A stretch of DNA of 64,000 nt from Microgenomates group bacterium (lineage in GTDB: Bacteria; Patescibacteriota; Microgenomatia; Daviesbacterales; UBA10151). The notes beneath the pieces were generated by a model. That model did no database searches. It saw only the letters and a program-made list of their open reading frames with translations, and was not told the origin of the DNA. Location of the stretch: positions 448,589-512,588 of the forward strand of contig JBAZXP010000001.1 of assembly GCA_041659805.1 (NCBI GenBank), in the 5' to 3' direction. This document shows, in pieces, positions 1 through 64,000 of this stretch. The position numbers were made by a program, and so were the translations under genes. Within the stretch, counting starts at the first letter, position 1, and each line of letters begins with the position of its first letter.

Positions 1-185
1 ACCATGCATGTCAGGAAGCATGATATTCAAAAGAATCAAACTGAAAATATCCTCATTAAGTATTTTTAAGCCCGCAACAGCGCTTTTTGCATGTATGACT
101 GCAAATCCTATTTGTGTTAAAGCATCCTTGTATTTTTGAGCTATGGTGTCGTTATGTTCGATTATTAATATTTTCATAAAGAGAG

Positions 186-2678
186 CTATTCATATCGTAT
201 TCTTGTTTTCATTACCCGCTCGAAAAATTCTATTAGAATAATTGTAACGGAAGGGAAAATAACGGCAATTAATGTTTCTTTGCTGCTAAGTTGGGAAAAT
301 AAGAATAAATCCCTGAGTCCCGGAATATATAAAGTGGCCAGTAACATGGCAACAGTTCCTAAAGCAATAAGCTTGACTACCAAGGCTGAACTTATAATAC
401 TGGAGAATATATTTTTTGGTCCATTTATATTAATTAACATGACTCCGATGTTAGAAATTACTAAGCAAATAAATGTTAAGGTTCTGGCGACTGTTTCAGA
501 AAAGTTCATGTAAAGGGAAAAAATAATTACTGTAATACAGGCGAATAATACAATACCTCCCTGTGCAATGGAGTAAAGTAATGTTTTATTATCTAAAAAT
601 GGTAAAGTAATTTTACGGGGCGGTTTTAGCATACTCTCTTTGTCTGCTACTGTTGTCTCAAATGCAATAGAAGAGGACGGATCGATAAATAGTTCCAAAA
701 AGACAATATGCAAAGGGAAAAGAATTAAGGGAAAATGGAAAAGAGGGGGGATGAGTGATATTCCGGCAATTGGGACATGGATTGCAAGCGTATACGTAAT
801 TGCTCTTTTAACATTGGTGTAAATTCTTCGTCCCAAGGCGACAGCCTCAACTAAAGATGAGAAATCTCCATTTAAAAGAATCAATGAAGCAGATTCTTTG
901 GCAACGTCGGTACTTCTGGTGCCTAAGGCTATTCCGATATGCGCAGATTTTAGGGCAGGAGCATCATTAACGCCATCACCTGTCATTGCTACAATTTCAC
1001 CGTTTGCCTTCAGTGCATTGACTATTCGGAGTTTTTCTTCAGGGATAATTCTGGCAAAAATTGTGATTGTTGATACAGCTTCTTGTAACTGTTTATCTGA
1101 CATTTTAGCAATTTCCTGGCCTGTGATAACTTTTTCAAAATTTTTAAGTCCGATTTCTGCAGCTACATGTTTTGCAGTTTCCGGATAATCACCTGTAACC
1201 ATCATGACTTTGACTCCTGCCTTGTAACATACTTGTAAGGCTTGAGAAACGGATGGACGAACAGGATCAATAAAACCGATTAATCCTAAAAATTTATAGT
1301 TTATTTCATCTTGAATTTTTGGTAAGTCTTTTGTTTTTACATATCCTTCTGCAACAGCGATGACCTTCAATCCGGTAATTGCCATTTGGGAAACCTGAAA
1401 TAAGACATCCCTTTCTTTTTCCGGATTAAGTTTGCAAAGTTTGATAATTGTTTCAGGGGCGCCTTTTGCAGCGATAGTATAAGTTTTTGAGTTCTTTATC
1501 TGCCATATATTGGTGATAGACATCGTATTTTTAGAAAATGGGTATTCTTTAACTAATTCTTTATTTTCAGGAATTTCCAGTTTTTGAATTTTTGCCTTAT
1601 CGAAAATAGCTATTTCAACTGGATCAAAGGTATGTGTGCGTGATGCTAAAATAGCGTATTTAATGAGTTCTTCGTCAGTTACATTGTCTTCGCTAAGGAG
1701 ATTGCGGATGGATAATTTATTGAAAGTAACAGTGCCTGTTTTATCAACACAAAGAATAGTAGTTGCGCCTAATGTTTCAATAGCGGGGAAATCTTTGGTC
1801 AGCACTCCTTTTCTGGAAATCCGCCATGCACCAAGTGCTAAAAAAACAGTCATTATGACTGCAAATTCTTCTGGAATAATAGCTAAACTTAGTGTTACGC
1901 CGGCAAGTAGTCCTTCCATCCAGTCATTCCGCACCAGCCCATAAATAAGTACCACAATAAGACAAAGAAACCCACCAAAAAGTGCTAATTTAACAATAAA
2001 TCTACCTGTTTCTTCCTGTAGCCGTGATTTTCCTCTATCTATTTGTTGCAGAGCTTTTCCTATTTTTCCGATTTCAGTATTACTACCTGTGAGTAATACT
2101 TCTGCGTAACAATGTCCTGTGGTGATTATTGTTCCGCTAAAAAGGAAAGAAAGACTGGCTCCACCAGGTCTTGTAATAGGTGTAGTTTTATTCCACACAG
2201 ATTTGGAAACAGCGAGTGATTCACCTGTTAAAACAGATTCATCTACAGTTAAATTATTTTCTTCTAATATTGCGCAATCTGCTGGAATCCGTTCACCTTC
2301 CGATAAAATCAAAATATCCCCAGGAACCAATTCCCGTGAGGGAATAGTTTTCGGTATTCCTTCACGGATTATTTTAGCCATTGGTTCTGACAATTCTTTT
2401 AAAGCTGCCAAAGCTTTTTCTGTTTTTCTATTTTGGAAAAAAGAAATTCCGATAATAATAGCGATACTTCCTGCAAGCGCAAAAGCTTCTTTTGTCCCCC
2501 CGATCGTAAAATAGATTGCCACAGAAAGAATTAATAACAAAAACATAGGTTCTTTTAAAGTTAAAAGAAGTGCATAGAGAAATCCTTTTTGTTTGTCTTG
2601 AGGAAGTGCATTTAATCCATTCAGGTTTAATCTTTTTTTGGCTTCGGCTTCTGATAAACCAATAAACTTTTCACTCAT
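186..2678 (-). CDS. P-type cation-transporting ATPase (Ca2+/Mg2+ type, P2-like)
   Basis: 830 aa with a phosphorylation motif CVDKTGTVT and a hinge motif MTGDGVNDAPALK. There are about 10 predicted TM helices and the N/P/A domain order of P-type ATPases. Confidence 0.9.
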   Translation of the reverse strand: MSEKFIGLSEAEAKKRLNLNGLNALPQDKQKGFLYALLLTLKEPMFLLLILSVAIYFTIGGTKEAFALAGSIAIIIGISFFQNRKTEKALAALKELSEPMAKIIREGIPKTIPSRELVPGDILILSEGERIPADCAILEENNLTVDESVLTGESLAVSKSVWNKTTPITRPGGASLSFLFSGTIITTGHCYAEVLLTGSNTEIGKIGKALQQIDRGKSRLQEETGRFIVKLALFGGFLCLIVVLIYGLVRNDWMEGLLAGVTLSLAIIPEEFAVIMTVFLALGAWRISRKGVLTKDFPAIETLGATTILCVDKTGTVTFNKLSIRNLLSEDNVTDEELIKYAILASRTHTFDPVEIAIFDKAKIQKLEIPENKELVKEYPFSKNTMSITNIWQIKNSKTYTIAAKGAPETIIKLCKLNPEKERDVLFQVSQMAITGLKVIAVAEGYVKTKDLPKIQDEINYKFLGLIGFIDPVRPSVSQALQVCYKAGVKVMMVTGDYPETAKHVAAEIGLKNFEKVITGQEIAKMSDKQLQEAVSTITIFARIIPEEKLRIVNALKANGEIVAMTGDGVNDAPALKSAHIGIALGTRSTDVAKESASLILLNGDFSSLVEAVALGRRIYTNVKRAITYTLAIHVPIAGISLIPPLFHFPLILFPLHIVFLELFIDPSSSIAFETTVADKESMLKPPRKITLPFLDNKTLLYSIAQGGIVLFACITVIIFSLYMNFSETVARTLTFICLVISNIGVMLININGPKNIFSSIISSALVVKLIALGTVAMLLATLYIPGLRDLFLFSQLSSKETLIAVIFPSVTIILIEFFERVMKTRIRYE

Positions 2679-2731
2679 ATTATTAGTGTATCATGGCTGA
2701 ATTAAGATGGGGTAAATAGTTAGAGAGTTAG

Positions 2732-2805
2732 TAGCGCGTAGGGGATTTGAACCCCTGATTGCTGGAATGAGAATCCAGAGTCCTGGACCACTAGACGAAC
2801 GCGCC
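2732..2805 (-). tRNA. tRNA-Glu (anticodon CUC)
   Basis: The reverse complement GGCGCGTTCGTCTAGTGGTCCAGGACTCTGGATTCTCATTCCAGCAATCAGGGGTTCAAATCCCCTACGCGCTA folds as a cloverleaf. It has a 7-bp acceptor stem (G1-U72 wobble), a CTGGA/TCCAG anticodon stem with loop TTCTCAT (anticodon CTC), and a TΨC arm GGGGTTCAAATCCCC. CCA is not encoded. Confidence 0.75.
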
Positions 2806-2984
2806 ATGCGTATAAATTACGTTCATCTGCGAGAGCTAAAGCTCTCTAATGACGAACGCGCCATGTAATTTAGAACAAGTGAATTTTATCAAAAAAAGCA
2901 TATTAATGCCATGGTCTTATCTTAATTTCATGTCTTGCAAAAATTATTTAGATGGTCTAAAATTTACCGAATCTAATCCTTTTT

Positions 2985-3473
2985 ATGGCCAAACTAGATA
3001 GGTCAGCTAAGATATCTAAAAAAGTTTACTTAACACCACAAGGTCTTCAAGACGCGAAAAACGAGTTGGACTATTTAATAACTGACAAAAGAGTTCAGGT
3101 TGCAGAAAGAATTCAAAGGGCAAGGGATTTTGGTGATGTATCAGAAAATTCAGAATATGATTCAGCTTTAGAAGAACAAACTTTGGTTGAAAATAGGATT
3201 GCTTATTTGGAGGATGCAATCGGTAATGCACAACTAATAGAGCATGTTTTAACAAATGATACAGTGGTAATCGGATCAGTTGTTAAAGTAAACATGGATG
3301 GAACGGTTGATGAATATACAATAGTTGGAAAAGTGGAAGCAAACCCTTCTAAGAAAAAAATATCTAATGAATCTCCGGTGGGATCAGCCCTTTTGGGTGC
3401 AAGAATTGGGGAAGAAGTGATGATCTCTACACCAGGTTCAAGCTTCAAAGCCAAGGTTTTACAAATTAAATAG
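2985..3473 (+). CDS. greA: Transcription elongation factor GreA
   Basis: 162 aa with an N-terminal coiled-coil and a C-terminal FKBP-like domain. The acidic tip RDFGDVSENSEYD is typical of GreA/GreB; the start codon is not certain. Confidence 0.85.
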   Translation: MAKLDRSAKISKKVYLTPQGLQDAKNELDYLITDKRVQVAERIQRARDFGDVSENSEYDSALEEQTLVENRIAYLEDAIGNAQLIEHVLTNDTVVIGSVVKVNMDGTVDEYTIVGKVEANPSKKKISNESPVGSALLGARIGEEVMISTPGSSFKAKVLQIK

Positions 3474-3509
3474 CTTTAAAATCCCCTTTGCTTCAGTTAT
3501 ACTTGTTTC

Positions 3510-4985
3510 ATGGCTGTTGATCAATTAAAAAAAGAACGTTTAAAGAAACTCGCTAATATTCAAAAACTGGGAATTAATCCATATCCTGCAAAAACTAACC
3601 GTAAACAGACCTTGGAAGAGGCTAAAAAGATGCTGGGGAAAAAAGTTGCTGTTGTCGGAAGGATTAGATCGTTTCGTCCTCATGGAAAAATTACCTTTGC
3701 TGATATAGAAGATGCATCAGGCAAAATGCAGATATTTTTTTCACAAAATGATACCCCGGGTGAAAAATATGATTTTTTAGTTAATTTAGATCTTGGTGAT
3801 TTTATACAAGTAGAGGGAGAAGTTTTTAAAACACAAGCAGGTGAGGTTACAGTTAAAGCCAGCTCATACCAGTTGCTTACTAAATCTTTGCTACCGCTAC
3901 CTTCATCTTGGTATGGATTGAAAGATGTGGAGGAAAGATATCGCAAAAGATATTTGGACCTGTTAATGAATCCTGAAGTTAGACAGGTTGCAGAGAAGAG
4001 ATCGCAGATAATTTATGCAATTAGAAAGTTTTTAACAGAAGAGAAGGGTTATTTTGAAGTTGAAGATCCTGTTTTGCAGCCTTTATATGGAGGAACCAGG
4101 GCAAGACCATTTAAAACACATCACAATACATTGGATGCAGATTTATTTCTTAGAATTTCTAATGAGCTATATTTAAAAAGATTAATTGTAGGGGGGTTTG
4201 AAAAAGTATTTGAAATGGGGCATACATTTCGTAATGAAGGGATGGATAGAAATCATAATCCGGAATTTACTATGCTTGAGACAATGGAGGCGTATGCAGA
4301 TTATAAGGATAATATGAATTTAATCGAAGAAATGTTTGAATATGTTGCAAAAAGAGTGTTTGGCAGAACTAAACTGGATTATATGGGGCAAACTTTAGAA
4401 TTTAAAAGACCATGGGCTAGGATAAAGCTTGAAGATTTATTCAAACAGCACACAGGTGTTTCTATGAAGGAAATTGATTCTTTAGAAAAAGCAACTGCTC
4501 TGGCAGAAAAACTTGGAGTTAAAATTCAGGATTATATGACTGATGGGGAAATTTTGCTTGAAATTTTTGAAAAAAAATGTACAGACCAATTAATTCAACC
4601 GACATTTATTTATGATTATCCTGCAGATTTTTATCCTTTGGCAAAAAGATGCGAAGATGATCCTAAATTTGTTGAAAGCTTTGACATCTATGTTTCAGGT
4701 ATGGAAATGGGGACAAACTATTCAGAACAAAATGATCCTCAGGCTTTAAGAGAAGCATGGATGGCGGAAAAAGAAAAAGCCCAAAAAGGGAATGATGAAG
4801 CTCAAAAAATGGATGATGATTTTTTAGAAGCCTTAGAATATGGAATGCCTCCAACATCAGGAATTGGACCTGGTATAGATAGATGGATAATGGTTATGAC
4901 AGGATCACCAAGCATCTCTGATGTGATATTATTCCCAACCATGAAGCCAGAAGGGGAGCAAAAAAAGAAAAGCAAGAAAAAATGA
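3510..4985 (+). CDS. lysS: Lysyl-tRNA synthetase (class II)
   Basis: 491 aa with an N-terminal OB anticodon-binding domain. It carries class II motifs FRNEGMDRNHNPEFTMLE and GIGPGIDRWIMV, and a C-terminal K-rich tail. Confidence 0.95.
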   Translation: MAVDQLKKERLKKLANIQKLGINPYPAKTNRKQTLEEAKKMLGKKVAVVGRIRSFRPHGKITFADIEDASGKMQIFFSQNDTPGEKYDFLVNLDLGDFIQVEGEVFKTQAGEVTVKASSYQLLTKSLLPLPSSWYGLKDVEERYRKRYLDLLMNPEVRQVAEKRSQIIYAIRKFLTEEKGYFEVEDPVLQPLYGGTRARPFKTHHNTLDADLFLRISNELYLKRLIVGGFEKVFEMGHTFRNEGMDRNHNPEFTMLETMEAYADYKDNMNLIEEMFEYVAKRVFGRTKLDYMGQTLEFKRPWARIKLEDLFKQHTGVSMKEIDSLEKATALAEKLGVKIQDYMTDGEILLEIFEKKCTDQLIQPTFIYDYPADFYPLAKRCEDDPKFVESFDIYVSGMEMGTNYSEQNDPQALREAWMAEKEKAQKGNDEAQKMDDDFLEALEYGMPPTSGIGPGIDRWIMVMTGSPSISDVILFPTMKPEGEQKKKSKKK

Positions 4986-5548
4986 TTAACAGAGAAGAAG
5001 CTTTAAAGATTTTGGAAGAAAAAGTCCAAAATCAAAACATAATAAAACACATGTTGGCAACAGAAGCCATGATGAAAGCTTTGGCAAAAAAGTTTGAGCC
5101 AGAAAAGATCGAGGAATGGGGTTTGTCTGGTCTTTTGCATGACGGAGATTATTCTGAAAGCGTGCCTTTGGAAAAACAAGGGATTCAAATCAGCGAATGG
5201 GTAGAGGAGAAAGGATATGACGTTCCTGAGGCAGTTAAACATGCTATGGCTGCACACAATATGGAAAACACAGGAGTTAAGCCTGAATCAAAAATGGACT
5301 GGGCGCTTTTTTGTGGAGATTCGTTAACTGGTTTGATTGTAGCATCAGCCTTGGTGTTGCCAGATAAGAAATTGGCAGGTGTTACTTCAGAGACGGTTTT
5401 AAAAAGATTCAAAGAACCAAAATTTGCTGCTGGCACCAGAAGAGAAGGAATAAAGATGTGTGAGGAACACTTAGGGATTTCCTTGGAAGAATTTGTTAAA
5501 ATAACCCTGGAAGCCATGCAGGAAGTGCATGAAGAAATAGGACTTTAA
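4982..5548 (+). CDS. HD-domain phosphohydrolase (HDIG-like)
   Basis: 188 aa with an H...HD metal-binding signature (LLHDGDY, later HAMAAHN). Its ATGA start overlaps the lysS stop, suggesting translational coupling. Confidence 0.5.
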   Translation: MINREEALKILEEKVQNQNIIKHMLATEAMMKALAKKFEPEKIEEWGLSGLLHDGDYSESVPLEKQGIQISEWVEEKGYDVPEAVKHAMAAHNMENTGVKPESKMDWALFCGDSLTGLIVASALVLPDKKLAGVTSETVLKRFKEPKFAAGTRREGIKMCEEHLGISLEEFVKITLEAMQEVHEEIGL

Positions 5549-5549
5549 A

Positions 5550-6788
5550 ATGTTAGATATAAATTTTATTAGAGAGAATACCGAAGAGACTAAAAAAGGC
5601 GTAAAGGATAAAGGCTACGATGTTAGTATTGTGGAAAAAGTTTTAGATTTAGATAAAACCAGAAGAGAATTAATTCAAAAAGTTGATACTTTAAGAGCTG
5701 AAGGAAATAAAGCAGCTGATGAAAGAAATTCTGAAAAAGGCAAACAGGTAAAAGTTGAGTTGCAAAAAATAGAACCGGTTTTGGAAAAAATAAAGACAGA
5801 ATTTGAGACTGCTTTAATGCAAATTCCTAATTTACCGGGTGAGGATTCTCCTGTTGGTAAAGATGAATCAGAAAATAAAGTTTTAAGAAAAGTGGGGGAG
5901 ATAAAAAAGCTTGATTTTGAAGCACTTGATCATTTTGCTTTGGGACAAAATTTAGGAATTATAGATTTTGAAAGTGGCTCAAAAGTAACTGGTTCTCAAT
6001 TTTATTATTTATTAAATGAAGGGGCTTTACTTGAAATTGCATTAATTCAATATGCTATGAATCTCCTGTCAAAAGAAGGTTTTATTCCTGTGATCACCCC
6101 TGATTTAGCAAAATCAAGATTCTATTTAGGAACAGGGTATGCTCCAAAAGGAAACGAAGCTCAAACTTATACCATTGATGATGAAGATTTAGGATTAATC
6201 GCAACAGCAGAGGTAACTTTGGCCGGAAAACATGCAGATGAAATTTTTCAAGAAAATGAATTACCGGTAAAATACATCGGATATTCACATTGTTTTAGAA
6301 AGGAAGCAGGGGCATATGGTAAATATTCAAAAGGATTGTATCGAGTGCATCAATTTACCAAAGCGGAAATGTTCATTTACTGTTTACCTGAAGAATCTAA
6401 TAAAATGCATGAATATTTATTATCATTGGAAGAAAAAATTTATCAGGATCTTGGAATTCCCTATCAGGTTTTGGAAATGTGTACCGGTGACCTTGGAGCA
6501 ATGGCAGCCAGAAAATTTGATATCGAAGCCTGGATGCCAGGTAGAAATGAATACGGAGAAGTAACGTCAACATCTAACTGTACTGATTATCAGGCCAGAA
6601 ATTTAAATATTAAAGTGAAAGGCAAAGATAAAACAGAATATATACATATGTTAAATGGGACAGCTATCGCTACATCCAGAGCAATAATTGCAATTTTAGA
6701 AAACTTTCAACAAGAAGATGGGTCAGTTAAAATTCCTGAAGTCTTACAAAAATATACTGGCTTTACAGAAATTTTTCCCAAGAAATAA
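5550..6788 (+). CDS. serS: Seryl-tRNA synthetase
   Basis: 412 aa with an N-terminal long coiled-coil arm. The class II core carries GYSHCFRKEAGAYGKYSKGLYRVHQF and TAIATSRAIIAILE. Confidence 0.95.
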   Translation: MLDINFIRENTEETKKGVKDKGYDVSIVEKVLDLDKTRRELIQKVDTLRAEGNKAADERNSEKGKQVKVELQKIEPVLEKIKTEFETALMQIPNLPGEDSPVGKDESENKVLRKVGEIKKLDFEALDHFALGQNLGIIDFESGSKVTGSQFYYLLNEGALLEIALIQYAMNLLSKEGFIPVITPDLAKSRFYLGTGYAPKGNEAQTYTIDDEDLGLIATAEVTLAGKHADEIFQENELPVKYIGYSHCFRKEAGAYGKYSKGLYRVHQFTKAEMFIYCLPEESNKMHEYLLSLEEKIYQDLGIPYQVLEMCTGDLGAMAARKFDIEAWMPGRNEYGEVTSTSNCTDYQARNLNIKVKGKDKTEYIHMLNGTAIATSRAIIAILENFQQEDGSVKIPEVLQKYTGFTEIFPKK

Positions 6789-6802
6789 TTTTTTTCCAAA
6801 AA

Positions 6803-6838
6803 ATACACCCCTGTTTTAAAGAGGTGTATCTTTTCTTC
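6803..6838. terminator. Bidirectional rho-independent terminator hairpin
   Basis: ATACACCCCT-gttttaa-AGAGGTGTAT forms a 9/10-bp stem. It is flanked by T-runs on both strands and lies between convergent serS and the small acidic ORF. Confidence 0.55.
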
Positions 6839-6852
6839 AAACAAACCTAAAC

Positions 6853-7044
6853 TTAAGCAGCTGGTTGATCTGTAGGGGTTTCTGTAGCAGCTGGTGCTTC
6901 TTCTCCTCCCATTACAGGTGCATCTGCTGATGTTGCTGGTTCTTCTGTTGAAGTAGTAATTGGTGCATCTTCCATAGAAGGTGCAACTGGTTGTTGAACA
7001 TCTCCTGTTGTAGGAGGTGTTGCTGTATCATCTTGTGGTGGCAT
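6853..7044 (-). CDS. Small acidic Pro/Thr/Ala-rich protein (disordered), hypothetical
   Basis: A 63-aa low-complexity ORF. A strong Shine-Dalgarno AAGGAGGTGAGAAT sits immediately upstream of its ATG (reverse complement of 7045..7061). It is co-directional with ugd. Confidence 0.5.
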   Translation of the reverse strand: MPPQDDTATPPTTGDVQQPVAPSMEDAPITTSTEEPATSADAPVMGGEEAPAATETPTDQPAA

Positions 7045-7109
7045 ATTCTCACCTCCTTTTCTATTGTCTTATTGTCTCTAAGATCAGAAATTAAATCAAT
7101 AGCCTTGTT

Positions 7110-8399
7110 TTAGGCCCTACCAATTCCATGATAAATGAATCCCAGTTCTTTAACTTCCAAAGGATCATAGATATTTCGTCCATCAAAAATTATTGCTTGT
7201 TTCATAAGTTTCTTTACTTCTACTAAATCTAATTCTCTGAATTCATTCCATTCTGTGATGAGTAGGAATGCAGAAGCATCTTCAACTGCTTTGTAAGGAC
7301 TTTCTTCATATTGGATTTTATCTCCATATATTTTTCTGACATTTTCCATTGCTTCTGGATCATAAACTTTAATTATAGCTCCGTTTTTCAGTAACATTTC
7401 AATTATTTTAACTGAAGGTGCTTCTCTGATATCGTCAGTATTGGCCTTGAAGGCAAGCCCCAATACTGCGATCGTTTTATCTTTCAAATCGCCTAATTCC
7501 GATTCGACCTTATTAAAAAATTTTTTCGGTTGATCGTTATTTATTTCTTCCACTGCTTTTAATAACTTAAAATCAATATCATATTTTTCGGCGATTTTTA
7601 TAAAAGCGGAGATGTCTTTGGGGAAACATGATCCGCCATATCCAACTCCTGGGTAAAGAAATGCGCGCCCTAATCTTTTATCAAGACCGACTCCTTTTAA
7701 GACCATTTCTACGTCAGCTCCCGTGCTTTCACATAAATTTGCAATTGCATTGGCAAAAGAAATTTTTGTAGCGAGTAAACTATTGGCAGCATATTTAGTC
7801 ATCTGAGCAGATGTTAAATCACAAATAATTCTTTGACCATTAAAATTTTCATATAATTTTAATAATATATCGGCAGCTTTTCTAGAATTAGTGCCAATGA
7901 CTATTCTATCCGGTGTTTTTGTATCCTCTACTGCGGAGCCTTCTCTTAAAAATTCAGGGCAGGAGGCGAATTCAAACTCTGCACTACTATTTTTCTTTAT
8001 TAAGGTTTCCAGTTCTTTTTCAACTCCGATCGGAACAGTACTTTTAATAGCAATTAGTGTGTAATCCTTTAAATGTTTTGCAACACTCTCTGAAGCATCA
8101 TAAAGATAAGTGAGATTTGGTTCGCCGTTTTCTTTGGGCGGGGTACCGACACAAACAAATACAACTTTTGAATTGGGCACTGATTCTTCATATGAGGTTG
8201 TAAAAAACAATCTTCCTTGACTTAAATTTTTCTTAACAAGTTCCTGTAACCCCGGCTCAAAAAAAGGTATCTCTCCCTGGATTAATTTTTCTATTTTAGA
8301 TTCATCTATGTCAACACAATAAACTTTATGGCCCAGGTCTGCAAAAACAGTGCCTGTGACTAAACCAACGTAACCCGTGCCGATAACTGAGATATTCAT
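7110..8399 (-). CDS. ugd: UDP-glucose 6-dehydrogenase / nucleotide-sugar dehydrogenase
   Basis: 429 aa with an N-terminal Rossmann motif VIGTGYVGLVTG. The catalytic-Cys motif GGSCFPKD and the family's C-terminal UDP-binding domain are present. Confidence 0.85.
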   Translation of the reverse strand: MNISVIGTGYVGLVTGTVFADLGHKVYCVDIDESKIEKLIQGEIPFFEPGLQELVKKNLSQGRLFFTTSYEESVPNSKVVFVCVGTPPKENGEPNLTYLYDASESVAKHLKDYTLIAIKSTVPIGVEKELETLIKKNSSAEFEFASCPEFLREGSAVEDTKTPDRIVIGTNSRKAADILLKLYENFNGQRIICDLTSAQMTKYAANSLLATKISFANAIANLCESTGADVEMVLKGVGLDKRLGRAFLYPGVGYGGSCFPKDISAFIKIAEKYDIDFKLLKAVEEINNDQPKKFFNKVESELGDLKDKTIAVLGLAFKANTDDIREAPSVKIIEMLLKNGAIIKVYDPEAMENVRKIYGDKIQYEESPYKAVEDASAFLLITEWNEFRELDLVEVKKLMKQAIIFDGRNIYDPLEVKELGFIYHGIGRA

Positions 8400-8470
8400 A
8401 ATCTAATGAATCATATTGTAAGAATTGAGGTCTTGTCAACCTTAAACTATCTGTCTATTATATTTGGTAC

Positions 8471-9493
8471 ATGACAAGTAAAAAGATTTTAGTTACAGGG
8501 GCTGGAGGATACATAGGATCTGTTACGACAGATTTACTTTTAGAACAAGGATATAAAGTTGTAGCACTTGATAATTTTTCCAGAGGTTATAAATCTCCCT
8601 TAGAATATCTTCAAAATAAATACGGTCATGATAAAATTAGTTTTTATGAAAAAGATTTAGTTCAGGATGACTTAGATGATTTATTTAAAAAAGAAGAGAT
8701 TGAGGTAATTATGCATTTTGCAGCCTTATGTAATGTGGGTGAATCCTGGGAAAAACCTGAACTTTATTTTGGCAATAACGTTATCGGGTTACAAAGGCTA
8801 GCAGAAGTTGCGATAAAAGCAAAAGTTGATAAAATAATTTTTTCCTCTACCTGTGCTGTATATGGTGATGCAAAATATTTGCCGATTGATGAAAAACACC
8901 CGATTGCTGATCCCGCCAGTCCTTATGGAGCCACCAAAAAAATGTGTGAAGAAATTTTGAATTGGTATTCTAAGGCTAATCTTTTGAAGTATGTATTTCT
9001 AAGATATTTTAATGTTACAGGTGCCTCCAATGATCATATGCTGGGGGACTCAAAAAATCCTTCTTTTCACCTTGTTCAAAATGCAGTTAAAGGGGCATTG
9101 GGTTTAGAAAAATTTGAATTAAATTATACCCCAGTAAATACATCTGATGGTTCACCTATTCGTGACTATACAAATGTAGTAGATTTGGCAGACGCTCATA
9201 TAAAGGCGCTTGAATATATATTAAATGAAGAAAATAAAAGTGATGTATTTAATTTAGGAACCGGAAAAGGCGATTCTGTTTTAGAAATTGTTAAAATTGT
9301 GAAAGATAAAACCGGAGTAGATTTTGAGGTAAATATGTCGGAAAACAGGAGAAAAGGTGAGGCAGATAAGATGATTGCAGATATTAAGAAGGCAGAAAAA
9401 TTTTTGGGTTGGAAACCGACGCACACTTTGGAACAAAGTATTGATTCTCTGATTGCTTGGTATAAAGCAAATCCTCAGGGCTGGAAAGATTAA
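8471..9493 (+). CDS. NAD-dependent nucleotide-sugar 4-epimerase (GalE family; possibly UDP-glucuronate 4-epimerase)
   Basis: 340 aa with VTGAGGYIGS Rossmann and SPYGATK (YxxxK) catalytic motifs. It is divergent from ugd. Confidence 0.7.
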   Translation: MTSKKILVTGAGGYIGSVTTDLLLEQGYKVVALDNFSRGYKSPLEYLQNKYGHDKISFYEKDLVQDDLDDLFKKEEIEVIMHFAALCNVGESWEKPELYFGNNVIGLQRLAEVAIKAKVDKIIFSSTCAVYGDAKYLPIDEKHPIADPASPYGATKKMCEEILNWYSKANLLKYVFLRYFNVTGASNDHMLGDSKNPSFHLVQNAVKGALGLEKFELNYTPVNTSDGSPIRDYTNVVDLADAHIKALEYILNEENKSDVFNLGTGKGDSVLEIVKIVKDKTGVDFEVNMSENRRKGEADKMIADIKKAEKFLGWKPTHTLEQSIDSLIAWYKANPQGWKD

Positions 9494-10950
9494 TTATAAA
9501 AGCCCATTAGAGGGTCGAGTTGACTAGTTGGATCATTACAAACTTTTTTATCAGTGAATTCTTTTATGATCGGCTCTATCACTCCGATTTTTCCGAAAAT
9601 AGGATTAGATTCTTTGGGAGAATAACTCCAGGGGAGCACAATACTATAAACAGGTGCACCTCTTCCTGATTTAATTAGTTGGTAATTTTTCCACCAAAAC
9701 AGATATCTAAAACCTCCATCATTGCCGGGGTCAACAATGAAATTAAGTTGAATGCAGGGGAAATTTTTGGATTTTGCGTCCGAAACTATAAAATCAACCA
9801 CTTGTTTTTTCTCTGCCAGAGCCTCTCTAGGAAAAGGTAGATTTATAAAACTAATTAAATTAAAAATAAAATAACTGAGAATTAATAATTCCGCAATTTT
9901 TATCCTATGAAATTTTTGCCTGATAAAATCTAACAAAAGAGATATGCAGAGAATCGGTATAATAATAAAACTTGCAAAGTAATATTCACTGATTCCCCTT
10001 TTTGAAATTTCCTGACTGACGATTATACTTATAAACCAGAGAAAAATGAGTGTTAGCTGAGGACTGCTTAAAACTTTTTTAAATTTCAAAAATATTAATC
10101 CGGCTATGAGGAGTGGGTAGATCAATGAAGGTTGTAGGGGCCAGGGGGTGACTAGGGACCTTGTCATCATGACTGAAGAAGCATCAATAATTTTCATAAA
10201 TCTGTTTAGTCCTTCTGCTTCTGCTACAGATTTTCCGAAAGATGCAAAAATAGATAATGTTTGTGAAAAATTATGTTTTATTTCAAACGCAAAAAAGGGT
10301 ATTAATAAAGTTACTGCAAGCACAATAGGAAAAATGAAAGACGTTAATCTTGGACGTTTTTTTGTAAATACTAAAGCGATTGGAACAAGTCCTAGTAGAG
10401 GTAAAAGGGCTATATGAATATGCCAGATTAATCCTGTAAGTACCCCCAAAATCCAAAATTTTTTATACTCCCCTCTTTGAATACAAAATATAATATAAAG
10501 AAACCAAACAGACCAGATAGGTACAAACATTGTCGGGACTATCCAGCGGTCGAAAAGTGCAATATTTAATGAAACACTATAAATAAAACTTCCGATAAGT
10601 CCGGTAGTTTTATTGAAAATTTTTGAGAATACATAATAGACACTGAGTATTGTAAGGATTCCGTTAATTGCTGAAAGACCAATTGCTCCGGCAGGATCCA
10701 TATCGAATAATGCAAAAAAGGGAATCAAAATATAATAAAATAAAGGACCGATAAAAACTCCCGGAATACTGGTGACCTGGCCGATTAGCCTGAAATGATG
10801 ATCAATGAGTATGTCTTTTACAATCCATGAATAAAGATCCTCATCATGTGCATATGGAGAAAAATGTTCTAATTGATAGAGTCTAAAGAAAAGTCCTGTA
10901 ATTATAATGATTGCTAAGTAAAAATACGGAGACGCAAGAATTCTTTTCAT
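9490..10950 (-). CDS. Polytopic membrane protein, GT-C-like glycosyltransferase (family B, DxD...GPLFYY)
   Basis: 486 aa with more than 10 TM helices. The first extracytoplasmic loop reads HDEDLYSWIVKDIL...LIGQVTSIPGVFIGPLFYY. It is a paralog of 14195..15718. Confidence 0.5.
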   Translation of the reverse strand: MKRILASPYFYLAIIIITGLFFRLYQLEHFSPYAHDEDLYSWIVKDILIDHHFRLIGQVTSIPGVFIGPLFYYILIPFFALFDMDPAGAIGLSAINGILTILSVYYVFSKIFNKTTGLIGSFIYSVSLNIALFDRWIVPTMFVPIWSVWFLYIIFCIQRGEYKKFWILGVLTGLIWHIHIALLPLLGLVPIALVFTKKRPRLTSFIFPIVLAVTLLIPFFAFEIKHNFSQTLSIFASFGKSVAEAEGLNRFMKIIDASSVMMTRSLVTPWPLQPSLIYPLLIAGLIFLKFKKVLSSPQLTLIFLWFISIIVSQEISKRGISEYYFASFIIIPILCISLLLDFIRQKFHRIKIAELLILSYFIFNLISFINLPFPREALAEKKQVVDFIVSDAKSKNFPCIQLNFIVDPGNDGGFRYLFWWKNYQLIKSGRGAPVYSIVLPWSYSPKESNPIFGKIGVIEPIIKEFTDKKVCNDPTSQLDPLMGFYN

Positions 10951-12680
10951 ATCTTTGTCAGTATAGCTTACAAAAACGCATTAAAAAACTATCATTTTTA
11001 AGTCAATTAAAATATGATAATAGGGTGAAATTTGTTATATTTTCTATATTATTTTTAATTGGTCTTCAATTTTTCCTTATTCAACCTTTTTTTCATTCAG
11101 GTTTTTTCCCTACTCATGATGATATTCAGATAATCAGAATTTTTGAATATTTTCAATCGTTAAAATTCGGGGCTATTCCTCCGCGGTGGTCCAGTGGTTT
11201 GCTTTTTGGTTACGGTTATCCCCTGTTTGTTTTTTATAGTCCGCTCGTTTATTTTTTAGGGTCAATGTTTATTTTTTTAGGTTTTAATTTTTTACTTGCT
11301 ACAAAAATAGTTTTTATTCTTTGTTTTTTTGTCGGTGTTATCGGAGTATTTTTTGTTGTTAGGTTTTTCGTGGGGCCTGTACCTGCTTTAATTTCTTCAA
11401 TAATCTATTCTTTTATTCCTTATAGGGCTGTTGACGTATATGTTAGAGGAGATTTGGCAGAATTTTTTGCCTATTCATTTTTCCCTTGGGTATTACTCAT
11501 AAAAATAAAATTATTAACAAATCCTAAACAAAAACTTTTAGTGCCCTTGCTTGGAATATTTTTAGGTTTACTTATTATATCTCATAATATTTCTGTTTTT
11601 ATTTATGCAATTTTTCTTATTGCATGTGATGGTTTTTATATTTTGAATACTGAAAAAAAGATTAGACGGTTGTTAATTACAAATCTTTTTGTCAGTACGA
11701 TTTTAGGAATATTAATATCCTGTTTTTATTGGTTGCCGTTAATTTTCGAATCCCGTTTTGTACAACTCGATAAGGTTATTGCAGATCCGTATAATCAATA
11801 TTTCCTTACTTTAAATCAAATATGGGACTCACCTTGGGGATACGGAGGATTTTTACAACAAAATCCGATGTCTTTGCAATTGGGTAAGGTGATTATAATA
11901 ATTTCATTTTTAGCTTTCATTTTAAATATTTTTGTAAAAACCGCTTTTAGAAAAACCGTTCATTTTTTTAGTGCGGTATATATTGTTAGTACATTGCTTG
12001 AAACTAAAATAACTCAATTTTTTTGGGAAATCGTTACACCACTTCACTATCTGCAATTTCCCTGGAGACTGCATATTCTTAATACAATTTGTGGAATTAT
12101 TTTAATTGGATTCTTTGTTTTTTTCTTGCAACATTTAAAAATTTATCAAAGTAAAATCGGTAAGCTGGCATTTTTAGGAATAATGTTATTTATGATAGGG
12201 ATGTCAGTTAAAGAAAGTTATTCTTTTTTTAGCGCCAAATCCTTTACAGAAGCAAAACCGGCAGCAGCCACTACAACAGGGGAAGAATATTTACCTAAAT
12301 GGGTTAAACAATTACCGAATAATTATCCGGCTGATAAAGCAGAGTTCTTGAAAGGAAATGGCAAAATAGAAAATATTGAATGGGGATACTCCCAAAAAAG
12401 TATTACTGTTGTTTCTCAACAGGAAACCAAAATTCAAATTGCACATATTTATTATCCAGGATGGATTGCTTATATTAACAATAAAAAATCGGATATAAGC
12501 TATGATAATAAATTTGGCCAGATGGAAATTAATGTACCAAAAGGAACTAATAATATTGTTTTTAAATTCGAAAGAACTTGGTGGAGGTGGCTTGCGGATA
12601 TTGTATCTGTAATAGGACTTCTTACTGTGGTCTATTTAATTTATATTAACTATCGGAAAAAAGTAGAGTTAAGTAAATAA
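10911..12680 (+). CDS. YfhO-like polytopic membrane protein (GT-C-like); true start probably downstream (GTG near 11025)
   Basis: Conserved N-terminal loop HDDIQIIRIFE, mid-region YRAVDVYVRGDLAEF and QFPWRLH, and a C-terminal extracytoplasmic YYPGWIAYINN motif. It is paralogous to 46975, 48639 and 50299. The listed start is TTG and overlaps the divergent gene. Confidence 0.55.
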   Translation: MLSKNTETQEFFSYLCQYSLQKRIKKLSFLSQLKYDNRVKFVIFSILFLIGLQFFLIQPFFHSGFFPTHDDIQIIRIFEYFQSLKFGAIPPRWSSGLLFGYGYPLFVFYSPLVYFLGSMFIFLGFNFLLATKIVFILCFFVGVIGVFFVVRFFVGPVPALISSIIYSFIPYRAVDVYVRGDLAEFFAYSFFPWVLLIKIKLLTNPKQKLLVPLLGIFLGLLIISHNISVFIYAIFLIACDGFYILNTEKKIRRLLITNLFVSTILGILISCFYWLPLIFESRFVQLDKVIADPYNQYFLTLNQIWDSPWGYGGFLQQNPMSLQLGKVIIIISFLAFILNIFVKTAFRKTVHFFSAVYIVSTLLETKITQFFWEIVTPLHYLQFPWRLHILNTICGIILIGFFVFFLQHLKIYQSKIGKLAFLGIMLFMIGMSVKESYSFFSAKSFTEAKPAAATTTGEEYLPKWVKQLPNNYPADKAEFLKGNGKIENIEWGYSQKSITVVSQQETKIQIAHIYYPGWIAYINNKKSDISYDNKFGQMEINVPKGTNNIVFKFERTWWRWLADIVSVIGLLTVVYLIYINYRKKVELSK

Positions 12681-14194
12681 GGGTTTGCAGGAATTTTAAT
12701 TTCCTCATCTGTTAACCGGTATTTTTGAATATCTATAACATCAATTGTTTTTATTGATTCAGGTTCTTTATTGATTTTTATATGAGTGACTTTCCAGCCA
12801 TTGCTATCTGTATTAAACAAACCTGAATTTACATCAACAAAAACTAGAAAGGTTAGTCTTTGTTTAGTAAAAGGATAGGCTGTAACATGTCTGTATTCTC
12901 TTTGAACAAATGATAAGGCATACCATTGGTTATAAACCCAAAGATAAGGAGTATATATGTAGTAACCAAAATCCTGATCTGCTTCTTTATAAACAGATTC
13001 CGCGACATATTTATTAAAAGCCCAACTGTTTACGCTCCGTTTTGTAACATCTAAATTAAAATTTTTGATATAACCAGCAGCAATAAAATAATTCCAAGCT
13101 AACAACAAAACAAAGATTAAGAAAAATATTTTTTTAGGAAGATAATTATAAAAAGCTGTATATAAAATTATAATGACTGGTAGAAACGGCCAGTAATATG
13201 TAGTCCAGGAAATGTTAAAAAGTAAAAACATTGCCCAGAAACCAAAGTAAAAATATAAAAATAATAAATATATTTTTTTGAGATTACCCTTAACTACTTT
13301 AAAGGTTAGCAAAACAAATAATAGGAAAGTAACACAGGAAAGCAATCTGCTGTCTTGGGTGAATGCAAAAAAGGTATCTGTTGTAAGGGAAAAAATCTTT
13401 TCATATAAAAACAGCGAAAAATTTGTAGTTACTTTTGGATGTTGGGAGGTAATAAAAGTTATTACAGATTTTGTTTGTAAGAATTCATGTTTTAGTTCAA
13501 AGATTATGTAGGTGGATAGCGGAATAGGAATTATCGGGAGAATGAGTAAATGTTTTAGGAGTTTTTTTGAGAAAAGAAAATATATTAGAAATAAGGTAGT
13601 CATAATTAAAACCGGAATTCCAAAGGCCATTTGAAATTGAATTATGCAACCGAGAATAAGAATCGAAATTAATAGATGCAAAGCTTTTTTGGTTTCGAGG
13701 TATTTTATAAAAAAATAAAAAAATACCGGTGATAAGACGACTGCACCATAAGGGTTATAAAATTGTTTTAAGCCGATTGTCGGGTTAATGATTGAGTTGG
13801 CAGAGTAAAGAAGTGTTGCCAGAAGTGCGATGGTTGAATTGAATAATTTTTTGGTAACAAACCAAAAAATGAGTAATGTGATAATTGATAAACCCCACCA
13901 AAACCAGCCCATTAAAACAGGATCTCCCTGGGTTATAAAAAATGCGGGTAGATTAATATAGTACCAAAGCGGGCCATGGAAGAGCCCGCCCACAATACCG
14001 GAATGAGGGCCGATTAAAGTCAGTTTTCCGGTATCAATAATTTCTTTTAAAACAAGAAAATCTCTGGCAATATCTACGTCATAATGAATGTCACCGTTGA
14101 TCAACCACCATGTGCTTAAAAATACATTTATTACAATGAGAGTAATTACAAAGGCTTCCCATCTTTTTAATTTTCGGATCATTATTTTAGTCAT
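12650..14194 (-). CDS. Polytopic membrane protein, GT-C-like (family C, D..RD...LIGP...GPLWYY)
   Basis: 514 aa and multi-TM. The N-terminal loop reads DVDIARDFLVLKEIIDTGKLTLIGPHSGIVGGLFHGPLWYY. It is a paralog of 40316 and 41824. Confidence 0.5.
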   Translation of the reverse strand: MTKIMIRKLKRWEAFVITLIVINVFLSTWWLINGDIHYDVDIARDFLVLKEIIDTGKLTLIGPHSGIVGGLFHGPLWYYINLPAFFITQGDPVLMGWFWWGLSIITLLIFWFVTKKLFNSTIALLATLLYSANSIINPTIGLKQFYNPYGAVVLSPVFFYFFIKYLETKKALHLLISILILGCIIQFQMAFGIPVLIMTTLFLIYFLFSKKLLKHLLILPIIPIPLSTYIIFELKHEFLQTKSVITFITSQHPKVTTNFSLFLYEKIFSLTTDTFFAFTQDSRLLSCVTFLLFVLLTFKVVKGNLKKIYLLFLYFYFGFWAMFLLFNISWTTYYWPFLPVIIILYTAFYNYLPKKIFFLIFVLLLAWNYFIAAGYIKNFNLDVTKRSVNSWAFNKYVAESVYKEADQDFGYYIYTPYLWVYNQWYALSFVQREYRHVTAYPFTKQRLTFLVFVDVNSGLFNTDSNGWKVTHIKINKEPESIKTIDVIDIQKYRLTDEEIKIPANPYLLNSTFFR

Positions 14195-15718
14195 TTAATT
14201 ATTGAATCCCCAAAGTTGTAATAGTTGTCGGTCAGGTTCTGAGCAAATTTTTGAATCAACCTTTTTTATAGTCGGTAGTATTACTCCGATGTCACCGAAT
14301 CTTACATTAACTTCATTCCCTGAAATAGTCCAGGGGTTTACTATACTGTAAACAGGTATGTCGGCAGAGGCCTTGATGACATTTAATTTATAATACCAAA
14401 ATAAATAGCGGAAACCACTGACTACATTTTCCTTCGGTTCGATATGATTAATTCCGACACAAGGGTAACTGTTTTTTACATAATCATCCCTGATATATTC
14501 AATTGATTTTACTTTAGATGAAAATCCACTAAATCCTTCGGGTTTATTAAAAATCCATATTAAGACTGAAGCTGCATAAATAAATAACAGAATGGTAATT
14601 AGAGGAAATTTTTTTAAAAAGTTATTTAAGTGGTTTAGGAATAATGATAGTATTAAAAATAATATTATTAGAAGGTTGTTGAAATAATATTCTGAAACCG
14701 CCTTTTTAGAAATTAGCTGAGCAAGAAATACTGTAAGGTACCAAAAAAATAATATTAATAATTGTTTAGTAGTTAGAATCCCCTTTTTCCCTAAATAGAT
14801 AGCGATGGAGAGAAGTGTAAATGCTAATAAGGTAACAAATGACAGACTGAATCCTGAAACTTCTCCACCAAAAGTAAGTATGGCGATAAAAGATTTTGTG
14901 CTGGAATCAAAAACTTTGATAACACGATTTATTCCTGTATAACTATCTGCGTTTGTTTGCATTGAGGCAAACAAACTTCTGGTTTGCAAAAATTCATGTT
15001 TTATTTCAAAGATAAAAAAGGGACTAACTAGCACGATTAATATTATTGAAGAAATTAGAAGTGTTTTTAAATTAATTTGATCCTTAATATTTTTTTTCTC
15101 TGATAAGAAAAAAGCAATCGGTAATAAAATAAGTAGCGGAAGTAGGGCGATATGAATATGCCAAATTAGACCTATTAACACGCTTAAAGGAATTAGAATT
15201 TTATAATTTCCTTTCAGAACAGAAAAAAGAACATATAAAAACCAAACAGACCACAAAACTGTCGGTTGAGTTGGCACAACCCAGCGGTCTAAAAATACTG
15301 CGCCAGGGGAAGCTGCATATATGAAAGCCCCGATGAGTCCTGTGTTTTTATTGAAGAATTCTTTGAAGATCCAATAAATGCTGATTATAGTGAACAATCC
15401 CAAAACAGTAGTTACTGCAGCTCCGCTTAAAGGATGCATATTAAAGATACCGAAACTGATTGCAGTCAGGTAATAAAAAAGCGGGCCTATAAACAGACCT
15501 AATATGCTTGTTTCCTGACCGATTAAACGTAGATGATGATCTACAATTATATTTTTTGCTATCCAGGCAGAAAGATCCTGATCATGACCAAAGGAATAAA
15601 AGATTTCTAATTTAAATGTTCTTAAAAAGAGGCCTAAAAGTAAAATTAATAAAAGAATTATAAAAGTATTATGTTTTTTGAAAAAATGATTCATCCTTAA
15701 CTTAGTCCTTTCTTTCAA
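14195..15718 (-). CDS. Polytopic membrane protein, GT-C-like (family B)
   Basis: 507 aa, multi-TM and about 45% identical to 9490..10950 by eye. It shares HDQDLSAWIAKNII...LIGQETSILGLFIGPLFYY and a conserved C-terminal GFRYLFW...PVYSIV block. Confidence 0.5.
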   Translation of the reverse strand: MKERTKLRMNHFFKKHNTFIILLLILLLGLFLRTFKLEIFYSFGHDQDLSAWIAKNIIVDHHLRLIGQETSILGLFIGPLFYYLTAISFGIFNMHPLSGAAVTTVLGLFTIISIYWIFKEFFNKNTGLIGAFIYAASPGAVFLDRWVVPTQPTVLWSVWFLYVLFSVLKGNYKILIPLSVLIGLIWHIHIALLPLLILLPIAFFLSEKKNIKDQINLKTLLISSIILIVLVSPFFIFEIKHEFLQTRSLFASMQTNADSYTGINRVIKVFDSSTKSFIAILTFGGEVSGFSLSFVTLLAFTLLSIAIYLGKKGILTTKQLLILFFWYLTVFLAQLISKKAVSEYYFNNLLIILFLILSLFLNHLNNFLKKFPLITILLFIYAASVLIWIFNKPEGFSGFSSKVKSIEYIRDDYVKNSYPCVGINHIEPKENVVSGFRYLFWYYKLNVIKASADIPVYSIVNPWTISGNEVNVRFGDIGVILPTIKKVDSKICSEPDRQLLQLWGFNN

Positions 15719-15731
15719 GTATACTCATAGC

Positions 15732-18068
15732 ATGCGCCCAAAGGAAGTCATTATAGTGCTCTTTTTCTTTATATTTATTACCTTAGCTTTTTTTTATCAA
15801 ATTTTCTTAGGATTAATTCCTTTACCTACAGACTTGATTGTTGGAGTGTATCACCCCTGGATTAATTATCAATGGGGTTACAACACACTGGTTCCTATTC
15901 ACAACTCTTTGCTTTCAGATGCCGTCTCAATAATTTATCCTTTGAAAGTAGCTGCTGTTGATATGCTCAAAAGAGGAGAGCTTCCCCTTTGGAATCCGTA
16001 CATGCTTGGTGGGTATCCTTTATATGCCAGCACAATATTAGGTTTGATTTTCCCGACAATGATTTTTTATTTATTTTTTTCAGCACCTGTTGCCTGGACT
16101 TTACAGATGATGTTTCAACCTCTTTTAGCCTCATTTTTTATGTATCTTTTATTAAGACATCTAAATTTGAATAAACTGGCCAGTGTTTTTGGCGGTATTG
16201 CTTATGGTTTCGGAGGATTTCTGACTATTTGGATGCAGTGGAATACTCAGCCTTCAACGGCTCTTTTTTTACCGATACTAATTTTGCTGGAAGATAAATA
16301 TTTAATTTCAAAACAGCTTAAGTGGGGAGTTTTATTTAGTATTTTTATAGCTTTGCAAATAACAGCCGGCTATTTACCTATTATTCAATTTACCTTTATT
16401 GGATTGGGGATTTGGTTTTTATTTAGATCTAATAGTTTTATATCTGATTTAAAAATTTCCTTTTTTGTTATTTTGGGGATACTTTTGAGTGCAATATATT
16501 TATTGCCGGTTTTAGAACTTCTTCAACTCTCACAAAGAAAGATAGAAACTTTGGGTGCATTCGACTCACCTTTTATTTATTCTGAAAATTTAATTGCACT
16601 TATTGCGCCTGATTTTTTTGGCAATACCGCTACCAGAAATTTTTGGGGGAGGGGAGAGTATTTAGATTCTACTATATATACAGGTGTAGTGACTTTAATA
16701 TTTTCAATCTTTGGTTTAAAGAATTTTTTTAATAAATCTGCTGTCAGATTTGCAGCTTGTCTTTTTATTGTTGCAATTATTTTAGCTGTCCCTAATCCTT
16801 TTAGTGAATTTTTATATAAATTAGGTATTTGGGGAGGCTCTTCTTTGAGTTTAAACAGAATAATTTTTTTGATAAATTTTTCTCTGGCAATTTTAGGAGC
16901 ATATGGTTTATCTACATTTAGTATTAGTAATTTTAAATTAAGTATTAAACCTGGTGTTTGGGTTTTATCAGCAATTTTTGGGCTTGTTGCAGGATTATTT
17001 ATCAGCAGGTGGTTGTTGATAAATTATTTTGTTACCGCTGAAACAGAGAAATGGCTATCTTATATAAGTATTAGTTTAAGGAATTTAATTCTTCCCGCTC
17101 TAATTATTTTAGTTGTAATTATATTAATTTTATTAATAAAGAAGTTTGTTATTTTAAAGCCTTATGCAGAAATCGGTTTTATTTTGATTTTAATTTTTGA
17201 ATTATTCCGTTTCGGTTTGAAATTTAATACATTTTCAAAGATTGATTATCTTTATCCTAAAACTCCTGTTTCTAATTTTTTAGAAAAATATCCTAATGAC
17301 AGAATATTGGCTGAAAAAGATATCTTCCCTGCCAATATGTGGGTTCCTTATAAACTTTCCTCTATCTCAGGTTATGACGGAATATATCCTTTAAATATTG
17401 CCCAACTTATTGCTTCTGCAAATTCTGATAAAGTTGATGTCCCACCTCAAACCAGATGGGGTTTGCTCACAAATTTTGATTCAAAAATAATGGATACCAC
17501 AAATACCCGTTTTCTGGTTACTGTTAAAAGAGACAAGCAAGTTGATAGTCAGTTTATAAAATCAAAGTATAAACAGGTTTTTTCTGACAAGGGGATAGTG
17601 GTATTGGAAAATACTCAAAGTTTACCGAGAGCATATTTAACAAAACATGTTGTTAAATCATCAGATAAAGATACTCTTAAATTAATGTTAGATAAAAGTT
17701 TCCCTACACAGGATATTTCTTTGTCTGATTTTGAATGGAATAATCTTTCAGAAGAGGTTTTGGATCAAAAATTAACTTATAAATCTATAACTAACTCACA
17801 TGTACAAATAAAAAGCGCTACTAATATTGATGCTTATCTAGTAGTGCTTGATTCTTTTTATCCAGGATGGAAAGCTTTGATTGACGGAGAAGAAACACAA
17901 ATTCATAGAACCAATTATAATTTCAGAGGAATTTTACTGCCAAAAGGTGCGCATACTGTTGATTTTATTTATGTTCCAAAATCGCTAGAATATGGAGCAA
18001 TCATCAGCGGCTTTTCTTTATTAGTAATTACTATTTTATTAGTAGTACCTAAAATTAAAAGGAATTAG
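15732..18068 (+). CDS. YfhO-family membrane protein (GT-C-like glycosyltransferase)
   Basis: 778 aa and multi-TM. The C-terminal extracytoplasmic segment YPGWKALIDGEETQIHRTNYNFRGILLPKGAHTVDFIYVP matches the YfhO C-terminal signature. Confidence 0.6.
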   Translation: MRPKEVIIVLFFFIFITLAFFYQIFLGLIPLPTDLIVGVYHPWINYQWGYNTLVPIHNSLLSDAVSIIYPLKVAAVDMLKRGELPLWNPYMLGGYPLYASTILGLIFPTMIFYLFFSAPVAWTLQMMFQPLLASFFMYLLLRHLNLNKLASVFGGIAYGFGGFLTIWMQWNTQPSTALFLPILILLEDKYLISKQLKWGVLFSIFIALQITAGYLPIIQFTFIGLGIWFLFRSNSFISDLKISFFVILGILLSAIYLLPVLELLQLSQRKIETLGAFDSPFIYSENLIALIAPDFFGNTATRNFWGRGEYLDSTIYTGVVTLIFSIFGLKNFFNKSAVRFAACLFIVAIILAVPNPFSEFLYKLGIWGGSSLSLNRIIFLINFSLAILGAYGLSTFSISNFKLSIKPGVWVLSAIFGLVAGLFISRWLLINYFVTAETEKWLSYISISLRNLILPALIILVVIILILLIKKFVILKPYAEIGFILILIFELFRFGLKFNTFSKIDYLYPKTPVSNFLEKYPNDRILAEKDIFPANMWVPYKLSSISGYDGIYPLNIAQLIASANSDKVDVPPQTRWGLLTNFDSKIMDTTNTRFLVTVKRDKQVDSQFIKSKYKQVFSDKGIVVLENTQSLPRAYLTKHVVKSSDKDTLKLMLDKSFPTQDISLSDFEWNNLSEEVLDQKLTYKSITNSHVQIKSATNIDAYLVVLDSFYPGWKALIDGEETQIHRTNYNFRGILLPKGAHTVDFIYVPKSLEYGAIISGFSLLVITILLVVPKIKRN

Positions 18069-20794
18069 TTAGGAAAATGACACTTTTTGTACTTTTTGCC
18101 ACTTCCACAATGACATGGATCATTTCTGCCTACTTTATGACGAGAGACTTGCTGCCCATCAGATCCTAAAGTTTGTTCAGAAACAATTTGGCCACCGCGT
18201 TCTATGGTAACCTTTGTTTCCCCACCTTCTGTTTCCAAAATCTCAGAGATTGGCTCTCCTTTTTTAACTTCTTTCTCTTCTTTTTCTTCTGTTTCAACAC
18301 CAATTTCTATTTCGGGATGTCTTTCTGTAACCTGAATTTGTGAAGGAGGTTCATTGCCCTGTACTGCAATTTTGTAGATCCTATGAACTATTTCATAATC
18401 AATATTTTTCATCATTTTTTCAAACAAATCAAAACCTTCTTTTTTATATTCAATCAAAGGATCGCGTTGCGCATAACCGCGTAATCCTATACCGGCTCTT
18501 AAATCATCCATTGTGTCTAAATGTTCTACCCAAAGGGTATCTATAGTATTTAAATAAACAAAAGTTTCCATTTGTCTAGTTGTTTCATATCCTGTTTGTT
18601 TTTCCTTTTCTTCATACAAATCACGGGCAAGTTTTGTTAAAAGAGCAGTGATATCTTCCACGGAATTAATTGAGGAGATTTGATTTTCCAGCGCTTTTTG
18701 AGAATTAGGATCAAAATTAATAATAGAAGAGTATTCTTCAACAATTTTTTTAGTGTCCAGCCCCTCGACTGTATTAATAGTAATAATATCTGAGACTGCC
18801 TGATCGATTTTTGATAAAAGATCAATTTTTAATTCATTACTGGCGTCACCTTTTAAATTAGCAGATGCTTCTAAAACTTTTTTCCTGACACCGTAAACGA
18901 TTTGGCGTTGTTGGTTCATGACATCATCGTATTCAACAGTGGTTTTCCTGATATCAAAATTATGTCCTTCAACTTTTTTCTGGGCTGATTCTATGGCTTT
19001 GGAAACCATGGCGTTTTCAATCGGCATATCTTCTGCCATTTTCAGAAAATCCATTACTTTGGAAACCTGTTCTCCGCCGAAAATCCTCATTAAATCATCT
19101 TCGAGTGACACATAAAAACGGGAAGCCCCCGGATCACCCTGACGCCCGGCTCTTCCCCTCAACTGATTATCAATCCGTCTTGATTCATGCCTTTCAGTTC
19201 CTATAACCATAAGTCCACCAGCTTTATTCGCATTAGCATCCAATTGAATATCAACACCTCTTCCTGCCATATTGGTAGCAACTGTCACTGCTCCTTTTTG
19301 TCCGGCTTTGGCGATAATTTCTGCTTCTTTTTCGTGATTTTTGGCGTTAAGTAAAGCATGTGAGATTCCTTTACGCTTTAAAAGTTCTGATAAAAATTCA
19401 TTTTTCTCAATGGAAGTTGTACCGATCAAAACAGGTTGACCAGATTTGTGTAGCTCTTCGACCTGGTTGGCAACAGCTGTATATTTGGCTGTGACTGTTT
19501 TATAAATAAAATCAGCTTCATCTTTTCTAACCAAAGGATTATTGGTAGGAATTACTACCACATCGAGTTTATAAATTTTATGGAATTCTTCTGCTTCTGT
19601 TTCTGCAGTTCCTGTCATACCGGCTAATTTTTCATACATCCTAAAATAATTTTGGAAAGAGATGGTGGCCATGGTTTGGGATTCCTGTTGAATTGTTACA
19701 TTTTCTTTGGCTTCAATTGCCTGATGTAATCCTTCTGAATATCTTCTGCCCGGCATCAGCCTTCCGGTAAATTCATCAACAATAATTACCTCGTCATTTT
19801 TAACGACATAATCACGGTCTTTTTGAAATAAGGCTCTCGCTTTTAAAGCTTCTTCGACATGATGCAGGGTAGAGAAGTCTTTTTCATATAAATTTTCAAC
19901 TCCCAGCATTTTTTCAATTTTTATTACACCATGATCAGTCAAGTTGGCAGTTTTTTGTTTTTCATCAATAATGTAATCTGTTTCAGCAGATAATTTATCG
20001 ATTATCTTGGCAAATTCATAATATTTTTTGGTTGGTTCTTGTGCAGGTCTTGAAATAATAAGAGGAGTTCTGGCTTCATCAATTAGAATAGAATCAACCT
20101 CATCAACCACAGCAAAGTAGTGACCTCTTTGCACCTGATCATTTAGAGAAAAAACCATATTATCCCGGAGATAATCGAATCCGAATTCATTATTGGTTCC
20201 ATAGGTGATATCAGCGGCATAAGCTTCTTTGCGTGTTATGGTGCGGAGATGCTTTAATCTCGGATCAGTGTGGTCTTGGTTAATGTACTTTTTATCAAAA
20301 ATAAAAGCTTGCTCGTGAATAATAACTGCAACGCTTGCTCCAAGTGTTGAGAAAACCGGTCCCATCCAGCCGCAGTCTCTTTGAGAAAGATAATCATTGA
20401 CTGTAACCAAATGGACTCCTTTTCCGGCTAAGGAGTTTAAGAATAGTGCAGGCACAGCAGATAAAGTTTTTCCTTCTCCTGTTTTTTGTTCTGCAATTTT
20501 TCCTTCATGTAAAGCGATTGCGGCAATCAGCTGCACATCAAAAAGTCTCATTTTTAAGGTTCTGAAACCGGCTTCTCTTACGGCTGCATAGACGTCTGGA
20601 AGCATTTCATGTAATTTTTCAGGAGACGGATTCTTTTGATAGATTTTTTTGAATTCTTCTGATTTTTGAGCAAGTTGTTTATCAGTTAATTTTTTGTATT
20701 TTTTTTCAAGTTGATTGATTGAATCAACTATTTTTTCATACCTCGATATTTCTTTTTGGTTAGAGTCTAAAAACTTTCCTAAAAAATTCAACAT
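18065..20794 (-). CDS. secA: Preprotein translocase ATPase SecA
   Basis: 909 aa with DEAD-like motor motifs and preprotein cross-linking and helical scaffold domains. The C-terminal zinc finger [13 protein letters not shown] is present. Confidence 0.95.
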
Positions 20795-20897
20795 AGGTTG
20801 TATTAACTTGGTTATTATAAGGAAAACAGGCTAAAATATCTATAGACTTGACTTTAAGTGTGGGTTTTTCTACACTAAGATAAGTTAAAAACTGCCC

Positions 20898-21770
20898 ATG
20901 GACCAAGGAAATACTGACCCAAATAATCCAGCTCCGACATTTCCACAACAACCTGTTGTTGGTGGGGAAACAGCTGCGCCTGTAGCTCCTGCTGAAACAC
21001 CAACTCCTCCTGTAGACCAATTTATGGCTGCTCCTGCAGCACCTACACCAGCAGATACTTCTGCTGCAGCTCCTGTGGCAGATGCTCCTGCAAATCCTTG
21101 GGGGGCTCCAACAACACCTACTGCTGAAGCTCCAGTTCCTGCTCCGACGGATGCAACACCACCTCAACCAAGTGTGTTCGGAGGGAGTGCTTCTGCCCTG
21201 GAAGCTGCTCCTGCTGCAGTTCCTGATCCTGCTCAACCAACAGCTTTTAATCCTTTTGCAACTCCTACAGCAGAAGCTGCTCCTGCTTCAACAACTACCG
21301 GCACTGAGGCTGTTCCGACAGACTTAAGCAGCTTGGCAGGTAATTCATCTGAAGCTACTAATTACGTCCCCCCAGCAGAAGCTCCTGTACCCACAGCTCA
21401 ACCTGAATCTTTGGTAACATCAGCACCCGCAGCAGGTGAAGCGTCTCAAGCAGTTACATCAACCGGTGGGGGTGGTTTCCCAAAGATTATATACATAATT
21501 GGTGGAGTAGTATTATTGGTTGTAATTGCAGCATCCGCATATTTTATCTTTGGAGTAGGTAAACCTACTGAGACTTCAACAACAACTTCAGTTCCTGCGA
21601 CTCAAGAACCGGCAACGGCTCCTGCTACTTTTATTCCTCCTCCTGCATCATCACCGTCGTCTGCTTTGCCGGGAAGTACTTCAACTAGTGCTGCAACTCC
21701 AGCAACTGGAGGGTCAGCCTATGATTTATTAAAACAAAGACAATCTGCAACAGGATCAGCTAATCCATAA
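20898..21770 (+). CDS. Pro/Ala/Thr-rich low-complexity protein with one TM helix
   Basis: 290 aa. It has an N-terminal disordered PAT-rich region, a hydrophobic helix IIYIIGGVVLLVVIAASAYFIF, and a C-terminal T/S/P-rich tail. Confidence 0.5.
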   Translation: MDQGNTDPNNPAPTFPQQPVVGGETAAPVAPAETPTPPVDQFMAAPAAPTPADTSAAAPVADAPANPWGAPTTPTAEAPVPAPTDATPPQPSVFGGSASALEAAPAAVPDPAQPTAFNPFATPTAEAAPASTTTGTEAVPTDLSSLAGNSSEATNYVPPAEAPVPTAQPESLVTSAPAAGEASQAVTSTGGGGFPKIIYIIGGVVLLVVIAASAYFIFGVGKPTETSTTTSVPATQEPATAPATFIPPPASSPSSALPGSTSTSAATPATGGSAYDLLKQRQSATGSANP

Positions 21771-22227
21771 GAGTAATTTGACGTGAATCTTCTGTAAGGT
21801 ATTCCAACTCTATTTTTATAATTTTATTTTTAGGTAAATTAGTTATTTTATCTGCCCATTCAATGAGAAAAATATTCTTAGGATTTACAAAAAGATCTGT
21901 TAGTCCTAGGTTATTGATTTGTTGCATGCCTTCCAACCTATAAAGATCAAGGTGATATAGTCTGGCATCAACCTTGTTGGGTATAACGTATTCTCTCATT
22001 AAAACAAAAGTAGGGGAGAGGATTTTAGATTTTATCCCTAAGGCTTTAGCAAAACCTTGGACAAAAGTTGTTTTTCCTGCACCCAAGGGGCCAGTTAAGG
22101 TAATAATTGCGCCATTTTGAAATTTTTGGGCCAAATCTGAGGCTAATTTTTGTGTACTTTCGGCTGAATTTGTAATATATTTTTTCATCTTAAGATTATA
22201 TCCCTTTAAATTTGCCTTTGGCAACAA
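21760..22227 (-). CDS. tsaE: tRNA t6A37 biosynthesis ATPase TsaE (YjeE)
   Basis: 155 aa with a P-loop LTGPLGAGKTTF, and with SPTFVLMREY and HLDLYRL blocks typical of TsaE. Confidence 0.8.
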   Translation of the reverse strand: MLPKANLKGYNLKMKKYITNSAESTQKLASDLAQKFQNGAIITLTGPLGAGKTTFVQGFAKALGIKSKILSPTFVLMREYVIPNKVDARLYHLDLYRLEGMQQINNLGLTDLFVNPKNIFLIEWADKITNLPKNKIIKIELEYLTEDSRQITLMD

Positions 22228-23017
22228 AAGTAAAAACTAAAACCCCTGAAAGAATTAAAATAACCCCTCCTGCAATAAAGATTAAATTCATAAAAGAAAA
22301 TCCGTTTTCTTCCGGTTTTGTGGGTGACGGCGTGGGGCTGGCAGAGGAGGTGGACGAGCCTAAAATAGATGATGGCAAAATTAGATTTGTACCTGACGGA
22401 GACGCTGCATTTTGGGGAGTAGATTTAGTTGGAGTAGAAGTTGGTTTTTTAGTAGGTGTTGAAGTTTTAGTAGGCGTTGGGGTTTTTGTGGGCGTTGGTG
22501 TGGAAGTTGGGGTTTGAGTAGGGGTTGGCGTTTGTGTAGGAGTTGGAGTTTCTGTGGGGGTGGGGGAGGGAACTATGGTTGAAGAATTATTAGAGGATCC
22601 TTTTGAAGGTGAAGAGAAAATAACCCATTCCCCTCCCCCATCAGTTTTACGCCCGGCGGACTGTCCGGAATTTGGCGCAGAAATATCTTTGGAATCTCCG
22701 TAAATAATTTGATCAATTATTTCTCCGGTAGCAGTTGCAACTAATTTAATTGTATCCCCGCCGTTATTCAGTCTATTCGACCAATCAATGGTGCAAAAAT
22801 TTCCACTACAAGTTGCAGTAGATAAGAGTTTAGGATTAGTTCCAAGTGCATCAACTAATTGATAAAGTGAAGTATCAACACTGTCAAAATAAATTTCTAC
22901 CCAATCAGGGTCTCCCATCGAATAAAATTCATTTATTTTAATAGTGCCCGCAAAAACTGGTGAGAAAATAAAAAGAAAACAGAAGATGGATAAAAAAGTT
23001 ACAATAAACTTCTTCAC
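22196..23017 (-). CDS. Secreted/anchored protein with a lamin-tail-like (LTD) domain and a Pro/Thr linker
   Basis: 273 aa with a signal peptide. An LTD-like block IKINEF....DWVEIYF is followed by a (PTxT)n linker of about 45 aa and a C-terminal TM anchor. Confidence 0.55.
   Translation of the reverse strand: MKKFIVTFLSIFCFLFIFSPVFAGTIKINEFYSMGDPDWVEIYFDSVDTSLYQLVDALGTNPKLLSTATCSGNFCTIDWSNRLNNGGDTIKLVATATGEIIDQIIYGDSKDISAPNSGQSAGRKTDGGGEWVIFSSPSKGSSNNSSTIVPSPTPTETPTPTQTPTPTQTPTSTPTPTKTPTPTKTSTPTKKPTSTPTKSTPQNAASPSGTNLILPSSILGSSTSSASPTPSPTKPEENGFSFMNLIFIAGGVILILSGVLVFTFVAKGKFKGI
22430..22565. repeat. Imperfect tandem repeat encoding the Pro/Thr linker
   Basis: The gttgg(a/g)gt(a/t)g / gtagg(c/t)gttg-type units iterate about 8 times, giving PTPTQTPTPT... 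in the minus-strand gene. Confidence 0.6.
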
Positions 23018-23040
23018 TTACTTTATAGTAGCACAGAGGT

Positions 23041-24255
23041 TTAAAGTATGTGCCAGTAGAGAGTGACTATGCCATTTTGGTGATCAATAATTAGGCCTTT
23101 TCCTGTAGGGCTTCCTCCTGACATCATGTCTGGTGAGCAGGTTGCCTTCATAAAACAATCACAAGTGGCGGATGTTCTATAAGCAATGCCATTGTCTGCA
23201 GCATAAATAGGTCTTCCGAAAAATATTCCGTCTTTGGGTACAATGTCTAAGCCCCAATGGTCTGAATGATAACCTAAAACCTCATAAGTATCGCCATACT
23301 CAGTAGTTATAGTTGTTTCAGCAGGGAAGCCCTGGAGTGGTGGACTGAGTTTTCCGCTGTCCAGATATTTATGCGGATTAACTCTGGTTCCGATAATTCT
23401 TCCTCCCTCTACCTTGGCATTTTCAAATACTTCAAAGTGTAAATGTGGACCTGTTGAACAACCGGTGCTTCCCATTGAGGCGACTAGCTGACCCTTGGTG
23501 ACAGGTCCGACAGTTGGCCCAACATTGGAAATGGCCTGGGCAATAGAATCCTGTTCTGCTTTAAGTTGAACAAGTAAACTTTGGTACACTTTTTCATTGT
23601 TTTTGGTTATTGTAAGCAACTGGCTTTTGGCTTTTTCCTGTTCGTCTAATTGATTTTGATAATTGATCAGGTCTTTTTTTAATTTTTCTGCCTGCTGTTG
23701 ACGTGACTCCTTATCAACTTTTTGGTCATTGTAGGTGGCTTTTGTTGCCTGGAGTTGATATAAAACTTTTTTATCATTGGCCTGGGCAACGGATATATAT
23801 TTTGTCCTGTTAAAAAAATCAGCAAAACCATTGGATGAAAAGAAAAAATCAAAGGCGGAACGACTTCCTTGTTTATAAGTCTGAACAATTCTATTAAGTA
23901 GAACCTGGCTAATAGAATTAAGAGATGAGGAAAGATTAGTAATTCTTATTGATAAGTCACTAATCTCTTTTTCCAGTTTGGCAATTTGGGTGTTTGTTTC
24001 ATCAATTTTTAACTGAGTGAATTTAGTTTTTGAATCAATAAAATTAAGCTGAGACTGCAGAGTTTTATCTTTTTGTTGCTCTTCATTTAAAAGTGCCTGA
24101 CACTGAGCAGTTAAATCAGAAATACAATTATATTTTTTGGTTAAATCTGAATCTGTACACGTAGAGCTGTCATCGCAATTTTGTGCCAAAACAATATTGG
24201 GAGTTAGAAATATAAAGAAGAGGATAAAAATAAAAAAAGTGCGGCAAATCTTCAT
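23041..24255 (-). CDS. Coiled-coil + M23 metallopeptidase (EnvC-like murein hydrolase activator/endopeptidase)
   Basis: 404 aa with a signal peptide and a long coiled-coil. The C-terminal M23 block GSTGCSTGPHLHFEV is present. It lies directly downstream of ftsEX. Confidence 0.8.
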   Translation of the reverse strand: MKICRTFFIFILFFIFLTPNIVLAQNCDDSSTCTDSDLTKKYNCISDLTAQCQALLNEEQQKDKTLQSQLNFIDSKTKFTQLKIDETNTQIAKLEKEISDLSIRITNLSSSLNSISQVLLNRIVQTYKQGSRSAFDFFFSSNGFADFFNRTKYISVAQANDKKVLYQLQATKATYNDQKVDKESRQQQAEKLKKDLINYQNQLDEQEKAKSQLLTITKNNEKVYQSLLVQLKAEQDSIAQAISNVGPTVGPVTKGQLVASMGSTGCSTGPHLHFEVFENAKVEGGRIIGTRVNPHKYLDSGKLSPPLQGFPAETTITTEYGDTYEVLGYHSDHWGLDIVPKDGIFFGRPIYAADNGIAYRTSATCDCFMKATCSPDMMSGGSPTGKGLIIDHQNGIVTLYWHIL

Positions 24256-24277
24256 AAATTTTTAAAACTCGCTACTG

Positions 24278-25504
24278 TTAAAAATTTACCTTATCTATCT
24301 CTGAAATACTATTGAGTGAATATTGGTCTGTAAAATTGATGTTGTGACCGTTGGGTGTGAATGGATCGTTCATTTTATAGTTACCGTTTGATCCGCTAAT
24401 AATAACCATAAAATGAGCAGGTCCTCTGCCTATACCGACAATAACCGGTCGGCCTGCAGAAAGCTCACTATCCAACTCTCCCCTGATTCTTTCTGACGTT
24501 GTCCCGTCAGCAACGATGACTTTATTTAAATAAGCAGGGAAGTATGAAGCAAAATTATTAGGATTAGAATTAATTGTTGTGGGCGTCACCCCTCTGTGGC
24601 CGTAGTGGGTGTAGATCATGGCCATGGATGTTACCAGACAACCGTCGCTTGCGAGTGTATATGATGTTCCATTGAGCGGTAGACCGCCCCATTTTGTATC
24701 CCGTTGATTATAATAACATCCCTTCCACCCGTCATCACAAACTGTCTGATTACTTAAGGGTGTTGCACCTCCTAAAGAAGCAGTAAAGCTGGAAAAAGCT
24801 GCGAGTTGTTCCTGTGCATGGGACAATAATCTTTGGTAAGTTACTTCGTCATTTTGAGTATCTTTTAGGAGTTTATCTTTTGCTTTTTTCTGATCTACCA
24901 GTTGGATCTGATAAGCGTTTAAATCTTTTTTTAATTTTTCTTGTTGTGCTTGTCTTGTTTTTTTGTCTACTTTCTGATCATTGTATGTTGTTTTTGTGGC
25001 CTGCAGTTGGTACAAAACTTTTTTATCATTGGCCTGGGCCACGGATATATATTTAACCTTTCCGATTAAATCAGAGAAACCATGAGAAGAAAAGAACAGA
25101 TCAATTGCAGAATAATTGCCGTATTTATATGTTTCAACGATCCGGTTTAAAAGCACCTGGCTTAGATCATCAACAGTGGCAGATAAACGTACAATTCTGG
25201 TATCTAAATCAACAATTTCATGATCTAATTTTGCAATCTGATTTTCAGCTTCTGCAATTTTTAATTCTGTAACTTTTGCCTGTGTATCAATAAAGTTGAG
25301 CTGTGACTTTAAAGTTTTTTCCTGTCCCTGGGCATCTCTTAATTGTTTTTGATATTTTGCAATTAAATCATTTAAACAGACTGATTTTTTATCATCAGGA
25401 ACATTATTACAGTTATCTTCTTCTGCAAAAACAGGTTGGGTAAGAAAAACAGAGGTTGTTAAAAGAAGTGTTAAAAACATGAGAAAAATTGCTGCTTTTT
25501 TCAT
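24278..25504 (-). CDS. Coiled-coil + papain-like (C39-like/CHAP-like) cysteine peptidase; PcsB-like
   Basis: 408 aa. Its coiled-coil N-terminus is near-identical in places to 23041..24255. The C-terminal domain has Cys in DGCLVTSMAMIYTHYG and His in GPAHFMVI. Confidence 0.6.
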   Translation of the reverse strand: MKKAAIFLMFLTLLLTTSVFLTQPVFAEEDNCNNVPDDKKSVCLNDLIAKYQKQLRDAQGQEKTLKSQLNFIDTQAKVTELKIAEAENQIAKLDHEIVDLDTRIVRLSATVDDLSQVLLNRIVETYKYGNYSAIDLFFSSHGFSDLIGKVKYISVAQANDKKVLYQLQATKTTYNDQKVDKKTRQAQQEKLKKDLNAYQIQLVDQKKAKDKLLKDTQNDEVTYQRLLSHAQEQLAAFSSFTASLGGATPLSNQTVCDDGWKGCYYNQRDTKWGGLPLNGTSYTLASDGCLVTSMAMIYTHYGHRGVTPTTINSNPNNFASYFPAYLNKVIVADGTTSERIRGELDSELSAGRPVIVGIGRGPAHFMVIISGSNGNYKMNDPFTPNGHNINFTDQYSLNSISEIDKVNF

Positions 25505-25510
25505 CTAAAT

Positions 25511-26386
25511 TTAGATATGTAAATAACGGCGGACAGCAATGAATGAGCCGATTGCTCCGACAAGTGCTGCGACCAGAAGGTTTGACAATAAAAATAGCAG
25601 CATAACAATTATCGGAATAGGGAATATCACTGCAGCAACTTCTCCTAAATTGTTTAAAAGTAGCGGCTCAAAATACCACAGAATCGCAAAACTGGTCAGC
25701 CATCCGAGGAACGCACCCATGGTGGCATAAAAAATACCTTCAAGCAAAAAAGGCAATCTGATAAACCAATTTGATGCTCCCAAAAGTTTCATAGTTTCTA
25801 TCTCATCTCTTTTTATCCTGATTTTAAATCCAATAATCATCACTGTAATTAAAATTGAGAATGAAATTAGAAATAACACGACAGCTCCACCTACTACTCT
25901 GATTAAACGGGTTGCAGAGCTTAAAGAAGCCACAACATCTTCCGGGAAAACCACCTCTTCCACCACAGGTTCTTTTTTAACAATGTCAGCAATTGGTTTT
26001 AAATCTTCCGGAGTGTATGTTGAAATCTCGAGGGACGCAGGAAGGATATTGGCTGTAACGAGTTCCAATAGCATTGGGTTGGCTTTATTGCGGTCACGGT
26101 AAATTTGCAAGGCGTCTTCTTTGGAAACATACTTAAATTTGGCAATTTTCCCTGTTTTTTCCAAAGCATTTTGTATTGCTTTAACGTCATTAATTGTGGT
26201 TCCGTCTTTGAAAAAAGCTATAGCCTGAGGTTTACTTTCGTAATAATTTAAGATTTGCTGGGAACCTGTGGCAAGCAGTAAAAAGCTGGAAAGAACCAAA
26301 AAGGTTAAAAACATTACCATTAAAGCAGCTAATGCCTGATATGGAGTTCTTCTGATGTTTCTTCTTGTGAGTGTAAAAAAGTTCAT
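25511..26386 (-). CDS. ftsX: Cell-division ABC transporter permease FtsX
   Basis: 291 aa with an N-terminal TM, a large extracytoplasmic loop, and three C-terminal TMs forming the FtsX fold. Confidence 0.85.
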   Translation of the reverse strand: MNFFTLTRRNIRRTPYQALAALMVMFLTFLVLSSFLLLATGSQQILNYYESKPQAIAFFKDGTTINDVKAIQNALEKTGKIAKFKYVSKEDALQIYRDRNKANPMLLELVTANILPASLEISTYTPEDLKPIADIVKKEPVVEEVVFPEDVVASLSSATRLIRVVGGAVVLFLISFSILITVMIIGFKIRIKRDEIETMKLLGASNWFIRLPFLLEGIFYATMGAFLGWLTSFAILWYFEPLLLNNLGEVAAVIFPIPIIVMLLFLLSNLLVAALVGAIGSFIAVRRYLHI

Positions 26387-26389
26387 AGA

Positions 26390-27070
26390 TTAATGAGAAT
26401 AACCTCCTCCTTTGATATCTTTTATAATTTTACCGCCTTTTAAAGATACCACCCTTCTTTTTTGAGTATCAACAATTTCTTTGTTGTGGGTGGCCATAAG
26501 TACTGTAGTTCCCCAGGAATTAATTTCAATCAGAAGCTGTAAAACTGACCAGGCAGTTTCAGGATCCAAATCTCCTGTCGGCTCATCTGCCAGTAAAATT
26601 TCCGGTTTGCCGATAATCGCCCGGGCAATAGCTGTGCGTTGAGCCTCTCCTCCGGAAAGTTGTCTGGGAAAAAGATTCCGTCTGCCCCAGATATCAAAAA
26701 GCTTTAAGGTTCTTTCTACTTCTTTAGCAATTTCTACGTCACTTACTCCTCTAACATGTAGAGGAAGGGCAACATTTTCTAAAACAGTTCTATCATCCAG
26801 TAACTTAAAATCCTGGAATACAAAACCGACCTTTCGTCGGTAAAAGGGGACTTCACCGGATTTGAGTTTGGAAATATCCTGATTATCAACTAAAATTTTG
26901 CCTGTGGTGGGTAAATATTCACGGGCAAGAAGTCTTAGCAATGTGGATTTACCGGCGCCGGATGGCCCTACAAGGAAAACAAATTCACCGTTTTCTATAT
27001 TAAGATTAATATCTTCCAGGGCTGTGATATTTGTCGTAAATTTTTTTGTGACATTTTGAAATGAAACCAT
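26390..27070 (-). CDS. ftsE: Cell-division ABC transporter ATP-binding protein FtsE
   Basis: 226 aa with Walker A GPSGAGKST, signature LSGGEAQRTAIARA and Walker B ILLADEPT. Confidence 0.9.
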   Translation of the reverse strand: MVSFQNVTKKFTTNITALEDINLNIENGEFVFLVGPSGAGKSTLLRLLAREYLPTTGKILVDNQDISKLKSGEVPFYRRKVGFVFQDFKLLDDRTVLENVALPLHVRGVSDVEIAKEVERTLKLFDIWGRRNLFPRQLSGGEAQRTAIARAIIGKPEILLADEPTGDLDPETAWSVLQLLIEINSWGTTVLMATHNKEIVDTQKRRVVSLKGGKIIKDIKGGGYSH

Positions 27071-27085
27071 ATTATTAGGGGCGAG

Positions 27086-27520
27086 TTATTGTAACTCTAC
27101 TTTACCTACATCCATTAACCAACCTTCTTTCATAGCTTTTTGTGTTTCCCCAAAAACTTTAACCTTTTTGCCTTCGTATTGGCTGAGGTCAACAACTGAT
27201 GAAGTTAAGGCAACAGGGGTTGCTCCGATTCTGATAAGTAGATGTGTGCCTTCTACATAATCATTAGGCTTTTTGGGTGCCACCTGTTTTTGAATGGTTC
27301 CTTCTGCAAAATCGCGGAATGTTTTGGAATCCTGGCTGGCTACTTTGGCTTGGATGGTTGAGCCTTGCGTGGCAGCTTGCTGGCTGGTTTTACCTGAGTT
27401 TGATATTAAATAACCTGCAACTATTCCGAGTACAACAGAAGCTATTAATACACCCAAAAATATTTTGTTGATATTGTCTACTTTCAGATATTTTAAAGGA
27501 GTATTGGCAGTCAGTTCCAT
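27086..27520 (-). CDS. Hypothetical membrane-anchored protein
   Basis: 144 aa with one N-terminal TM helix. It sits between prfB and ftsE. Confidence 0.4.
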   Translation of the reverse strand: MELTANTPLKYLKVDNINKIFLGVLIASVVLGIVAGYLISNSGKTSQQAATQGSTIQAKVASQDSKTFRDFAEGTIQKQVAPKKPNDYVEGTHLLIRIGATPVALTSSVVDLSQYEGKKVKVFGETQKAMKEGWLMDVGKVELQ

Positions 27521-27536
27521 TAATCTATTCTACAAG

Positions 27537-28628
27537 TTAGCAGTTGCTTTTGTCCAGTGTCCTTATTTCAGCCTCAATAAAATCCTGTAAATCACCATCT
27601 AAAACAGCATCTGTATTGGAAGTTTCCACATCAGTGCGCAAGTCTTTGACCATATGATATGGATGCAGAACATAAGATCTGATTTGGGTGCCCCAGGAAG
27701 CCTGCCTATTTTCTCCTTTTAAATCTTCTGTTGTTTGTTTTTCCTGAGATTGCTGCAGAGCCCAAAGTTTTGCTTTCAGTAAAGCCATGGCATTTTCCCT
27801 GTTTTGCAGCTGAGACCTTTCTGTTTGGGCTGTTACCACAATCCCAGATGGTAAATGTTTCACCCGAACAGCTGTATTAACTTTATTAACATTTTGTCCT
27901 CCTGCCCCTCCTGATCTGAAAGCTTCAAATTCAACATCTGCAGGATTTATTTCTATTTCTGCGTCTCCTTCTATAACAGGCAAAACCTCAACCAGACAAA
28001 AAGAAGTCTGCCTTAGCTTATCAGCGTTAAAAGGGGATTGTCTGACCAGTCTGTGGGTGCCTGCTTCACCTTTTAAATACCCATAAGCAAAAGGTGTGTG
28101 AACTATCATAGAAATGGATTTAATACCCGCTTCTTCACCCATATCTTCGTTGGTAATTTCAAATTCCCAGCCTACACGATCAAAAAACCTTTGGTACATG
28201 CGTGAAACCATGCCTGCCCAATCCATAGCCTCCACTCCTCCTGCACCTGAATGAACAGATAAAATTGCCTCAGAGGCGTCCCGCGGACCTGATAAAAATA
28301 GCTGCATTTCCAGTGCGTCTAAAGTTTTGGTTAAATCCCGGGATTCTTTGGATAAATCTTCTTTCATTGATTCCTCGTCGCTCATTTCCAGTGCATCTTC
28401 AATTCTTTGTTCTAAACCTTCCAGGGTATTAAGCAGTTTTTGTTTTTGGGACAGCGCCTGGGAAACTTTTTTTGCTGTCTGGGAATCATTCCAAAAACCG
28501 GGTTTGTTCATTTCTACTTCCAGTTCCCTGATCTCACCCTGAATTTTATCTCTGTCAAATTGGGCAGAAATTTTTCCAAATCTGTCTTTTAAATTTTTTA
28601 AACTATCTTTAATTTCTTCCATGGGCAA
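27537..28628 (-). CDS. prfB: Peptide chain release factor 2
   Basis: 363 aa with the SPF tripeptide (VRQSPFNA) and the GGQ motif (SGGAGGQNVNK). The ORF is uninterrupted, with no +1 frameshift site. Confidence 0.9.
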   Translation of the reverse strand: MPMEEIKDSLKNLKDRFGKISAQFDRDKIQGEIRELEVEMNKPGFWNDSQTAKKVSQALSQKQKLLNTLEGLEQRIEDALEMSDEESMKEDLSKESRDLTKTLDALEMQLFLSGPRDASEAILSVHSGAGGVEAMDWAGMVSRMYQRFFDRVGWEFEITNEDMGEEAGIKSISMIVHTPFAYGYLKGEAGTHRLVRQSPFNADKLRQTSFCLVEVLPVIEGDAEIEINPADVEFEAFRSGGAGGQNVNKVNTAVRVKHLPSGIVVTAQTERSQLQNRENAMALLKAKLWALQQSQEKQTTEDLKGENRQASWGTQIRSYVLHPYHMVKDLRTDVETSNTDAVLDGDLQDFIEAEIRTLDKSNC

Positions 28629-28700
28629 ATTATACCAGCATAGCTCTTTCTAGTCATTGTGAGGAACCTTAGTTTTGCTTAGTACTGTGGTAATTTTTTA

Positions 28701-29234
28701 TCAAAATTTAGGATAAAATTCTAAGGATTTTCGCCATTTTTGATCTATTTCTTGTGGATATAAAACTTTTCTTTCTGCATCATTAGTAATAGAGTTTCTT
28801 CGGGTTTCTATAACAAATTCATCCCAACTTATTGGTACATATCCTGATTTTTTCATTTCCTCAATTAACCAATCTGCTTGATCTGGGGTAGCTCCATTAA
28901 ATCTGATTTTTCTCCAGAAATTAATACTTCCGTGATATAAGTAATGCGGTATGACTATTCCAGTAGATAAAGGGAGATTATTTTGTGCAAACTCAATAAG
29001 CTTTTTAGCTTCTTCTTCTGTAGAGGCTAAGTTCCCGTTTTTAGCATCACCATAGTGTAACCCCCATTGATAATTAGGCGATAAGTATTTTTCAATTCTT
29101 TCTATTGCCACGTTGCAAGCTTTGATAGCCCCAAGATCAGTAGGGGAGGGATCAAAATATCCTTCTGGGCGGAGACCATCTGAAGGGCAATATGCATAAT
29201 ATAATTTTAAGTCAGCATATCTTTCTGTAAGCAT
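28701..29234 (-). CDS. Hypothetical protein (unknown fold)
   Basis: 177 aa and soluble, with no family recognised by eye. Conserved-looking blocks are CPSDGLRPEGYFDPSPTD and PHYLYHGSINFW. Confidence 0.35.
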   Translation of the reverse strand: MLTERYADLKLYYAYCPSDGLRPEGYFDPSPTDLGAIKACNVAIERIEKYLSPNYQWGLHYGDAKNGNLASTEEEAKKLIEFAQNNLPLSTGIVIPHYLYHGSINFWRKIRFNGATPDQADWLIEEMKKSGYVPISWDEFVIETRRNSITNDAERKVLYPQEIDQKWRKSLEFYPKF

Positions 29235-29290
29235 TGTTTGAGATATTATAAGATAATAATCTAAAATACAAGGAGAATATGTGCTAAAAT

Positions 29291-29605
29291 TTGAGCATGA
29301 TACTTCATATAAATACTAAAGATTCTAAGTTAATAACCGTTGCTTTGAAGGATAAAAATAAAGTGGTGGGTGAAATGTCTGAGGAAAATGAATACGGCTC
29401 ACAGGTTTTACTTCCTTTAATTACTAAATTACTTAAAAAAGAGGATTTGGAATTTAAGGATTTAACAGAGGTGGAAGTTGAAGAAGGACCAGGTTCTTTT
29501 ACAGGACTAAGGGTTGGTGCTACTGTTGCTCAGGCTTTGGGATTTGCTTTAAATATTCCTGTTAACGGTAAACTTAATAGTCCTGTAAAATTAAAATATA
29601 CCTAA
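29291..29605 (+). CDS. tsaB: TsaB (YeaZ)-like N-terminal domain, short form
   Basis: 104 aa with the ASKHA N-lobe and the GPGSFTGLRVG motif. It lacks the C-terminal half found in canonical TsaB of about 230 aa. Confidence 0.6.
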   Translation: MSMILHINTKDSKLITVALKDKNKVVGEMSEENEYGSQVLLPLITKLLKKEDLEFKDLTEVEVEEGPGSFTGLRVGATVAQALGFALNIPVNGKLNSPVKLKYT

Positions 29606-29639
29606 GGTACAATTGGTGGTAATATATTGATAGGTTTTT

Positions 29640-30563
29640 ATGAAGATTTTACATTATTTTCTGCCACATCCTGAAACCCATAAAAAAGCAAAACTTTTAT
29701 CCTGGCATTTTTTATTAATTTATATCTTAATTTTTATCCTGATTAGGGTTGGAATAGATATTGTTTCTGTTTATAAACCGGGAGTCTTAGGAATTAGTGC
29801 AGAGTTAAGTGTGGATAAAATAATTTCTGACACCAACATTGAACGGCAAAAAGCGGGACTGCAGCCTGTAACTTATAATGCTGCCTTGTCTGAGGCAGCC
29901 AGAGCAAAAGCTCAAAACATGTTTGCAGAAAATTATTGGGCTCATTTTGCTCCCTCAGGTAAAGACCCTTGGGGTTTTATGAAAGCTGCAGGTTATAAAT
30001 TTTCTTATGCAGGCGAAAACTTAGCCAGAAATTTTACCAACTCAGATGATGTGGTGGCTGCCTGGATGGCTTCTCCGACTCACCGCGAGAATTTGTTAAG
30101 CCCCAGATATCAGGATATTGGGATAGCAATTGAAGAAGGGGTGCTGCAGGGGCAAACCACAACCTTGGTAGTACAAATGTTCGGTCATCCTTATGGGGTA
30201 GTGGCAGCTGAGCCTCAACAAAACGTTGTACAAAATAAACCTGTGACTGAGACCCCGAAAACAGTTCAGGTAACACCTGCTCCGGAAGTAAATATACCGC
30301 AGCCGCAAGTACCTAGTGCCAAAGAAGTTTTGCCTGCAACTCAAAATGCACCAGTTGCAAACTTCTTAATTGATCCTTCAATAATTATAAAAGCTGCAGG
30401 TATGAGTTTTTTTGTTCTGATTTCAGCTTTACTTTTGCTTGATTTTATAGTCTTAAAAAGAAGAGGGGTATTTAGGATATCTTCTGCTCATGTGGCTCAC
30501 TTAAGCTTTTTAGCGCTGGCTGGAGCATCAACATTACTTTCTAAGGTAGGAGAAATACTATGA
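29640..30563 (+). CDS. CAP/SCP (PR-1-like) domain membrane protein
   Basis: 307 aa. An N-terminal TM is followed by a CAP domain (NAALSEAARAKAQNM...HFAPSG...YAGENLARNF...AWMASPTHRENLL...YQDIGIA). A Pro/Val/Gln-rich linker and C-terminal TM helices follow. Confidence 0.7.
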   Translation: MKILHYFLPHPETHKKAKLLSWHFLLIYILIFILIRVGIDIVSVYKPGVLGISAELSVDKIISDTNIERQKAGLQPVTYNAALSEAARAKAQNMFAENYWAHFAPSGKDPWGFMKAAGYKFSYAGENLARNFTNSDDVVAAWMASPTHRENLLSPRYQDIGIAIEEGVLQGQTTTLVVQMFGHPYGVVAAEPQQNVVQNKPVTETPKTVQVTPAPEVNIPQPQVPSAKEVLPATQNAPVANFLIDPSIIIKAAGMSFFVLISALLLLDFIVLKRRGVFRISSAHVAHLSFLALAGASTLLSKVGEIL

Positions 30564-30835
30564 CAAAAATTAAGTCTTTATTTAAAAAAGCATTCAGTAA
30601 AGCAGATCTGATTTGGACGTTTGTGGGCTCTGTCCCATTATTTATCATTGCTTTATTTTTATTCAGGTTTGCCCCGAATATACAATTTATAATCTTTTTT
30701 GTTGCCACAGTTTTTTATCTTCTTGTGGCACTAACTCATCATTTTAGGCACAAAACTTTGATTTTGGAGATTGTGATAGAATACATTTTAATTGCAGCTT
30801 TGGCACTTATTATTGTGCAAAGTTTGATTCTTTAA
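30560..30835 (+). CDS. Small membrane protein, hypothetical
   Basis: 91 aa with three predicted TM helices. Its start overlaps the upstream stop (ATGA). Confidence 0.4.
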   Translation: MTKIKSLFKKAFSKADLIWTFVGSVPLFIIALFLFRFAPNIQFIIFFVATVFYLLVALTHHFRHKTLILEIVIEYILIAALALIIVQSLIL

Positions 30836-30838
30836 ATA

Positions 30839-31375
30839 ATGGATGACGTATTTATAAAAACAGATATAGAGGGAGTTTTTTTAGTTAACCGCCCTGTTTT
30901 TGCAGATGACAGAGGATTTTTCCATGAAACTTTCAGAATGAATGAGTTGGAAGAAAAACTCGGGAAACCTTTTAATATTGTTCAACAAAATCATTCCAGG
31001 TCAGTTAAAAATACATTAAGAGGCATACATGTTGCCCCTTGGTCAAAATTAATTTATGTTCCCCGCGGAAAAGTCCAACAAGTGGTGGTTGATTTAAGAC
31101 AGACTTCAGAAACATTCGGTAAATGGATTACAGTAGAGTTAGGAGAAGAAAATAAACAAGCCTTATTTATTCCGCCACAATGCGGCAATGCCTTTTTGGT
31201 TTTAAGTGAAGAGTGTGATTATACCTATCTGGTGACGGATTATTGGGCACCGGGGAAAGAAAAAAATGTTGTCTGGAATGACACTGATCTGAATATTGAC
31301 TGGCAGGTTAAAGAACCAGTACTCTCAGAAAAAGACCAAAATAATCCAACCTTTGAAGAGTATAAAAATTCATGA
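30839..31375 (+). CDS. NDP-4-keto-6-deoxyhexose 3,5-epimerase (RmlC family, cupin)
   Basis: 178 aa with FIKTDIEGVFLV..FADDRGFFHETF and the RmlC-like His/Lys/Tyr positions conserved. Confidence 0.8.
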   Translation: MDDVFIKTDIEGVFLVNRPVFADDRGFFHETFRMNELEEKLGKPFNIVQQNHSRSVKNTLRGIHVAPWSKLIYVPRGKVQQVVVDLRQTSETFGKWITVELGEENKQALFIPPQCGNAFLVLSEECDYTYLVTDYWAPGKEKNVVWNDTDLNIDWQVKEPVLSEKDQNNPTFEEYKNS

Positions 31376-32250
31376 AACAAAAACTTCTTATTTTCGGTGG
31401 AGCAGGACTAGTTGGCTCAAAATTTATTGAAATGTTCGGCGATCATTTTGAAATTGACGATCCCACCATTGATGAACTGGATATTTTAAACAAGGAAGTA
31501 GTTACAGATTATATAAAGAAATCTGGCGCAGAGTTTTTGATTAATTATGCAGCTTTCACTGATGTGGATAAGGCAGAAGCAGAAAAAGGTAACAAAGAGG
31601 GAATTGTTTATAAATTAAATGCAGGAATTGTCAAAGATCTTTGTGAAATTTGTACATCTTTAAATATGCATTATATTCATTTTTCAACAGACTATGTTTT
31701 TGATGGTAAAAAGGAAAGTCCTTATACAGAAGATGATAAACAAAATCCTTTAAGTTGGTATGGTCAGACAAAATATGAAGCAGAAAAATTTATTTTAGAA
31801 AGTAAGGCCCAAAGCACAATTATCAGACTCTCAATGCCTTTTTCCAGCTATTATGATTTGAAACAGGATATTGTCAGATTTTTTCTAAAACAGTTACAGG
31901 ATAATCAGGAAATCACTGCCATTAAAGATCAAATGGTGACACCTGTATTTGTAGATGATTTAGCAAATGCCTTAAAAGTTTTGATAGAACAAAAAGAAAC
32001 AGGAATTTATCATGCTGTGTGTACAAACTCCACTACCCCCTTTGATCTGGCAAAAATAATTGCCAAAGAATTTGGATTGGATGAAAACTTAGTTAAACCC
32101 ACAACAATTGAGGAATATAACCAAACAAGAACTGCCAAGAGATCTAAATATGGATGGTTGAGTGTTGAAAAATTTGAAAGTAAATTTGGAAAAGGTATCT
32201 TGCACAGTGTTGAAGAAAGTATTAATCTTTTTAAGAAACAAGTAGTATGA
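31372..32250 (+). CDS. NDP-4-keto-6-deoxyhexose reductase (RmlD family)
   Basis: 292 aa with a Rossmann motif IFGGAGLVGS and the catalytic YGQTKYEAEK (YxxxK). Its start overlaps the upstream gene. Confidence 0.75.
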   Translation: MKQKLLIFGGAGLVGSKFIEMFGDHFEIDDPTIDELDILNKEVVTDYIKKSGAEFLINYAAFTDVDKAEAEKGNKEGIVYKLNAGIVKDLCEICTSLNMHYIHFSTDYVFDGKKESPYTEDDKQNPLSWYGQTKYEAEKFILESKAQSTIIRLSMPFSSYYDLKQDIVRFFLKQLQDNQEITAIKDQMVTPVFVDDLANALKVLIEQKETGIYHAVCTNSTTPFDLAKIIAKEFGLDENLVKPTTIEEYNQTRTAKRSKYGWLSVEKFESKFGKGILHSVEESINLFKKQVV

Positions 32251-33281
32251 GCAACACAAATTCCAAGAAAAAAGCATTAATTACAGGTATTACGGGGCAA
32301 GACGGTTCTTTTTTAACTGAACTTTTACTTAAAAAGGGATATGAAGTAGCGGGATTTATCAGGTCAAATAGTACAGGAAGTCTTGGTAATGTAACCCACC
32401 TGCGTGATGAACTTCAATTTTATAGAGGCTCACTTGATGATGAAAGATCAATAGAAGAAGCTTTGTCTGATTTTCAGCCTGATGAAATTTATAATTTAGG
32501 GGCAGAAGCAGCTCCTTTTGATTCATTCCGTAGACCTGTTTATACATCTGATATAAATGCCTTGGGTCCATTAAGGGTTTTTGAAGCAGCTAATAGATTA
32601 CAAAGATCCTCAGGTAAAAGAATAAAAATTTATCAGGCCTCAACGTCTGAGATGTTTGGTGCTCCTCCGGAAATTCCCCAAAGCGAAACAACACCATTCA
32701 GGCCAAATAATCCCTATGGCGTGGCAAAATTATTTGCTCATTATAACGCCAGAATTTTAAGAGAGGGTACAAATAATATGTTTATTTGTTGTGGAATTTT
32801 ATTTAATCATGAAAGCCCAAGAAGGGGAATGCAATATGTAACCCGCAAAGTCACTGTGGCTGTTGCCTGTATTGCCAATAAGGTAAAAGATCCGCCATTA
32901 AATGAATTGGGACAGCCAATTATTACCAAGGACTGGAAAATTCAAATGGGGAATTTGGATGCTCAAAGGGATTGGGGATATGCCAAAGAATATGTGGAAG
33001 CAATGCATACTATGATGCAGCAAGAAAAAGCTGATGATTTTGTGATAGCAACAGGCGAAGTACATACCATAAAAGATTTACTGGAAGCAGCATTTTCTCA
33101 TGTTGGGTTAAACTGGAAAGATCATGTGGTAGTAAATCCTGATTTTGTTAGACCCCTAGAAACAGGTCCTCTTTGTGGAAATGCTGCAAAAGCTAAAAAG
33201 ATATTAAAGTGGGAACCAAAAACTACATTTAAAGAGTTGGTTGGGTTAATGGTAGACTCAGACCTCGCCAAATTCTCCTGA
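32247..33281 (+). CDS. gmd: GDP-mannose 4,6-dehydratase
   Basis: 344 aa with LITGITGQDGSFLTELLL (the Gmd signature) and the SDR catalytic triad region. It overlaps the upstream stop. Confidence 0.85.
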   Translation: MSNTNSKKKALITGITGQDGSFLTELLLKKGYEVAGFIRSNSTGSLGNVTHLRDELQFYRGSLDDERSIEEALSDFQPDEIYNLGAEAAPFDSFRRPVYTSDINALGPLRVFEAANRLQRSSGKRIKIYQASTSEMFGAPPEIPQSETTPFRPNNPYGVAKLFAHYNARILREGTNNMFICCGILFNHESPRRGMQYVTRKVTVAVACIANKVKDPPLNELGQPIITKDWKIQMGNLDAQRDWGYAKEYVEAMHTMMQQEKADDFVIATGEVHTIKDLLEAAFSHVGLNWKDHVVVNPDFVRPLETGPLCGNAAKAKKILKWEPKTTFKELVGLMVDSDLAKFS

Positions 33282-33288
33282 CCACAGA

Positions 33289-33873
33289 CTACCAACCCTC
33301 GTCTGATCGACGTTTGGATAAAGTTTTTTTGGGATGATGAGAAGGAGTCTTTTTAAGTAAAAAATAAAAAATTCTACTTATTCCTTGTTCTTTGATAAAC
33401 CAAATAAATAAAAACCAGAAGAATATGGTTAAATAATAAAAACCATATAATCCTCTATCACTGCAAGTTGCTTTCATAAAAGGGAAGCCGGTGCCACTAC
33501 AACTACCAGGGAATAGCTCTACTATGTGATTTTTAAAAACAAAAAAATCTATTAACACCCAGATATAAGTACCCGCAATCCATAGAATAGGGCTTAGTAT
33601 AAGAAAAATAATAGTTTTTATTATTTTTAATTTCTTAAATATATAATAATTTAAAGCAAGAAAGGGAATCCAAATTATTGTATCAGTAATAATATTTACT
33701 GCCAATGCTCCTTGCTCACCTATCGTATTTGCTATACCTAGCTCTAATGGTAAATTTTCTTCCGAAATGAATATATTAAGCAAGGCATAGGAAATAGAAG
33801 CTTTCAAGGAAATTAAGAATGCTAAACAAATTAGTACTAGATAGATGGTAATCTTTTTTCTCTTTAAGTGCAT
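33289..33873 (-). CDS. Hypothetical membrane protein (SGxGFPF motif)
   Basis: 194 aa and multi-TM. It contains GSCSGTGFPFMKA. Confidence 0.35.
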   Translation of the reverse strand: MHLKRKKITIYLVLICLAFLISLKASISYALLNIFISEENLPLELGIANTIGEQGALAVNIITDTIIWIPFLALNYYIFKKLKIIKTIIFLILSPILWIAGTYIWVLIDFFVFKNHIVELFPGSCSGTGFPFMKATCSDRGLYGFYYLTIFFWFLFIWFIKEQGISRIFYFLLKKTPSHHPKKTLSKRRSDEGW

Positions 33874-33946
33874 AATACTATCTTAACAAAAAAATTAAAA
33901 AAAAGTTGCTGATTAAGACCCCTAATTTTCTAGAACCATTTCTTAA

Positions 33947-34240
33947 TTGCTGACTTACAGAAGTTGTGATATTGTTAAATTAATGAGTAAAAAGAATATA
34001 TTCGTTGTAATAGGATTCTTGATATTAGGCTTAATTAGTACCTATATTGCTACTCTAATTGAAATTTTAATGAGCAGTAAAGTACTATCAGGAGCATCAG
34101 GTTTTCCGTTTAAGTATGGATATTCTTCTTTTTTTGGTGGTTCGACTATCAATCAATCAATGTTCATTGTTGATGTTATATTTTGGGCTGTTGTTTTATT
34201 TGGAATTTGGAAGTTATTTTTAAAACTTTCAAGAAGATAA
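33947..34240 (+). CDS. Hypothetical small membrane protein (SGxGFPF motif)
   Basis: 97 aa with two TM helices. It contains SGASGFPFKYG, resembling the divergent neighbour. Confidence 0.35.
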   Translation: MLTYRSCDIVKLMSKKNIFVVIGFLILGLISTYIATLIEILMSSKVLSGASGFPFKYGYSSFFGGSTINQSMFIVDVIFWAVVLFGIWKLFLKLSRR

Positions 34241-37117
34241 TTAATATTTCACTTCTATGATTCCTTGATTAGTTAATAGTTCCAAGAATATAATTCCTTC
34301 TTTTTCTAATTTTTGTTCTTTAGAACCTTTTTGCTTAGTTTGAAGTTTTGTTATATTTTTTCTAGGATTAAAATCAGTGTTTATTTCTATCTGATTTTTA
34401 ATTTCAATTTTCTGTTCAAATTTCTTAATATTATCACTTCTTTTGTCGTTTTCCATGTCAACTGCAAACTCATTTTTGGGTAATTGTATAGGTGAGTTTG
34501 CATTATATGAAATATTTATAATTCTTAGTTTATTTTCTTCTTCATCCTTTTCATCTTCTTTTTCATCTTTATCTTCATCATGATTTTGTTCAGAATCTTG
34601 TGATTTTAGTTGTAGTTTTGTAGTATTACCAGCCTCGTCAGCTATGTTAATTTCAGAAGAACTCTGATTAACTTGTGTTGGGGTTAAATTATCTAACCCG
34701 ATAGTCTTAAATTGACTGGTTTGAAGATCAAAACTAATATTTACTTCTGGAGAAGTTTTATCAATTTTTATTTCTATTTCTTGAGGATTCTCCTCATTTC
34801 CGGCATTATCAGTGCTTTTTACCTTTAATTTGTTAATTCCTTCCTGCGAAATAGTAAAGGGTTCAGTATAGGTCTGTATAGTTTGTCCATTATCCAAAGA
34901 ATATTCTGTTTTTAATATTCCAGAACCATTTGTTTCATCAGTAGCGTTTAATTCAACTATCACATCACTTTTATACCAACTGTTGTTTCCTGTGGTTCCT
35001 GTGAGTTTTATAATTGTTGTGGGTGCAGTTTGATCATAACTTGCGTCTCCAGTTAAAATACTAGTGTCATTTACTTGAAAATCAGTAATTCCATTTCCAT
35101 CTGCGTCAATTTGTAAGATTGGTGGAGTAGTTGCAGCGGTATCGAAAGTGGTTTCTGCTTCAGTATCCTTTGTTAAAGGAACATCTTTGTATAAAATAGT
35201 TTTGTCATTCACATCATCTTTATAATTTCTGATTTTAAAATCAAAACTTCCCTGATCAGTTGCTTCAAATTTAACGATATAGGTTCCACCATCAGGTAGC
35301 CATATAAATTTTGCATCCCCTAAAACTTCATAAGAAGAACCGGGAATATTTGTTTCATAATCTCCGTTTGGTAAAGGACCTGTGTGGTTATTATTTTGAT
35401 CATATGCATGAATTAGAACAGGAGAATGAGAAGATAGGCCAGTGCCCTGGAAGCGATATGCAGTGGTGGATACTTCAGAAGGTAAAGAACTATCACCAGA
35501 TAGAATATTTTTAACTAAATTCATAGCAGGTCCATCGAAAACTAAATCACTGTGACGTTGATTCGTATAGTATATTATTGCTGTTCCTGCGATAGTTTTT
35601 ACTCCGTCTGTTAAAGAAGCGCTAAATAAAGGAACTGTGTCATCTCCATTAATTTTTCTTATATCTGTTTTAGGAATTTTTATACCTGCAAAATTTAGAT
35701 GATAGTCTTCTATAATTTGCCCGGTAGTTGCTTGCCCTGAGCCTGTAATAATAGAAGCATCAACTCCATTTAGATTGTTAAGATTATTGTCTAGATTATG
35801 AAAAGTTTCAGCTGGATTAAATAATGCGGTATTGTAACTCAGATTCGTAAGAGTAGTTTTAAGTTGTTGATAAGATAGAAAGCCAATTACTCCGTTATTA
35901 TCAACATCACGATTATCAACAAAAGGTATGGGGTGATTATTATCAGATCCATTATAAAAATTATAATATTTTTGAGAAGGAGCTAGCTCATATCCGCTAA
36001 TCATATTTCGAAGAATATCTTTGATTTCTGAATCCGGAATACCTAAGCAAAACGGTAAATTTAAAGAATCTAGCCAAGGTTTTGATAAGCAGCCTCCATA
36101 TATGAGATTTTTTAAGAAAAATGTTGTTCCTAGGTAAGGTGCGCCTAATGTAACTAATTTTCTGACATCTTGGGCTTTTACTGGATCATTAATATAATTT
36201 CTGGCAACTAGACCTCCCATGGAATGGCTTACTATATCTACTTTTTGGCTGCCTGTTAGATTTTTAATATTTGTTATTTTTTGATCTAGTAGAGGAAAAG
36301 TTTTTGCAATATCTTTTCTCCAATCATACGGAAAAACAAACAGGTCTTGGTTTAGTTTATATCCGTTATCTGTAAAGAATTTAATAGTATCTCCATATGC
36401 CCCTGAATAAATATTGTCCTCTATCAAAGTTAAATCTACTGGGCTTGTTATTCCATCAGGGTTTAATCCTAAAATATCAAAATAATCATCATTTCCCAGT
36501 GCCCTTCCTTCATCCTCATTTACCCAAACTTTTTCATCTGCAGGGTAAGTATGGTTATAAGTTCCTCCACGACTATCAGGCATAGACCAAAGGATTGTAT
36601 CTTTTGTTTTAAACTCTGATCCCCCTATTCCTGGAATAAAAATTACTGGTGTTTTGGGTGGGGTTGGGTCAGGAGCATTGGTGTTAACCAGATAAAGGGA
36701 TGAGCTGGCATAATATGCTCCACAAATATCCATAAGTTTAACCTGGACTTTATTCAGACCGGGTTTAAAAAGAGAGGTGAAATTTAGCGGAGGATTAAGA
36801 TGAATATAGGTGCAGTTACCGTCATACCTGGTAGTGCTTGATTCAGTGGTGCCATCGGGTCTTGTAACTGAAATAGAAATTGCATCATCAACTCTGGTAA
36901 CTCCTGTCCCGTCAGCGAATTCACCTAAAATAATTTGTCCACCTTGGTAATTCACATCAAAATCTGTAGTTAAAAAAGTTTCACCTGTTGGGGTCCATGT
37001 TTCATAGATACCTGTAGTAATGCTGTAAGGAATTGTTGCCGCACTAACTAAATTTGGAAAAAAGAGAAAAAGTAAAATTGCTGAAAACAAAATTTTGGTG
37101 ATCTTTATCACTAACAC
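34241..37117 (-). CDS. Large secreted alpha/beta-hydrolase (lipase/esterase-like, GHSMGG) with beta-rich repeat domains and an acidic KDE tract
   Basis: 958 aa with a signal peptide. The nucleophile elbow VDIVSHSMGGLVARNY (GxSxG) follows IFIPGIGGSEF. The C-terminal region has Ig-like repeats and DEDKDEKEDEKDEEEN. Confidence 0.55.
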   Translation of the reverse strand: MLVIKITKILFSAILLFLFFPNLVSAATIPYSITTGIYETWTPTGETFLTTDFDVNYQGGQIILGEFADGTGVTRVDDAISISVTRPDGTTESSTTRYDGNCTYIHLNPPLNFTSLFKPGLNKVQVKLMDICGAYYASSSLYLVNTNAPDPTPPKTPVIFIPGIGGSEFKTKDTILWSMPDSRGGTYNHTYPADEKVWVNEDEGRALGNDDYFDILGLNPDGITSPVDLTLIEDNIYSGAYGDTIKFFTDNGYKLNQDLFVFPYDWRKDIAKTFPLLDQKITNIKNLTGSQKVDIVSHSMGGLVARNYINDPVKAQDVRKLVTLGAPYLGTTFFLKNLIYGGCLSKPWLDSLNLPFCLGIPDSEIKDILRNMISGYELAPSQKYYNFYNGSDNNHPIPFVDNRDVDNNGVIGFLSYQQLKTTLTNLSYNTALFNPAETFHNLDNNLNNLNGVDASIITGSGQATTGQIIEDYHLNFAGIKIPKTDIRKINGDDTVPLFSASLTDGVKTIAGTAIIYYTNQRHSDLVFDGPAMNLVKNILSGDSSLPSEVSTTAYRFQGTGLSSHSPVLIHAYDQNNNHTGPLPNGDYETNIPGSSYEVLGDAKFIWLPDGGTYIVKFEATDQGSFDFKIRNYKDDVNDKTILYKDVPLTKDTEAETTFDTAATTPPILQIDADGNGITDFQVNDTSILTGDASYDQTAPTTIIKLTGTTGNNSWYKSDVIVELNATDETNGSGILKTEYSLDNGQTIQTYTEPFTISQEGINKLKVKSTDNAGNEENPQEIEIKIDKTSPEVNISFDLQTSQFKTIGLDNLTPTQVNQSSSEINIADEAGNTTKLQLKSQDSEQNHDEDKDEKEDEKDEEENKLRIINISYNANSPIQLPKNEFAVDMENDKRSDNIKKFEQKIEIKNQIEINTDFNPRKNITKLQTKQKGSKEQKLEKEGIIFLELLTNQGIIEVKY

Positions 37118-37201
37118 AGTATCAATAATTATTTAACTTTAGTCAATTATTAAGATTCCATTATTGTCAAAAGATATTCCTTCAATTACAATCGATCAAG
37201 T

Positions 37202-38386
37202 ATGAAAAAAGCTAGCATTCTACTTTATACTTATAATGAAAAAGAAAATCTGGAAAAATTTGTGGGGGAAGTTTTAAAGCAGGAAAGTGCTTCTGCTGGC
37301 TGGAAATTTGAAATACTGATTGCAGATAGTTCTTCCCCAGATGGAACTTTTGAAATTGCTAAAAGGCTGGCAAAAAATAATCCTAAAATTCATGCAATTA
37401 TTGTAGGAAAAGGCTTGGGGGTGGCTGTAATTGAGGGTCATCAGTATGCAGTGAAACACTTAAAGCCGGACGCCTTGGTACAACTTGACGCAGACGGACA
37501 AGCCAGAGCAGATGTTATTCCAAGACTTCTTAAAGCGATTGGTGAAGGATATACTTTGGCAATTGGTTCAAGGTTTGTTAAGGGTGGTAAAAACGATTTA
37601 ACATTACTCCGAAGAATTTTTACCTGGGGATCTTGTACTTTATCCAGAATTGTAATGGGGCCTTTGGATATCCAGGAATTTACCAATTCTGCCAGAGCTT
37701 TTACTCCTGAACTCTTTAGCAAAATTAATTTAAAAAGACTCCCTTGGAGGGAACAATCTTATATTATCCAGCCTGCTTTTTTAAATGAAGCAGTTTTGGC
37801 CGGGGCAAAATATAAAGAGGTGCCTTTATATTTTAAAAATAGGGAAGAGGGTTATTCCAAAAATAAAGTTTTTAACTATACCTATGATGTGGTGACTTAT
37901 GCAATTGATGCCAGGTTACACAAATGGGGTTTTAATATTCCCTTTTTTAAGATGTCCAGAAGAGGAAAAACTTTTATTAAATTTGGGATTGTCGGTGTAA
38001 CAGGTACCATAGTTGATTTTGCTTTTTATAAACTTTTTATTAATGTTTTTGGGATAACTCCTGCAACAGCCAAGGGTTTTTCAGCAGAAATTGCAGTAAT
38101 AAATAATTTTACTTGGAATAATTTTTGGACTTTTAAATACAGAAAAACGAACACCAATCTTTGGCAAAAATTCTTTATTTTTAATTTGGTTAGTGTGGGA
38201 GGAATTTTAATTGGGGTGGGGATTGTTAAATGGTTGGATACTGTTTTTGGGGCAGGATATGTGTATGTAATGGGCAGACATGTGGCTTACAACAATTTCT
38301 ACTTTTTTGCCACTATTCCTCCTGTAATGATTTGGAACTTTGTAATTAATCACTTTGTTACCTGGAGAAGACAAAAAGAAGACTAA
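37202..38386 (+). CDS. GT2 polyprenol-phosphate glycosyltransferase (Dpm1/ArnC-like) fused to a C-terminal GtrA-like domain
   Basis: 394 aa. The N-terminal GT-A domain has ILLYTYNEKENL...LIADSSSPDGT...QLDADGQ. The C-terminal four-TM GtrA block is FIKFGIVGVTGTIVDFAFYKLF...NNFTWNNFWTFK. Confidence 0.75.
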   Translation: MKKASILLYTYNEKENLEKFVGEVLKQESASAGWKFEILIADSSSPDGTFEIAKRLAKNNPKIHAIIVGKGLGVAVIEGHQYAVKHLKPDALVQLDADGQARADVIPRLLKAIGEGYTLAIGSRFVKGGKNDLTLLRRIFTWGSCTLSRIVMGPLDIQEFTNSARAFTPELFSKINLKRLPWREQSYIIQPAFLNEAVLAGAKYKEVPLYFKNREEGYSKNKVFNYTYDVVTYAIDARLHKWGFNIPFFKMSRRGKTFIKFGIVGVTGTIVDFAFYKLFINVFGITPATAKGFSAEIAVINNFTWNNFWTFKYRKTNTNLWQKFFIFNLVSVGGILIGVGIVKWLDTVFGAGYVYVMGRHVAYNNFYFFATIPPVMIWNFVINHFVTWRRQKED

Positions 38387-39549
38387 TTATATACCTGTAA
38401 ATTAGGGATTGGGGCCATATTACTGATCAGAAAATTTTGAGCATACAGATAAATCCCCAAAGAAATTATCAGCAAGACAATTTTAAATTCCTTTGAGGTC
38501 AATACTTTTTCATATGCAATTAATACAAAAGGAAAAACAGGTAAAACATATCTGCTGATATCCCGGTGGGCAACAAAAATACTTGCTGTAAGATATGTAA
38601 GGACAAAAAAAGCCAAAGGATAAAGTTTTTGTTTTATTAAAAGCAGCCCACCCAAAAATCCTAGTAGAAAAGTATAAACAATATCTTCCAGCCAGATATC
38701 TCCTACCCAAAATTGATTTTTATTAAAGACCTGAAAAGGCGGGAAGATCAGATGAATATTATCTCCTGAATGAAAGTAAGCAAAAAAATCCTGGTAGGCA
38801 ATTGAATACCAATAAAAAACTCCCAAAAGGGTTAAGGGTATAAGCAGCAGGGGATAGTAATTGAACATTTGTTTAACAGATTTTGAAAAAGATTCTCTAT
38901 TTTTTATAAAAAGGTTCCATAAAACAAATAGTCCAATTGCAATAAAAATTAAAATTCCCGGTGGTCTGGTAAATTGGGCTAACATTCCTGCTAGAGCTGA
39001 AGCCCAAATATATCTTTGTTGTTTTAAGGCTTCAAACTTTAAAAAACAATGGAACGCGGCAATGGTAAAGAAGATGAAGATTGGTTCTGCAGAACCAACA
39101 CTATGAACAATTAACCATCTGGCAGGCAGTATTAAAAAAACTGATGATAAAAATAAAGGATGGTTACTTAATTTAAAATCTTTTATTAAATAGTAGAAAG
39201 CAAAAACAGATAACAGGGTAAAAGCAATCGAAATTGCCAGCATGGATTTTAAAAAGCCAAAAAGTGGAGCTAGAAATAAAATTAACACAGCAAAACCCGG
39301 GAAATGGGCTGCATAATAGTTTGGCGAAAGAGTATTCGGTATTTGGGTAATAATTTGTGGTTGATAAAGGGATTTTGCGATAACAATATATTCTAACCCG
39401 TCAAAATTCCTGTAGATTGAGCCGATGCCTTCGGAAAAGTTAAGGCCAAAAAAGTTATCCAGCTTCAAATAAAAAGGGAGCCAGATTAAAAGTATCAGAA
39501 AAAAGGTAAAACCGGTTAAAACAAGTAAATCTTTAATAGAACTCTTCAT
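38383..39549 (-). CDS. Polytopic membrane protein, possible GT-C-like mannosyltransferase
   Basis: 388 aa with about 10 TM helices and no soluble domains. Its position among glycosylation genes suggests a role there. Confidence 0.35.
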   Translation of the reverse strand: MKSSIKDLLVLTGFTFFLILLIWLPFYLKLDNFFGLNFSEGIGSIYRNFDGLEYIVIAKSLYQPQIITQIPNTLSPNYYAAHFPGFAVLILFLAPLFGFLKSMLAISIAFTLLSVFAFYYLIKDFKLSNHPLFLSSVFLILPARWLIVHSVGSAEPIFIFFTIAAFHCFLKFEALKQQRYIWASALAGMLAQFTRPPGILIFIAIGLFVLWNLFIKNRESFSKSVKQMFNYYPLLLIPLTLLGVFYWYSIAYQDFFAYFHSGDNIHLIFPPFQVFNKNQFWVGDIWLEDIVYTFLLGFLGGLLLIKQKLYPLAFFVLTYLTASIFVAHRDISRYVLPVFPFVLIAYEKVLTSKEFKIVLLIISLGIYLYAQNFLISNMAPIPNLQVYN

Positions 39550-39613
39550 AAATTTATGTTAGCATAACCATATATTCTTGTGCTACACTGGCTAAGATTG
39601 TACCAACTTTTTT

Positions 39614-40312
39614 ATGAAAATTGATGCTTTATCTGTCTTTTTTCCGGCTTTTAATGAAGAGGAAAACATAACTTCTACAATTACAAAAGCAAATGATGTT
39701 TTAGCCTCACTTTCCTTAAAAGATTACGAAATAATTGTGGTGGATGATGGTTCAAAGGATAAAACAGTAGAAACTGTTAATAACCTAATAAAAACAAATA
39801 AACATATACGTCTTGTGAGTCATGAGGTTAATAAAGGATATGGTGAAGCATTAAAAACTGGGTTTAGAGAGGCAAAATTTCCTTGGGTAGCTTTTGCTGA
39901 TGCAGATGGTCAGTTTGATTTTGCAGAAATTACTAAACTGATGGATGAAACAGATAAGGCTGATTTTATTTTAGGGTATCGCTTGAGAAGAGCAGATCCT
40001 TTTGTCAGGATTTTTTTCAATGTTGTTTGGATAATCGGTGCCAGAATTTTATTTGATTTTCCATCTCGGGATTATTCCTGTGGTTTCAAGTTGATTAAAA
40101 AATCTGCTTTTGATGCCACACTCCCCTTGCAGGCAGGAGAAAAAGTAACTCAAATAGAAATGTTGGTAAAAGCTAAAAGGCTTGGTTTTAAATTTGCAGA
40201 AGTCGGAGTTCATCACTACCCAAGAATGTTTGGCAAATCCACTGGTGGGAATTTATTGGTGGTATTTAAAAGCTATCTTGATCTGATTAAATTGTGGTGG
40301 AAATTACATTAG
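39614..40312 (+). CDS. GT2 polyprenol-phosphate glycosyltransferase (Dpm1/ArnC-like)
   Basis: 232 aa with LSVFFPAFNEEENI...IIVVDDGSKDKT...FADADGQ (DxD). Confidence 0.75.
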   Translation: MKIDALSVFFPAFNEEENITSTITKANDVLASLSLKDYEIIVVDDGSKDKTVETVNNLIKTNKHIRLVSHEVNKGYGEALKTGFREAKFPWVAFADADGQFDFAEITKLMDETDKADFILGYRLRRADPFVRIFFNVVWIIGARILFDFPSRDYSCGFKLIKKSAFDATLPLQAGEKVTQIEMLVKAKRLGFKFAEVGVHHYPRMFGKSTGGNLLVVFKSYLDLIKLWWKLH

Positions 40313-40315
40313 TTT

Positions 40316-41827
40316 ATGAAGTCTTCAATTCAATGGATTAAACGAAATCGGTTTGAAGCAATTATTATTATTTTGATAATAGTGGTGGCCTCTTTTCTCA
40401 GATTTTATAAGCTTTCTGATTACATGACTTTTTTAGGTGATGAGGGCAGGGATGCTTTAATAGTTAAAGATATCTTAGTTGAGCATATTATCCCCTCAAT
40501 TGGTCCCCCATCATCTGTGGGGAATGTGTATTTAGGTCCTTTGTATTACTATATGATGGCGACTTCTATGGCAATTTTTTGGCTTAACCCCGTGGCTGCT
40601 GCAGGAATGGTGGCTTTGATCGGAGTGATGGCTGTTGCTCTGATTTATTATTTAGCCCGGGTTTGGTTTGGAATGTATTCTGCAATTTTATCAGCCTCAC
40701 TTTATGCCCTATCTTTTGTGGTTACTTTTTACTCCAGATCTTCCTGGAATCCTAACCCTGCCCCTTTTTTTACACTTCTGGCTGTTTTGGGGTTTTATAA
40801 AGCCAGACAAACCAAGAATTTTTTGTGGCTTATTTTAACCGGATTGAGTACTGCAGCAGCTGTGCAGATGCATTATCTGGCTTTGATTTTAATCCCGGTT
40901 TTCGGTATTTTATATATTTTTGAGCTCTTTCAGCAAAAAAAATTACAGGAATACAATTATTTTATATCAGGTGCATTTTTGGGGGTGGTGTCATTTATTC
41001 TGGTAATGTTACCGCTTATATTATTTGATTTCCGTCATGATTTTTTAAACTATCGTGGGGTTGTTGCCCTATTTACTAAAAGCGGCAGTAGCGTGAGTTT
41101 TAATCTTTTTGACAGTCTGGCAAAAATTTCACCAATTTTCGATCAAAAATTGGTTGGAAGATACTTGGGCGCAGAAAATCCGTTAATTATTTTTCTGGTT
41201 TCTATTTTTATTATTACTCCGATAATGATTGCTCTGTATAAAGTTGTTTACAAAAAAGAAGCAATGAGCTGGTCAATAAAAGCTCTTAGTGTTTGGCTGG
41301 CGGTAGGTCTTTTTGGGGTCTCCTTATTCAGACTGGAAGTATATGATCATTATCTGGGTTTTTTGAGCCCTGTGCCATTTTTACTTTTAGGTGCTTTTAT
41401 TTTTGAATTGCCTGATAAATGGAAAAAAATTGCAGCAGCGCTAATTATTATTATATTGGGATTTTTGAATTTGCAGCAAAACGTATTGTTTAAGCCTGCA
41501 GGTAATCAATTTACCCGTACTCGGGAAATTGCACAATTTGTGCTTAATGAAGCCGGAAATAAACCTTTTAATTTTGCTTTGATTTCAAAAAATAATTATG
41601 ATTCAGCGTATCAATTTTATTTCTATATTTACGGGCATGAACCCAAAGTAGTGCCAATTGATGTGACTGACCAATTGTTGGTTGTTTGTGAGGATCCTAT
41701 ATGTAAACCTGTCGGTAATGCCAAGTATGAAATTGCAGGATTCGGCTGGACTTTAATGGATAAAGAAACTTATTTTGACGGAGTCAGAATTTATAGACTT
41801 ATACATAATTCGGCTCAGCCCAAATGA
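40316..41827 (+). CDS. Polytopic membrane protein, GT-C-like (family C)
   Basis: 503 aa with FLGDEGRDALIVKDIL...GPLYYY. It is a paralog of 12650 and 41824 and sits 4 nt after the upstream stop. Confidence 0.5.
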   Translation: MKSSIQWIKRNRFEAIIIILIIVVASFLRFYKLSDYMTFLGDEGRDALIVKDILVEHIIPSIGPPSSVGNVYLGPLYYYMMATSMAIFWLNPVAAAGMVALIGVMAVALIYYLARVWFGMYSAILSASLYALSFVVTFYSRSSWNPNPAPFFTLLAVLGFYKARQTKNFLWLILTGLSTAAAVQMHYLALILIPVFGILYIFELFQQKKLQEYNYFISGAFLGVVSFILVMLPLILFDFRHDFLNYRGVVALFTKSGSSVSFNLFDSLAKISPIFDQKLVGRYLGAENPLIIFLVSIFIITPIMIALYKVVYKKEAMSWSIKALSVWLAVGLFGVSLFRLEVYDHYLGFLSPVPFLLLGAFIFELPDKWKKIAAALIIIILGFLNLQQNVLFKPAGNQFTRTREIAQFVLNEAGNKPFNFALISKNNYDSAYQFYFYIYGHEPKVVPIDVTDQLLVVCEDPICKPVGNAKYEIAGFGWTLMDKETYFDGVRIYRLIHNSAQPK

Positions 41828-43323
41828 AAAGAATAAAGAAAGAAATTCAATCTCATAAAATATATTATTTTTTAGTTTTCGTCATCTTACTTTGTGCTTT
41901 TGTTTTAAGGGTGTGGAGAATAGATCAGCTATTGGGTTTTTATTTTGATCAGGGCAGGGACGCCTTAATAGTGGACCAGATACTTCATGGAAAATTGACG
42001 CTTATCGGTCCAACAACTGGGATTGAAGGAATTTTTTTAGGACCGTTTTATTATTATTTTTTAAGCATTGGATATCTACTGGGACAGGGAAACCCCGCTG
42101 TTGCCTCAATTTTTCAAACCTTTTTTGTAATTGTCGGACTACTAATTACATTTTTAATAGGCAGAATATTTTTTTCATTCAGGGTTGGTCTGATTGCCAT
42201 GTTTTTAATGACTTTTTCATTTTCTCAAATAAAATTAGACCGCTGGTTATCAAACCCAACGCCGGCTATTTTATTTGGTCCCCTGACCATATTTTTTCTT
42301 TTATTAAGTTTTAATAATCCAAATATATTTTTGCCCCTTTCGGCTTTTTCTGTGGGTTTATTAATGCAACTTGAAGCCTCCAGCAGTTTTATTTTAATGA
42401 TTTTAACATTCTTGTTTATTATTATTTTCAGAAAAAAATTCACCCCAAAATCAATTATGTTTGCGTGTCTAGCTTTTTCTGCTACATTACTACCACAAAT
42501 TATTTTTGAATTAAAACATGATTTTTTGATCACAAAATTATTACTCAGTTTTCTTGGCGGTAATGTTCAGACAACAGGGGTATCAACTTTCCAATTTCCA
42601 ACAACCTTAACTTTTCAAAACAGACTTGATCTTTATGCTGTAACTTTTTTGGGTGAATTGAAACTGGATTTTGATAAAAGTTTTAGTTTTCTATTTATTA
42701 TTTTCTTAATTGCCAGCTTTCTATATATAACAAAAAACTGGTCTAAAATGGCAATTAAATTAATGGTAATTTGGTTTTATGGTTCACTGATTTTTTTCCT
42801 ATTTTATAGCGGAAACTATGGCTCTATAAACAGCTATTATTTTATTCCGGTACTACCGATATTTTTTATATTTATTGCCTTGCTTTTAGAATGGGGTTTT
42901 AAATTCAAAATATCTATTCCAATTGTGGCTTTGTTATTGGCACTATTTCTATATGATCAGCTGCCGATGTCACTCAGCTATCTTTCCAGTGGAGTAGAAG
43001 GGGATACCACAATTGCTTTGGGTAGCCAGGTAAATGCTGTGAAATATGTACTTAATAATGCAAGCGATAAAGAATATAACTGGGACGCTTATGTACCCCC
43101 TGTAATACCTTATACTTATACATATTTATTTAAGTATTACGGAAATAAATACCAACGTATGCCGACAGATGCTCAGGTAAGTACTCTTTATACTATTCAT
43201 GAAGTGGACATATCACATCCTGACAGAGAAACTGCATGGTTAAAAAGACAAGCCGGAATTGGTAAAATAATAGATACACAAAGATTTGGTGGTGTAACTG
43301 TAGAGAGACGAGAAAGAATATGA
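41824..43323 (+). CDS. Polytopic membrane protein, GT-C-like (family C)
   Basis: 499 aa with FDQGRDALIVDQILHGKLTLIGP...GPFYYY. An ATGA overlap with the upstream gene indicates coupling. Confidence 0.5.
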   Translation: MKRIKKEIQSHKIYYFLVFVILLCAFVLRVWRIDQLLGFYFDQGRDALIVDQILHGKLTLIGPTTGIEGIFLGPFYYYFLSIGYLLGQGNPAVASIFQTFFVIVGLLITFLIGRIFFSFRVGLIAMFLMTFSFSQIKLDRWLSNPTPAILFGPLTIFFLLLSFNNPNIFLPLSAFSVGLLMQLEASSSFILMILTFLFIIIFRKKFTPKSIMFACLAFSATLLPQIIFELKHDFLITKLLLSFLGGNVQTTGVSTFQFPTTLTFQNRLDLYAVTFLGELKLDFDKSFSFLFIIFLIASFLYITKNWSKMAIKLMVIWFYGSLIFFLFYSGNYGSINSYYFIPVLPIFFIFIALLLEWGFKFKISIPIVALLLALFLYDQLPMSLSYLSSGVEGDTTIALGSQVNAVKYVLNNASDKEYNWDAYVPPVIPYTYTYLFKYYGNKYQRMPTDAQVSTLYTIHEVDISHPDRETAWLKRQAGIGKIIDTQRFGGVTVERRERI

Positions 43324-44063
43324 AAAATATCAAATTGACTGTTGTTATTCCTGCTTTTAATGAAGCAGACAATCTTAAAAAAGGCGCTCTGGAGTCCGTT
43401 TACCAGTATCTTAAAAATCAAAAATATAGTTATGAGGTTTTGATTGTTGATGACGGTTCGTTAGACGCAACAGTGACACTTGTTGAAAGTGTTATTAAAA
43501 ATATGCCCGGTTTTAGAATTGTAAAAAACTCTCACGGCGGTAAGGCGATTACAGTCATGAGCGGTTTGCTTATGAGCAATGGGGAGATCGCCCTTTTTAC
43601 AGATATGGATCAGGCTACCCCTATTGATCAAATAGAAAAGCTTTTACCAAAATTTGAAGAAGGATTTGATATTGTGATTGGTTCAAGACATGGTAGGGAA
43701 GGCGCACCGGCCATCCGCAAATTAATGGGTTGGGGGTTTTCTGTTTTACGAAAACTAATATTGGGTCTGCCTTTTGCTGATACGCAATGCGGATTTAAAG
43801 CATTTAATAAAAAATCCATTCAGCTGATATTTCCGGAACTTTTGGAAAGGTGGAAAAAGACCGGGACAAGCGGGGCTGCAGTAAATGCAGGTTTTGATGT
43901 CGAGACGCTTTTTATTGCCAGAAAAAAAGGATTAAAAATTGCTGAAGTTCCTGTTGACTGGAGACATGTCGGAACAGAACGGGTACAGGCAGTCAGGGAC
44001 TCTTTGGAGGCGTTAAAAGACATGGCACGTATTAAAATTAATGATATACAAGGGAAGTATTAA
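43320..44063 (+). CDS. GT2 polyprenol-phosphate glycosyltransferase (Dpm1/ArnC-like)
   Basis: 247 aa with LTVVIPAFNEADNL...VLIVDDGSLDAT...FTDMDQA. It overlaps the upstream stop. Confidence 0.75.
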   Translation: MKNIKLTVVIPAFNEADNLKKGALESVYQYLKNQKYSYEVLIVDDGSLDATVTLVESVIKNMPGFRIVKNSHGGKAITVMSGLLMSNGEIALFTDMDQATPIDQIEKLLPKFEEGFDIVIGSRHGREGAPAIRKLMGWGFSVLRKLILGLPFADTQCGFKAFNKKSIQLIFPELLERWKKTGTSGAAVNAGFDVETLFIARKKGLKIAEVPVDWRHVGTERVQAVRDSLEALKDMARIKINDIQGKY

Positions 44064-45435
44064 ACGCTTTTTTCAAAGTAAAATTGATTCCGTAATTGTT
44101 GCACTGCTTGCTTTATCGCTGCCCCTTTTTTTCTACAAACTCGGTCAGTCATCGCTGGAGAATTGGGATGAGGCCTGGTATGGAGAGATTGCTAAAAACA
44201 TATTTCATTCAGGTGATTTTCTCAATTTAACTTTTAACGGTAGTCCATATTTTGATCATCCGCCGTTTGTTTTTTGGTTGATGTCACTTACATATAAAAT
44301 TTTTGGTGTATCTGAGTTTTGGACTAGATTTGCCAGTGCCGGGGCCGGTTTTCTTTGTATTGTGATTTTATATTTTTTAGGGAAAGAGTTATTTAACCGC
44401 ACAGTTGGATTTGCCTCAGCCGTAGCTTTGTCTTCTGCAATCTGGTTTGTGTACCGCGCCCGTTCAGGCAATCTGGATGTTATTTTAACAACTCTTTTTG
44501 TACTTACATTTTATCTGGCGTTTAAGGCAGTAAAAAATAAAAAATTCTTAATCCCCTTTTCAGTCAGTTTATCTTGTTTATTTCTAACCAAATCTATGGT
44601 TCCTTTTACGATTATCCTGTCGCTGTTGTTAATTTTTTGGGGGAATAAAAATTATAAAATTAAAGAATATGTAATACCCCTTTTGATATTTATTTTATCT
44701 ACAGGTGTTTGGTTTATCGATCAACTAATTAATCAGCCGAATTTTACCGGGAGATATTTAAGCATCGGTTTGCCCGGTTTAACAACGGAAACTTCTTATT
44801 TAAACAATTTTAATCTTGCAAAAGGGTATTTACATAGCGGTATTGGGAAATGGTTTTGGCCGGGGGTGTTTTCTATGTTTTTGGGATTGTTTCTTTTTCA
44901 AAAAAGATTTTTTGTTTTCTCTCTTTTTTTCCTGGTGTTTTTTATACCTTTAATATTTTCCACAAAAGGACAAATTTGGCATTTAATACCATTGCATCCG
45001 TTTCTTATTCTGATGTTTTTCGGTGCAAGTTCGTTTTTACTAGAAAAAATAATTAAAAACAGAATCTTAGTAACTATTTTGCTAATCGGGATATCCTTTT
45101 ACTTTTCGTTTATGCAAATTAGGCAAATATGGTTTCAATTTATCGATATTCCGGCCTTTATTTCTGATGAGGCAATTCTTTCAAAAGAAGCAGGATTATA
45201 TAGTGATAAATTTTATATTGATGGTGATTTTGTTCCGGTGGCTGTTTTTTATTCCGGCAGGGAGGTGGAAATAATTAGGTATAATGGTTTGAAAACAATA
45301 TTCAGTTACAACCAGCCATTTTTGCTCATTACTGTAAAATGGAGGCTGGATGAAGCTAACATTCCAGAGAGTAGATACCGTATAATAAAAACAGATCGTG
45401 ATAAAATTTTGATTCAGGGAAACATTAATGAATAA
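44041..45435 (+). CDS. ArnT/PMT-like GT-C glycosyltransferase (GT39/GT83-like)
   Basis: 464 aa. The first-loop motif ENWDEAWYGEIAKNI...FDHPPFVFWLMS is the PMT_2/ArnT signature, and about 11 TM helices are predicted. Confidence 0.6.
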   Translation: MIYKGSIKRFFQSKIDSVIVALLALSLPLFFYKLGQSSLENWDEAWYGEIAKNIFHSGDFLNLTFNGSPYFDHPPFVFWLMSLTYKIFGVSEFWTRFASAGAGFLCIVILYFLGKELFNRTVGFASAVALSSAIWFVYRARSGNLDVILTTLFVLTFYLAFKAVKNKKFLIPFSVSLSCLFLTKSMVPFTIILSLLLIFWGNKNYKIKEYVIPLLIFILSTGVWFIDQLINQPNFTGRYLSIGLPGLTTETSYLNNFNLAKGYLHSGIGKWFWPGVFSMFLGLFLFQKRFFVFSLFFLVFFIPLIFSTKGQIWHLIPLHPFLILMFFGASSFLLEKIIKNRILVTILLIGISFYFSFMQIRQIWFQFIDIPAFISDEAILSKEAGLYSDKFYIDGDFVPVAVFYSGREVEIIRYNGLKTIFSYNQPFLLITVKWRLDEANIPESRYRIIKTDRDKILIQGNINE

Positions 45436-46978
45436 AGGATTAAAGATTATTTTATATAATATTTTGCAACATAAATGGGAATCTTTGGCCTTTGTTTTGA
45501 TTATCATTTTATATTTTGGATTAAGGTTGCCTAACTTAACCCTACAGCCCATTTTTGCAGATGAAGCGATTTATATAAGATGGGCTCAGATCATGAAGGC
45601 AGAACCAACCCTGCGTTTTATTTCTCTTACTGACGGAAAGACACCTTTGTTTATGTGGGTAATGACTCCTTTTTTCAAGATGTTTAATGATCCTTTGTTT
45701 GCAGGTAGAGTTATATCTGTTTTATCAGGTTTTATGACTATGCTTGGAGGAATGTTTTTAGGTTGGAGATTTTTTGACAGGAAAGTTGCCCTTTGGTCGG
45801 GTTTGCTGATTGCTGTCACCCCATTTGTTTTATTTTTTGACAGGATGGCTTTGGTTGATTCTATGTTGGCAGCGTTTTCTATTTGGTCTTTAATTTTTGC
45901 ATTAATTTTGGTTAAAAGCCCCCGTTTTGATTTAAGTATGATATTGGGTTACATACTAGGCGGGGGACTCTTAACAAAGACTCCAGGTTTGTTTAATGTT
46001 TTAATGCTTCCTGCTGCATTTTTTGCATTTAACTGGTCTTTTGATAATAGGCAAAAGAATTTTATTAAAACTGCCGGATTTTTTGTAATTGCAGCAGCAA
46101 TTGCTATGGGAATATATAATTTGCTCCGTTTAGGCCCGGGCTTTGAGAGCCTTTCTTCCCGAAATCAGGATTATATTTTCCCTTTCACAAGAATATTTAC
46201 CAATCCTCTGGACCCTTTAGTCCCTCATTTAAAGGATTTAGCTGATTGGTTTTTCAAGTTGATTACTTTGCCAATATTGTTATTTACAATACTGGGAATA
46301 ATTTTGACATTAGTCAAAAGGAATAAAGTTGCTTTGGTAATTTTGCTTTGGTTGCTTGGTCCATTAACAGCTGAGTTATTTTTACTGCAAACATTTACTG
46401 CCAGATATATTTTATCAGCAATTGCTCCGTTATTATGTTTGTCAGGTTTAGCAATAAGCTTTGTTGTAGAAAAAAGCCGGTTCAAAAAAGAGGTTACCTA
46501 TCTTGCTATTCTGGTGTTTATTTTACCGATGGCTTTGATGTTTAACTTTACCCTATTAACCGATCCGGCAAAAGCGGATTTACCCCGCGAAGAAAGAATC
46601 GGTTATTTTGAAGATTGGACAGCAGGTTATGGTTTTCCGCAAATCGCAGATTTTCTTATTCAACAAGCACAAAACGGGCTGGTAGTTGTCGGGACGGAAG
46701 GTAATTTTGGGACACTTCCTGATGGTTTGACAATTTATTTAGATAAATATTTCCATACTCAGGGGGTAAATAAAATAGTAGTTTTGGGTGGAAAAGGAAC
46801 CATTACTGATGTATTGCGCGATAGTGCAAAAAGAGGACCTACATATTTTATTGCCAATAGGTCTAGGGTGACTCAAAATCCGCCGAATACAGAATTGATT
46901 AAGGAATATCCAAAGGCTAATTTCCCCGGAGCTTTTAAGGATTCTATTTTGGTCTTTAAGGTAAGTCCTGTTAAATGA
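45428..46978 (+). CDS. ArnT/PMT-like GT-C glycosyltransferase
   Basis: 516 aa with FADEAIYIRWAQIM in the loop after TM1 and a multi-TM body. A C-terminal soluble domain follows. Confidence 0.55.
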   Translation: MNKGLKIILYNILQHKWESLAFVLIIILYFGLRLPNLTLQPIFADEAIYIRWAQIMKAEPTLRFISLTDGKTPLFMWVMTPFFKMFNDPLFAGRVISVLSGFMTMLGGMFLGWRFFDRKVALWSGLLIAVTPFVLFFDRMALVDSMLAAFSIWSLIFALILVKSPRFDLSMILGYILGGGLLTKTPGLFNVLMLPAAFFAFNWSFDNRQKNFIKTAGFFVIAAAIAMGIYNLLRLGPGFESLSSRNQDYIFPFTRIFTNPLDPLVPHLKDLADWFFKLITLPILLFTILGIILTLVKRNKVALVILLWLLGPLTAELFLLQTFTARYILSAIAPLLCLSGLAISFVVEKSRFKKEVTYLAILVFILPMALMFNFTLLTDPAKADLPREERIGYFEDWTAGYGFPQIADFLIQQAQNGLVVVGTEGNFGTLPDGLTIYLDKYFHTQGVNKIVVLGGKGTITDVLRDSAKRGPTYFIANRSRVTQNPPNTELIKEYPKANFPGAFKDSILVFKVSPVK

Positions 46979-48657
46979 TGAAAAAAGTAGTGCATTTGTT
47001 TAAAAACCCTTTTGTTCTGCTTTTAATTTTTATCATCCCAAGTTTTGTCTATTTAGTACGTCCGGGATTTTTCCCGATGCAGGATGATTTGCAGGCGTTT
47101 AGAATCCAGCAAATGGATAAATGTTTTTCAGATTTTCAATTTCCCTGCCGTTGGGTACCGGATGCTGGGTATCAATATGGATATCCTCAATTTATTTACT
47201 ATCCGCCCAGTGTTTATTATTTAGGAGAACTTTTTCATTTAGCAGGTTTTCAAATTATAGATTCCGTCAAGATTTTATTTATTTTAGGATTTATTTTAGC
47301 TGCAGTTACAATGTTTATTTTGCTTAAAGAAATATTCGGAGTTTTTCCTGCATTTGTGGGTAGTATTTTATATACTTATGCGCCATATCGCGCTGTTGAT
47401 GTTTATGTCAGAGGAGCAATGAGCGAATTTTGGTCTTTTGTTTTTTTCCCTCTAATTTTTTGGTCTATCTATAAATTGATTAAATCGAAAAATGATAAAT
47501 ATATTATATGGTGTGCGATTTCTGTAGGATTATTACTTCTTACCCATAATTTGATGTCTTTGATCTTTATCCCTATTGCAGCGGTTTGGGGGATTTTTTG
47601 GATCATAGCAGAAAAGAATTGGAAAATATTTCCCAAAGTTATTTTTGCAGGACTTTTGGGACTTGGTCTGGCCGCATTTTTTACTTTTCCGGTAATTTTG
47701 GAAAAACAATATGCACATACAGAATCAATGTTGGGCGGATATTTTGATTACAGACAACATTTTGTTGATATAAATCAATTGTTTATTTCTAATCACTGGG
47801 GTTATGGTTCTTCATGGCTCGGGCCAAATGACGATTTAAATCTTTCAACAGGCAGTGTGCAGGTGTTGGCCTCACTTTTAGCTTTACTCCTGGCAATTTT
47901 TTATTACAAAAAAAATAAAAAGATTGCCTTACTGACAATTGTTTTATTTATTGCTGACCTGTTTGTTTTATTTATGACCCATCAAAAATCCAGTCCGGTT
48001 TGGGATTTATTGTCACCTTTGTGGTTTTTGCAATTTCCCTGGAGATTTTTAGCTGATAGCATTTTTATATTATCTCTACTGTCTTGTATCGCAATATTTT
48101 TCCTGAACGGTAAAACATTGCAAAAAATAGTCAGTATTTTTTTAATAGCATTGGTTTTATGCTTAAATTTTAGTTTTTTCCAACCATCAAGATGGTTTGA
48201 GATGACAGATGCTCAAAAGTTTTCAGGTAAAAGCTGGGAAAAACAATTAACAGTCAGTATTTTTGATTATTTGCCGATTTATGCCAAACTTCCGCCTATT
48301 CAAAAAGCCCCGGATTATCCGGAAGTGATGGACGGGAAAGCCACGTTTGTAGGCTATAAAAAGGGGAGTGATTTTCAGGTTGGGAAAGTGGCTGCAGAGT
48401 CACCCGCAAATTTAAGGCTGCCTTTGTTTGATTTCCCGGGGATGGAAGTGAAAGTTGACGGAAAAGTTGTTCCTCACTGGCATGATGATTGCAGAAATCA
48501 GGAATTCTGTTTGGGGTTAATTAGTTTTGATATTTACCCCGGTGAGCATACAATAGAAGCAAGACTGAAGAATACTTTGATCAGAGGATTGGGGAACGGA
48601 ATAACAGTCAGCAGTTTATTAGTTTTGGGTTATTTGATTTGGAAAAACCGCAGATGA
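46975..48657 (+). CDS. YfhO-like GT-C membrane protein (paralog 1 of 3 in tandem)
   Basis: 560 aa with QDDLQAFRI, YRAVDVYVRGAMSEFWSF, QFPWRFL, and C-terminal GMEVKVDGK...YPGEHTIE. Confidence 0.55.
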   Translation: MMKKVVHLFKNPFVLLLIFIIPSFVYLVRPGFFPMQDDLQAFRIQQMDKCFSDFQFPCRWVPDAGYQYGYPQFIYYPPSVYYLGELFHLAGFQIIDSVKILFILGFILAAVTMFILLKEIFGVFPAFVGSILYTYAPYRAVDVYVRGAMSEFWSFVFFPLIFWSIYKLIKSKNDKYIIWCAISVGLLLLTHNLMSLIFIPIAAVWGIFWIIAEKNWKIFPKVIFAGLLGLGLAAFFTFPVILEKQYAHTESMLGGYFDYRQHFVDINQLFISNHWGYGSSWLGPNDDLNLSTGSVQVLASLLALLLAIFYYKKNKKIALLTIVLFIADLFVLFMTHQKSSPVWDLLSPLWFLQFPWRFLADSIFILSLLSCIAIFFLNGKTLQKIVSIFLIALVLCLNFSFFQPSRWFEMTDAQKFSGKSWEKQLTVSIFDYLPIYAKLPPIQKAPDYPEVMDGKATFVGYKKGSDFQVGKVAAESPANLRLPLFDFPGMEVKVDGKVVPHWHDDCRNQEFCLGLISFDIYPGEHTIEARLKNTLIRGLGNGITVSSLLVLGYLIWKNRR

Positions 48658-50327
48658 TAAAAAATTTAACAAAATATTGGGCAGTTTGGGTATTAGTAAT
48701 TTTTATTGCCAGTGTTTCATGGCCGCTTTCTTTGCCCGGTTATTTTTCCCATCATGATGATTTACAGATTATGCGCATTTTTGAAATGAGGCGTTGTTTA
48801 ATTGATGCCCAAATCCCCTGCCGTTGGGTTCCTGATATGGGGTATGGAAACGGTTTCCCTCTTTTTAATTATTACAGCGCCCTACCTTATTATATAGGTG
48901 CGGTACTGAGTTTTTTGCTGGGCTATATTTGGTCGGCAAAGGTTTTATTTTTTATCCCTTTAATTTTAGGAGGTTTTTCTATGTATCTTTTAGGCAAAGA
49001 ATTATTTGGCAAAATTGCCGGAATAGTTTCTGCTGTTTTATATTTGTTTGCTCCTTATTTAGCACTGGATCTATACGTCAGAGGTGCTGTGGCTGAAAGT
49101 TTTGCATTATCAATTGTGCCTTTGGTTTTTTATTTTATTTTAAGATTGATTAAGCAGTCATCTTTTAAAAACTTTGCAGGATTGTCTGTTTCTTTTGCAG
49201 CTTTTTTAATCAGTCACAATATTATGACATTATTTTTTGCACCCATTATCTTTCTTTGGACTTTATGTTTTTCATATTCCGAAAAATTAAAAAGAATATG
49301 GCTGGTTTTTATAGGTTTAATATTAGGATTCGGAATGGCTGCATTTTTTATTCTTCCTGCATTTTTTGAAAAGTCCCTCGTTCAGTCAGATTCTTTGATA
49401 CAAATGGATTTGAATTTCAGGGCAAATTTTGTGGCAATTAATCAACTCTTCCTGGAACGTTTTTGGGGTTACGGAGCTTCAACTTTTGGCTCGAATGATA
49501 CTATATCTTTTCAGATAGGTTGGCCGCATTGGTGGCTTATGGCTCTATCAATTCCGTTTTTGATTATCGGTATTTTTACCCGAAAATTAAAATTAAATCA
49601 AATTTTGTTACCAGTTTTTCTGATAGTTATTTTTTGCTTTTCAGTCTTTATGACTCATAATCAATCTGCGTTTATTTGGGAAAAAATTGATGTTTTAAAA
49701 TATGCTCAATTTCCATGGAGATTTTTATCCTTGGCTGTTTTTACATCCAGTTTAATCGGTGGTTTTTTTGTTTTTGTTCTAAGGAACAAAGGACAACAGG
49801 TCATTCTGGCATCAGTAATTATTTTTATAACAGTATTTTTAAACTGGAGTTATTTCAAACCTGATAAATTTTATTTGAGTATGACAGATCAGGAAAAACT
49901 TACAGGTTCTTTGTGGGAAGATCAACAAAAAGCAGCAATTACAGATTATTTGCCCAAGACAGCATTAGAACCGAGGGAAAAAGCTCCGAATAGTCCGCTT
50001 TTAGTTTCAGGTAAGGCAGAAATCAGTTCATTTGCAAACTATTCAAATAAGTGGTTTTTTAAAACGAATGTTATAGAAACTTCTAAAATAGATATTCCTG
50101 TTTTTGATTTTCCGAATTGGCAAGTTTCTGTAAATGGCTCTGATTATCCTCATAATCATCAAAATTTAATCGGGAGGATAAATATCGATCTTCCGCCCGG
50201 ATCATATGAGGTAAGCGGTAATTTTAAAAATACTCAATTACGGACATTTGCAGATACCTTATCCTTAATATCTTTGGGATTATTAATCTTATTTTCTTAT
50301 GGAAAGTTTAAAAAAATATTTATCTGA
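48639..50327 (+). CDS. YfhO-like GT-C membrane protein (paralog 2 of 3)
   Basis: 562 aa with HDDLQIMRIFE, YLALDLYVRGAVAESF and QFPWRFL. It overlaps the upstream gene by 19 nt. Confidence 0.55.
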   Translation: MEKPQMIKNLTKYWAVWVLVIFIASVSWPLSLPGYFSHHDDLQIMRIFEMRRCLIDAQIPCRWVPDMGYGNGFPLFNYYSALPYYIGAVLSFLLGYIWSAKVLFFIPLILGGFSMYLLGKELFGKIAGIVSAVLYLFAPYLALDLYVRGAVAESFALSIVPLVFYFILRLIKQSSFKNFAGLSVSFAAFLISHNIMTLFFAPIIFLWTLCFSYSEKLKRIWLVFIGLILGFGMAAFFILPAFFEKSLVQSDSLIQMDLNFRANFVAINQLFLERFWGYGASTFGSNDTISFQIGWPHWWLMALSIPFLIIGIFTRKLKLNQILLPVFLIVIFCFSVFMTHNQSAFIWEKIDVLKYAQFPWRFLSLAVFTSSLIGGFFVFVLRNKGQQVILASVIIFITVFLNWSYFKPDKFYLSMTDQEKLTGSLWEDQQKAAITDYLPKTALEPREKAPNSPLLVSGKAEISSFANYSNKWFFKTNVIETSKIDIPVFDFPNWQVSVNGSDYPHNHQNLIGRINIDLPPGSYEVSGNFKNTQLRTFADTLSLISLGLLILFSYGKFKKIFI

Positions 50328-51987
50328 ACATTTTTGGATTTTGATTTTACCTTTAAGCTACTTTAGTGTGAAGGCTCTTTTTGTACCCGGTTTTTATGGT
50401 GCTTCAGATGACTTACATATTGCTTGGTTATTTGAACTTGACCACTTAATTAAATTAGGTCAATTTCCACCACGTTTTGTGCCGGATTTAAGTTTCGGAT
50501 TCGGTTATCCGTTATTTAATTTTGTTTTTCCGCTGCCTTTTTATATAGGAGAAATATTTCATCTATTTGGTCTGAATTTTGTAGATAGTATCAAGACTGC
50601 TTTTTTATTAAGTGTGCCTTTATCGGGGATTTTTATGTATCAGTTTCTAAAAAGTTTTACTTCTAAACTTTTAAGTTTGGCGGGAGCTGTTATATATATG
50701 TATACCCCATACAGATCAACGGATATTTATATCAGAGGAGCAATTGGTGAGATAATTGCTTTTGTTTTTTTACCTCTGATTGCATTATCTGTAGTAAATC
50801 TTTCAGCAGAAAATAGCAGTTCTAAGCTGTCATTAAATTTCAGATGGATTGGAATCGGTGCGCTGTCACTTGCTGCCTTAATACTTACTCATAATATAAC
50901 CGCATATATGTTTCTTCCTTTTATTTTTATTTTAGCAATAGTCAGGTTAATCGTTTTCAAAAGAATCTTAAACAATTTACTAAATTTGTTTGTTTCTTTT
51001 TTGCTTGGGTTATTAATCAGCCTTTATTTTTGGTTTCCGGCAATATTGGATAGTAGTTTAATGAAATATGACACTGTTTTTAATTTTGTTGATCATTTTC
51101 CGACACTGCAACAATTAATTATTCCCTACTGGGGGTATGGTGCTTCTGTACCGGGACCAAATGACGGAATGTCATTTTATATCGGTTCAGTCAGTTTAAT
51201 GATTCTGATTGTTGGTTTATTGCTGATTATTTTGATGTGGAAGAAATTTTCAAATAATCAGAAAATAATTACTTGTTGGGCTGGTACCTCTTTTTTGATT
51301 GCTTTTTTGATGATGAATTTCAGATCAATTTTTATTTGGCAGAATGTGCCGTTAATTCCTTATTTCCAATTCCCGTGGAGATTTTTAATTATCACTACTT
51401 TTATGGTTCCGGTTTTTGTAATTGTTTTCGATAAAATAAAATATAAGGGATTTATAGCCTTAGTAATTATATTTTTATCACTCGTTACAAACTTTAATGA
51501 TTTTCACCCGCATGATAATTTAGGAAGAACTGATAATTATTATTTAAATAACTATATTCCTTTGCCTACTGCAAGCAAGGATTATTCTTTGTTACATGAG
51601 GAATATTTAAGATTACCAGTAGGTACAATTAGCCGTCCTGATAAAAATTACCCGCGCGTTTTTCCTCAGACTGATCAGGTAAAGGAAGTAATTGAGGTAG
51701 ATAGTTTAACGACTTTAATTAAAACCCAATCAAATGAAAAATTTACAATAAATTATAATAAGTATTATTTCCCAGGTTGGTATGCAAAAATCGATAATCA
51801 GGAAACTGAAATTTCTGCGGGTGATCCCTTTGGTCAGATTCAGTTGAATATTCCTTCGGGGCAGCATGAAGTTAAAATTGGATTTAGAGAGACACCTTTT
51901 AAATTATTCGCTGATATTGTCTCGTTGTCTGCTTTTATTGTTACAATGTATTTAATATTCGGATTAAAGGAATTTAAAAAAATATGA
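50299..51987 (+). CDS. YfhO-like GT-C membrane protein (paralog 3 of 3)
   Basis: 562 aa with SDDLHIAWLFE, YRSTDIYIRGAIGEII, QFPWRFL, and C-terminal YFPGWYAKIDNQETEI. Confidence 0.55.
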   Translation: MESLKKYLSEHFWILILPLSYFSVKALFVPGFYGASDDLHIAWLFELDHLIKLGQFPPRFVPDLSFGFGYPLFNFVFPLPFYIGEIFHLFGLNFVDSIKTAFLLSVPLSGIFMYQFLKSFTSKLLSLAGAVIYMYTPYRSTDIYIRGAIGEIIAFVFLPLIALSVVNLSAENSSSKLSLNFRWIGIGALSLAALILTHNITAYMFLPFIFILAIVRLIVFKRILNNLLNLFVSFLLGLLISLYFWFPAILDSSLMKYDTVFNFVDHFPTLQQLIIPYWGYGASVPGPNDGMSFYIGSVSLMILIVGLLLIILMWKKFSNNQKIITCWAGTSFLIAFLMMNFRSIFIWQNVPLIPYFQFPWRFLIITTFMVPVFVIVFDKIKYKGFIALVIIFLSLVTNFNDFHPHDNLGRTDNYYLNNYIPLPTASKDYSLLHEEYLRLPVGTISRPDKNYPRVFPQTDQVKEVIEVDSLTTLIKTQSNEKFTINYNKYYFPGWYAKIDNQETEISAGDPFGQIQLNIPSGQHEVKIGFRETPFKLFADIVSLSAFIVTMYLIFGLKEFKKI

Positions 51988-53477
51988 ACGATGATATTGA
52001 ATCAGGTGAACACCTGGATGCTACCTCTGAGATAACGCTGGATTTGGTAAAAAAGCGCGCTGTTCGTGGGGTTGCAACATTAACCGGAAGAACAATATTT
52101 ACTCAAGTTGTAGGGCTTGTGGCAACTTTCTTATTAACTATTTTTTTAACTCCGAATCAATTTGGAATTTATTTTATAGTCAGTGCTGCAGTTAATTTTT
52201 TTACATATTTTTCTGATATAGGACTCGGAGCAGCGATTATTCAGAAAAAAGAACGTTTAACTAGAAAAGACCTGGAAACAACTTTTACTATTCAAAATGC
52301 ATTGGTTCTAACATTGGTAGTGATTATTTTTTTAATTACGCCTCTTCTTAAAAGTTGGCAACATTTGGATACTGAATCAGTATATTTATTGTGGGCACTG
52401 GCATTCGGACTTTTATTGTCTTCTTTAAAAAGTGTACCGTCGTTACTTCTAGAAAGAGAATTGGATTTTAATAAATTAGTTATTCCGCAAATGTTTGAGT
52501 TCTTACTATTTCAGGTTATTGCAGTGTTCTTAGCATGGAGAGGGTTCGGGATCACGAGCTATACAATTGCAGTTATTGTAAGCCGTATCGCAGGGCTCGC
52601 GGCGATTTTTATCGTTCGTCCTTGGAGGCCCGGCTTTGCTTTTGATATTGAATCTCTGAAAGGTTTGCTTCGTTTTGGTTTGCCTTATCAGATTAATACT
52701 TTTTTGGCATCTATTAAGGATGACGGTATGACAGTATTTTTGGGAGGAATTTTAGGACCGGCAAATATTGGGTTATTGGGTTGGGCGCAAAAATGGGGAA
52801 ATGCACCTCTGCGTTTTTTTATGGATCAGGTGATTAAGGTTACTTTTCCGGCTTATGCACGTATGCAGGATCATAGAGAAGAGCTATCAAAAGCGGTTTC
52901 AAAATCTATTTTCTTTATCAGTGTATTAGTTTTTCCGACGGTTGCTTTATTAGTATTTCTTTCACCTATATTAGTTAGCATTATTCCGAAGTATGGAAAA
53001 TGGCAACCAGCTATTTTAGCCCTCGGTTTAATTTCTATTAATACTCTTTTGGCTTCAGTAAATACACCTTTAGTTAATGCGCTGAATGCGATTGGAAAAA
53101 TCAAAATAACTTTTCGCCTAATGATTATGTGGACGGTACTGACATGGGTATTAGTACCAACATTGGCGTACTTTTACGGTCTTAATGGTGCAGCTTTAGG
53201 ATATGCACTGGTTGGCACAAGTGCAGTAATCGCAATTTATATTGTAATGAAATATATTCCGATTAATTTATGGAAGAGTATAGGATCGCCCACTATTGCC
53301 GTAATTTTGATGGGCATTGTTTTAGCTGTCGGACGAATATATTTACCCTGGTCATGGATGTCAGTAATTATTTTAGGTATTTCGTCTCTGTTTGTTTATG
53401 CACTTTTACTTTTTATTTTAGTGGGGCCATCAATATGGCTGGATGTAAAAAAAATAGTTCTGAATGTTAAAGATTAA
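51984..53477 (+). CDS. MOP-superfamily polysaccharide/oligosaccharide flippase (Wzx-like)
   Basis: 497 aa with about 14 TM helices. It has the charged N-terminal cap, short loops and overall architecture of Wzx/MurJ family flippases. An ATGA overlap links it to the upstream gene. Confidence 0.55.
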   Translation: MNDDIESGEHLDATSEITLDLVKKRAVRGVATLTGRTIFTQVVGLVATFLLTIFLTPNQFGIYFIVSAAVNFFTYFSDIGLGAAIIQKKERLTRKDLETTFTIQNALVLTLVVIIFLITPLLKSWQHLDTESVYLLWALAFGLLLSSLKSVPSLLLERELDFNKLVIPQMFEFLLFQVIAVFLAWRGFGITSYTIAVIVSRIAGLAAIFIVRPWRPGFAFDIESLKGLLRFGLPYQINTFLASIKDDGMTVFLGGILGPANIGLLGWAQKWGNAPLRFFMDQVIKVTFPAYARMQDHREELSKAVSKSIFFISVLVFPTVALLVFLSPILVSIIPKYGKWQPAILALGLISINTLLASVNTPLVNALNAIGKIKITFRLMIMWTVLTWVLVPTLAYFYGLNGAALGYALVGTSAVIAIYIVMKYIPINLWKSIGSPTIAVILMGIVLAVGRIYLPWSWMSVIILGISSLFVYALLLFILVGPSIWLDVKKIVLNVKD

Positions 53478-53490
53478 TCATTAGTAAATT

Positions 53491-56400
53491 ATGGTATTTT
53501 TTAAAAAACTTTTTTTCAGTTTAATTATTTTTTTATGTTTAAGTTTAGTTTCATCTGTTTACGCGGTTGATAACTCTTTTGTGACGGTAGTGAACCCTAT
53601 TAGAGGAAATGATTTTTGGGATCAACCAAGTCAGAAAATAGAAACAGCTGTTTTGGGTCAAATTCAAATTTTAAATGAGTTTAGGCTTCCTGCTACATTT
53701 TTAATCCGTTTTGATGCATTTTCATCTGATAAAACAATCAATGTATTAAAAAATTCAGGTTATGAAAAAGGATTATTTTTGGAAGTAACTCCTTCCTGGA
53801 CTAAAGCCGCGGGAGTGAGTTACAGGCAATCTGCTGTCTGGCATTTGGCAGGAAGTGTTTTTTTAAGCGGTTATGAGACGCAGGAAAGAAATAAATTAAT
53901 TGATACAGCATTCGAAGAGTTTAAAAAAACATTCGGTTTTTATCCGAAATCTGTGGGAGCTTGGTGGATTGATAGTTACTCGCTTGAGTACATGCAGACA
54001 AAATACAATATTGATGCAGCATTGATTGTGGCAGACCAATATTCAACAGATAACTATCAAATCTGGGGACAATATTTCGCAACCCCATATTATCCTGCCA
54101 AGAAAAATGCCTTAATGCCCGCACAGGATGTTAAAAATAAAATTTCGGTCGTCATGATGCAGTGGGCAACCAGAGACCCTATAAATGGCTATGGGGAAGG
54201 GGTGAATGAAACAACTTACAGCGTGCAGGCAAATGATTATATTGATTATCATAAATTAAATTCAGATTACTTCGGGAAGTTAATTGATTTGTATACAACA
54301 CAGCAATTTAACCAATTTAATCAGCTTGTTGTAGGTTTGGAAAATTCCTATTCCTGGCAAAAATATGAATCTGAATACCGTAAACAGATTGAAATATTAA
54401 GTAACAGGCAGCAAAAAGGACAATTATCAATCTTAACAATGGCAGATTTTGCTAAATGGTATGAACGCACATTCCCTGATTTATCCCCTGCACAAATAAT
54501 TGTGGCAAATGACCCGTTGGGTTCTTCTAAAAAAGTTGTATGGTACATGAATCCTTATTACCGCGCTGGTTGGTTTTACAATCAAAACGGGAGTGCCTTC
54601 CGTGATATCAGACAATATGTCGAAGGGGAGACAGAACCCTGCTACCTTTCAGCATGTCAGCAAATAAACTTTGCTACTTTTTCAACAAGAGTGCTTGATG
54701 ATGTGACTTACGGACAAAAATTAGTTTTGGATAAAGGTAAGATTAATGATTTTAATGTTAAAAAAGGTACGGGATTTATTTTAAACTATACTAATGAAGC
54801 CGAAAGAAAAAGACAAATTAGTTTTTTGCCAAGAGATATTTCAATTGATGACAAAATCAGCTCGATTGATAATTTAATCTTGCAGACCAAGAATACTCAA
54901 ACTGATAGTTCTAAAATAAAAGTTGAATTTACGCCGGGTACTACTAAGTATTTTCAAGAGTCATCCGGCACTTTGATTATTAATATTCTAAAATTTCTTT
55001 TATTTGTTATTTTAGGCTTATTTATTCCGGGGTTTTTGATTGTTAAATTTTTAAAACAAGAATCAGTATTTCTAAATATATTTTTATCCATATGCAGTGG
55101 TTTTGTTATGTTAGTTTTGATGTCTTTTGCTGTAGGTTATTTAAAAATGTTTTGGCTGACATATATTTATGTAGCACTTTCTTTTTTAATTTTTATTTTT
55201 GGAAAATTCTACAAGGAGATATCTTTTAGAGAAATAAATTTACCTAAAATCAAAAATTTATTACCAGTCATAATAATTATATTCTTTGGGACTATCTTTC
55301 AATCATTAATAATGATCCGTTCAGGTTGGGTTTATGATTTTGGAATCGGTTTTTGGGGTCCTACAGGTCATGATATGGTTTGGCACCAGGCATTGGTTAA
55401 TCAATTAATTAACAATGTTCCTCCTCAAAATCCAATTTTAGCCGGAGAATCATTGCAGGGATACCACTATTTTTATGATTTATTAGTCGCAGATACATTT
55501 CGGTTAACCCAAATTTCTATTTTGGATTTACTCTATAGATTTTATCCTGTAATGTTTTCTATATTTTTAGGAATCGGGACTGTTTGTTTGCTTAACAGAA
55601 TTACCAAAAATAAAATTATTGTTTTAATTTCTTTATATTTTGTTTATTTTGCAGGTAGCTTTGGTTGGATTGTTACATATCTCCGAGATAAGATTTTTAG
55701 CGGGGAATCAGTCTTTTGGGTCAATCAACCTGTTTCGATGAATCTTAACCCGCCCTTTGCGATTTCTTTAATTCTAATGATTGCGATTATTTTATTAGTG
55801 ATCGTTTTTAGACTGAGAAAAAGTGTTTGGTGTTCTGCCTTGCTGGTTTTGCTTATTGGGACTTTGGTTGAATTTAAGGTTTATGCAGGGGTGGTGGTAC
55901 TGGGTGGTATGTCTGTAATGGTTTTGACAGAAATTCTTTTCAGGAGAAACTTTGAATACTTAAAGATTTTTTCTGTGGCGGCAATTGTTTCAATAGTATT
56001 GTTTATATCTCAAAATAAAGGCGCAATCGGATTATTGGTTTGGTCTCCGTTTTGGTTTATTGACTCGATGATTGATTCTCCGGATAGGGTAGGGTGGGCT
56101 AAATTATCTTCTGCAAGGCTTGCCTATTTTGAAAGGGGAGAGTGGTTAAAATATGTAGCTATCGAAGTTTTATCCTTGAGTATATTTATTTTGGGTAATT
56201 TGGGACTTAGAATAATATCTTTTTCCAGGATAAATCTCTTATTTAAAAAAGACTTTTGGCAAACAACAGAATATCCTTTTATGCTTTTTATGGGGTTTGC
56301 ATCTCTAATAATTCCGATATTTTTGATTCAAAAAGGTAACCCCTGGAATACGATTCAATTTTTGTACTATTTAATTTACTTAATTGCTCTTTCTGCAGGT

Positions 56401-56928
56401 TTCGGACTATATGCTTTATATAGAAAATTACCAAAAATTATCGGACTAGTATTTTTAGGGATTGTTCTGTTATTGGCGCCTGTTAATGCAGTAGTGTCTT
56501 TTACGGATACTTTGGGTCAAATACCGCCTGCTTCACTTAGCCAAAATGAGTTGGAAGCATTAAATTTTCTTGCCAAACAGCCGGATGGGGTCGTTTTGAC
56601 TTACCCCTATAACGATTCATTGAACAGTAAATTTTTAACCCCAATTCCTCTTTTTGCTTATACAACCTCAGCTTATGTTTCTGCTTTTTCCGGGAAGCAA
56701 ACATATATTGAAGACACTATGCAAAATGAAATTTTACAGACAGATTACAATCCGAGACTCGTTGCAGCAGAAGATTTTTTTAGTAGCGGCATAATGCCAC
56801 CAAGTTTGGAAGGGAAAATAAGATATGTTTATCTGCCTAAGTTTTTTGAAATTAATGTAGATACAAGTAAACAATGGAAAAAGATTTTTGAAAATAAGGA
56901 AGTATTAATCTATGAGATTAGTAGTTAA
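53491..56928 (+). CDS. Giant polytopic membrane protein: N-terminal extracytoplasmic domain (about 480 aa) plus a GT-C-like multi-TM module plus a C-terminal extracytoplasmic domain
   Basis: 1145 aa with a signal/TM segment followed by a soluble domain of unknown fold. About 14 TM helices carry WHQALVNQLINNVPPQNPILAGESLQGYHYFYD. The tail resembles the protein at 60488..62443. Confidence 0.45.
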   Translation: MVFFKKLFFSLIIFLCLSLVSSVYAVDNSFVTVVNPIRGNDFWDQPSQKIETAVLGQIQILNEFRLPATFLIRFDAFSSDKTINVLKNSGYEKGLFLEVTPSWTKAAGVSYRQSAVWHLAGSVFLSGYETQERNKLIDTAFEEFKKTFGFYPKSVGAWWIDSYSLEYMQTKYNIDAALIVADQYSTDNYQIWGQYFATPYYPAKKNALMPAQDVKNKISVVMMQWATRDPINGYGEGVNETTYSVQANDYIDYHKLNSDYFGKLIDLYTTQQFNQFNQLVVGLENSYSWQKYESEYRKQIEILSNRQQKGQLSILTMADFAKWYERTFPDLSPAQIIVANDPLGSSKKVVWYMNPYYRAGWFYNQNGSAFRDIRQYVEGETEPCYLSACQQINFATFSTRVLDDVTYGQKLVLDKGKINDFNVKKGTGFILNYTNEAERKRQISFLPRDISIDDKISSIDNLILQTKNTQTDSSKIKVEFTPGTTKYFQESSGTLIINILKFLLFVILGLFIPGFLIVKFLKQESVFLNIFLSICSGFVMLVLMSFAVGYLKMFWLTYIYVALSFLIFIFGKFYKEISFREINLPKIKNLLPVIIIIFFGTIFQSLIMIRSGWVYDFGIGFWGPTGHDMVWHQALVNQLINNVPPQNPILAGESLQGYHYFYDLLVADTFRLTQISILDLLYRFYPVMFSIFLGIGTVCLLNRITKNKIIVLISLYFVYFAGSFGWIVTYLRDKIFSGESVFWVNQPVSMNLNPPFAISLILMIAIILLVIVFRLRKSVWCSALLVLLIGTLVEFKVYAGVVVLGGMSVMVLTEILFRRNFEYLKIFSVAAIVSIVLFISQNKGAIGLLVWSPFWFIDSMIDSPDRVGWAKLSSARLAYFERGEWLKYVAIEVLSLSIFILGNLGLRIISFSRINLLFKKDFWQTTEYPFMLFMGFASLIIPIFLIQKGNPWNTIQFLYYLIYLIALSAGFGLYALYRKLPKIIGLVFLGIVLLLAPVNAVVSFTDTLGQIPPASLSQNELEALNFLAKQPDGVVLTYPYNDSLNSKFLTPIPLFAYTTSAYVSAFSGKQTYIEDTMQNEILQTDYNPRLVAAEDFFSSGIMPPSLEGKIRYVYLPKFFEINVDTSKQWKKIFENKEVLIYEISS

Positions 56929-56942
56929 AATAAAATAATAAA

Positions 56943-58595
56943 ATGTTTAGTTTACTTAAGAAAATATTATCAAACTATTTATTTTGGCTGACAGTTATTA
57001 TTGTTTTCGCATTTTTTATCAGGACTTTTGATTTAGCGAATAATCCCCCCGCAATGTATGGGGATGAGCTGACAATCGTTTATGATGCTTATTCAATTCT
57101 TAAAACCGGTCATGATCAGACAGGCCAATTTCTTCCTCTGACATTCAAGATGGGGGACGGAAGACCCCCCTTCTATGTATATGCAACTATCCCGTTTGTT
57201 GCTTTATTCGGCCCGACAGCTGTGGGTGTTAGGGCTTTGTCAATACTCTCAGGTTTAGGGATAATTTTAATTACCTTTTTCCTAACAGAAATTTTAATAA
57301 GTAAGCGGGCAGCCTTGTTTGCGTCTTTTTTGCTTGCAATTTCTCCCTGGGATATTGCGCTTAGCAGGGGAGGTTTTGAAACTCATCTTGCTTTATTTCT
57401 GATTCTCCTTGGGATATTTTCTTTTATTAAAGCAAGGGAAAAACCGTTTTGGTTGATTTTTTCAGCATTATCCTTAGGTCTTGCAATACATACTTATCAT
57501 TCATATAAAGTTCTGGTTCCGCTCGTAATAATATTGCTTCTATTCCTAATAGACATAAAAAGTTTTTTTGTAAAAAAATCCATTAAATTTTTAATTTCTT
57601 CAGTATTAATTTTCTTTATACTTTTTTCAGTATGGGTATTTTTAATTTTTAATGGATCTGAAGGAAGATTCAATAATACCAATGTTTTTTCTAATCCTGA
57701 TATTGCCCGCAGCGAAATCGATTCTACTGTTACTCAAAGAAATCAAAATAATCTTCCGTTTGGTTTAAATAATCTTTTTTATAATAAATATGTTTTTTAC
57801 GCAGGAGTTTTAGAACAAAATTATATTGATAATATTTCCCTAAGCTTTTTATTTAGCAGTGGCGATCGTAACCCACGTCATAACCCTTTCGCTATGGGTG
57901 AATTATATCTGGCCCAATTTTTTCTAATTCTTATTGCGTTGCTGACTAAGCTTAACCAGCATAAGAAACTAATGATTTTTCTGATCGGTTGTATTCTTAT
58001 TAGCCCTATTCCCACATCAGTGGTATCGAACGGGCATGCTTTGCGAAGCAGTTTTCTTTTGTTTCCGCTTACCATATTATCCACAATGGGCATGGAGACT
58101 GTAATTCAAAATTACCGGAGATTTTTAAAGATTAGAATATTTTTGGCATTTATAATTGCAATCTTTTTATTACAGTTTATATGGTTGATAGGAAATTTAT
58201 TTTATGTGTCAGGAGATAAGTATGCCAATTTTTGGTCTTTTTCTGCTAAAAAAGCGAGTACAGAGGCCTTAGAAAACAGGCAGAAATTTAATTACATTTT
58301 TCTGTCTACTCATATAGACAATATGGAGTTTGCATATCCAACATATGCAGCGATTGATCCGGAATTAGTAATTGCTGAAAACCGACAGCCAAAAATCATT
58401 GGAAAATATAGCTTCAAACAGTTTGAAAATATTTATCTAGGAGCTGTTCCTAATTCTGAAGTTAATGATTTTATTGCGGGTCTTTCCGGAAACGTACTCT
58501 ATATCGGTGAAGCAGACGCCTTAAAGGAAGTAAAAAATTATGATACGATTAATGGGTTAAATAATCAGCCGGCACTAATTAAGGTAGAAAAATAA
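56943..58595 (+). CDS. ArnT/PMT-like GT-C glycosyltransferase (PMT_2-like)
   Basis: 550 aa with MYGDELTIVYDAYSILKTGHDQTGQFLPL in the first loop. It is a paralog of the partial ORF at 63677. Confidence 0.6.
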   Translation: MFSLLKKILSNYLFWLTVIIVFAFFIRTFDLANNPPAMYGDELTIVYDAYSILKTGHDQTGQFLPLTFKMGDGRPPFYVYATIPFVALFGPTAVGVRALSILSGLGIILITFFLTEILISKRAALFASFLLAISPWDIALSRGGFETHLALFLILLGIFSFIKAREKPFWLIFSALSLGLAIHTYHSYKVLVPLVIILLLFLIDIKSFFVKKSIKFLISSVLIFFILFSVWVFLIFNGSEGRFNNTNVFSNPDIARSEIDSTVTQRNQNNLPFGLNNLFYNKYVFYAGVLEQNYIDNISLSFLFSSGDRNPRHNPFAMGELYLAQFFLILIALLTKLNQHKKLMIFLIGCILISPIPTSVVSNGHALRSSFLLFPLTILSTMGMETVIQNYRRFLKIRIFLAFIIAIFLLQFIWLIGNLFYVSGDKYANFWSFSAKKASTEALENRQKFNYIFLSTHIDNMEFAYPTYAAIDPELVIAENRQPKIIGKYSFKQFENIYLGAVPNSEVNDFIAGLSGNVLYIGEADALKEVKNYDTINGLNNQPALIKVEK

Positions 58596-58603
58596 AAGAT
58601 TAT

Positions 58604-59848
58604 ATGAATTTTTTGAAAGATAAATACATTGTTAAAATATTTGTATTAGCACTTTTAATTAGGTTGATCATAATGCCTTTTTATTTTCATCCTGATATCA
58701 AAACTTACAATTTTCAGTCATCTTTTCTAAAACAAGGTGTTGTTGATATTTACTCATACCTTATTACAAATAAAGAAAAGCTGCCTTTGAAAGATGAGTT
58801 TGTATATTTTCCGCTAACGTATTTTTCTTTGGGTGGATATCAGATAATAATGCAGCCATTTTTGGGTAATAATTTTCAGTTATGGTTAGGGGATGCTTCC
58901 CAGAATGCAATTGATCAGACAGGCGTTTTCCGATACTTATTTATTTTAAAACTGCCTTATCTGATTTTGGATTTTGCCACTGCAATTATTTTAATGAAAT
59001 TATTTGATGATAATAAAAAAAAGAGAGCTGTATTAACTTTATGGTTACTGAATCCTTTTTCATTGGCATTAATCTATATCTTTAGTAATATAGATATTTT
59101 TCCTGTTTTTTTAACTGTACTGAGCTTATATTTTTCCAAAATAAATAAAATAATGATTGCATCGCTTTTGATAGGTTTGGCAGCAGGATTTAAGGCATAC
59201 CCTATACTTTTTATTCCATTTTTATTCTTTTATGCTCAGGGCTTAAAGCAAAAAACATTAGTGGTTGTTCCGGGATTAATTGCATTTTTTGCAGTGATTG
59301 CTCCATTTTTAAAGTCCTCCGGCTTCCAACAGGCAACAATTGCTTCTGGGCTAACAACCAGAATTATCTCGCCCACTTTTGCCATTGGTTTTAGCGAAAG
59401 CCTAATCATTGCTATGATTTCTTTAGGAGCTCTTTTTTTCTATGCATTTAATCTTGAAAATTTTAAGTTTGAGCGGCTACCACAATTTTATTTAGCAGCC
59501 TTATTATTAATTTTTTCTTCAATTCATTTTCATATTCAATGGTTGTTGTGGATGATTCCGTTTATAATTATTATTGGAGCTATACATAAACGATTTCTCG
59601 CCTCGCTGTTTGTTCTTTTGACTACTGCAATATTTATCCCCTTATTATATCCGGACCATTTTATGGGTTTTTCCCTGATGGAGCCGATCAGCTCTTATTT
59701 CATTCCATTGCCCACATTATTTCAGATAACTCAGAGATTTTATGACCCTTACGCCATTCAAAGCATTTTACACAGTGTATTTTTGGGAGGATCGATTATA
59801 TTAATAGTTCAAATGTTTGGAGGAGAAAAAAATGAAACAATTGAATAA
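58604..59848 (+). CDS. Polytopic membrane protein, possible GT-C-like (DUF2029/GT87-like?)
   Basis: 414 aa with about 11 TM helices. Its conserved loop reads GFKAYPILFIPFLFFYAQG. Confidence 0.35.
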   Translation: MNFLKDKYIVKIFVLALLIRLIIMPFYFHPDIKTYNFQSSFLKQGVVDIYSYLITNKEKLPLKDEFVYFPLTYFSLGGYQIIMQPFLGNNFQLWLGDASQNAIDQTGVFRYLFILKLPYLILDFATAIILMKLFDDNKKKRAVLTLWLLNPFSLALIYIFSNIDIFPVFLTVLSLYFSKINKIMIASLLIGLAAGFKAYPILFIPFLFFYAQGLKQKTLVVVPGLIAFFAVIAPFLKSSGFQQATIASGLTTRIISPTFAIGFSESLIIAMISLGALFFYAFNLENFKFERLPQFYLAALLLIFSSIHFHIQWLLWMIPFIIIIGAIHKRFLASLFVLLTTAIFIPLLYPDHFMGFSLMEPISSYFIPLPTLFQITQRFYDPYAIQSILHSVFLGGSIILIVQMFGGEKNETIE

Positions 59849-60491
59849 TATTTTTTTAGTAGTTATTTCATTCATTATTCTAATGCCTGTGATTATTGGT
59901 TTGAATATCCGTTCGACTCAGGATCCTATACAGCCTTCATTCGCAGGAACCGAAAAAATTTTTCAATCCGTTTTAGTTTCACAAAAATTTCTTTCTAAAG
60001 AGAATGGCTTGTCTGGTATTGGTATCAGTATAAAAAACCCAAACTTAGCAAATAAAAATGAATTAACCCTTTCTCTTTATGAAGGAGAAAGGGCAATCCG
60101 GAGTTTATCAATTAATGGGGGAGCGATTGAGGACGGGAGCCTGTTAAGGTTTTTATTTCCTAAAATCCCGGATTCAAAAGGAAAAGTATATACTTTTGTT
60201 TTAAATTCTCCTGCGTCTGTAGAACCTGAGGCATTTGAGGCGTATCTTACTAACGAAAAATTTTCAGATGAAAGTTTGATAGTAAACAATAATGAAAGAC
60301 AAGATAATGTGTCTTTCATTAGAATATATAAATCCGGTAATCCAATTGCGGTTTTGGGAGAAATTTTTTCCGGTGTATTTGTTAAATTATTTAATGATTT
60401 AATTTTTTCTGTATTCTATATAACTTTAGTTCTCAGTTGTGTTGTTTATTTGATCTTGGATATATTTAAAAGTGACCGTAAGTCTTATTAA
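59817..60491 (+). CDS. Hypothetical bitopic protein with an extracytoplasmic domain
   Basis: 224 aa with N- and C-terminal TM helices flanking a soluble domain of about 150 aa. It is the last gene of the co-directional array, and its start may instead be Met6. Confidence 0.35.
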   Translation: MEEKKMKQLNNIFLVVISFIILMPVIIGLNIRSTQDPIQPSFAGTEKIFQSVLVSQKFLSKENGLSGIGISIKNPNLANKNELTLSLYEGERAIRSLSINGGAIEDGSLLRFLFPKIPDSKGKVYTFVLNSPASVEPEAFEAYLTNEKFSDESLIVNNNERQDNVSFIRIYKSGNPIAVLGEIFSGVFVKLFNDLIFSVFYITLVLSCVVYLILDIFKSDRKSY

Positions 60492-62443
60492 TTAACTTTC
60501 CATATTTGAATTTCGTCATTCTCAAATTCTTTTGTTAATTTAGTTTTTTGTAAGTCCGCAGCAGGAGGATTTAGTTTAGGAAAGTAGAGATAATTTATTT
60601 TGTTTTCAGCCAGTATTTTGCTGAATTCTAGGGGATCAGAAATTTTAAAAACTTCTTCCTGGACAACTTGTCTTTGCTTAAAATTATATCCCATGATGTC
60701 TATCTGCTCGTTATCGGAAAGAAAAGTATTTCTGTCTGACATTGCACTTATATAACTTGTATCTGACCAAACCCAAATAGGAGGTATGGAGAATTTTGAG
60801 ATAAAATATCTGTTATAAGGAGGTGCGATTATCGTGCTGTTTTTCTCAGAGTTTAATTTTAAATAATTTAAAGCTTGAATTTCGTTCGAGCTTATTTTAG
60901 CAAGTGGTGGCTTTGAATAAAAATCATATAATAAAGCAACTTGAGTCGGCACAGAAATAAATATTATGAAAAATGAAACTAAAAGGTACATAACTTTTGA
61001 GGAAAGCTTTTGCATTAAGGTTGAAACAGCAATTCCGGAAAGAATGGCAAATATCAATATTAAATATTGGAGAAATTGAGCAATGTTTCCGGCTACCCCT
61101 TTTTGTAAAAATATAAGTGGCAATATTAAGGATGAAAAAGAGATAAGTAATAATAATTGGCTGAAATAATTGAATTTAAGTTTATCAAAGAATGCAACGA
61201 TGCCGATAAATTTAGCACCAAGGTTTCCGAATATAAAAATTAGGAATGATGTTATCTCAATTTGGAATACCCGTTTCCAGTTATTCTCCGAAAAGTAAGT
61301 TTGCCTTTTAAGTTCAAGATCAAGCCAGTCTAAACGGCTGTTGGAAACAACCATTGTTCTGATAAGCCACCATGGTTCGTATATTAAGAAGGAGGCGGAT
61401 TGCGAGGTATTCGGAAAATATAAAACAGCGGAGAGTAAACTACTTAAAGATGCGACAGCTAAAATTGAAAATTGCTTTTCTCTTAATAGTTGCCAGAAAC
61501 CTATTATGACTAAACTTCCCAAAACAACCACACCTGCGTAAACTTTAAAGACAATAAGCGTGCCTGCAAGCATGCAACAAAGTAAATATAGAGACAAATT
61601 CTTTTTTGCCAAAAATTGGTAGAATAAATAGAGAAAAGTAATAAGGATAATGAAAGATGCGATTTGGGGAGGGTTGCCGGATGAGCTTTGAATTTGTGAG
61701 GCCCAAAAAATTGATTCTCCATCAATAGTCTTGTTTTTTATCCATGTGGCAATGTACCCAAAACTACCTGAAAAGTAGACAAAGAAAACAGACCATATTC
61801 CTGCGCTAAAATTGTCGCCAATTTTTTTTCCGATAAAAAAGGTCAATGCTCCTAAAAGAATAGAATAAAAAAGAGGGAAAAATTTGAAATAAAGATCGAA
61901 ACCGGAAATTCCTAAATATTTATAAAATACAGCAGGAGCTATATCAGAAAAGAAATGATAATTAATTAATCTTTCGCCGGCTAAAGATGGATTCATAAAA
62001 GGAGGACCTTTGGAAATTGATTCCATTAAGGCGATGTGCCAAGCACCATCGTGTCCGTTTGAGCTCCAAAAAACGATATCGCCGTTTATTGTAGTTCCGC
62101 TCGGGGCAATAACCGCCAATTGTCCGGCAATACCAAGAATAAAAATTAACAAAAGAGTTATTAAATGTTTTTTGTCCGGAATTTTATATTGCTTAAATGA
62201 TAAGTTGGTATTCTTTAAACAAAAAATATCAATAAATATAACAATTAATAAAATTAATAGTTCCAGTTTAACAAGTATTAATATATATGAAAGTAAAGTG
62301 AATGCGACAAATCCCAGTGAGGTTCCCAAAATCAATCTTTCCCAACTGGTAATGGTTATTGATGACTTTTTTAATAAAAAGAGCCCAGGAAGACAAAAAC
62401 AGAAAATTACTGCCAGTATGAAAATAATAAAGCCTAATATCAT
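60488..62443 (-). CDS. Polytopic membrane protein, GT-C-like (paralog of the TM/C-terminal module of 53491..56928)
   Basis: 651 aa with AWHIALMESISKGPPFMNPSLAGERLINYHFFSD and a C-terminal extracytoplasmic domain. Confidence 0.45.
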   Translation of the reverse strand: MILGFIIFILAVIFCFCLPGLFLLKKSSITITSWERLILGTSLGFVAFTLLSYILILVKLELLILLIVIFIDIFCLKNTNLSFKQYKIPDKKHLITLLLIFILGIAGQLAVIAPSGTTINGDIVFWSSNGHDGAWHIALMESISKGPPFMNPSLAGERLINYHFFSDIAPAVFYKYLGISGFDLYFKFFPLFYSILLGALTFFIGKKIGDNFSAGIWSVFFVYFSGSFGYIATWIKNKTIDGESIFWASQIQSSSGNPPQIASFIILITFLYLFYQFLAKKNLSLYLLCCMLAGTLIVFKVYAGVVVLGSLVIIGFWQLLREKQFSILAVASLSSLLSAVLYFPNTSQSASFLIYEPWWLIRTMVVSNSRLDWLDLELKRQTYFSENNWKRVFQIEITSFLIFIFGNLGAKFIGIVAFFDKLKFNYFSQLLLLISFSSLILPLIFLQKGVAGNIAQFLQYLILIFAILSGIAVSTLMQKLSSKVMYLLVSFFIIFISVPTQVALLYDFYSKPPLAKISSNEIQALNYLKLNSEKNSTIIAPPYNRYFISKFSIPPIWVWSDTSYISAMSDRNTFLSDNEQIDIMGYNFKQRQVVQEEVFKISDPLEFSKILAENKINYLYFPKLNPPAADLQKTKLTKEFENDEIQIWKVN

Positions 62444-62487
62444 GTTAAGTAAAATATAATTATCTTTTTCATTATGCTAATTTAGCT

Positions 62488-63672
62488 ATGTGGTATATTG
62501 ATAATATGAATTTGAAAATAAGCCCCCCTTTTTTTAAAAAAGTATTGATTCTTTTCGCAATTTTAAGTTTATTTGTTATATTGCGCGGGCACATTATTTA
62601 TTATCTATACTATTTTAACTTTAATCAAGAACCCCTTTTTTTCTCAGAATATTTTCCAAGACATGTTTTTTTGAGTTGGTTAGCTTTTGGATTAGGTTTT
62701 GTTAATATTTTTTTCCTATATAATATTGGTTTAAGAATATATAATTTTAAATTTGCAGTCTTTCTGGCTTTATTGTATGCAATTTCTCCCTGGTCAGCAT
62801 ATGTAGATATTTTAGGGAGTAGCAATGCTTATTTTTTAAGTTGGTCATTGGCTTTCATTTTATCGGTTATTTTATTTATACATAACCATAAAAATAGTAG
62901 TGTTTATCTGTTTTTTAGTGCAATCGGTTTACTGACTTCCTCTATTTTCGGTTTATTTGTATTTATTAGCCTTTTGATAAGTGTATACATTATTAAATAT
63001 GTGAATTATTCACAATTGATAACCGTTTGCAAAATAACATTATTCCCGGTTCTTGTAGTTTTGTATATGTTATTTTCAAATATAAATGTAACAAAAAATT
63101 TAATCATAGATAATACTATTTTTTTTCAGGATCCGGGAATATTAAATATTGTAAATCAACTTAGAGGAGAAACAGATTCTGCTAATTTTAGTAAATTAGG
63201 AAAAATTATTGAAAATAAATATCTCTATACTGGTGAAAAAATATTGTTAAATTTTTCTATGGATTTTTCCCCTTCTTTATTCTTTAGTTCTCAGTTTAAG
63301 CTATTTAATTTCTCTTTTAGCCCGCCCATTCTTTTGGGATTTATACTTCCCTTTGTTATTGGGATTTTTATGTTAAAGCGGCATATGAAATATTTAGTTG
63401 TATCTATTGGGTTGATCTTGGCATTATCACTGCCTTCTGTTTTGGACAGCAGATCACCGAATTTAGAAAAGTTAATTCTTGTTTCCCCTATCATTTATAT
63501 GTATATAGCACTAGGTTTAATAACGATCACAAAAAATATTAAGATTTTCAGACCTACTAGATTATTATTGATTGTTATCATTATGGTGAGTATCCAGGCT
63601 TTGTTTGTAATAGCAGACATTGATTTACGGGAAAAAGCACGGTTTGACACGATTTATGGTAAGTATCTTTAA
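62488..63672 (+). CDS. Polytopic membrane protein, hypothetical (possibly GT-C-like)
   Basis: 394 aa with about 11 TM helices. Confidence 0.35.
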   Translation: MWYIDNMNLKISPPFFKKVLILFAILSLFVILRGHIIYYLYYFNFNQEPLFFSEYFPRHVFLSWLAFGLGFVNIFFLYNIGLRIYNFKFAVFLALLYAISPWSAYVDILGSSNAYFLSWSLAFILSVILFIHNHKNSSVYLFFSAIGLLTSSIFGLFVFISLLISVYIIKYVNYSQLITVCKITLFPVLVVLYMLFSNINVTKNLIIDNTIFFQDPGILNIVNQLRGETDSANFSKLGKIIENKYLYTGEKILLNFSMDFSPSLFFSSQFKLFNFSFSPPILLGFILPFVIGIFMLKRHMKYLVVSIGLILALSLPSVLDSRSPNLEKLILVSPIIYMYIALGLITITKNIKIFRPTRLLLIVIIMVSIQALFVIADIDLREKARFDTIYGKYL

Positions 63673-63676
63673 AATT

Positions 63677-64000
63677 ATGAGAAAAAGTTTCATCATTTTA
63701 ATAATTATCACTTTACTTGGGGGTTATCTCCGTATTATTGATATAGGGAATATCCCTGCAGGCTTAAATGTTGATGAGGTAGCAATCGGTTATGATGCTT
63801 ATTCCATATTAAAAACAGGTAAAGATATGAGCGGATCATTTATGCCCATATCTTTTCAATCACTGGGGGATTATAAGGCTCCTTTATATACTTATTTAAC
63901 ATCAATTGTCGTTGCTGTATTTGGACTTAATGAGTTTAGCGTAAGGTTTATATCTGCATTTTTTGGGACATTGGCAATTCCGCTTATCTTTTTTTTGACA
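63677..64000 (+). CDS. ArnT/PMT-like GT-C glycosyltransferase, 5' partial (runs off the window)
   Basis: The N-terminus LNVDEVAIGYDAYSILKTGKDMSGSFMPISF aligns with the first loop of 56943..58595. Confidence 0.5.
   Translation, partial: MRKSFIILIIITLLGGYLRIIDIGNIPAGLNVDEVAIGYDAYSILKTGKDMSGSFMPISFQSLGDYKAPLYTYLTSIVVAVFGLNEFSVRFISAFFGTLAIPLIFFLT

Follow-up and report, generated by a model that had tools for sequence, protein, structure and literature searches.

Three tandem genes of a tiny, uncultured Microgenomates (Daviesbacteria) bacterium, here A, B and C, encode GT-C-fold glycosyltransferases that diverged anciently, are conserved among relatives and keep their catalytic-type motifs intact. 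In the reading we cautiously favor, they would carry out non-redundant transfers to the same envelope glycan at the outer face of the membrane. The genes lie on the + strand of the window, by which we mean the whole 64,000-nucleotide stretch analyzed. Paralog A (46975..48657, 560 aa) belongs to a PF10131/YfhO-related branch of GT-C enzymes. Paralog B (48654..50327, + strand) has 557 aa if translated from ATG 48654, the start used in independent gene calls, which gives a 4-nt overlap with the stop of A; its reading frame extends to a TTG at 48639 (562 aa). Paralog C (50299..51987, + strand, 562 aa) overlaps B by 29 nt. As open reading frames, 46975–48657, 48639–50327 and 50299–51987, they match the preliminary description of three tandem genes of the same length. 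Identical A, B and C proteins are found in two independent Logan assemblies, and an identical A also lies on a 1.13 Mb NCBI contig. Because the intact frames recur in independent assemblies, the three are neither pseudogenes nor assembly artefacts.

A and B are 37% identical (E 5e-113), A and C 28% (E 4e-57) and B and C 29% (E 5e-65) in full-length pairwise BLASTP. The divergence previously put at about 30–40% is therefore real, with a measured range, 28–37%, that is slightly lower. The fourth copy reported at 10911 is a full-length paralog, D, with the motifs of A–C and 27–28% identity to each of them (E 1e-51 to 3e-58, full-length BLASTP). It sits at 11025..12680 (+ strand) in a second GT-C cluster of the window; its most likely start is the GTG at 11025 (551 aa), within a frame that opens at the TTG at 10911, and an exact database match of D is called as 551 aa. 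In the four-way A–D alignment, all the shared motifs listed earlier map to invariant columns, which comprise DD37-38, PY137-138, D142, Y144, RG146-147, E151 and QFPWR353-357. Small deviations surround these columns: C has SDDLH in place of DDLQ, and D has QFPWRLH. Full-length BLASTP matches at E 1e-51 to 1e-113 exclude a coincidence of hydrophobic low complexity.

Each paralog has its own clean ortholog cluster, with 81 sequences for A, 62 for B and 60 for C. Orthologs share ~50–60% identity across Daviesbacteria, Woesebacteria and Shapirobacteria, against 28–37% between paralogs, and 44 of 66 Microgenomates loci, counted at species level, retain the genes in the order A-B-C. Every catalytic-type motif is retained in all three groups. 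Relative to the nearest relative with DNA (L003), dN/dS is 0.05 for A, 0.15 for B and 0.12 for C; with dS already at 1.3–2.7, these values report purifying selection as a whole and carry no site-level signal. The separate ortholog groups at 50–60% identity, together with dN/dS of 0.05–0.15, make the duplications ancient and non-redundant, in agreement with the earlier proposal of an old, retained duplication. Recent redundant copies, decaying pseudogenes or chance hydrophobic similarity are already refuted, and we give such accounts practically no credence: the similarity spans the full length at the E values above, intact frames recur in independent assemblies, the ortholog groups span several candidate phyla and dN/dS is well below 1.

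From their sequences, A–D are best assigned as GT-C-fold glycosyltransferases of PF10131 (PTPS_related), an uncharacterized Pfam family of membrane proteins in GT-C clan CL0111, and as short-form relatives of YfhO. B (43.9 bits) and D (31.8 bits) exceed the PF10131 gathering cut-off of 26.4, A (26.0 bits) falls 0.4 bits short of it, and the Pfam search gave C no match of its own. PF10131 is nonetheless the commonest Pfam match among the orthologs (E ≤1e-3 in 35/38 for A, 38/40 for B and 17/40 for C). The alignment runs from model position 1 to ~320–336 of 621 and leaves the C-terminal half of the paralogs uncovered. PF10131 is listed as "function unknown" (PMC7801869), so membership says little about mechanism. 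The YfhO family, PF09586, matches A at 22.9 bits, below its gathering cut-off of 28.5, and the same Pfam search returned no PF09586 match in B, C or D; among orthologs it appears at E ≤1e-3 in 20/38 for A, 1/40 for B and 1/40 for C. Archaeal AglS may be a characterized PF10131 member, a lead on which we base no claim. In a literature search we came across no study of GT-C expansions in CPR/Microgenomates or of what PF10131 proteins do.

A bona fide YfhO-family GT-C, protein E (15732..18068, + strand, 778 aa), is a distant relative of A–D in the same window. It scores 40.4 bits against PF09586, above the 28.5 cut-off, and all of at least 120 homologs among the matches listed carry PF09586 and the NCBI name "YfhO family protein". 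Profile comparison by hhalign relates the A family to the family of E at 99.4% probability (E 5e-21, 312 columns, the transmembrane (TM) core) and the C family to YfhO at 99.2%. The earlier label "YfhO-like" is thus fair at the superfamily level and needs correction at the family level, since none of A–D reaches the PF09586 threshold. The count of "five YfhO-type enzymes" is not borne out as it stands; A–D are homologous to YfhO, only E passes PF09586, and the count understated the window, which holds 16 GT-C-like genes. BLASTP connects E with C through a weak match to the C terminus of C (E 3e-4). As a PF09586 member whose one BLASTP link is this weak match, E was rejected as a fifth copy of the A–D subfamily.

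AlphaFold modeled A with pLDDT 88.4 and pTM 0.89, and C, from an alignment of the window paralogs and database matches, with pLDDT 87.0 and pTM 0.90. At E <1e-2, Foldseek matched both models to GT-C enzymes only, with no other fold at E <0.1, and STT3, AglB, ArnT, AftA, AftD, PglB, Pmt4, DPY19 and ALG12 were all returned at probability 1.00. The best matches for A are STT3 and AglB (2.8e-4, TM-scores ~0.4); for C the best is AftD (2e-4, TMq 0.49), followed by AftA, STT3, Emb and ArnT. These matches are remote (TM ~0.4–0.5), and when a profile of A–D was run against all PDB sequences it returned nothing, even at E 10. The hallmarks of GT-C enzymes are 8–13 TM helices and, within an extracellular loop, an acidic motif of the DXD type or its modified form (DDX). 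The models of A and C display the fold, the helix number and the acidic motif, the external placement of the Asp-Asp pair being deduced from charge bias.

Predicted helices and charge bias suggest ~12 TM helices for A, B and C, with both termini in the cytoplasm and an external β-sandwich of ~130 residues between the last two helices. The C-terminal β-rich domain noted earlier is present in the models as strands at 450–531 in A and 461–529 in C; in both models the last TM helix comes after these strands. Lys and Arg account for 11 of 33 residues in the predicted inner loops and 25 of 293 in the predicted outer segments. The DD37-38 pair follows TM1 immediately, opening the first predicted external loop, and is ≥90% conserved in all three ortholog groups. 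A total of 41 residues reach this level in all three groups; 31 are predicted to be external, 10 lie in TM helices (several of which adjoin an external loop in the predicted topology) and none is in a cytoplasmic loop. The conserved motifs of A–D are accordingly predicted on the outer face, where a putative outward-facing active site of A, B and C would carry the invariant Asp-Asp pair together with R59, PYR-D-Y-RG-E, HN, WGYG and QFPWR. Positions conserved in a group-specific manner show the same bias (14 of 16 predicted external), and in the segment after TM11 the conserved motifs of C differ from those of A and B.

The triad is embedded in a run of 14 same-strand genes (39614..60491, + strand) that we presume to be an operon because its junctions are overlaps of 4–32 nt or gaps of ≤14 nt. 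The first gene encodes a short GT2 (39614..40312, + strand, PF00535 1.3e-28), the third GT2 of this region. A soluble GT2 of GT-A fold (43320..44063, + strand, PF00535 2.9e-25), in which no TM segment was found, resembles polyprenyl-phosphate hexosyltransferases. In NCBIfam it comes closest to PgfS, ArnC, dolichyl-phosphate hexose transferase and AglJ, scoring far short of each equivalog cut-off, and it is presumed to make a lipid-linked sugar donor; GT2 genes of this type are conserved neighbors of the triad. Upstream of the run, a GT2 with a GtrA/DPMS-type TM domain (37202..38386, + strand, PF00535 2.9e-19, PF04138 3.3e-20) is a candidate for a second lipid-sugar synthase and flippase element, and the dTDP-rhamnose genes rmlCDB lie 6 kb upstream. 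Directly before A, with a 4-nt overlap, is a PMT_2-type GT-C (45428..46978, + strand, PF13231 9.4e-13), a type present at 43 of the 53 loci with full flanks. A Wzx/MOP-type polysaccharide flippase (51984..53477, + strand, PF13440 (Polysacc_synt_3) 1e-51, PF01943 2.6e-29) overlaps the stop of C by 4 nt. The most conserved neighbor of the triad (49/53 full-flank loci) is a polytopic membrane protein of 1145 aa (53491..56928, + strand) with ~15 hydrophobic segments and no Pfam match. A GT-A, flippase and GT-C component set is encoded here, comprising the 43320 GT2 with its inferred activity, the candidate flippases 51984 and 37202, and the GT-C paralogs.

In the mechanism we propose, the co-operonic GT2 43320, possibly along with 39614 or 37202, would charge undecaprenyl phosphate with sugar from a nucleotide sugar at the inner face. 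The lipid-linked sugar would be flipped by the Wzx-type 51984, the GtrA-domain protein 37202, or both. A, B and C would then each transfer sugar at the outer face, to different positions or stages of the same envelope glycan. Their steps would be non-redundant, as in EmbC/A/B of mycobacteria, and the enzymes are probably physically associated. The operon partners and the GT2 fusions described below point indirectly to a polyprenyl-phosphate-linked donor, and the GT-A, flippase and GT-C scheme has precedent, including the Wzx-type flippase GacK (PMC8035078).

The Wzx-type flippase 51984 also bears on a different kind of chemistry, in which A, B and C would act as oligosaccharyltransferases, ligases or polymerases that transfer or polymerize pyrophosphate-linked oligosaccharides flipped by the adjacent Wzx. 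Oligosaccharyltransferases use pyrophosphate-linked oligosaccharides; ArnT, AftA, AftD and Emb use monophosphate-linked sugars. STT3 and AglB are the top matches for A and the flippase, kept in 46 of 53 full-flank loci, adjoins C, which together leave some room for en-bloc transfer; one A ortholog has a weak Wzy_C match and another an STT3 match. However, ArnT, AftA, AftD and Emb score equally well and supply top matches for C, and Foldseek found no match to an STT3-type C-terminal domain beyond the shared TM core (TM-scores ~0.4). The GT2 domains fused to A in relatives are of the polyprenyl-monophosphate hexosyltransferase type, and Wzx-type GacK is itself thought to flip a monophosphate-linked sugar (PMC8035078). 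We consider this chemistry improbable and give it little weight.

Gene fusions in relatives probably tie A, B and C to one lipid-linked-sugar pathway. GT2-A fusions occur in three proteins (P0113, P0126 and P0151). The GT2 part of P0151 is 44% identical to the 43320 GT2, and that of P0113 weakly matches the 39614 GT2 (32% identity over 93 aa). In three independent assemblies an A-like gene is followed by an in-frame B-C fusion (P0121), which takes the place of B and C there; the reverse arrangement, C-B, occurs in P0122.

The preliminary description had suggested that each paralog adds a different sugar, drawn from its own lipid-linked donor, to a common acceptor. The lineage-dependent type of the GT2 fused to A, 43320-like in P0151 and weakly 39614-like in P0113, would agree with this proposal. 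So would the three GT2 genes (37202, 39614 and 43320) in or beside the gene run of the three paralogs, and the second GT2, 34–37% identical to 43320, that immediately precedes B at four loci (L034, L041, L050 and L053). In Firmicutes, moreover, GT-A/GT-C pairs that differ in their sugar are usually neighbors (PMC8035078). Yet GT2 number is not tied to paralog number: the median locus pairs 3 paralogs with 1 GT2, and at 13 of the 53 full-flank loci a complete set of three has no GT2 gene closer than 10 kb. The GT2-less loci also count against the mechanism that we propose. The three GT2 genes of the window must also serve at least 8 other GT-C genes in the run, and the residues universal in A, B and C appear to correspond to motifs around the donor site in other GT-Cs. 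Emb proteins set the opposite precedent, as tandem GT-C paralogs that share donor and reaction and differ in acceptor only (PMC7341804). On balance, a different sugar for each paralog is the less likely arrangement, and we rate it as unlikely; one donor with different acceptors fits better by the embCAB parallel, although neither is proven.

The fusions also raise the possibility of a single obligate hetero-oligomer in which A, B and C have diverged according to their subunit roles. An even TM number with both termini inside, as predicted, makes a B-C or C-B fusion topologically possible. The order of the genes and their overlapping junctions are conserved as well, including the B-to-C overlap (median −29 nt in 49 loci, kept in relatives), and GT-C heterodimers are known in EmbA-EmbB (PMC7341804) and Pmt1-Pmt2, entry 6p25 of which is among the Foldseek matches for A. 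Against this, C is missing from some lineages (for example L019, L021, L047 and L065) and B from others (for example L028, L066, L073 and L076), which means that not every lineage can have a fixed complex of all three subunits; and with complete catalytic motifs in A, B and C, none looks like a non-catalytic scaffold. An obligate assembly seems to us distinctly doubtful. It overlaps with our preferred reading.

By analogy, the mycobacterial embC-embA-embB genes are the closest organizational parallel to A-B-C. That operon encodes three GT-C paralogs with 40–46% identity (a comparable 28–37% here), a catalytic Asp-Asp pair and a C-terminal carbohydrate-binding module (PMC7341804), which recall the DD37-38 pair and the predicted external C-terminal β-rich domain of our paralogs. 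EmbC, EmbA and EmbB use the same donor and reaction on different acceptors, and EmbA and EmbB form a heterodimer (PMC7341804), to be compared with the B-C fusion here; that fusion, and the missing tie between GT2 and paralog numbers, are suggestive of a similar arrangement. Emb structures are among the Foldseek matches of A and C, but the likeness is purely one of organization. Emb proteins are far longer (~1,050–1,090 aa, 15 TM helices, two carbohydrate-binding modules), have no detectable sequence similarity to A, B or C, and use decaprenyl-phospho-arabinose with AG/LAM acceptors, specific to Mycobacteriales.

In B. subtilis, S. aureus and L. monocytogenes, YfhO acts with CsbB and GtcA to place GlcNAc on lipoteichoic or wall teichoic acid. 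The A family shares with it a homologous TM core, the placement of a domain, here predicted to be external, ahead of the final TM helix, and an operon containing a GT2 donor synthase. The B. subtilis protein spans the membrane with 13 helices, the last two of which are separated by an extracellular loop of 389 aa (PMC5836110). In contrast, A, B and C have ~12 predicted TM helices, an external domain of ~130 rather than ~390 aa and a length of ~560 rather than ~780–860 aa; their host is a CPR bacterium, and a true YfhO (protein E) stands separately in the same window. The S. pyogenes GacI/GacJ/GacK/GacL system, which serves the side chains of the rhamnose polysaccharide, resembles this locus in its short soluble GT-A without a TM anchor (here 43320), its Wzx-type flippase and its GT-C transferase, with the dTDP-rhamnose genes rmlCDB near the run as a further point of likeness. 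GacL, however, is a PMT_2-type GT-C rather than a PF10131 protein and acts as one GT-C, compared with a triad plus many more here, and no GacJ-like partner was identified at this locus.

CPR/Patescibacteria have almost uncharacterized envelopes, and these mostly host-dependent cells meet their partners at the surface. In this Daviesbacteria genome of ~1.1 Mb, 16 GT-C enzymes take up 39% of the 64 kb stretch. Across Microgenomates, the triad, the flippase and the 53491 membrane protein make up a conserved core, and so a target set for work on the displayed glycan. A functional assignment of the triad would be the first for a large PF10131 branch (20,683 clusters at E ≤1e-3); A, B and C do not reveal a new type of mechanism. 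A bolder and speculative extension, which we think has a low chance of being right, is that this core is a Microgenomates-specific machine that builds a major envelope polymer from lipid-linked monosaccharides, nearly all of it at the outer face, with the triad as a fixed hetero-oligomeric synthase and not as three independent decorating enzymes. Such a machine would bear comparison with mycobacterial arabinan/mannan synthesis, in a ~1.1 Mb genome that devotes at least 2% of its DNA to GT-Cs.

The 53491 protein has a paralog in the 60488 protein, which its C-terminal half matches at E 3e-83. At E ≤1, Pfam offers nothing useful for 53491, 60488, 59817, 12650 or 62488, and a hidden kinship of 60488, hence also of its paralog 53491, with the A family was rejected (hhalign probability 0.5%). 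The "fourth tandem copy" that follows C in many relatives clusters apart from D and was not accepted as its ortholog. D has an ortholog set of its own, with the NCBI name "6-pyruvoyl-tetrahydropterin synthase-related protein".

A, B and C are three tandem GT-C paralogs on the forward strand, listed as open reading frames at 46975–48657 (A, 560 aa), 48639–50327 (B, 562 aa) and 50299–51987 (C, 562 aa). All-versus-all BLASTP among the large membrane proteins of the window aligned them over their full length (A/B, 37% identity, E = 5e-113; A/C, 28%, 4e-57; B/C, 29%, 5e-65), confirming the tandem array of the preliminary description and shifting its estimated divergence of about 30–40% to a measured 28–37%. 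The proposed fourth copy, D (listed at 10911), is likewise a full-length paralog, 27–28% identical to A, B and C (E = 1e-51 to 3e-58). The four-way alignment of A–D contains 53 invariant columns, including DD37–38, R59, PY137–138, D142, Y144, RG146–147, E151, HN191–192, WGYG275–278 and QFPWR353–357, and every motif originally quoted for the paralogs lies among them. The starts listed for D (10911) and B (48639) probably lie upstream of the true ones. In independent gene calls B begins at ATG 48654, which makes it 557 aa long and leaves it overlapping A by 4 nt; D has an exact database match of 551 aa, implying a start at GTG 11025, which abolishes the overlap with the gene at 9490–10950. Two Logan assemblies encode proteins identical to A, B and C; intact across independent assemblies, the genes are not the pseudogenes that had been considered possible. 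An identical A is also encoded by an NCBI contig of 1.13 Mb that carries the label Microgenomates group bacterium.

AlphaFold2 gave confident models of A (38 sequences; pLDDT 88.4, pTM 0.89) and C (42 sequences; pLDDT 87.0, pTM 0.90), whose secondary-structure maps are near-superimposable. Both comprise a TM1 helix, a long first loop, about ten more TM helices, a beta-sandwich (450–531 in A, 461–529 in C) that accounts for the C-terminal beta-rich domain described earlier, and a last TM helix. Foldseek searches of the PDB with the two models returned GT-C enzymes alone at meaningful scores: STT3 and AglB (2.8e-4) and ArnT (4.3e-4), then AftA, Emb, PglB, Pmt, DPY19 and ALG12 for A, and AftD (2e-4, TMq 0.49), then AftA, STT3, Emb, ArnT and Pmt4 for C. 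With TM-scores of 0.4–0.5 and no match in a PDB sequence search with the paralogs, the family has no close solved relative. The beta-sandwich showed weak local Foldseek matches to accessory beta-domains of glycoside hydrolases, from which we infer that it may bind carbohydrate.

Membrane sides were assigned by applying the positive-inside rule to the predicted helices: the predicted inner loops contain 11 Lys or Arg among 33 residues and the outer segments 25 among 293. The DD loop, the WGYG loop and the beta-sandwich would accordingly be external. Of 41 positions at which the same residue is at least 90% conserved across the A, B and C orthologue groups, the predicted topology places 31 outside, 10 in TM helices (several adjoining an external loop) and none in the cytoplasm. 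A further 16 positions are conserved within each group and differ between groups, 14 of them placed outside. The segment following TM11 is group-specific, reading D..K(F/L).G..WE.Q...DYLP in A and B and an equally conserved R.D.YY...YIP...EEYLRLP in C, and a Cys pair (C50/C58) in the predicted first external loop is conserved in A and B and absent from C; A has a further pair, C506/C512. The DD pair, which with R59 and R357 would belong to the active site, is kept in all three, so none is an obvious pseudo-enzyme.

In Pfam, B (43.9 bits) and D (31.8 bits) match PF10131 ('PTPS_related'), a GT-C clan family listed as 'function unknown' (PMC7801869). A falls just short of this family (26.0 bits, cut-off 26.4) and scores more weakly on YfhO (22.9 bits, cut-off 28.5), C has no Pfam match, and an NCBIfam scan of the paralogs returned nothing useful. 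PF10131 and YfhO were found, respectively, in 35/38 and 20/38 sequences of an alignment of A orthologues with B, C and D of the window, in 38/40 and 1/40 B orthologues, and in 17/40 and 1/40 C orthologues. The 778-aa protein E at 15732 matches PF09586 (40.4 bits), as do 120/120 of its homologues listed, which NCBI names 'YfhO family protein'. BLASTP linked E to A–D through one weak match to the C terminus of C (E = 3e-4); profile–profile comparison joined the E/YfhO family to the A family (99.4% probability, E = 5e-21, 312 TM-core columns) and the C family (99.2%). Judged by sequence, E is a real YfhO, as first described. For A–D, whose predicted external domain of ~130 aa sits before the last TM helix as in YfhO and is much shorter than the 389-aa loop of B. 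subtilis YfhO (13 TM helices; PMC5836110), the label 'YfhO-like' is correct at the superfamily level and does not extend to family membership, leaving one YfhO where five YfhO-type enzymes had been counted. The A–D family numbers 20,683 representative clusters at E ≤ 1e-3 and 6,713 at ≤1e-30. One D-like protein, P0414 (771 aa), carries extra SAM-methyltransferase domains, which suggests that in certain lineages this GT-C branch is coupled to sugar methylation.

A pattern scan of one genome per GTDB species yielded 302 loci encoding relatives, and all ORFs of 150 aa or longer in the best 80 of the 302, from Daviesbacteria, Woesebacteria, Shapirobacteria and other Microgenomates, were classified against the window proteins. 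A block recurs in which a 45428-like gene (PMT_2-type GT-C) precedes A, B and C, sometimes an extra paralog or GT87-like gene, and then a flippase and a 53491-like gene. Clustering separated clean A (81), B (62) and C (60) groups from D and from ~18 'fourth tandem' paralogs; we rejected the identification of the latter with D, which stands apart. At 66 loci the sequence extends 5.5 kb or more beyond A; 44 of these keep the order A–B–C and the others are AB, AC, A-x-B or A-C-x variants. The B-to-C junction has a median of −29 nt, as in the window. Orthologues are ~50–60% identical versus 28–37% between paralogs, bearing out an old, retained duplication, and the proposed dN/dS analysis against L003, the nearest relative with DNA, gave 0.05 (A), 0.15 (B) and 0.12 (C) at saturated dS (1.3–2.7). 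Many TPA MAG records titled 'uncultured Gammaproteobacteria' (L007–L011 and many other loci) carry this Microgenomates-type array at 50–62% identity to the window, and their titles thus look like mislabels.

A–C lie within a 14-gene forward-strand run (39614–60491) with junctions of 4–32 nt overlap or gaps of at most 14 nt. Besides A–C, it contains two short GT2 genes (39614 and 43320), a Wzx/MOP flippase (51984) and numerous further GT-C genes. In NCBIfam, 43320 comes closest to the polyprenyl-phosphate hexosyltransferases PgfS, ArnC and AglJ, though far below equivalog cut-offs. Just upstream lie a GT2–GtrA fusion (37202) and the dTDP-rhamnose synthesis genes rmlC, rmlD and rmlB (30839–33281), which recur at this position in many Daviesbacteria loci and hint at a rhamnose-containing envelope polymer.

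In multi-component transmembrane glycosylation, a GT-A enzyme forms C55-P-sugar, a flippase of the GtrA or Wzx type carries it through the membrane and a GT-C enzyme transfers the sugar outside (PMC8035078). The component set of the window fits this scheme, most closely its GacI/K/L variant with Wzx. In gene organisation, the nearest parallel to the three tandem paralogs is mycobacterial embCAB (PMC7341804). Its products, 40–46% identical to one another, combine a catalytic DD pair with a C-terminal carbohydrate-binding module; they catalyse one reaction on differing acceptors, and EmbA pairs with EmbB as a heterodimer. Given this scheme and precedent, we lean towards A, B and C acting in the same pathway at non-redundant acceptor or linkage steps, where they would probably be physically associated.

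Across 53 loci with full 10 kb flanks, the neighbours of A include a 53491-like gene (49/53), B and C (48/53 each), a 51984-like flippase (46/53), a 45428-like gene (43/53) and a 43320-like GT2 (34/53). The median locus has one GT2 versus three family paralogs, and it seems unlikely that A, B and C each handle a different sugar. Natural fusions tie GT2, A, B and C together. P0113 and P0126 join a GT2 to an A orthologue (55–58% identity to A); inspection of its contig confirmed that P0113 occupies the A slot, with B-like and C-like genes after it. P0151 joins a 43320-like GT2 to an A-like protein. At L083, an 824-aa GT2–A fusion (8001–10475) fills the A slot of an A–B–C array. P0121 is an in-frame B–C fusion after an A-like gene in three independent assemblies (1093 aa; L084 8001–11282, also L085 and L086). 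An obligate A/B/C complex, which the B–C fusion would favour and the AB and AC loci would not, is distinctly improbable. Longer multi-copy proteins also occur (P0123, 3329 aa, six family stretches; P0127, 1670 aa, four).

Among the neighbours of the triad, the 53491-like gene is conserved most often. In the window it encodes a polytopic membrane protein (53491–56928, forward strand, 1145 aa) with a paralog of 651 aa on the reverse strand (60488–62443), the two being 32% identical (E = 3e-83). Both lack a Pfam match and detectable similarity to the A family; one database record gives DUF3863 for the N-terminal part. The 53491 protein is possibly a polymerase, ligase or acceptor-handling component. 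For A, B and C themselves, en-bloc or polymerase activity is very unlikely.

The fold, family and pathway logic are all known already, and NCBI labels some orthologues 'YfhO family' or 'PTPS-related'. In the searchable literature we found no description of the conserved A–B–C triad with its fusions in Microgenomates, or of this GT-C gene density. Sixteen GT-C-like genes fill 24.9 kb (39%) of the 64 kb window, five within 9490–18068 (9490, 10911, 12650, 14195 and 15732) and the others within 38383–63672 (38383, 40316, 41824, 44041, 45428, 46975, 48654, 50299, 56943, 58604 and 62488), an unusually heavy investment in outer-face glycosyltransferases for a main contig of 1.13 Mb.

Adjoining the GT-C cluster with D and the YfhO gene, a UDP-glucose/GDP-mannose dehydrogenase and an NAD-dependent epimerase/dehydratase (7110–9493) may supply a uronic-acid-derived or pentose sugar. 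On the reverse strand (23041–27070), an FtsE/FtsX pair precedes two PcsB-like coiled-coil proteins, which carry an M23 and a C39-like peptidase domain, respectively; the arrangement resembles a duplicated module of cell-wall hydrolases under FtsEX control. Also on the reverse strand and adjoining the glycosylation genes, a 958-aa protein with an LCAT/PGAP1-like alpha/beta-hydrolase (lipase/acyltransferase) domain (34241–37117) may be of interest, since lipid scavenging is attributed to many CPR bacteria.

Follow-up and report, generated by a model that had tools for sequence, protein, structure and literature searches.

A continuous gene joining a DUF3863-type barrel to a predicted GT-C-fold membrane core in a Wzx-associated gene cluster of a Microgenomates group bacterium

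Introduction

The locus described here raises the question whether a single polypeptide may combine the transfer of a surface glycan with a second, glycan-directed module, and at which step of a pathway such a protein would act. The gene lies in a stretch of 64,000 nucleotides from a Microgenomates group bacterium (GCA_041659805.1 JBAZXP010000001.1:448589-512588), which has been analysed as a whole and is referred to as the window. To our knowledge, the envelope chemistry of the CPR/Patescibacteria, which are ultra-small and mostly uncultured bacteria, is essentially unknown. An earlier note made from the DNA had described the product as a 1145-aa membrane protein with a soluble, possibly esterase- or hydrolase-like domain grafted onto a GT-C-like core, and had pointed to a paralog that lacks this domain. 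The features of the gene and its surroundings are collected in Table 1.

Table 1. Coordinates of the fusion gene, its predicted domains and associated genes, counted from the first nucleotide of the window.
Feature	Position	Strand	Basis and remarks
Candidate donor-synthesis genes	37202..44063	+	same co-directional cluster; interspersed with PMT_2 GT-C genes
GT2+GtrA-like gene	37202..38386	+	Pfam Glycos_transf_2, GtrA_DPMS_TM
Small GT2 genes	39614..40312 and 43320..44063	+	Pfam Glycos_transf_2
Wzx/MOP-type flippase gene, directly upstream	51984..53477	+	Pfam Polysacc_synt_3, E 1e-51; 13-nt gap to the fusion gene
1145-aa ORF	53491..56928	+	ATG start; translates without internal stops
Signal peptide, probably cleaved	53491..53565	+	aa 1-25; MVFFKK, hydrophobic stretch, VYA followed by V; hydropathy
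DUF3863-type (beta/alpha)7 barrel, predicted extracytoplasmic	53566..54492	+	aa 26-334; AlphaFold2, Foldseek, profile, conservation
Beta-sandwich domain	54493..54900	+	aa 335-470; AlphaFold2 strands at 335-458
Short linker, soluble module to first TM helix	54901..54963	+	aa 471-491; no stop codon
Three extra N-terminal TM helices	54964..55260	+	aa 492-590; AlphaFold2 helices 492-521, 526-550, 556-570
GT-C-A-fold membrane core (predicted)	55261..56505	+	aa 591-1005; Foldseek, invariant columns
C-terminal alpha/beta domain, predicted extracytoplasmic	56506..56928	+	aa 1006-1145 and stop codon; AlphaFold2
Paralog, core and C-terminal domain only	60488..62443	-	651 aa; retains all family-invariant residues

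One Continuous Gene and Its Family

The 1145-residue frame is a single, genuine gene that is frequent within one group of ultra-small, uncultured bacteria (CPR). The length given in the earlier note is borne out by the uninterrupted plus-strand frame, whereas the other two frames contain 92 and 110 stops over the same interval, and the four sequence blocks quoted there have been located at aa 70, 95, 157 and 179. An uninterrupted fusion frame has been observed in 62 of 82 related genome loci, the 62 being independent species-level genomes, and about 95 of the best 120 homolog clusters are 1116-1147 aa long. A hidden stop or ribosome-binding site close to the junction had been suggested as the sign of two genes run together, and neither a stop nor a conserved start or Shine-Dalgarno (SD) motif has been found there. 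That a secreted-enzyme gene and a 650-aa membrane-protein gene have been joined by a frameshift or an assembly error is therefore practically inconceivable: Met1 of the paralog does align exactly with a TTG codon (L495) of the target, and a weak AAGAG motif precedes this codon by 12 nt, but the aligned codon is of start type in just 6 of 63 orthologs, an SD-like motif occurs near it in just 5 of 63, the same continuous frame recurs throughout the 62 genomes, and AlphaFold2 models the whole 1145-aa chain with a pTM of 0.79.

Among species representatives, 297 confirmed loci of the family have been counted. All matches with informative names belong to Microgenomates-type lineages, and the members are annotated solely as 'hypothetical protein'. 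The image of a domain grafted on once does not fit this distribution, as the fusion prevails in Daviesbacteria-like genomes and the barrel also occurs with other partners. In independent fusions, with the order reversed, the barrel is joined to GT-C enzymes of PMT_2 type, and it is found in a membrane-anchored form of about 675 aa, which has no GT-C core and ends in the same C-terminal domain as the target (hhalign probability 97.6%, E 2.7e-12 between the two C-terminal domains). This shorter form folds as one unit in AlphaFold2 (pTM 0.89) and has also been found in clusters with Wzx, GT2 and GT4 genes. These arrangements speak for a functional coupling of the barrel to GT-C enzymes. On one short contig Wzx, N-domain and core form a single ORF, which could be an assembly indel.

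Fold of the N-Terminal Module

The AlphaFold2 model (pLDDT 90.9; for the joint placement of the barrel and GT-C modules the pTM values are the sole guide) resolves, together with Foldseek, into two modules, of which the first comprises the signal peptide, a (beta/alpha)7 barrel and a beta-sandwich. The hydrophobic N-terminal segment had been taken for a signal anchor and rather looks like a cleavable signal peptide, taking into account its KK, hydrophobic stretch and VYA-V order. The alanine before the probable cleavage position, Ala25, is kept in at least 95% of the fusions and is conserved also in the ~675-aa form, and the modelled helix spans residues 2-18, with pLDDT values below 50 at residues 20-26.

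Regarding the fold that follows, the proposal of a soluble, extracytoplasmic N-terminal part has stood, with a length of about 470 aa and an enzyme-type fold from the (beta/alpha)7 superfamily to which glycoside hydrolases and deacetylases belong. The best Foldseek match is PDB 3lm3 (DUF3863) with an E value of 8e-12 over 429 columns of the 434-residue structure, and since this alignment spans nearly all of 3lm3, it includes the beta-sandwich. For the ~675-aa relative, 3lm3 is likewise found (E 1e-15, TM 0.65 normalised to the target), the remaining matches being of the same superfamily only, including GH38 and ChbG. Sequence profiles agree with this assignment: the family profile matches the 3lm3 sequence with E 2.9e-7 over about 260 positions, the Pfam family PF12979 (DUF3863) is matched in 21 of 31 members (best E 1.2e-4), and the precomputed Pfam column of the collection lists it for P0121, a protein identical to that of the window. 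The target alone gives no PF12979 match in hmmscan at E <= 1 and is thus a distant member of DUF3863. The domain search proposed in the earlier note has accordingly succeeded for DUF3863, by profile and Foldseek, and has returned no Pfam match of the N-module to NodB/CE4 or GH families.

3lm3 corresponds to BDI_3119 of Parabacteroides distasonis, a 'putative glycoside hydrolase/deacetylase', and resembles the target over barrel and beta-sandwich with TM scores of 0.60-0.65 (target-normalised, ~430 columns). In the HMM alignment it shares R228, D187, W225, E284 and the PFYPS motif with the target family, but has serine at the positions of D161 and D182. Its chain of 449 aa has no membrane module matched in the alignments, whereas the barrel of the target is membrane-tethered and fused to a GT-C core. 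A literature search has returned no paper on the function of DUF3863 or 3lm3.

The Conserved Pocket and Its Possible Chemistry

The conserved residues of the barrel gather at the C-termini of its strands (N35/P36/R38, D75, E98, W158/D161, D182/Q183/D187, W225/R228/D229, Q246/D249 and E284), and the polar residues after each strand are either invariant or conserved in at least 95% of the fusions and at least 90% of the ~675-aa set. The carboxylates D161, D182, D187, D229 and E284 are among them. The Asp/Glu/Arg/Trp site as a whole is kept in every architecture, at identities of 32-40%. Such a pocket may process a glycan, or it may serve for binding and not for catalysis.

That the module is catalytically dead, and would serve like a CBM to keep the growing polysaccharide at the GT-C site, is a serious candidate that we nevertheless consider unlikely on balance. 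Outer acceptor-binding domains have precedent in GT-C enzymes, as EmbA/B/C, AftD and GT136 ORF12 carry extra outer carbohydrate-related domains (PMC11127046), and thus share with the target a GT-C core and an extracytoplasmic carbohydrate-related domain in one chain; however, their accessories are beta-sandwich CBMs in C-terminal or inserted position, whereas that of the target is an N-terminal (beta/alpha)7 barrel with a conserved charged pocket. The invariant W117, W158, W192, W225, Y189 and Y250 resemble sugar-stacking platforms, and recurrence of the barrel with two unrelated GT-C families would equally suit a binding role. Against this stand up to eight Asp/Glu and two Arg that are conserved or invariant at or just past the C-terminal ends of the barrel strands, a charged set whose preservation down to 32-40% identity fits catalysis better than binding alone, and the occurrence of the domain without a GT-C core, which suggests an autonomous activity.

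If the pocket is catalytic, the next candidate is a NodB/CE4-type de-N-acetylase or esterase acting on the transferred sugar or on the acceptor, like PgaB, PelA or PplD. The fold speaks for it: after 3lm3, whose depositors' label includes deacetylase, the best structural matches are CE4-type deacetylases (HP0310, PdaC, PgdA) and PuuE, with the entries 3qbu, 3rxz, 1z7a, 3s6o, 3cl6 and PdaC at E values of 1e-7 to 1e-3; for the model of the 1145-aa protein itself, CE4 and PuuE entries range from 1e-6 to 1e-3. The same fold is, however, that of GH57 and GH38 hydrolases, which have a catalytic carboxylate pair on the barrel strands and match weakly (1ufa, 3n8t and 3p0b at 3e-3 to 3e-2; GH38 at 5e-4 to 9e-4). 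The hallmark of CE4 is an Asp-His-His metal triad (TFDD and H-S/T-x-x-H motifs; Pfam PF01522) together with a catalytic histidine. Neither a conserved His-x-x-x-His nor any other His pair has been found in the barrel family, and the metal-binding and catalytic histidines of CE4 are absent; H118, the only semi-conserved histidine, is replaced by F, Y, T or D in other architectures. Polysacc_deac_1 (PF01522) matches no member. With the Asp/Glu/Arg/Trp site invariant and no His pair present, the barrel is not a canonical CE4 deacetylase, and since the Asp-His-His site is absent and H118 varies across the family, a carbohydrate esterase is the less likely chemistry. The esterase- or hydrolase-like fold envisaged earlier thus holds at the level of the superfamily, without a CE4 or GH Pfam match and without the metal site, and we regard deacetylation as improbable.

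Still more doubtful, and speculative, is an editing of the lipid-linked donor on the outer face before its transfer, for instance by removal of an acyl or phosphate group, in analogy to ArnD before ArnT. In the Arn pathway, ArnD belongs to the NodB superfamily and modifies a polyprenyl-phosphate sugar at a step upstream of the GT-C enzyme. The invariant R38 and R228 with the carboxylates could bind phosphate and metal, the module is membrane-tethered in all architectures, and genes for a UDP-glucose dehydrogenase and an NDP-sugar epimerase/dehydratase lie in the window and beside the ~675-aa form; yet ArnD acts on the cytoplasmic face, and no aminotransferase or formyltransferase gene has been seen.

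Membrane Core and C-Terminal Domain

The second module of the AlphaFold2 model consists of about 14 TM helices of GT-C-A type followed by an alpha/beta C-terminal domain. The 14 helices counted in the earlier note agree with the model in number and in the parity expected for an N-out/C-out topology, and its GT-C-like core with C-terminal domain is supported by structural matches to STT3 (9n9j_I, E 8e-7; 8agb_A, 7e-6), DPY19 (7zlh, 3e-6), PglB (3rce, 3.5e-6), AglB (7e9s, 1.8e-5) and AftA (8if8, 2.3e-5). These Foldseek alignments have a probability of 1.0 and extend over 610-770 columns, with modest TM scores of 0.35-0.54 (target-normalised) at about 10% identity. GT-C-B enzymes (ALG6, WaaL, RodA) are not among the matches listed.

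With these GT-C-A enzymes (STT3/PglB/AglB of GT66, DPY19, AftA) the core shares its membrane fold, superposable on the solved structures, a C-terminal extracytoplasmic domain and a first outer loop with short juxtamembrane helices and an invariant aspartate. In the target this loop comprises aa 611-676, with helices at 623-626, 628-641 and 661-673 and the invariant residues D628, H632 and Y658-H659. D628 (in a GHD motif) and H632, like E739, K796 and R866, do not vary in any of 115 sequences, among them the paralog; E739, K796 and R866 as well as the likewise invariant Q947 and N953 would face outward, as judged from the helix order in the model. D628 would have a catalytic role. The target differs from the solved enzymes in its low identity, in lacking WWDYG, in three additional TM helices that would place the N-terminus outside, and in its N-terminal enzyme-fold domain. 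The additional helices may bring the chain from the outer side to the point in the cytoplasm where the canonical GT-C TM1 begins; the window paralog has them too, but Woesebacteria homologs of about 550 aa (ORFs of 548-578 aa) lack them, their matches starting at target aa ~590.

The core is a sequence family absent from Pfam and NCBIfam, and it has given no match to PDB sequences. Pfam STT3 (PF02516, at E <= 1), PMT, PMT_2, Dpy19 and AftA do not match it. No WWD[YWF]G-type motif has been found in target or paralog, which sets them apart from GT66, and Pfam matches to PMT_2/ArnT-like (GT39/GT83; PF13231/PF02366) or YfhO-like (PF09586/PF10131) GT-C enzymes are equally absent; in HHalign comparisons with proteins encoded nearby, the family profile reaches a probability of 4% for PMT_2 and of 2% for YfhO-like proteins. 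The assignment as a GT-C-fold glycosyltransferase is thus a probable one, drawn from predicted-structure likeness, no sequence match to any GT family having been found.

Gene Neighbourhood and Window Paralog

The fusion gene follows a Wzx gene so closely that in other genomes the two overlap by 4-8 nt. In 60 of the 62 fusion loci, a Wzx homolog ends less than 400 nt before the fusion gene; among core-only loci, one lies directly upstream in 8 of 20. GT2, PMT_2 and YfhO-like genes surround the target, and the window holds at least 15 GT-C-type genes. GT2 synthase-like genes, flippase and GT-C gene, co-located and all on the plus strand, constitute a multi-component glycosylation set as far as genes can tell. 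By analogy with GtrB, GacI and WpsA (PMC11127046, PMC10821137), the GT2 genes may encode polyprenyl-phosphate sugar synthases.

The entire paralog can be aligned with target aa 495-1144 (32% identity, E 2e-84), and it has no counterpart of the first ~490 aa; accordingly, the statement that it shares only the TM and C-terminal module is correct. A tblastn search of the whole 64-kb window with the N-domain has retrieved the target alone. The shared WH.AL motif is present in both proteins (target aa 631, paralog aa 135), but with looser spacing than had been written, as 8 versus 7 residues separate AL from PP and 1 versus 2 separate PP from NP in target and paralog. In 40 of the 62 fusion loci, a second core paralog lies no farther than 6 kb away on either side, and 29 of the 62 show the order Wzx, fusion, paralog.

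This order parallels WpsG, WpsH and WpsJ of the lactococcal system. Gram-positive rhamnose cell-wall polysaccharides are built with GT2 polyprenyl-phosphate sugar synthases, a Wzx-type flippase and one or two outside GT-C enzymes, with GacK/GacL and WpsG/WpsJ as flippase and GT-C pairs (PMC10821137). GacI/J-GacK-GacL and WpsA/B-WpsG-WpsH/WpsJ thus follow the same gene logic as the window, the likeness being one of gene order, whereas the CPR cluster has a DUF3863 module on its GT-C enzyme and many more GT-C genes.

Proposed Function

Most likely, the target provides the GT-C step in a surface-glycan pathway coupled to Wzx, and carries in the same chain a module that binds or cleaves glycans. 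In the cytoplasm, GT2 and GT4 enzymes would assemble a sugar or oligosaccharide on polyprenyl phosphate, and the Wzx-type flippase encoded upstream would carry it to the outer leaflet, where the GT-C core may take the flipped lipid-linked sugar as donor and extend or attach a cell-surface glycan. It is the gene context, the GT2 synthase-like genes and Wzx, that points to a polyprenyl-phosphate-linked donor. Wzx-family proteins flip monophosphate- or diphosphate-linked cargo, so that the donor could be of either type. The paralog probably takes on a complementary task; one of the two might polymerise and the other ligate, for example, as has been proposed for WpsH and WpsJ. Exported by its signal peptide, the barrel with its beta-sandwich would be kept beside the transferase, both acting at the outer side of the cytoplasmic membrane, and its Asp/Glu/Arg/Trp pocket would bind the same glycan and most likely cleave or trim it in a hydrolase- or transglycosylase-like reaction rather than by deacetylation. 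For this whole explanation, an outer-face GT-C-A transferase with a tethered DUF3863 barrel that binds and most likely cleaves the same glycan, we see slightly better than even chances.

A further-reaching form of it is put forward tentatively. The DUF3863 barrel might represent a new catalytic family that acts as a glycan hydrolase/transglycosylase or on lipid-linked glycans. Working in cis with GT-C transferases, it would make the protein a bifunctional cut/edit-and-transfer machine, devoted to the surface glycan in CPR bacteria of Microgenomates type; the core would then be the founding member of a new GT family, and the barrel that of a new GH or CE family.

Implications

The combination of a DUF3863 barrel with a GT-C core of an uncatalogued family has not been described previously, while the kind of machine is familiar. 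The GT-C fold, the coupling to Wzx and the repeated joining, in more than one arrangement, to a DUF3863 barrel with a conserved charged pocket suggest what DUF3863 may do and with which partners, point to a candidate new GT family, and define residues to mutate. If the barrel is catalytic, the protein would be the first GT-C enzyme with a built-in glycan-processing enzyme instead of a binding module, and if the reading as a new catalytic family is true, it would give the first function to a DUF for which a structure has existed since 2010.

One Gene and Its Shorter Paralog

The target, in which an N-module precedes a GT-C-like membrane core and a C-terminal domain (C domain), is encoded by a 1145-aa frame without interruption, the remaining two frames containing 92 and 110 stops. 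The whole of its 651-aa paralog aligns to target aa 495-1144 (32% identity, E 2e-84), and a second copy of the N-terminal ~490 aa has been found nowhere in the window. The long ORF and the paralog devoid of the N-domain, as described in an earlier note, have thus been borne out; the four sequence blocks quoted there are located in the target at aa 70, 95, 157 and 179, and the motif WH..AL...PP..NP.LAGE.L..YH(Y/F)F.D is indeed common to both proteins, though with slightly different spacing.

Public collections already contain a protein identical to the target (P0121), annotated as 'hypothetical protein' in a Microgenomates-group MAG (1.13-Mb contig), and of the 120 homolog clusters closest to it about 95 have lengths of 1116-1147 aa. 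Among 185,579 species-representative genomes scanned, 297 target-family loci have been confirmed; 80 of them were kept and analysed in detail together with two found earlier. The frame has been observed to run continuously through N-domain and core in 62 of these 82 loci. The target codon opposite the paralog Met1 is TTG (L495), and among 63 orthologs a start-type codon occurs at this position in six and an SD-like motif near it in five. These counts rule out two genes, a frameshift or a hidden internal start, and with them the frameshifted fusion, betrayed by a stop or RBS near aa 480, that the earlier note had considered; the target is one gene. The two closest N-domain homologs, P0001 and P0003 (756 and 764 aa, on contigs of 56 and 64 kb), both terminate in 'GGGSRLFGQTSRSHSI', exactly at the family-invariant GGESAFW motif, and look like frameshifted copies of the fusion (pseudogene or sequencing error).

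Coordinates of target domains (aa) and of window features (nt)
Feature	Position	Strand	Remark
Signal peptide	aa 1-25		conserved Ala at predicted cleavage site; low pLDDT at residues 20-26
Seven-stranded beta/alpha barrel	aa about 26-334		AlphaFold2 model
Beta-sandwich	aa about 335-470		AlphaFold2 model
Three TM helices	aa 492-570		AlphaFold2 model
11-helix membrane core	first helix aa 591-610		AlphaFold2 model; 65-residue outer loop with short helices follows first helix
Alpha/beta C-terminal domain	aa 1006-1145		AlphaFold2 model
UDP-glucose dehydrogenase	7110..8399		further upstream
NDP-sugar epimerase/dehydratase	8471..9493		further upstream
GT-C-type genes, at least 15	9490..18068 and 37202..63672		PMT_2, YfhO/PTPS-related, GT87-like, new family
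RmlD-like gene	31372..32250		further upstream
Secreted 958-aa protein, LCAT/PGAP1-like alpha/beta-hydrolase (lipase) domain	34241..37117	-	just upstream of glycosylation cluster; long C-terminal region with acidic lysine-rich low-complexity tail at its end
Three tandem YfhO/PTPS_related-like GT-C paralogs	46975..51987	+	560, 562, 562 aa; stop/start codons overlap
Wzx/MOP flippase	51984..53477	+
Target	53491..56928	+
Sub-block: GT87/PIG-M-like membrane protein, 224-aa ORF, convergent core paralog	58604..62443
Paralog	60488..62443	-

Folds and Domain Layout

Pfam, NCBIfam and PHROGs have been searched directly with the target, with its N-domain alone and with the paralog, which includes the domain search for NodB/CE4, GH and DUF families proposed earlier; nothing usable has been returned. 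An AlphaFold2 model of the target has been obtained from a 115-sequence alignment (mean pLDDT 90.9, pTM 0.79), for which Foldseek places 3lm3 as the best PDB match of the N-module (E 8e-12, 429 columns versus the 434-residue Foldseek target). This entry is BDI_3119, a 'putative glycoside hydrolase/deacetylase' and a DUF3863 structure, and it is followed by NodB/CE4-type deacetylases and PuuE (2e-6 to 1e-3) and by GH57 (about 1e-2). A second, independent model, built for a ~675-aa relative that carries the N-domain and C domain without the core (pLDDT 91.1, pTM 0.89), matches 3lm3 at 1e-15 with a TM of 0.65 normalised to the Foldseek target, and its further matches at E <= 1e-3, ChbG and GH38 among them, all fall within the same barrel superfamily. 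At the sequence level, the N-domain family profile finds 3lm3 with E 2.9e-7, 21 of 31 family members match PF12979 weakly, and the single target protein reaches only 3lm3, marginally, among PDB sequences (E 0.43). The N-module belongs to DUF3863 as a distant member; it does not belong to CE4.

Foldseek against the PDB pairs the membrane part with STT3, DPY19, PglB, AglB and AftA, all of them GT-C-A enzymes (E 8e-7 to 2e-5). No Pfam match has been found for ten core-only homologs, the full-length family profile has found nothing for the core among PDB sequences, and HHalign has detected no relationship of the family profile to the window's own PMT_2 and YfhO-like GT-C proteins. Membership in the oligosaccharyltransferases (OST) has been rejected because the WWDYG motif is absent, and by every sequence criterion tested the core lies outside GT66, PMT_2/ArnT and YfhO. 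The core stretch GGESAFWANQxVSFNLNPP (aa 738-755, GESVFWVNQPVSMNLNPP loop) resembles GYGASTFGSNDTISFQIGWP of a YfhO-like neighbour (48639..50327, aa ~276-297) in an equivalent-looking outer loop, a likeness that is not significant (HHalign probability 2%).

Since helix order and signal peptide give fourteen helices and an outside N-terminus, both soluble modules are predicted to be extracytoplasmic. The larger module comprises just 57% of the chain, so the pTM of the target model would be too high unless the modules were placed relative to each other; the barrel would be held beside the transferase. Invariant across the 115 sequences, including the paralog, are D628 (first outer loop), H632, Y658-H659, E739, K796, R866, N903, Q947 and N953, most of which are expected at the outer face by helix order. 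They fit the usual GT-C layout, in which, as in the structures of ArnT, PglB and PMT, acidic loop residues are combined with basic phosphate binders.

Module Combinations

Taking the modules as N (barrel plus sandwich), core and C (C domain), the target is composed of N, core and C, and the paralog of core and C, as are ~550-aa Woesebacteria versions without the three extra helices; the common ~675-aa form joins N, two TM helices and C, its C domain being homologous to that of the target (hhalign 97.6%, E 2.7e-12). An exhaustive phmmer search has yielded 785 N-domain clusters at 50% identity. In several proteins (P0312, P0334, P0357, P0358, P0373; L086 7001..10204) a PMT_2-type GT-C stands N-terminal to a DUF3863-like barrel with conserved putative active-site residues, some having extra C-terminal TM helices; this fusion is independent, involves another GT-C family and reverses the module order. 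P0312 is surrounded by Wzx, GT4, GT2, acetyltransferase and Wzy_C genes. A single 1639-aa ORF, P0243 (L085 1868..6787), unites Wzx, N (DUF3863), core and C, and may represent either a real Rosetta-stone fusion or an assembly indel where the genes normally overlap at their boundary; being confined to one 8.8-kb contig, it is weak evidence.

Gene Neighbourhood

The target belongs to a long co-directional run of three GT2 genes (one with a GtrA-like domain), at least six PMT_2 GT-C genes, the YfhO/PTPS_related-like trio, whose third member has no Pfam match, and the Wzx flippase gene, which ends 13 nt before the target. Downstream, one PMT_2 gene and one GT87-like gene are followed by a 224-aa ORF without Pfam match and by the convergent paralog; the 3' ends of the last two share 4 nt (60488-60491). 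At least 15 GT-C-type genes, together with the UDP-glucose dehydrogenase, NDP-sugar epimerase/dehydratase and RmlD-like genes, lie within 64 kb, an envelope-glycosylation island of unusual density for a genome of ~1.1 Mb.

Much of this arrangement recurs. In 60/62 fusion loci the fusion is preceded by a Wzx homolog ending <=400 nt before it, and in two loci inspected in detail the genes overlap by 4-8 nt. Wzx lies directly upstream in 8/20 core-only loci; the YfhO-like trio precedes Wzx in most related loci. A second core paralog is found <=6 kb away in 40 of the 62 fusion loci; in 29 loci it follows the fusion directly. The sub-block containing the paralog reappears in L009, L010, L031, L037 and L049 and in the Woesebacteria loci L057 and L063-L073, and Wzx/GT2/GT4 clusters also contain the ~675-aa form and one PMT_2-barrel fusion. 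Among L007-L083, many species-representative records bear the title 'uncultured Gammaproteobacteria bacterium', and one 'Clostridia bacterium'; their loci share synteny and about 50% identity with Daviesbacteria loci. These titles look like bulk-submission labels and not true taxonomy.

Proposed Function

In Gram-positive four-component systems, a Wzx-type flippase (GacK, WpsG) feeds GT-C enzymes (GacL; WpsH, WpsJ) (PMC10821137). The target cluster likewise places Wzx beside GT-C, and the best-supported reading is that the target works like the GT-C of a multi-component extracytoplasmic glycosylation pathway. The cytoplasmic GT2 and GT4 enzymes of the cluster would build a polyprenyl-phosphate- or diphosphate-linked sugar or oligosaccharide, which the adjacent flippase would deliver to the outer face; the core is best read as the outer-face glycosyltransferase that would consume this cargo. 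As the frequent order Wzx, fusion, paralog parallels WpsG, WpsH, WpsJ, the analogy suggests that one of the two paralogs may polymerise and the other ligate.

At a threshold of >=95% of fusions and >=90% of ~675-aa forms, each barrel strand is followed by a conserved set (N35/P36/R38; D75; E98; W158/D161; D182/Q183/D187; W225/R228/D229; E284), joined by Q246/D249 near E284. All architectures retain this set, even where identity falls to 32-40%, and the carboxylate/arginine/tryptophan-based pocket therefore looks functional. Most likely, the barrel would bind the same glycan as the core, and because its pocket is conserved and carboxylate-rich, it probably cleaves or trims it. Many exopolysaccharide systems possess cognate hydrolases, such as BcsZ, PslG, PelA and PgaB. 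A purely acceptor-binding N-module is the rival reading with precedent, namely the CBMs of EmbA-C, AftD and GT136 ORF12 (PMC11127046), and other rivals are a CE4-like deacetylase and an ArnD-like editing of the donor. Membership in CE4 has been rejected on motif grounds: the hydrolase- or esterase-like fold anticipated in the earlier note has held, but the CE4 Asp-His-His site is absent, and H118, the sole semi-conserved His of the barrel, is F, Y, T or D in other architectures.

Within incomplete literature coverage, no papers have been found on DUF3863 function (including 3lm3, BDI_3119 and PF12979), on GT-C enzymes of Candidate Phyla Radiation (CPR) bacteria, or on fusions between a GT-C and a DUF3863-type or deacetylase fold. 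The type of machine is familiar; the core family is uncatalogued in Pfam, NCBIfam, PHROGs and PDB sequences and is widespread in Microgenomates-type CPR bacteria, and the fusion family gives DUF3863 a testable role.
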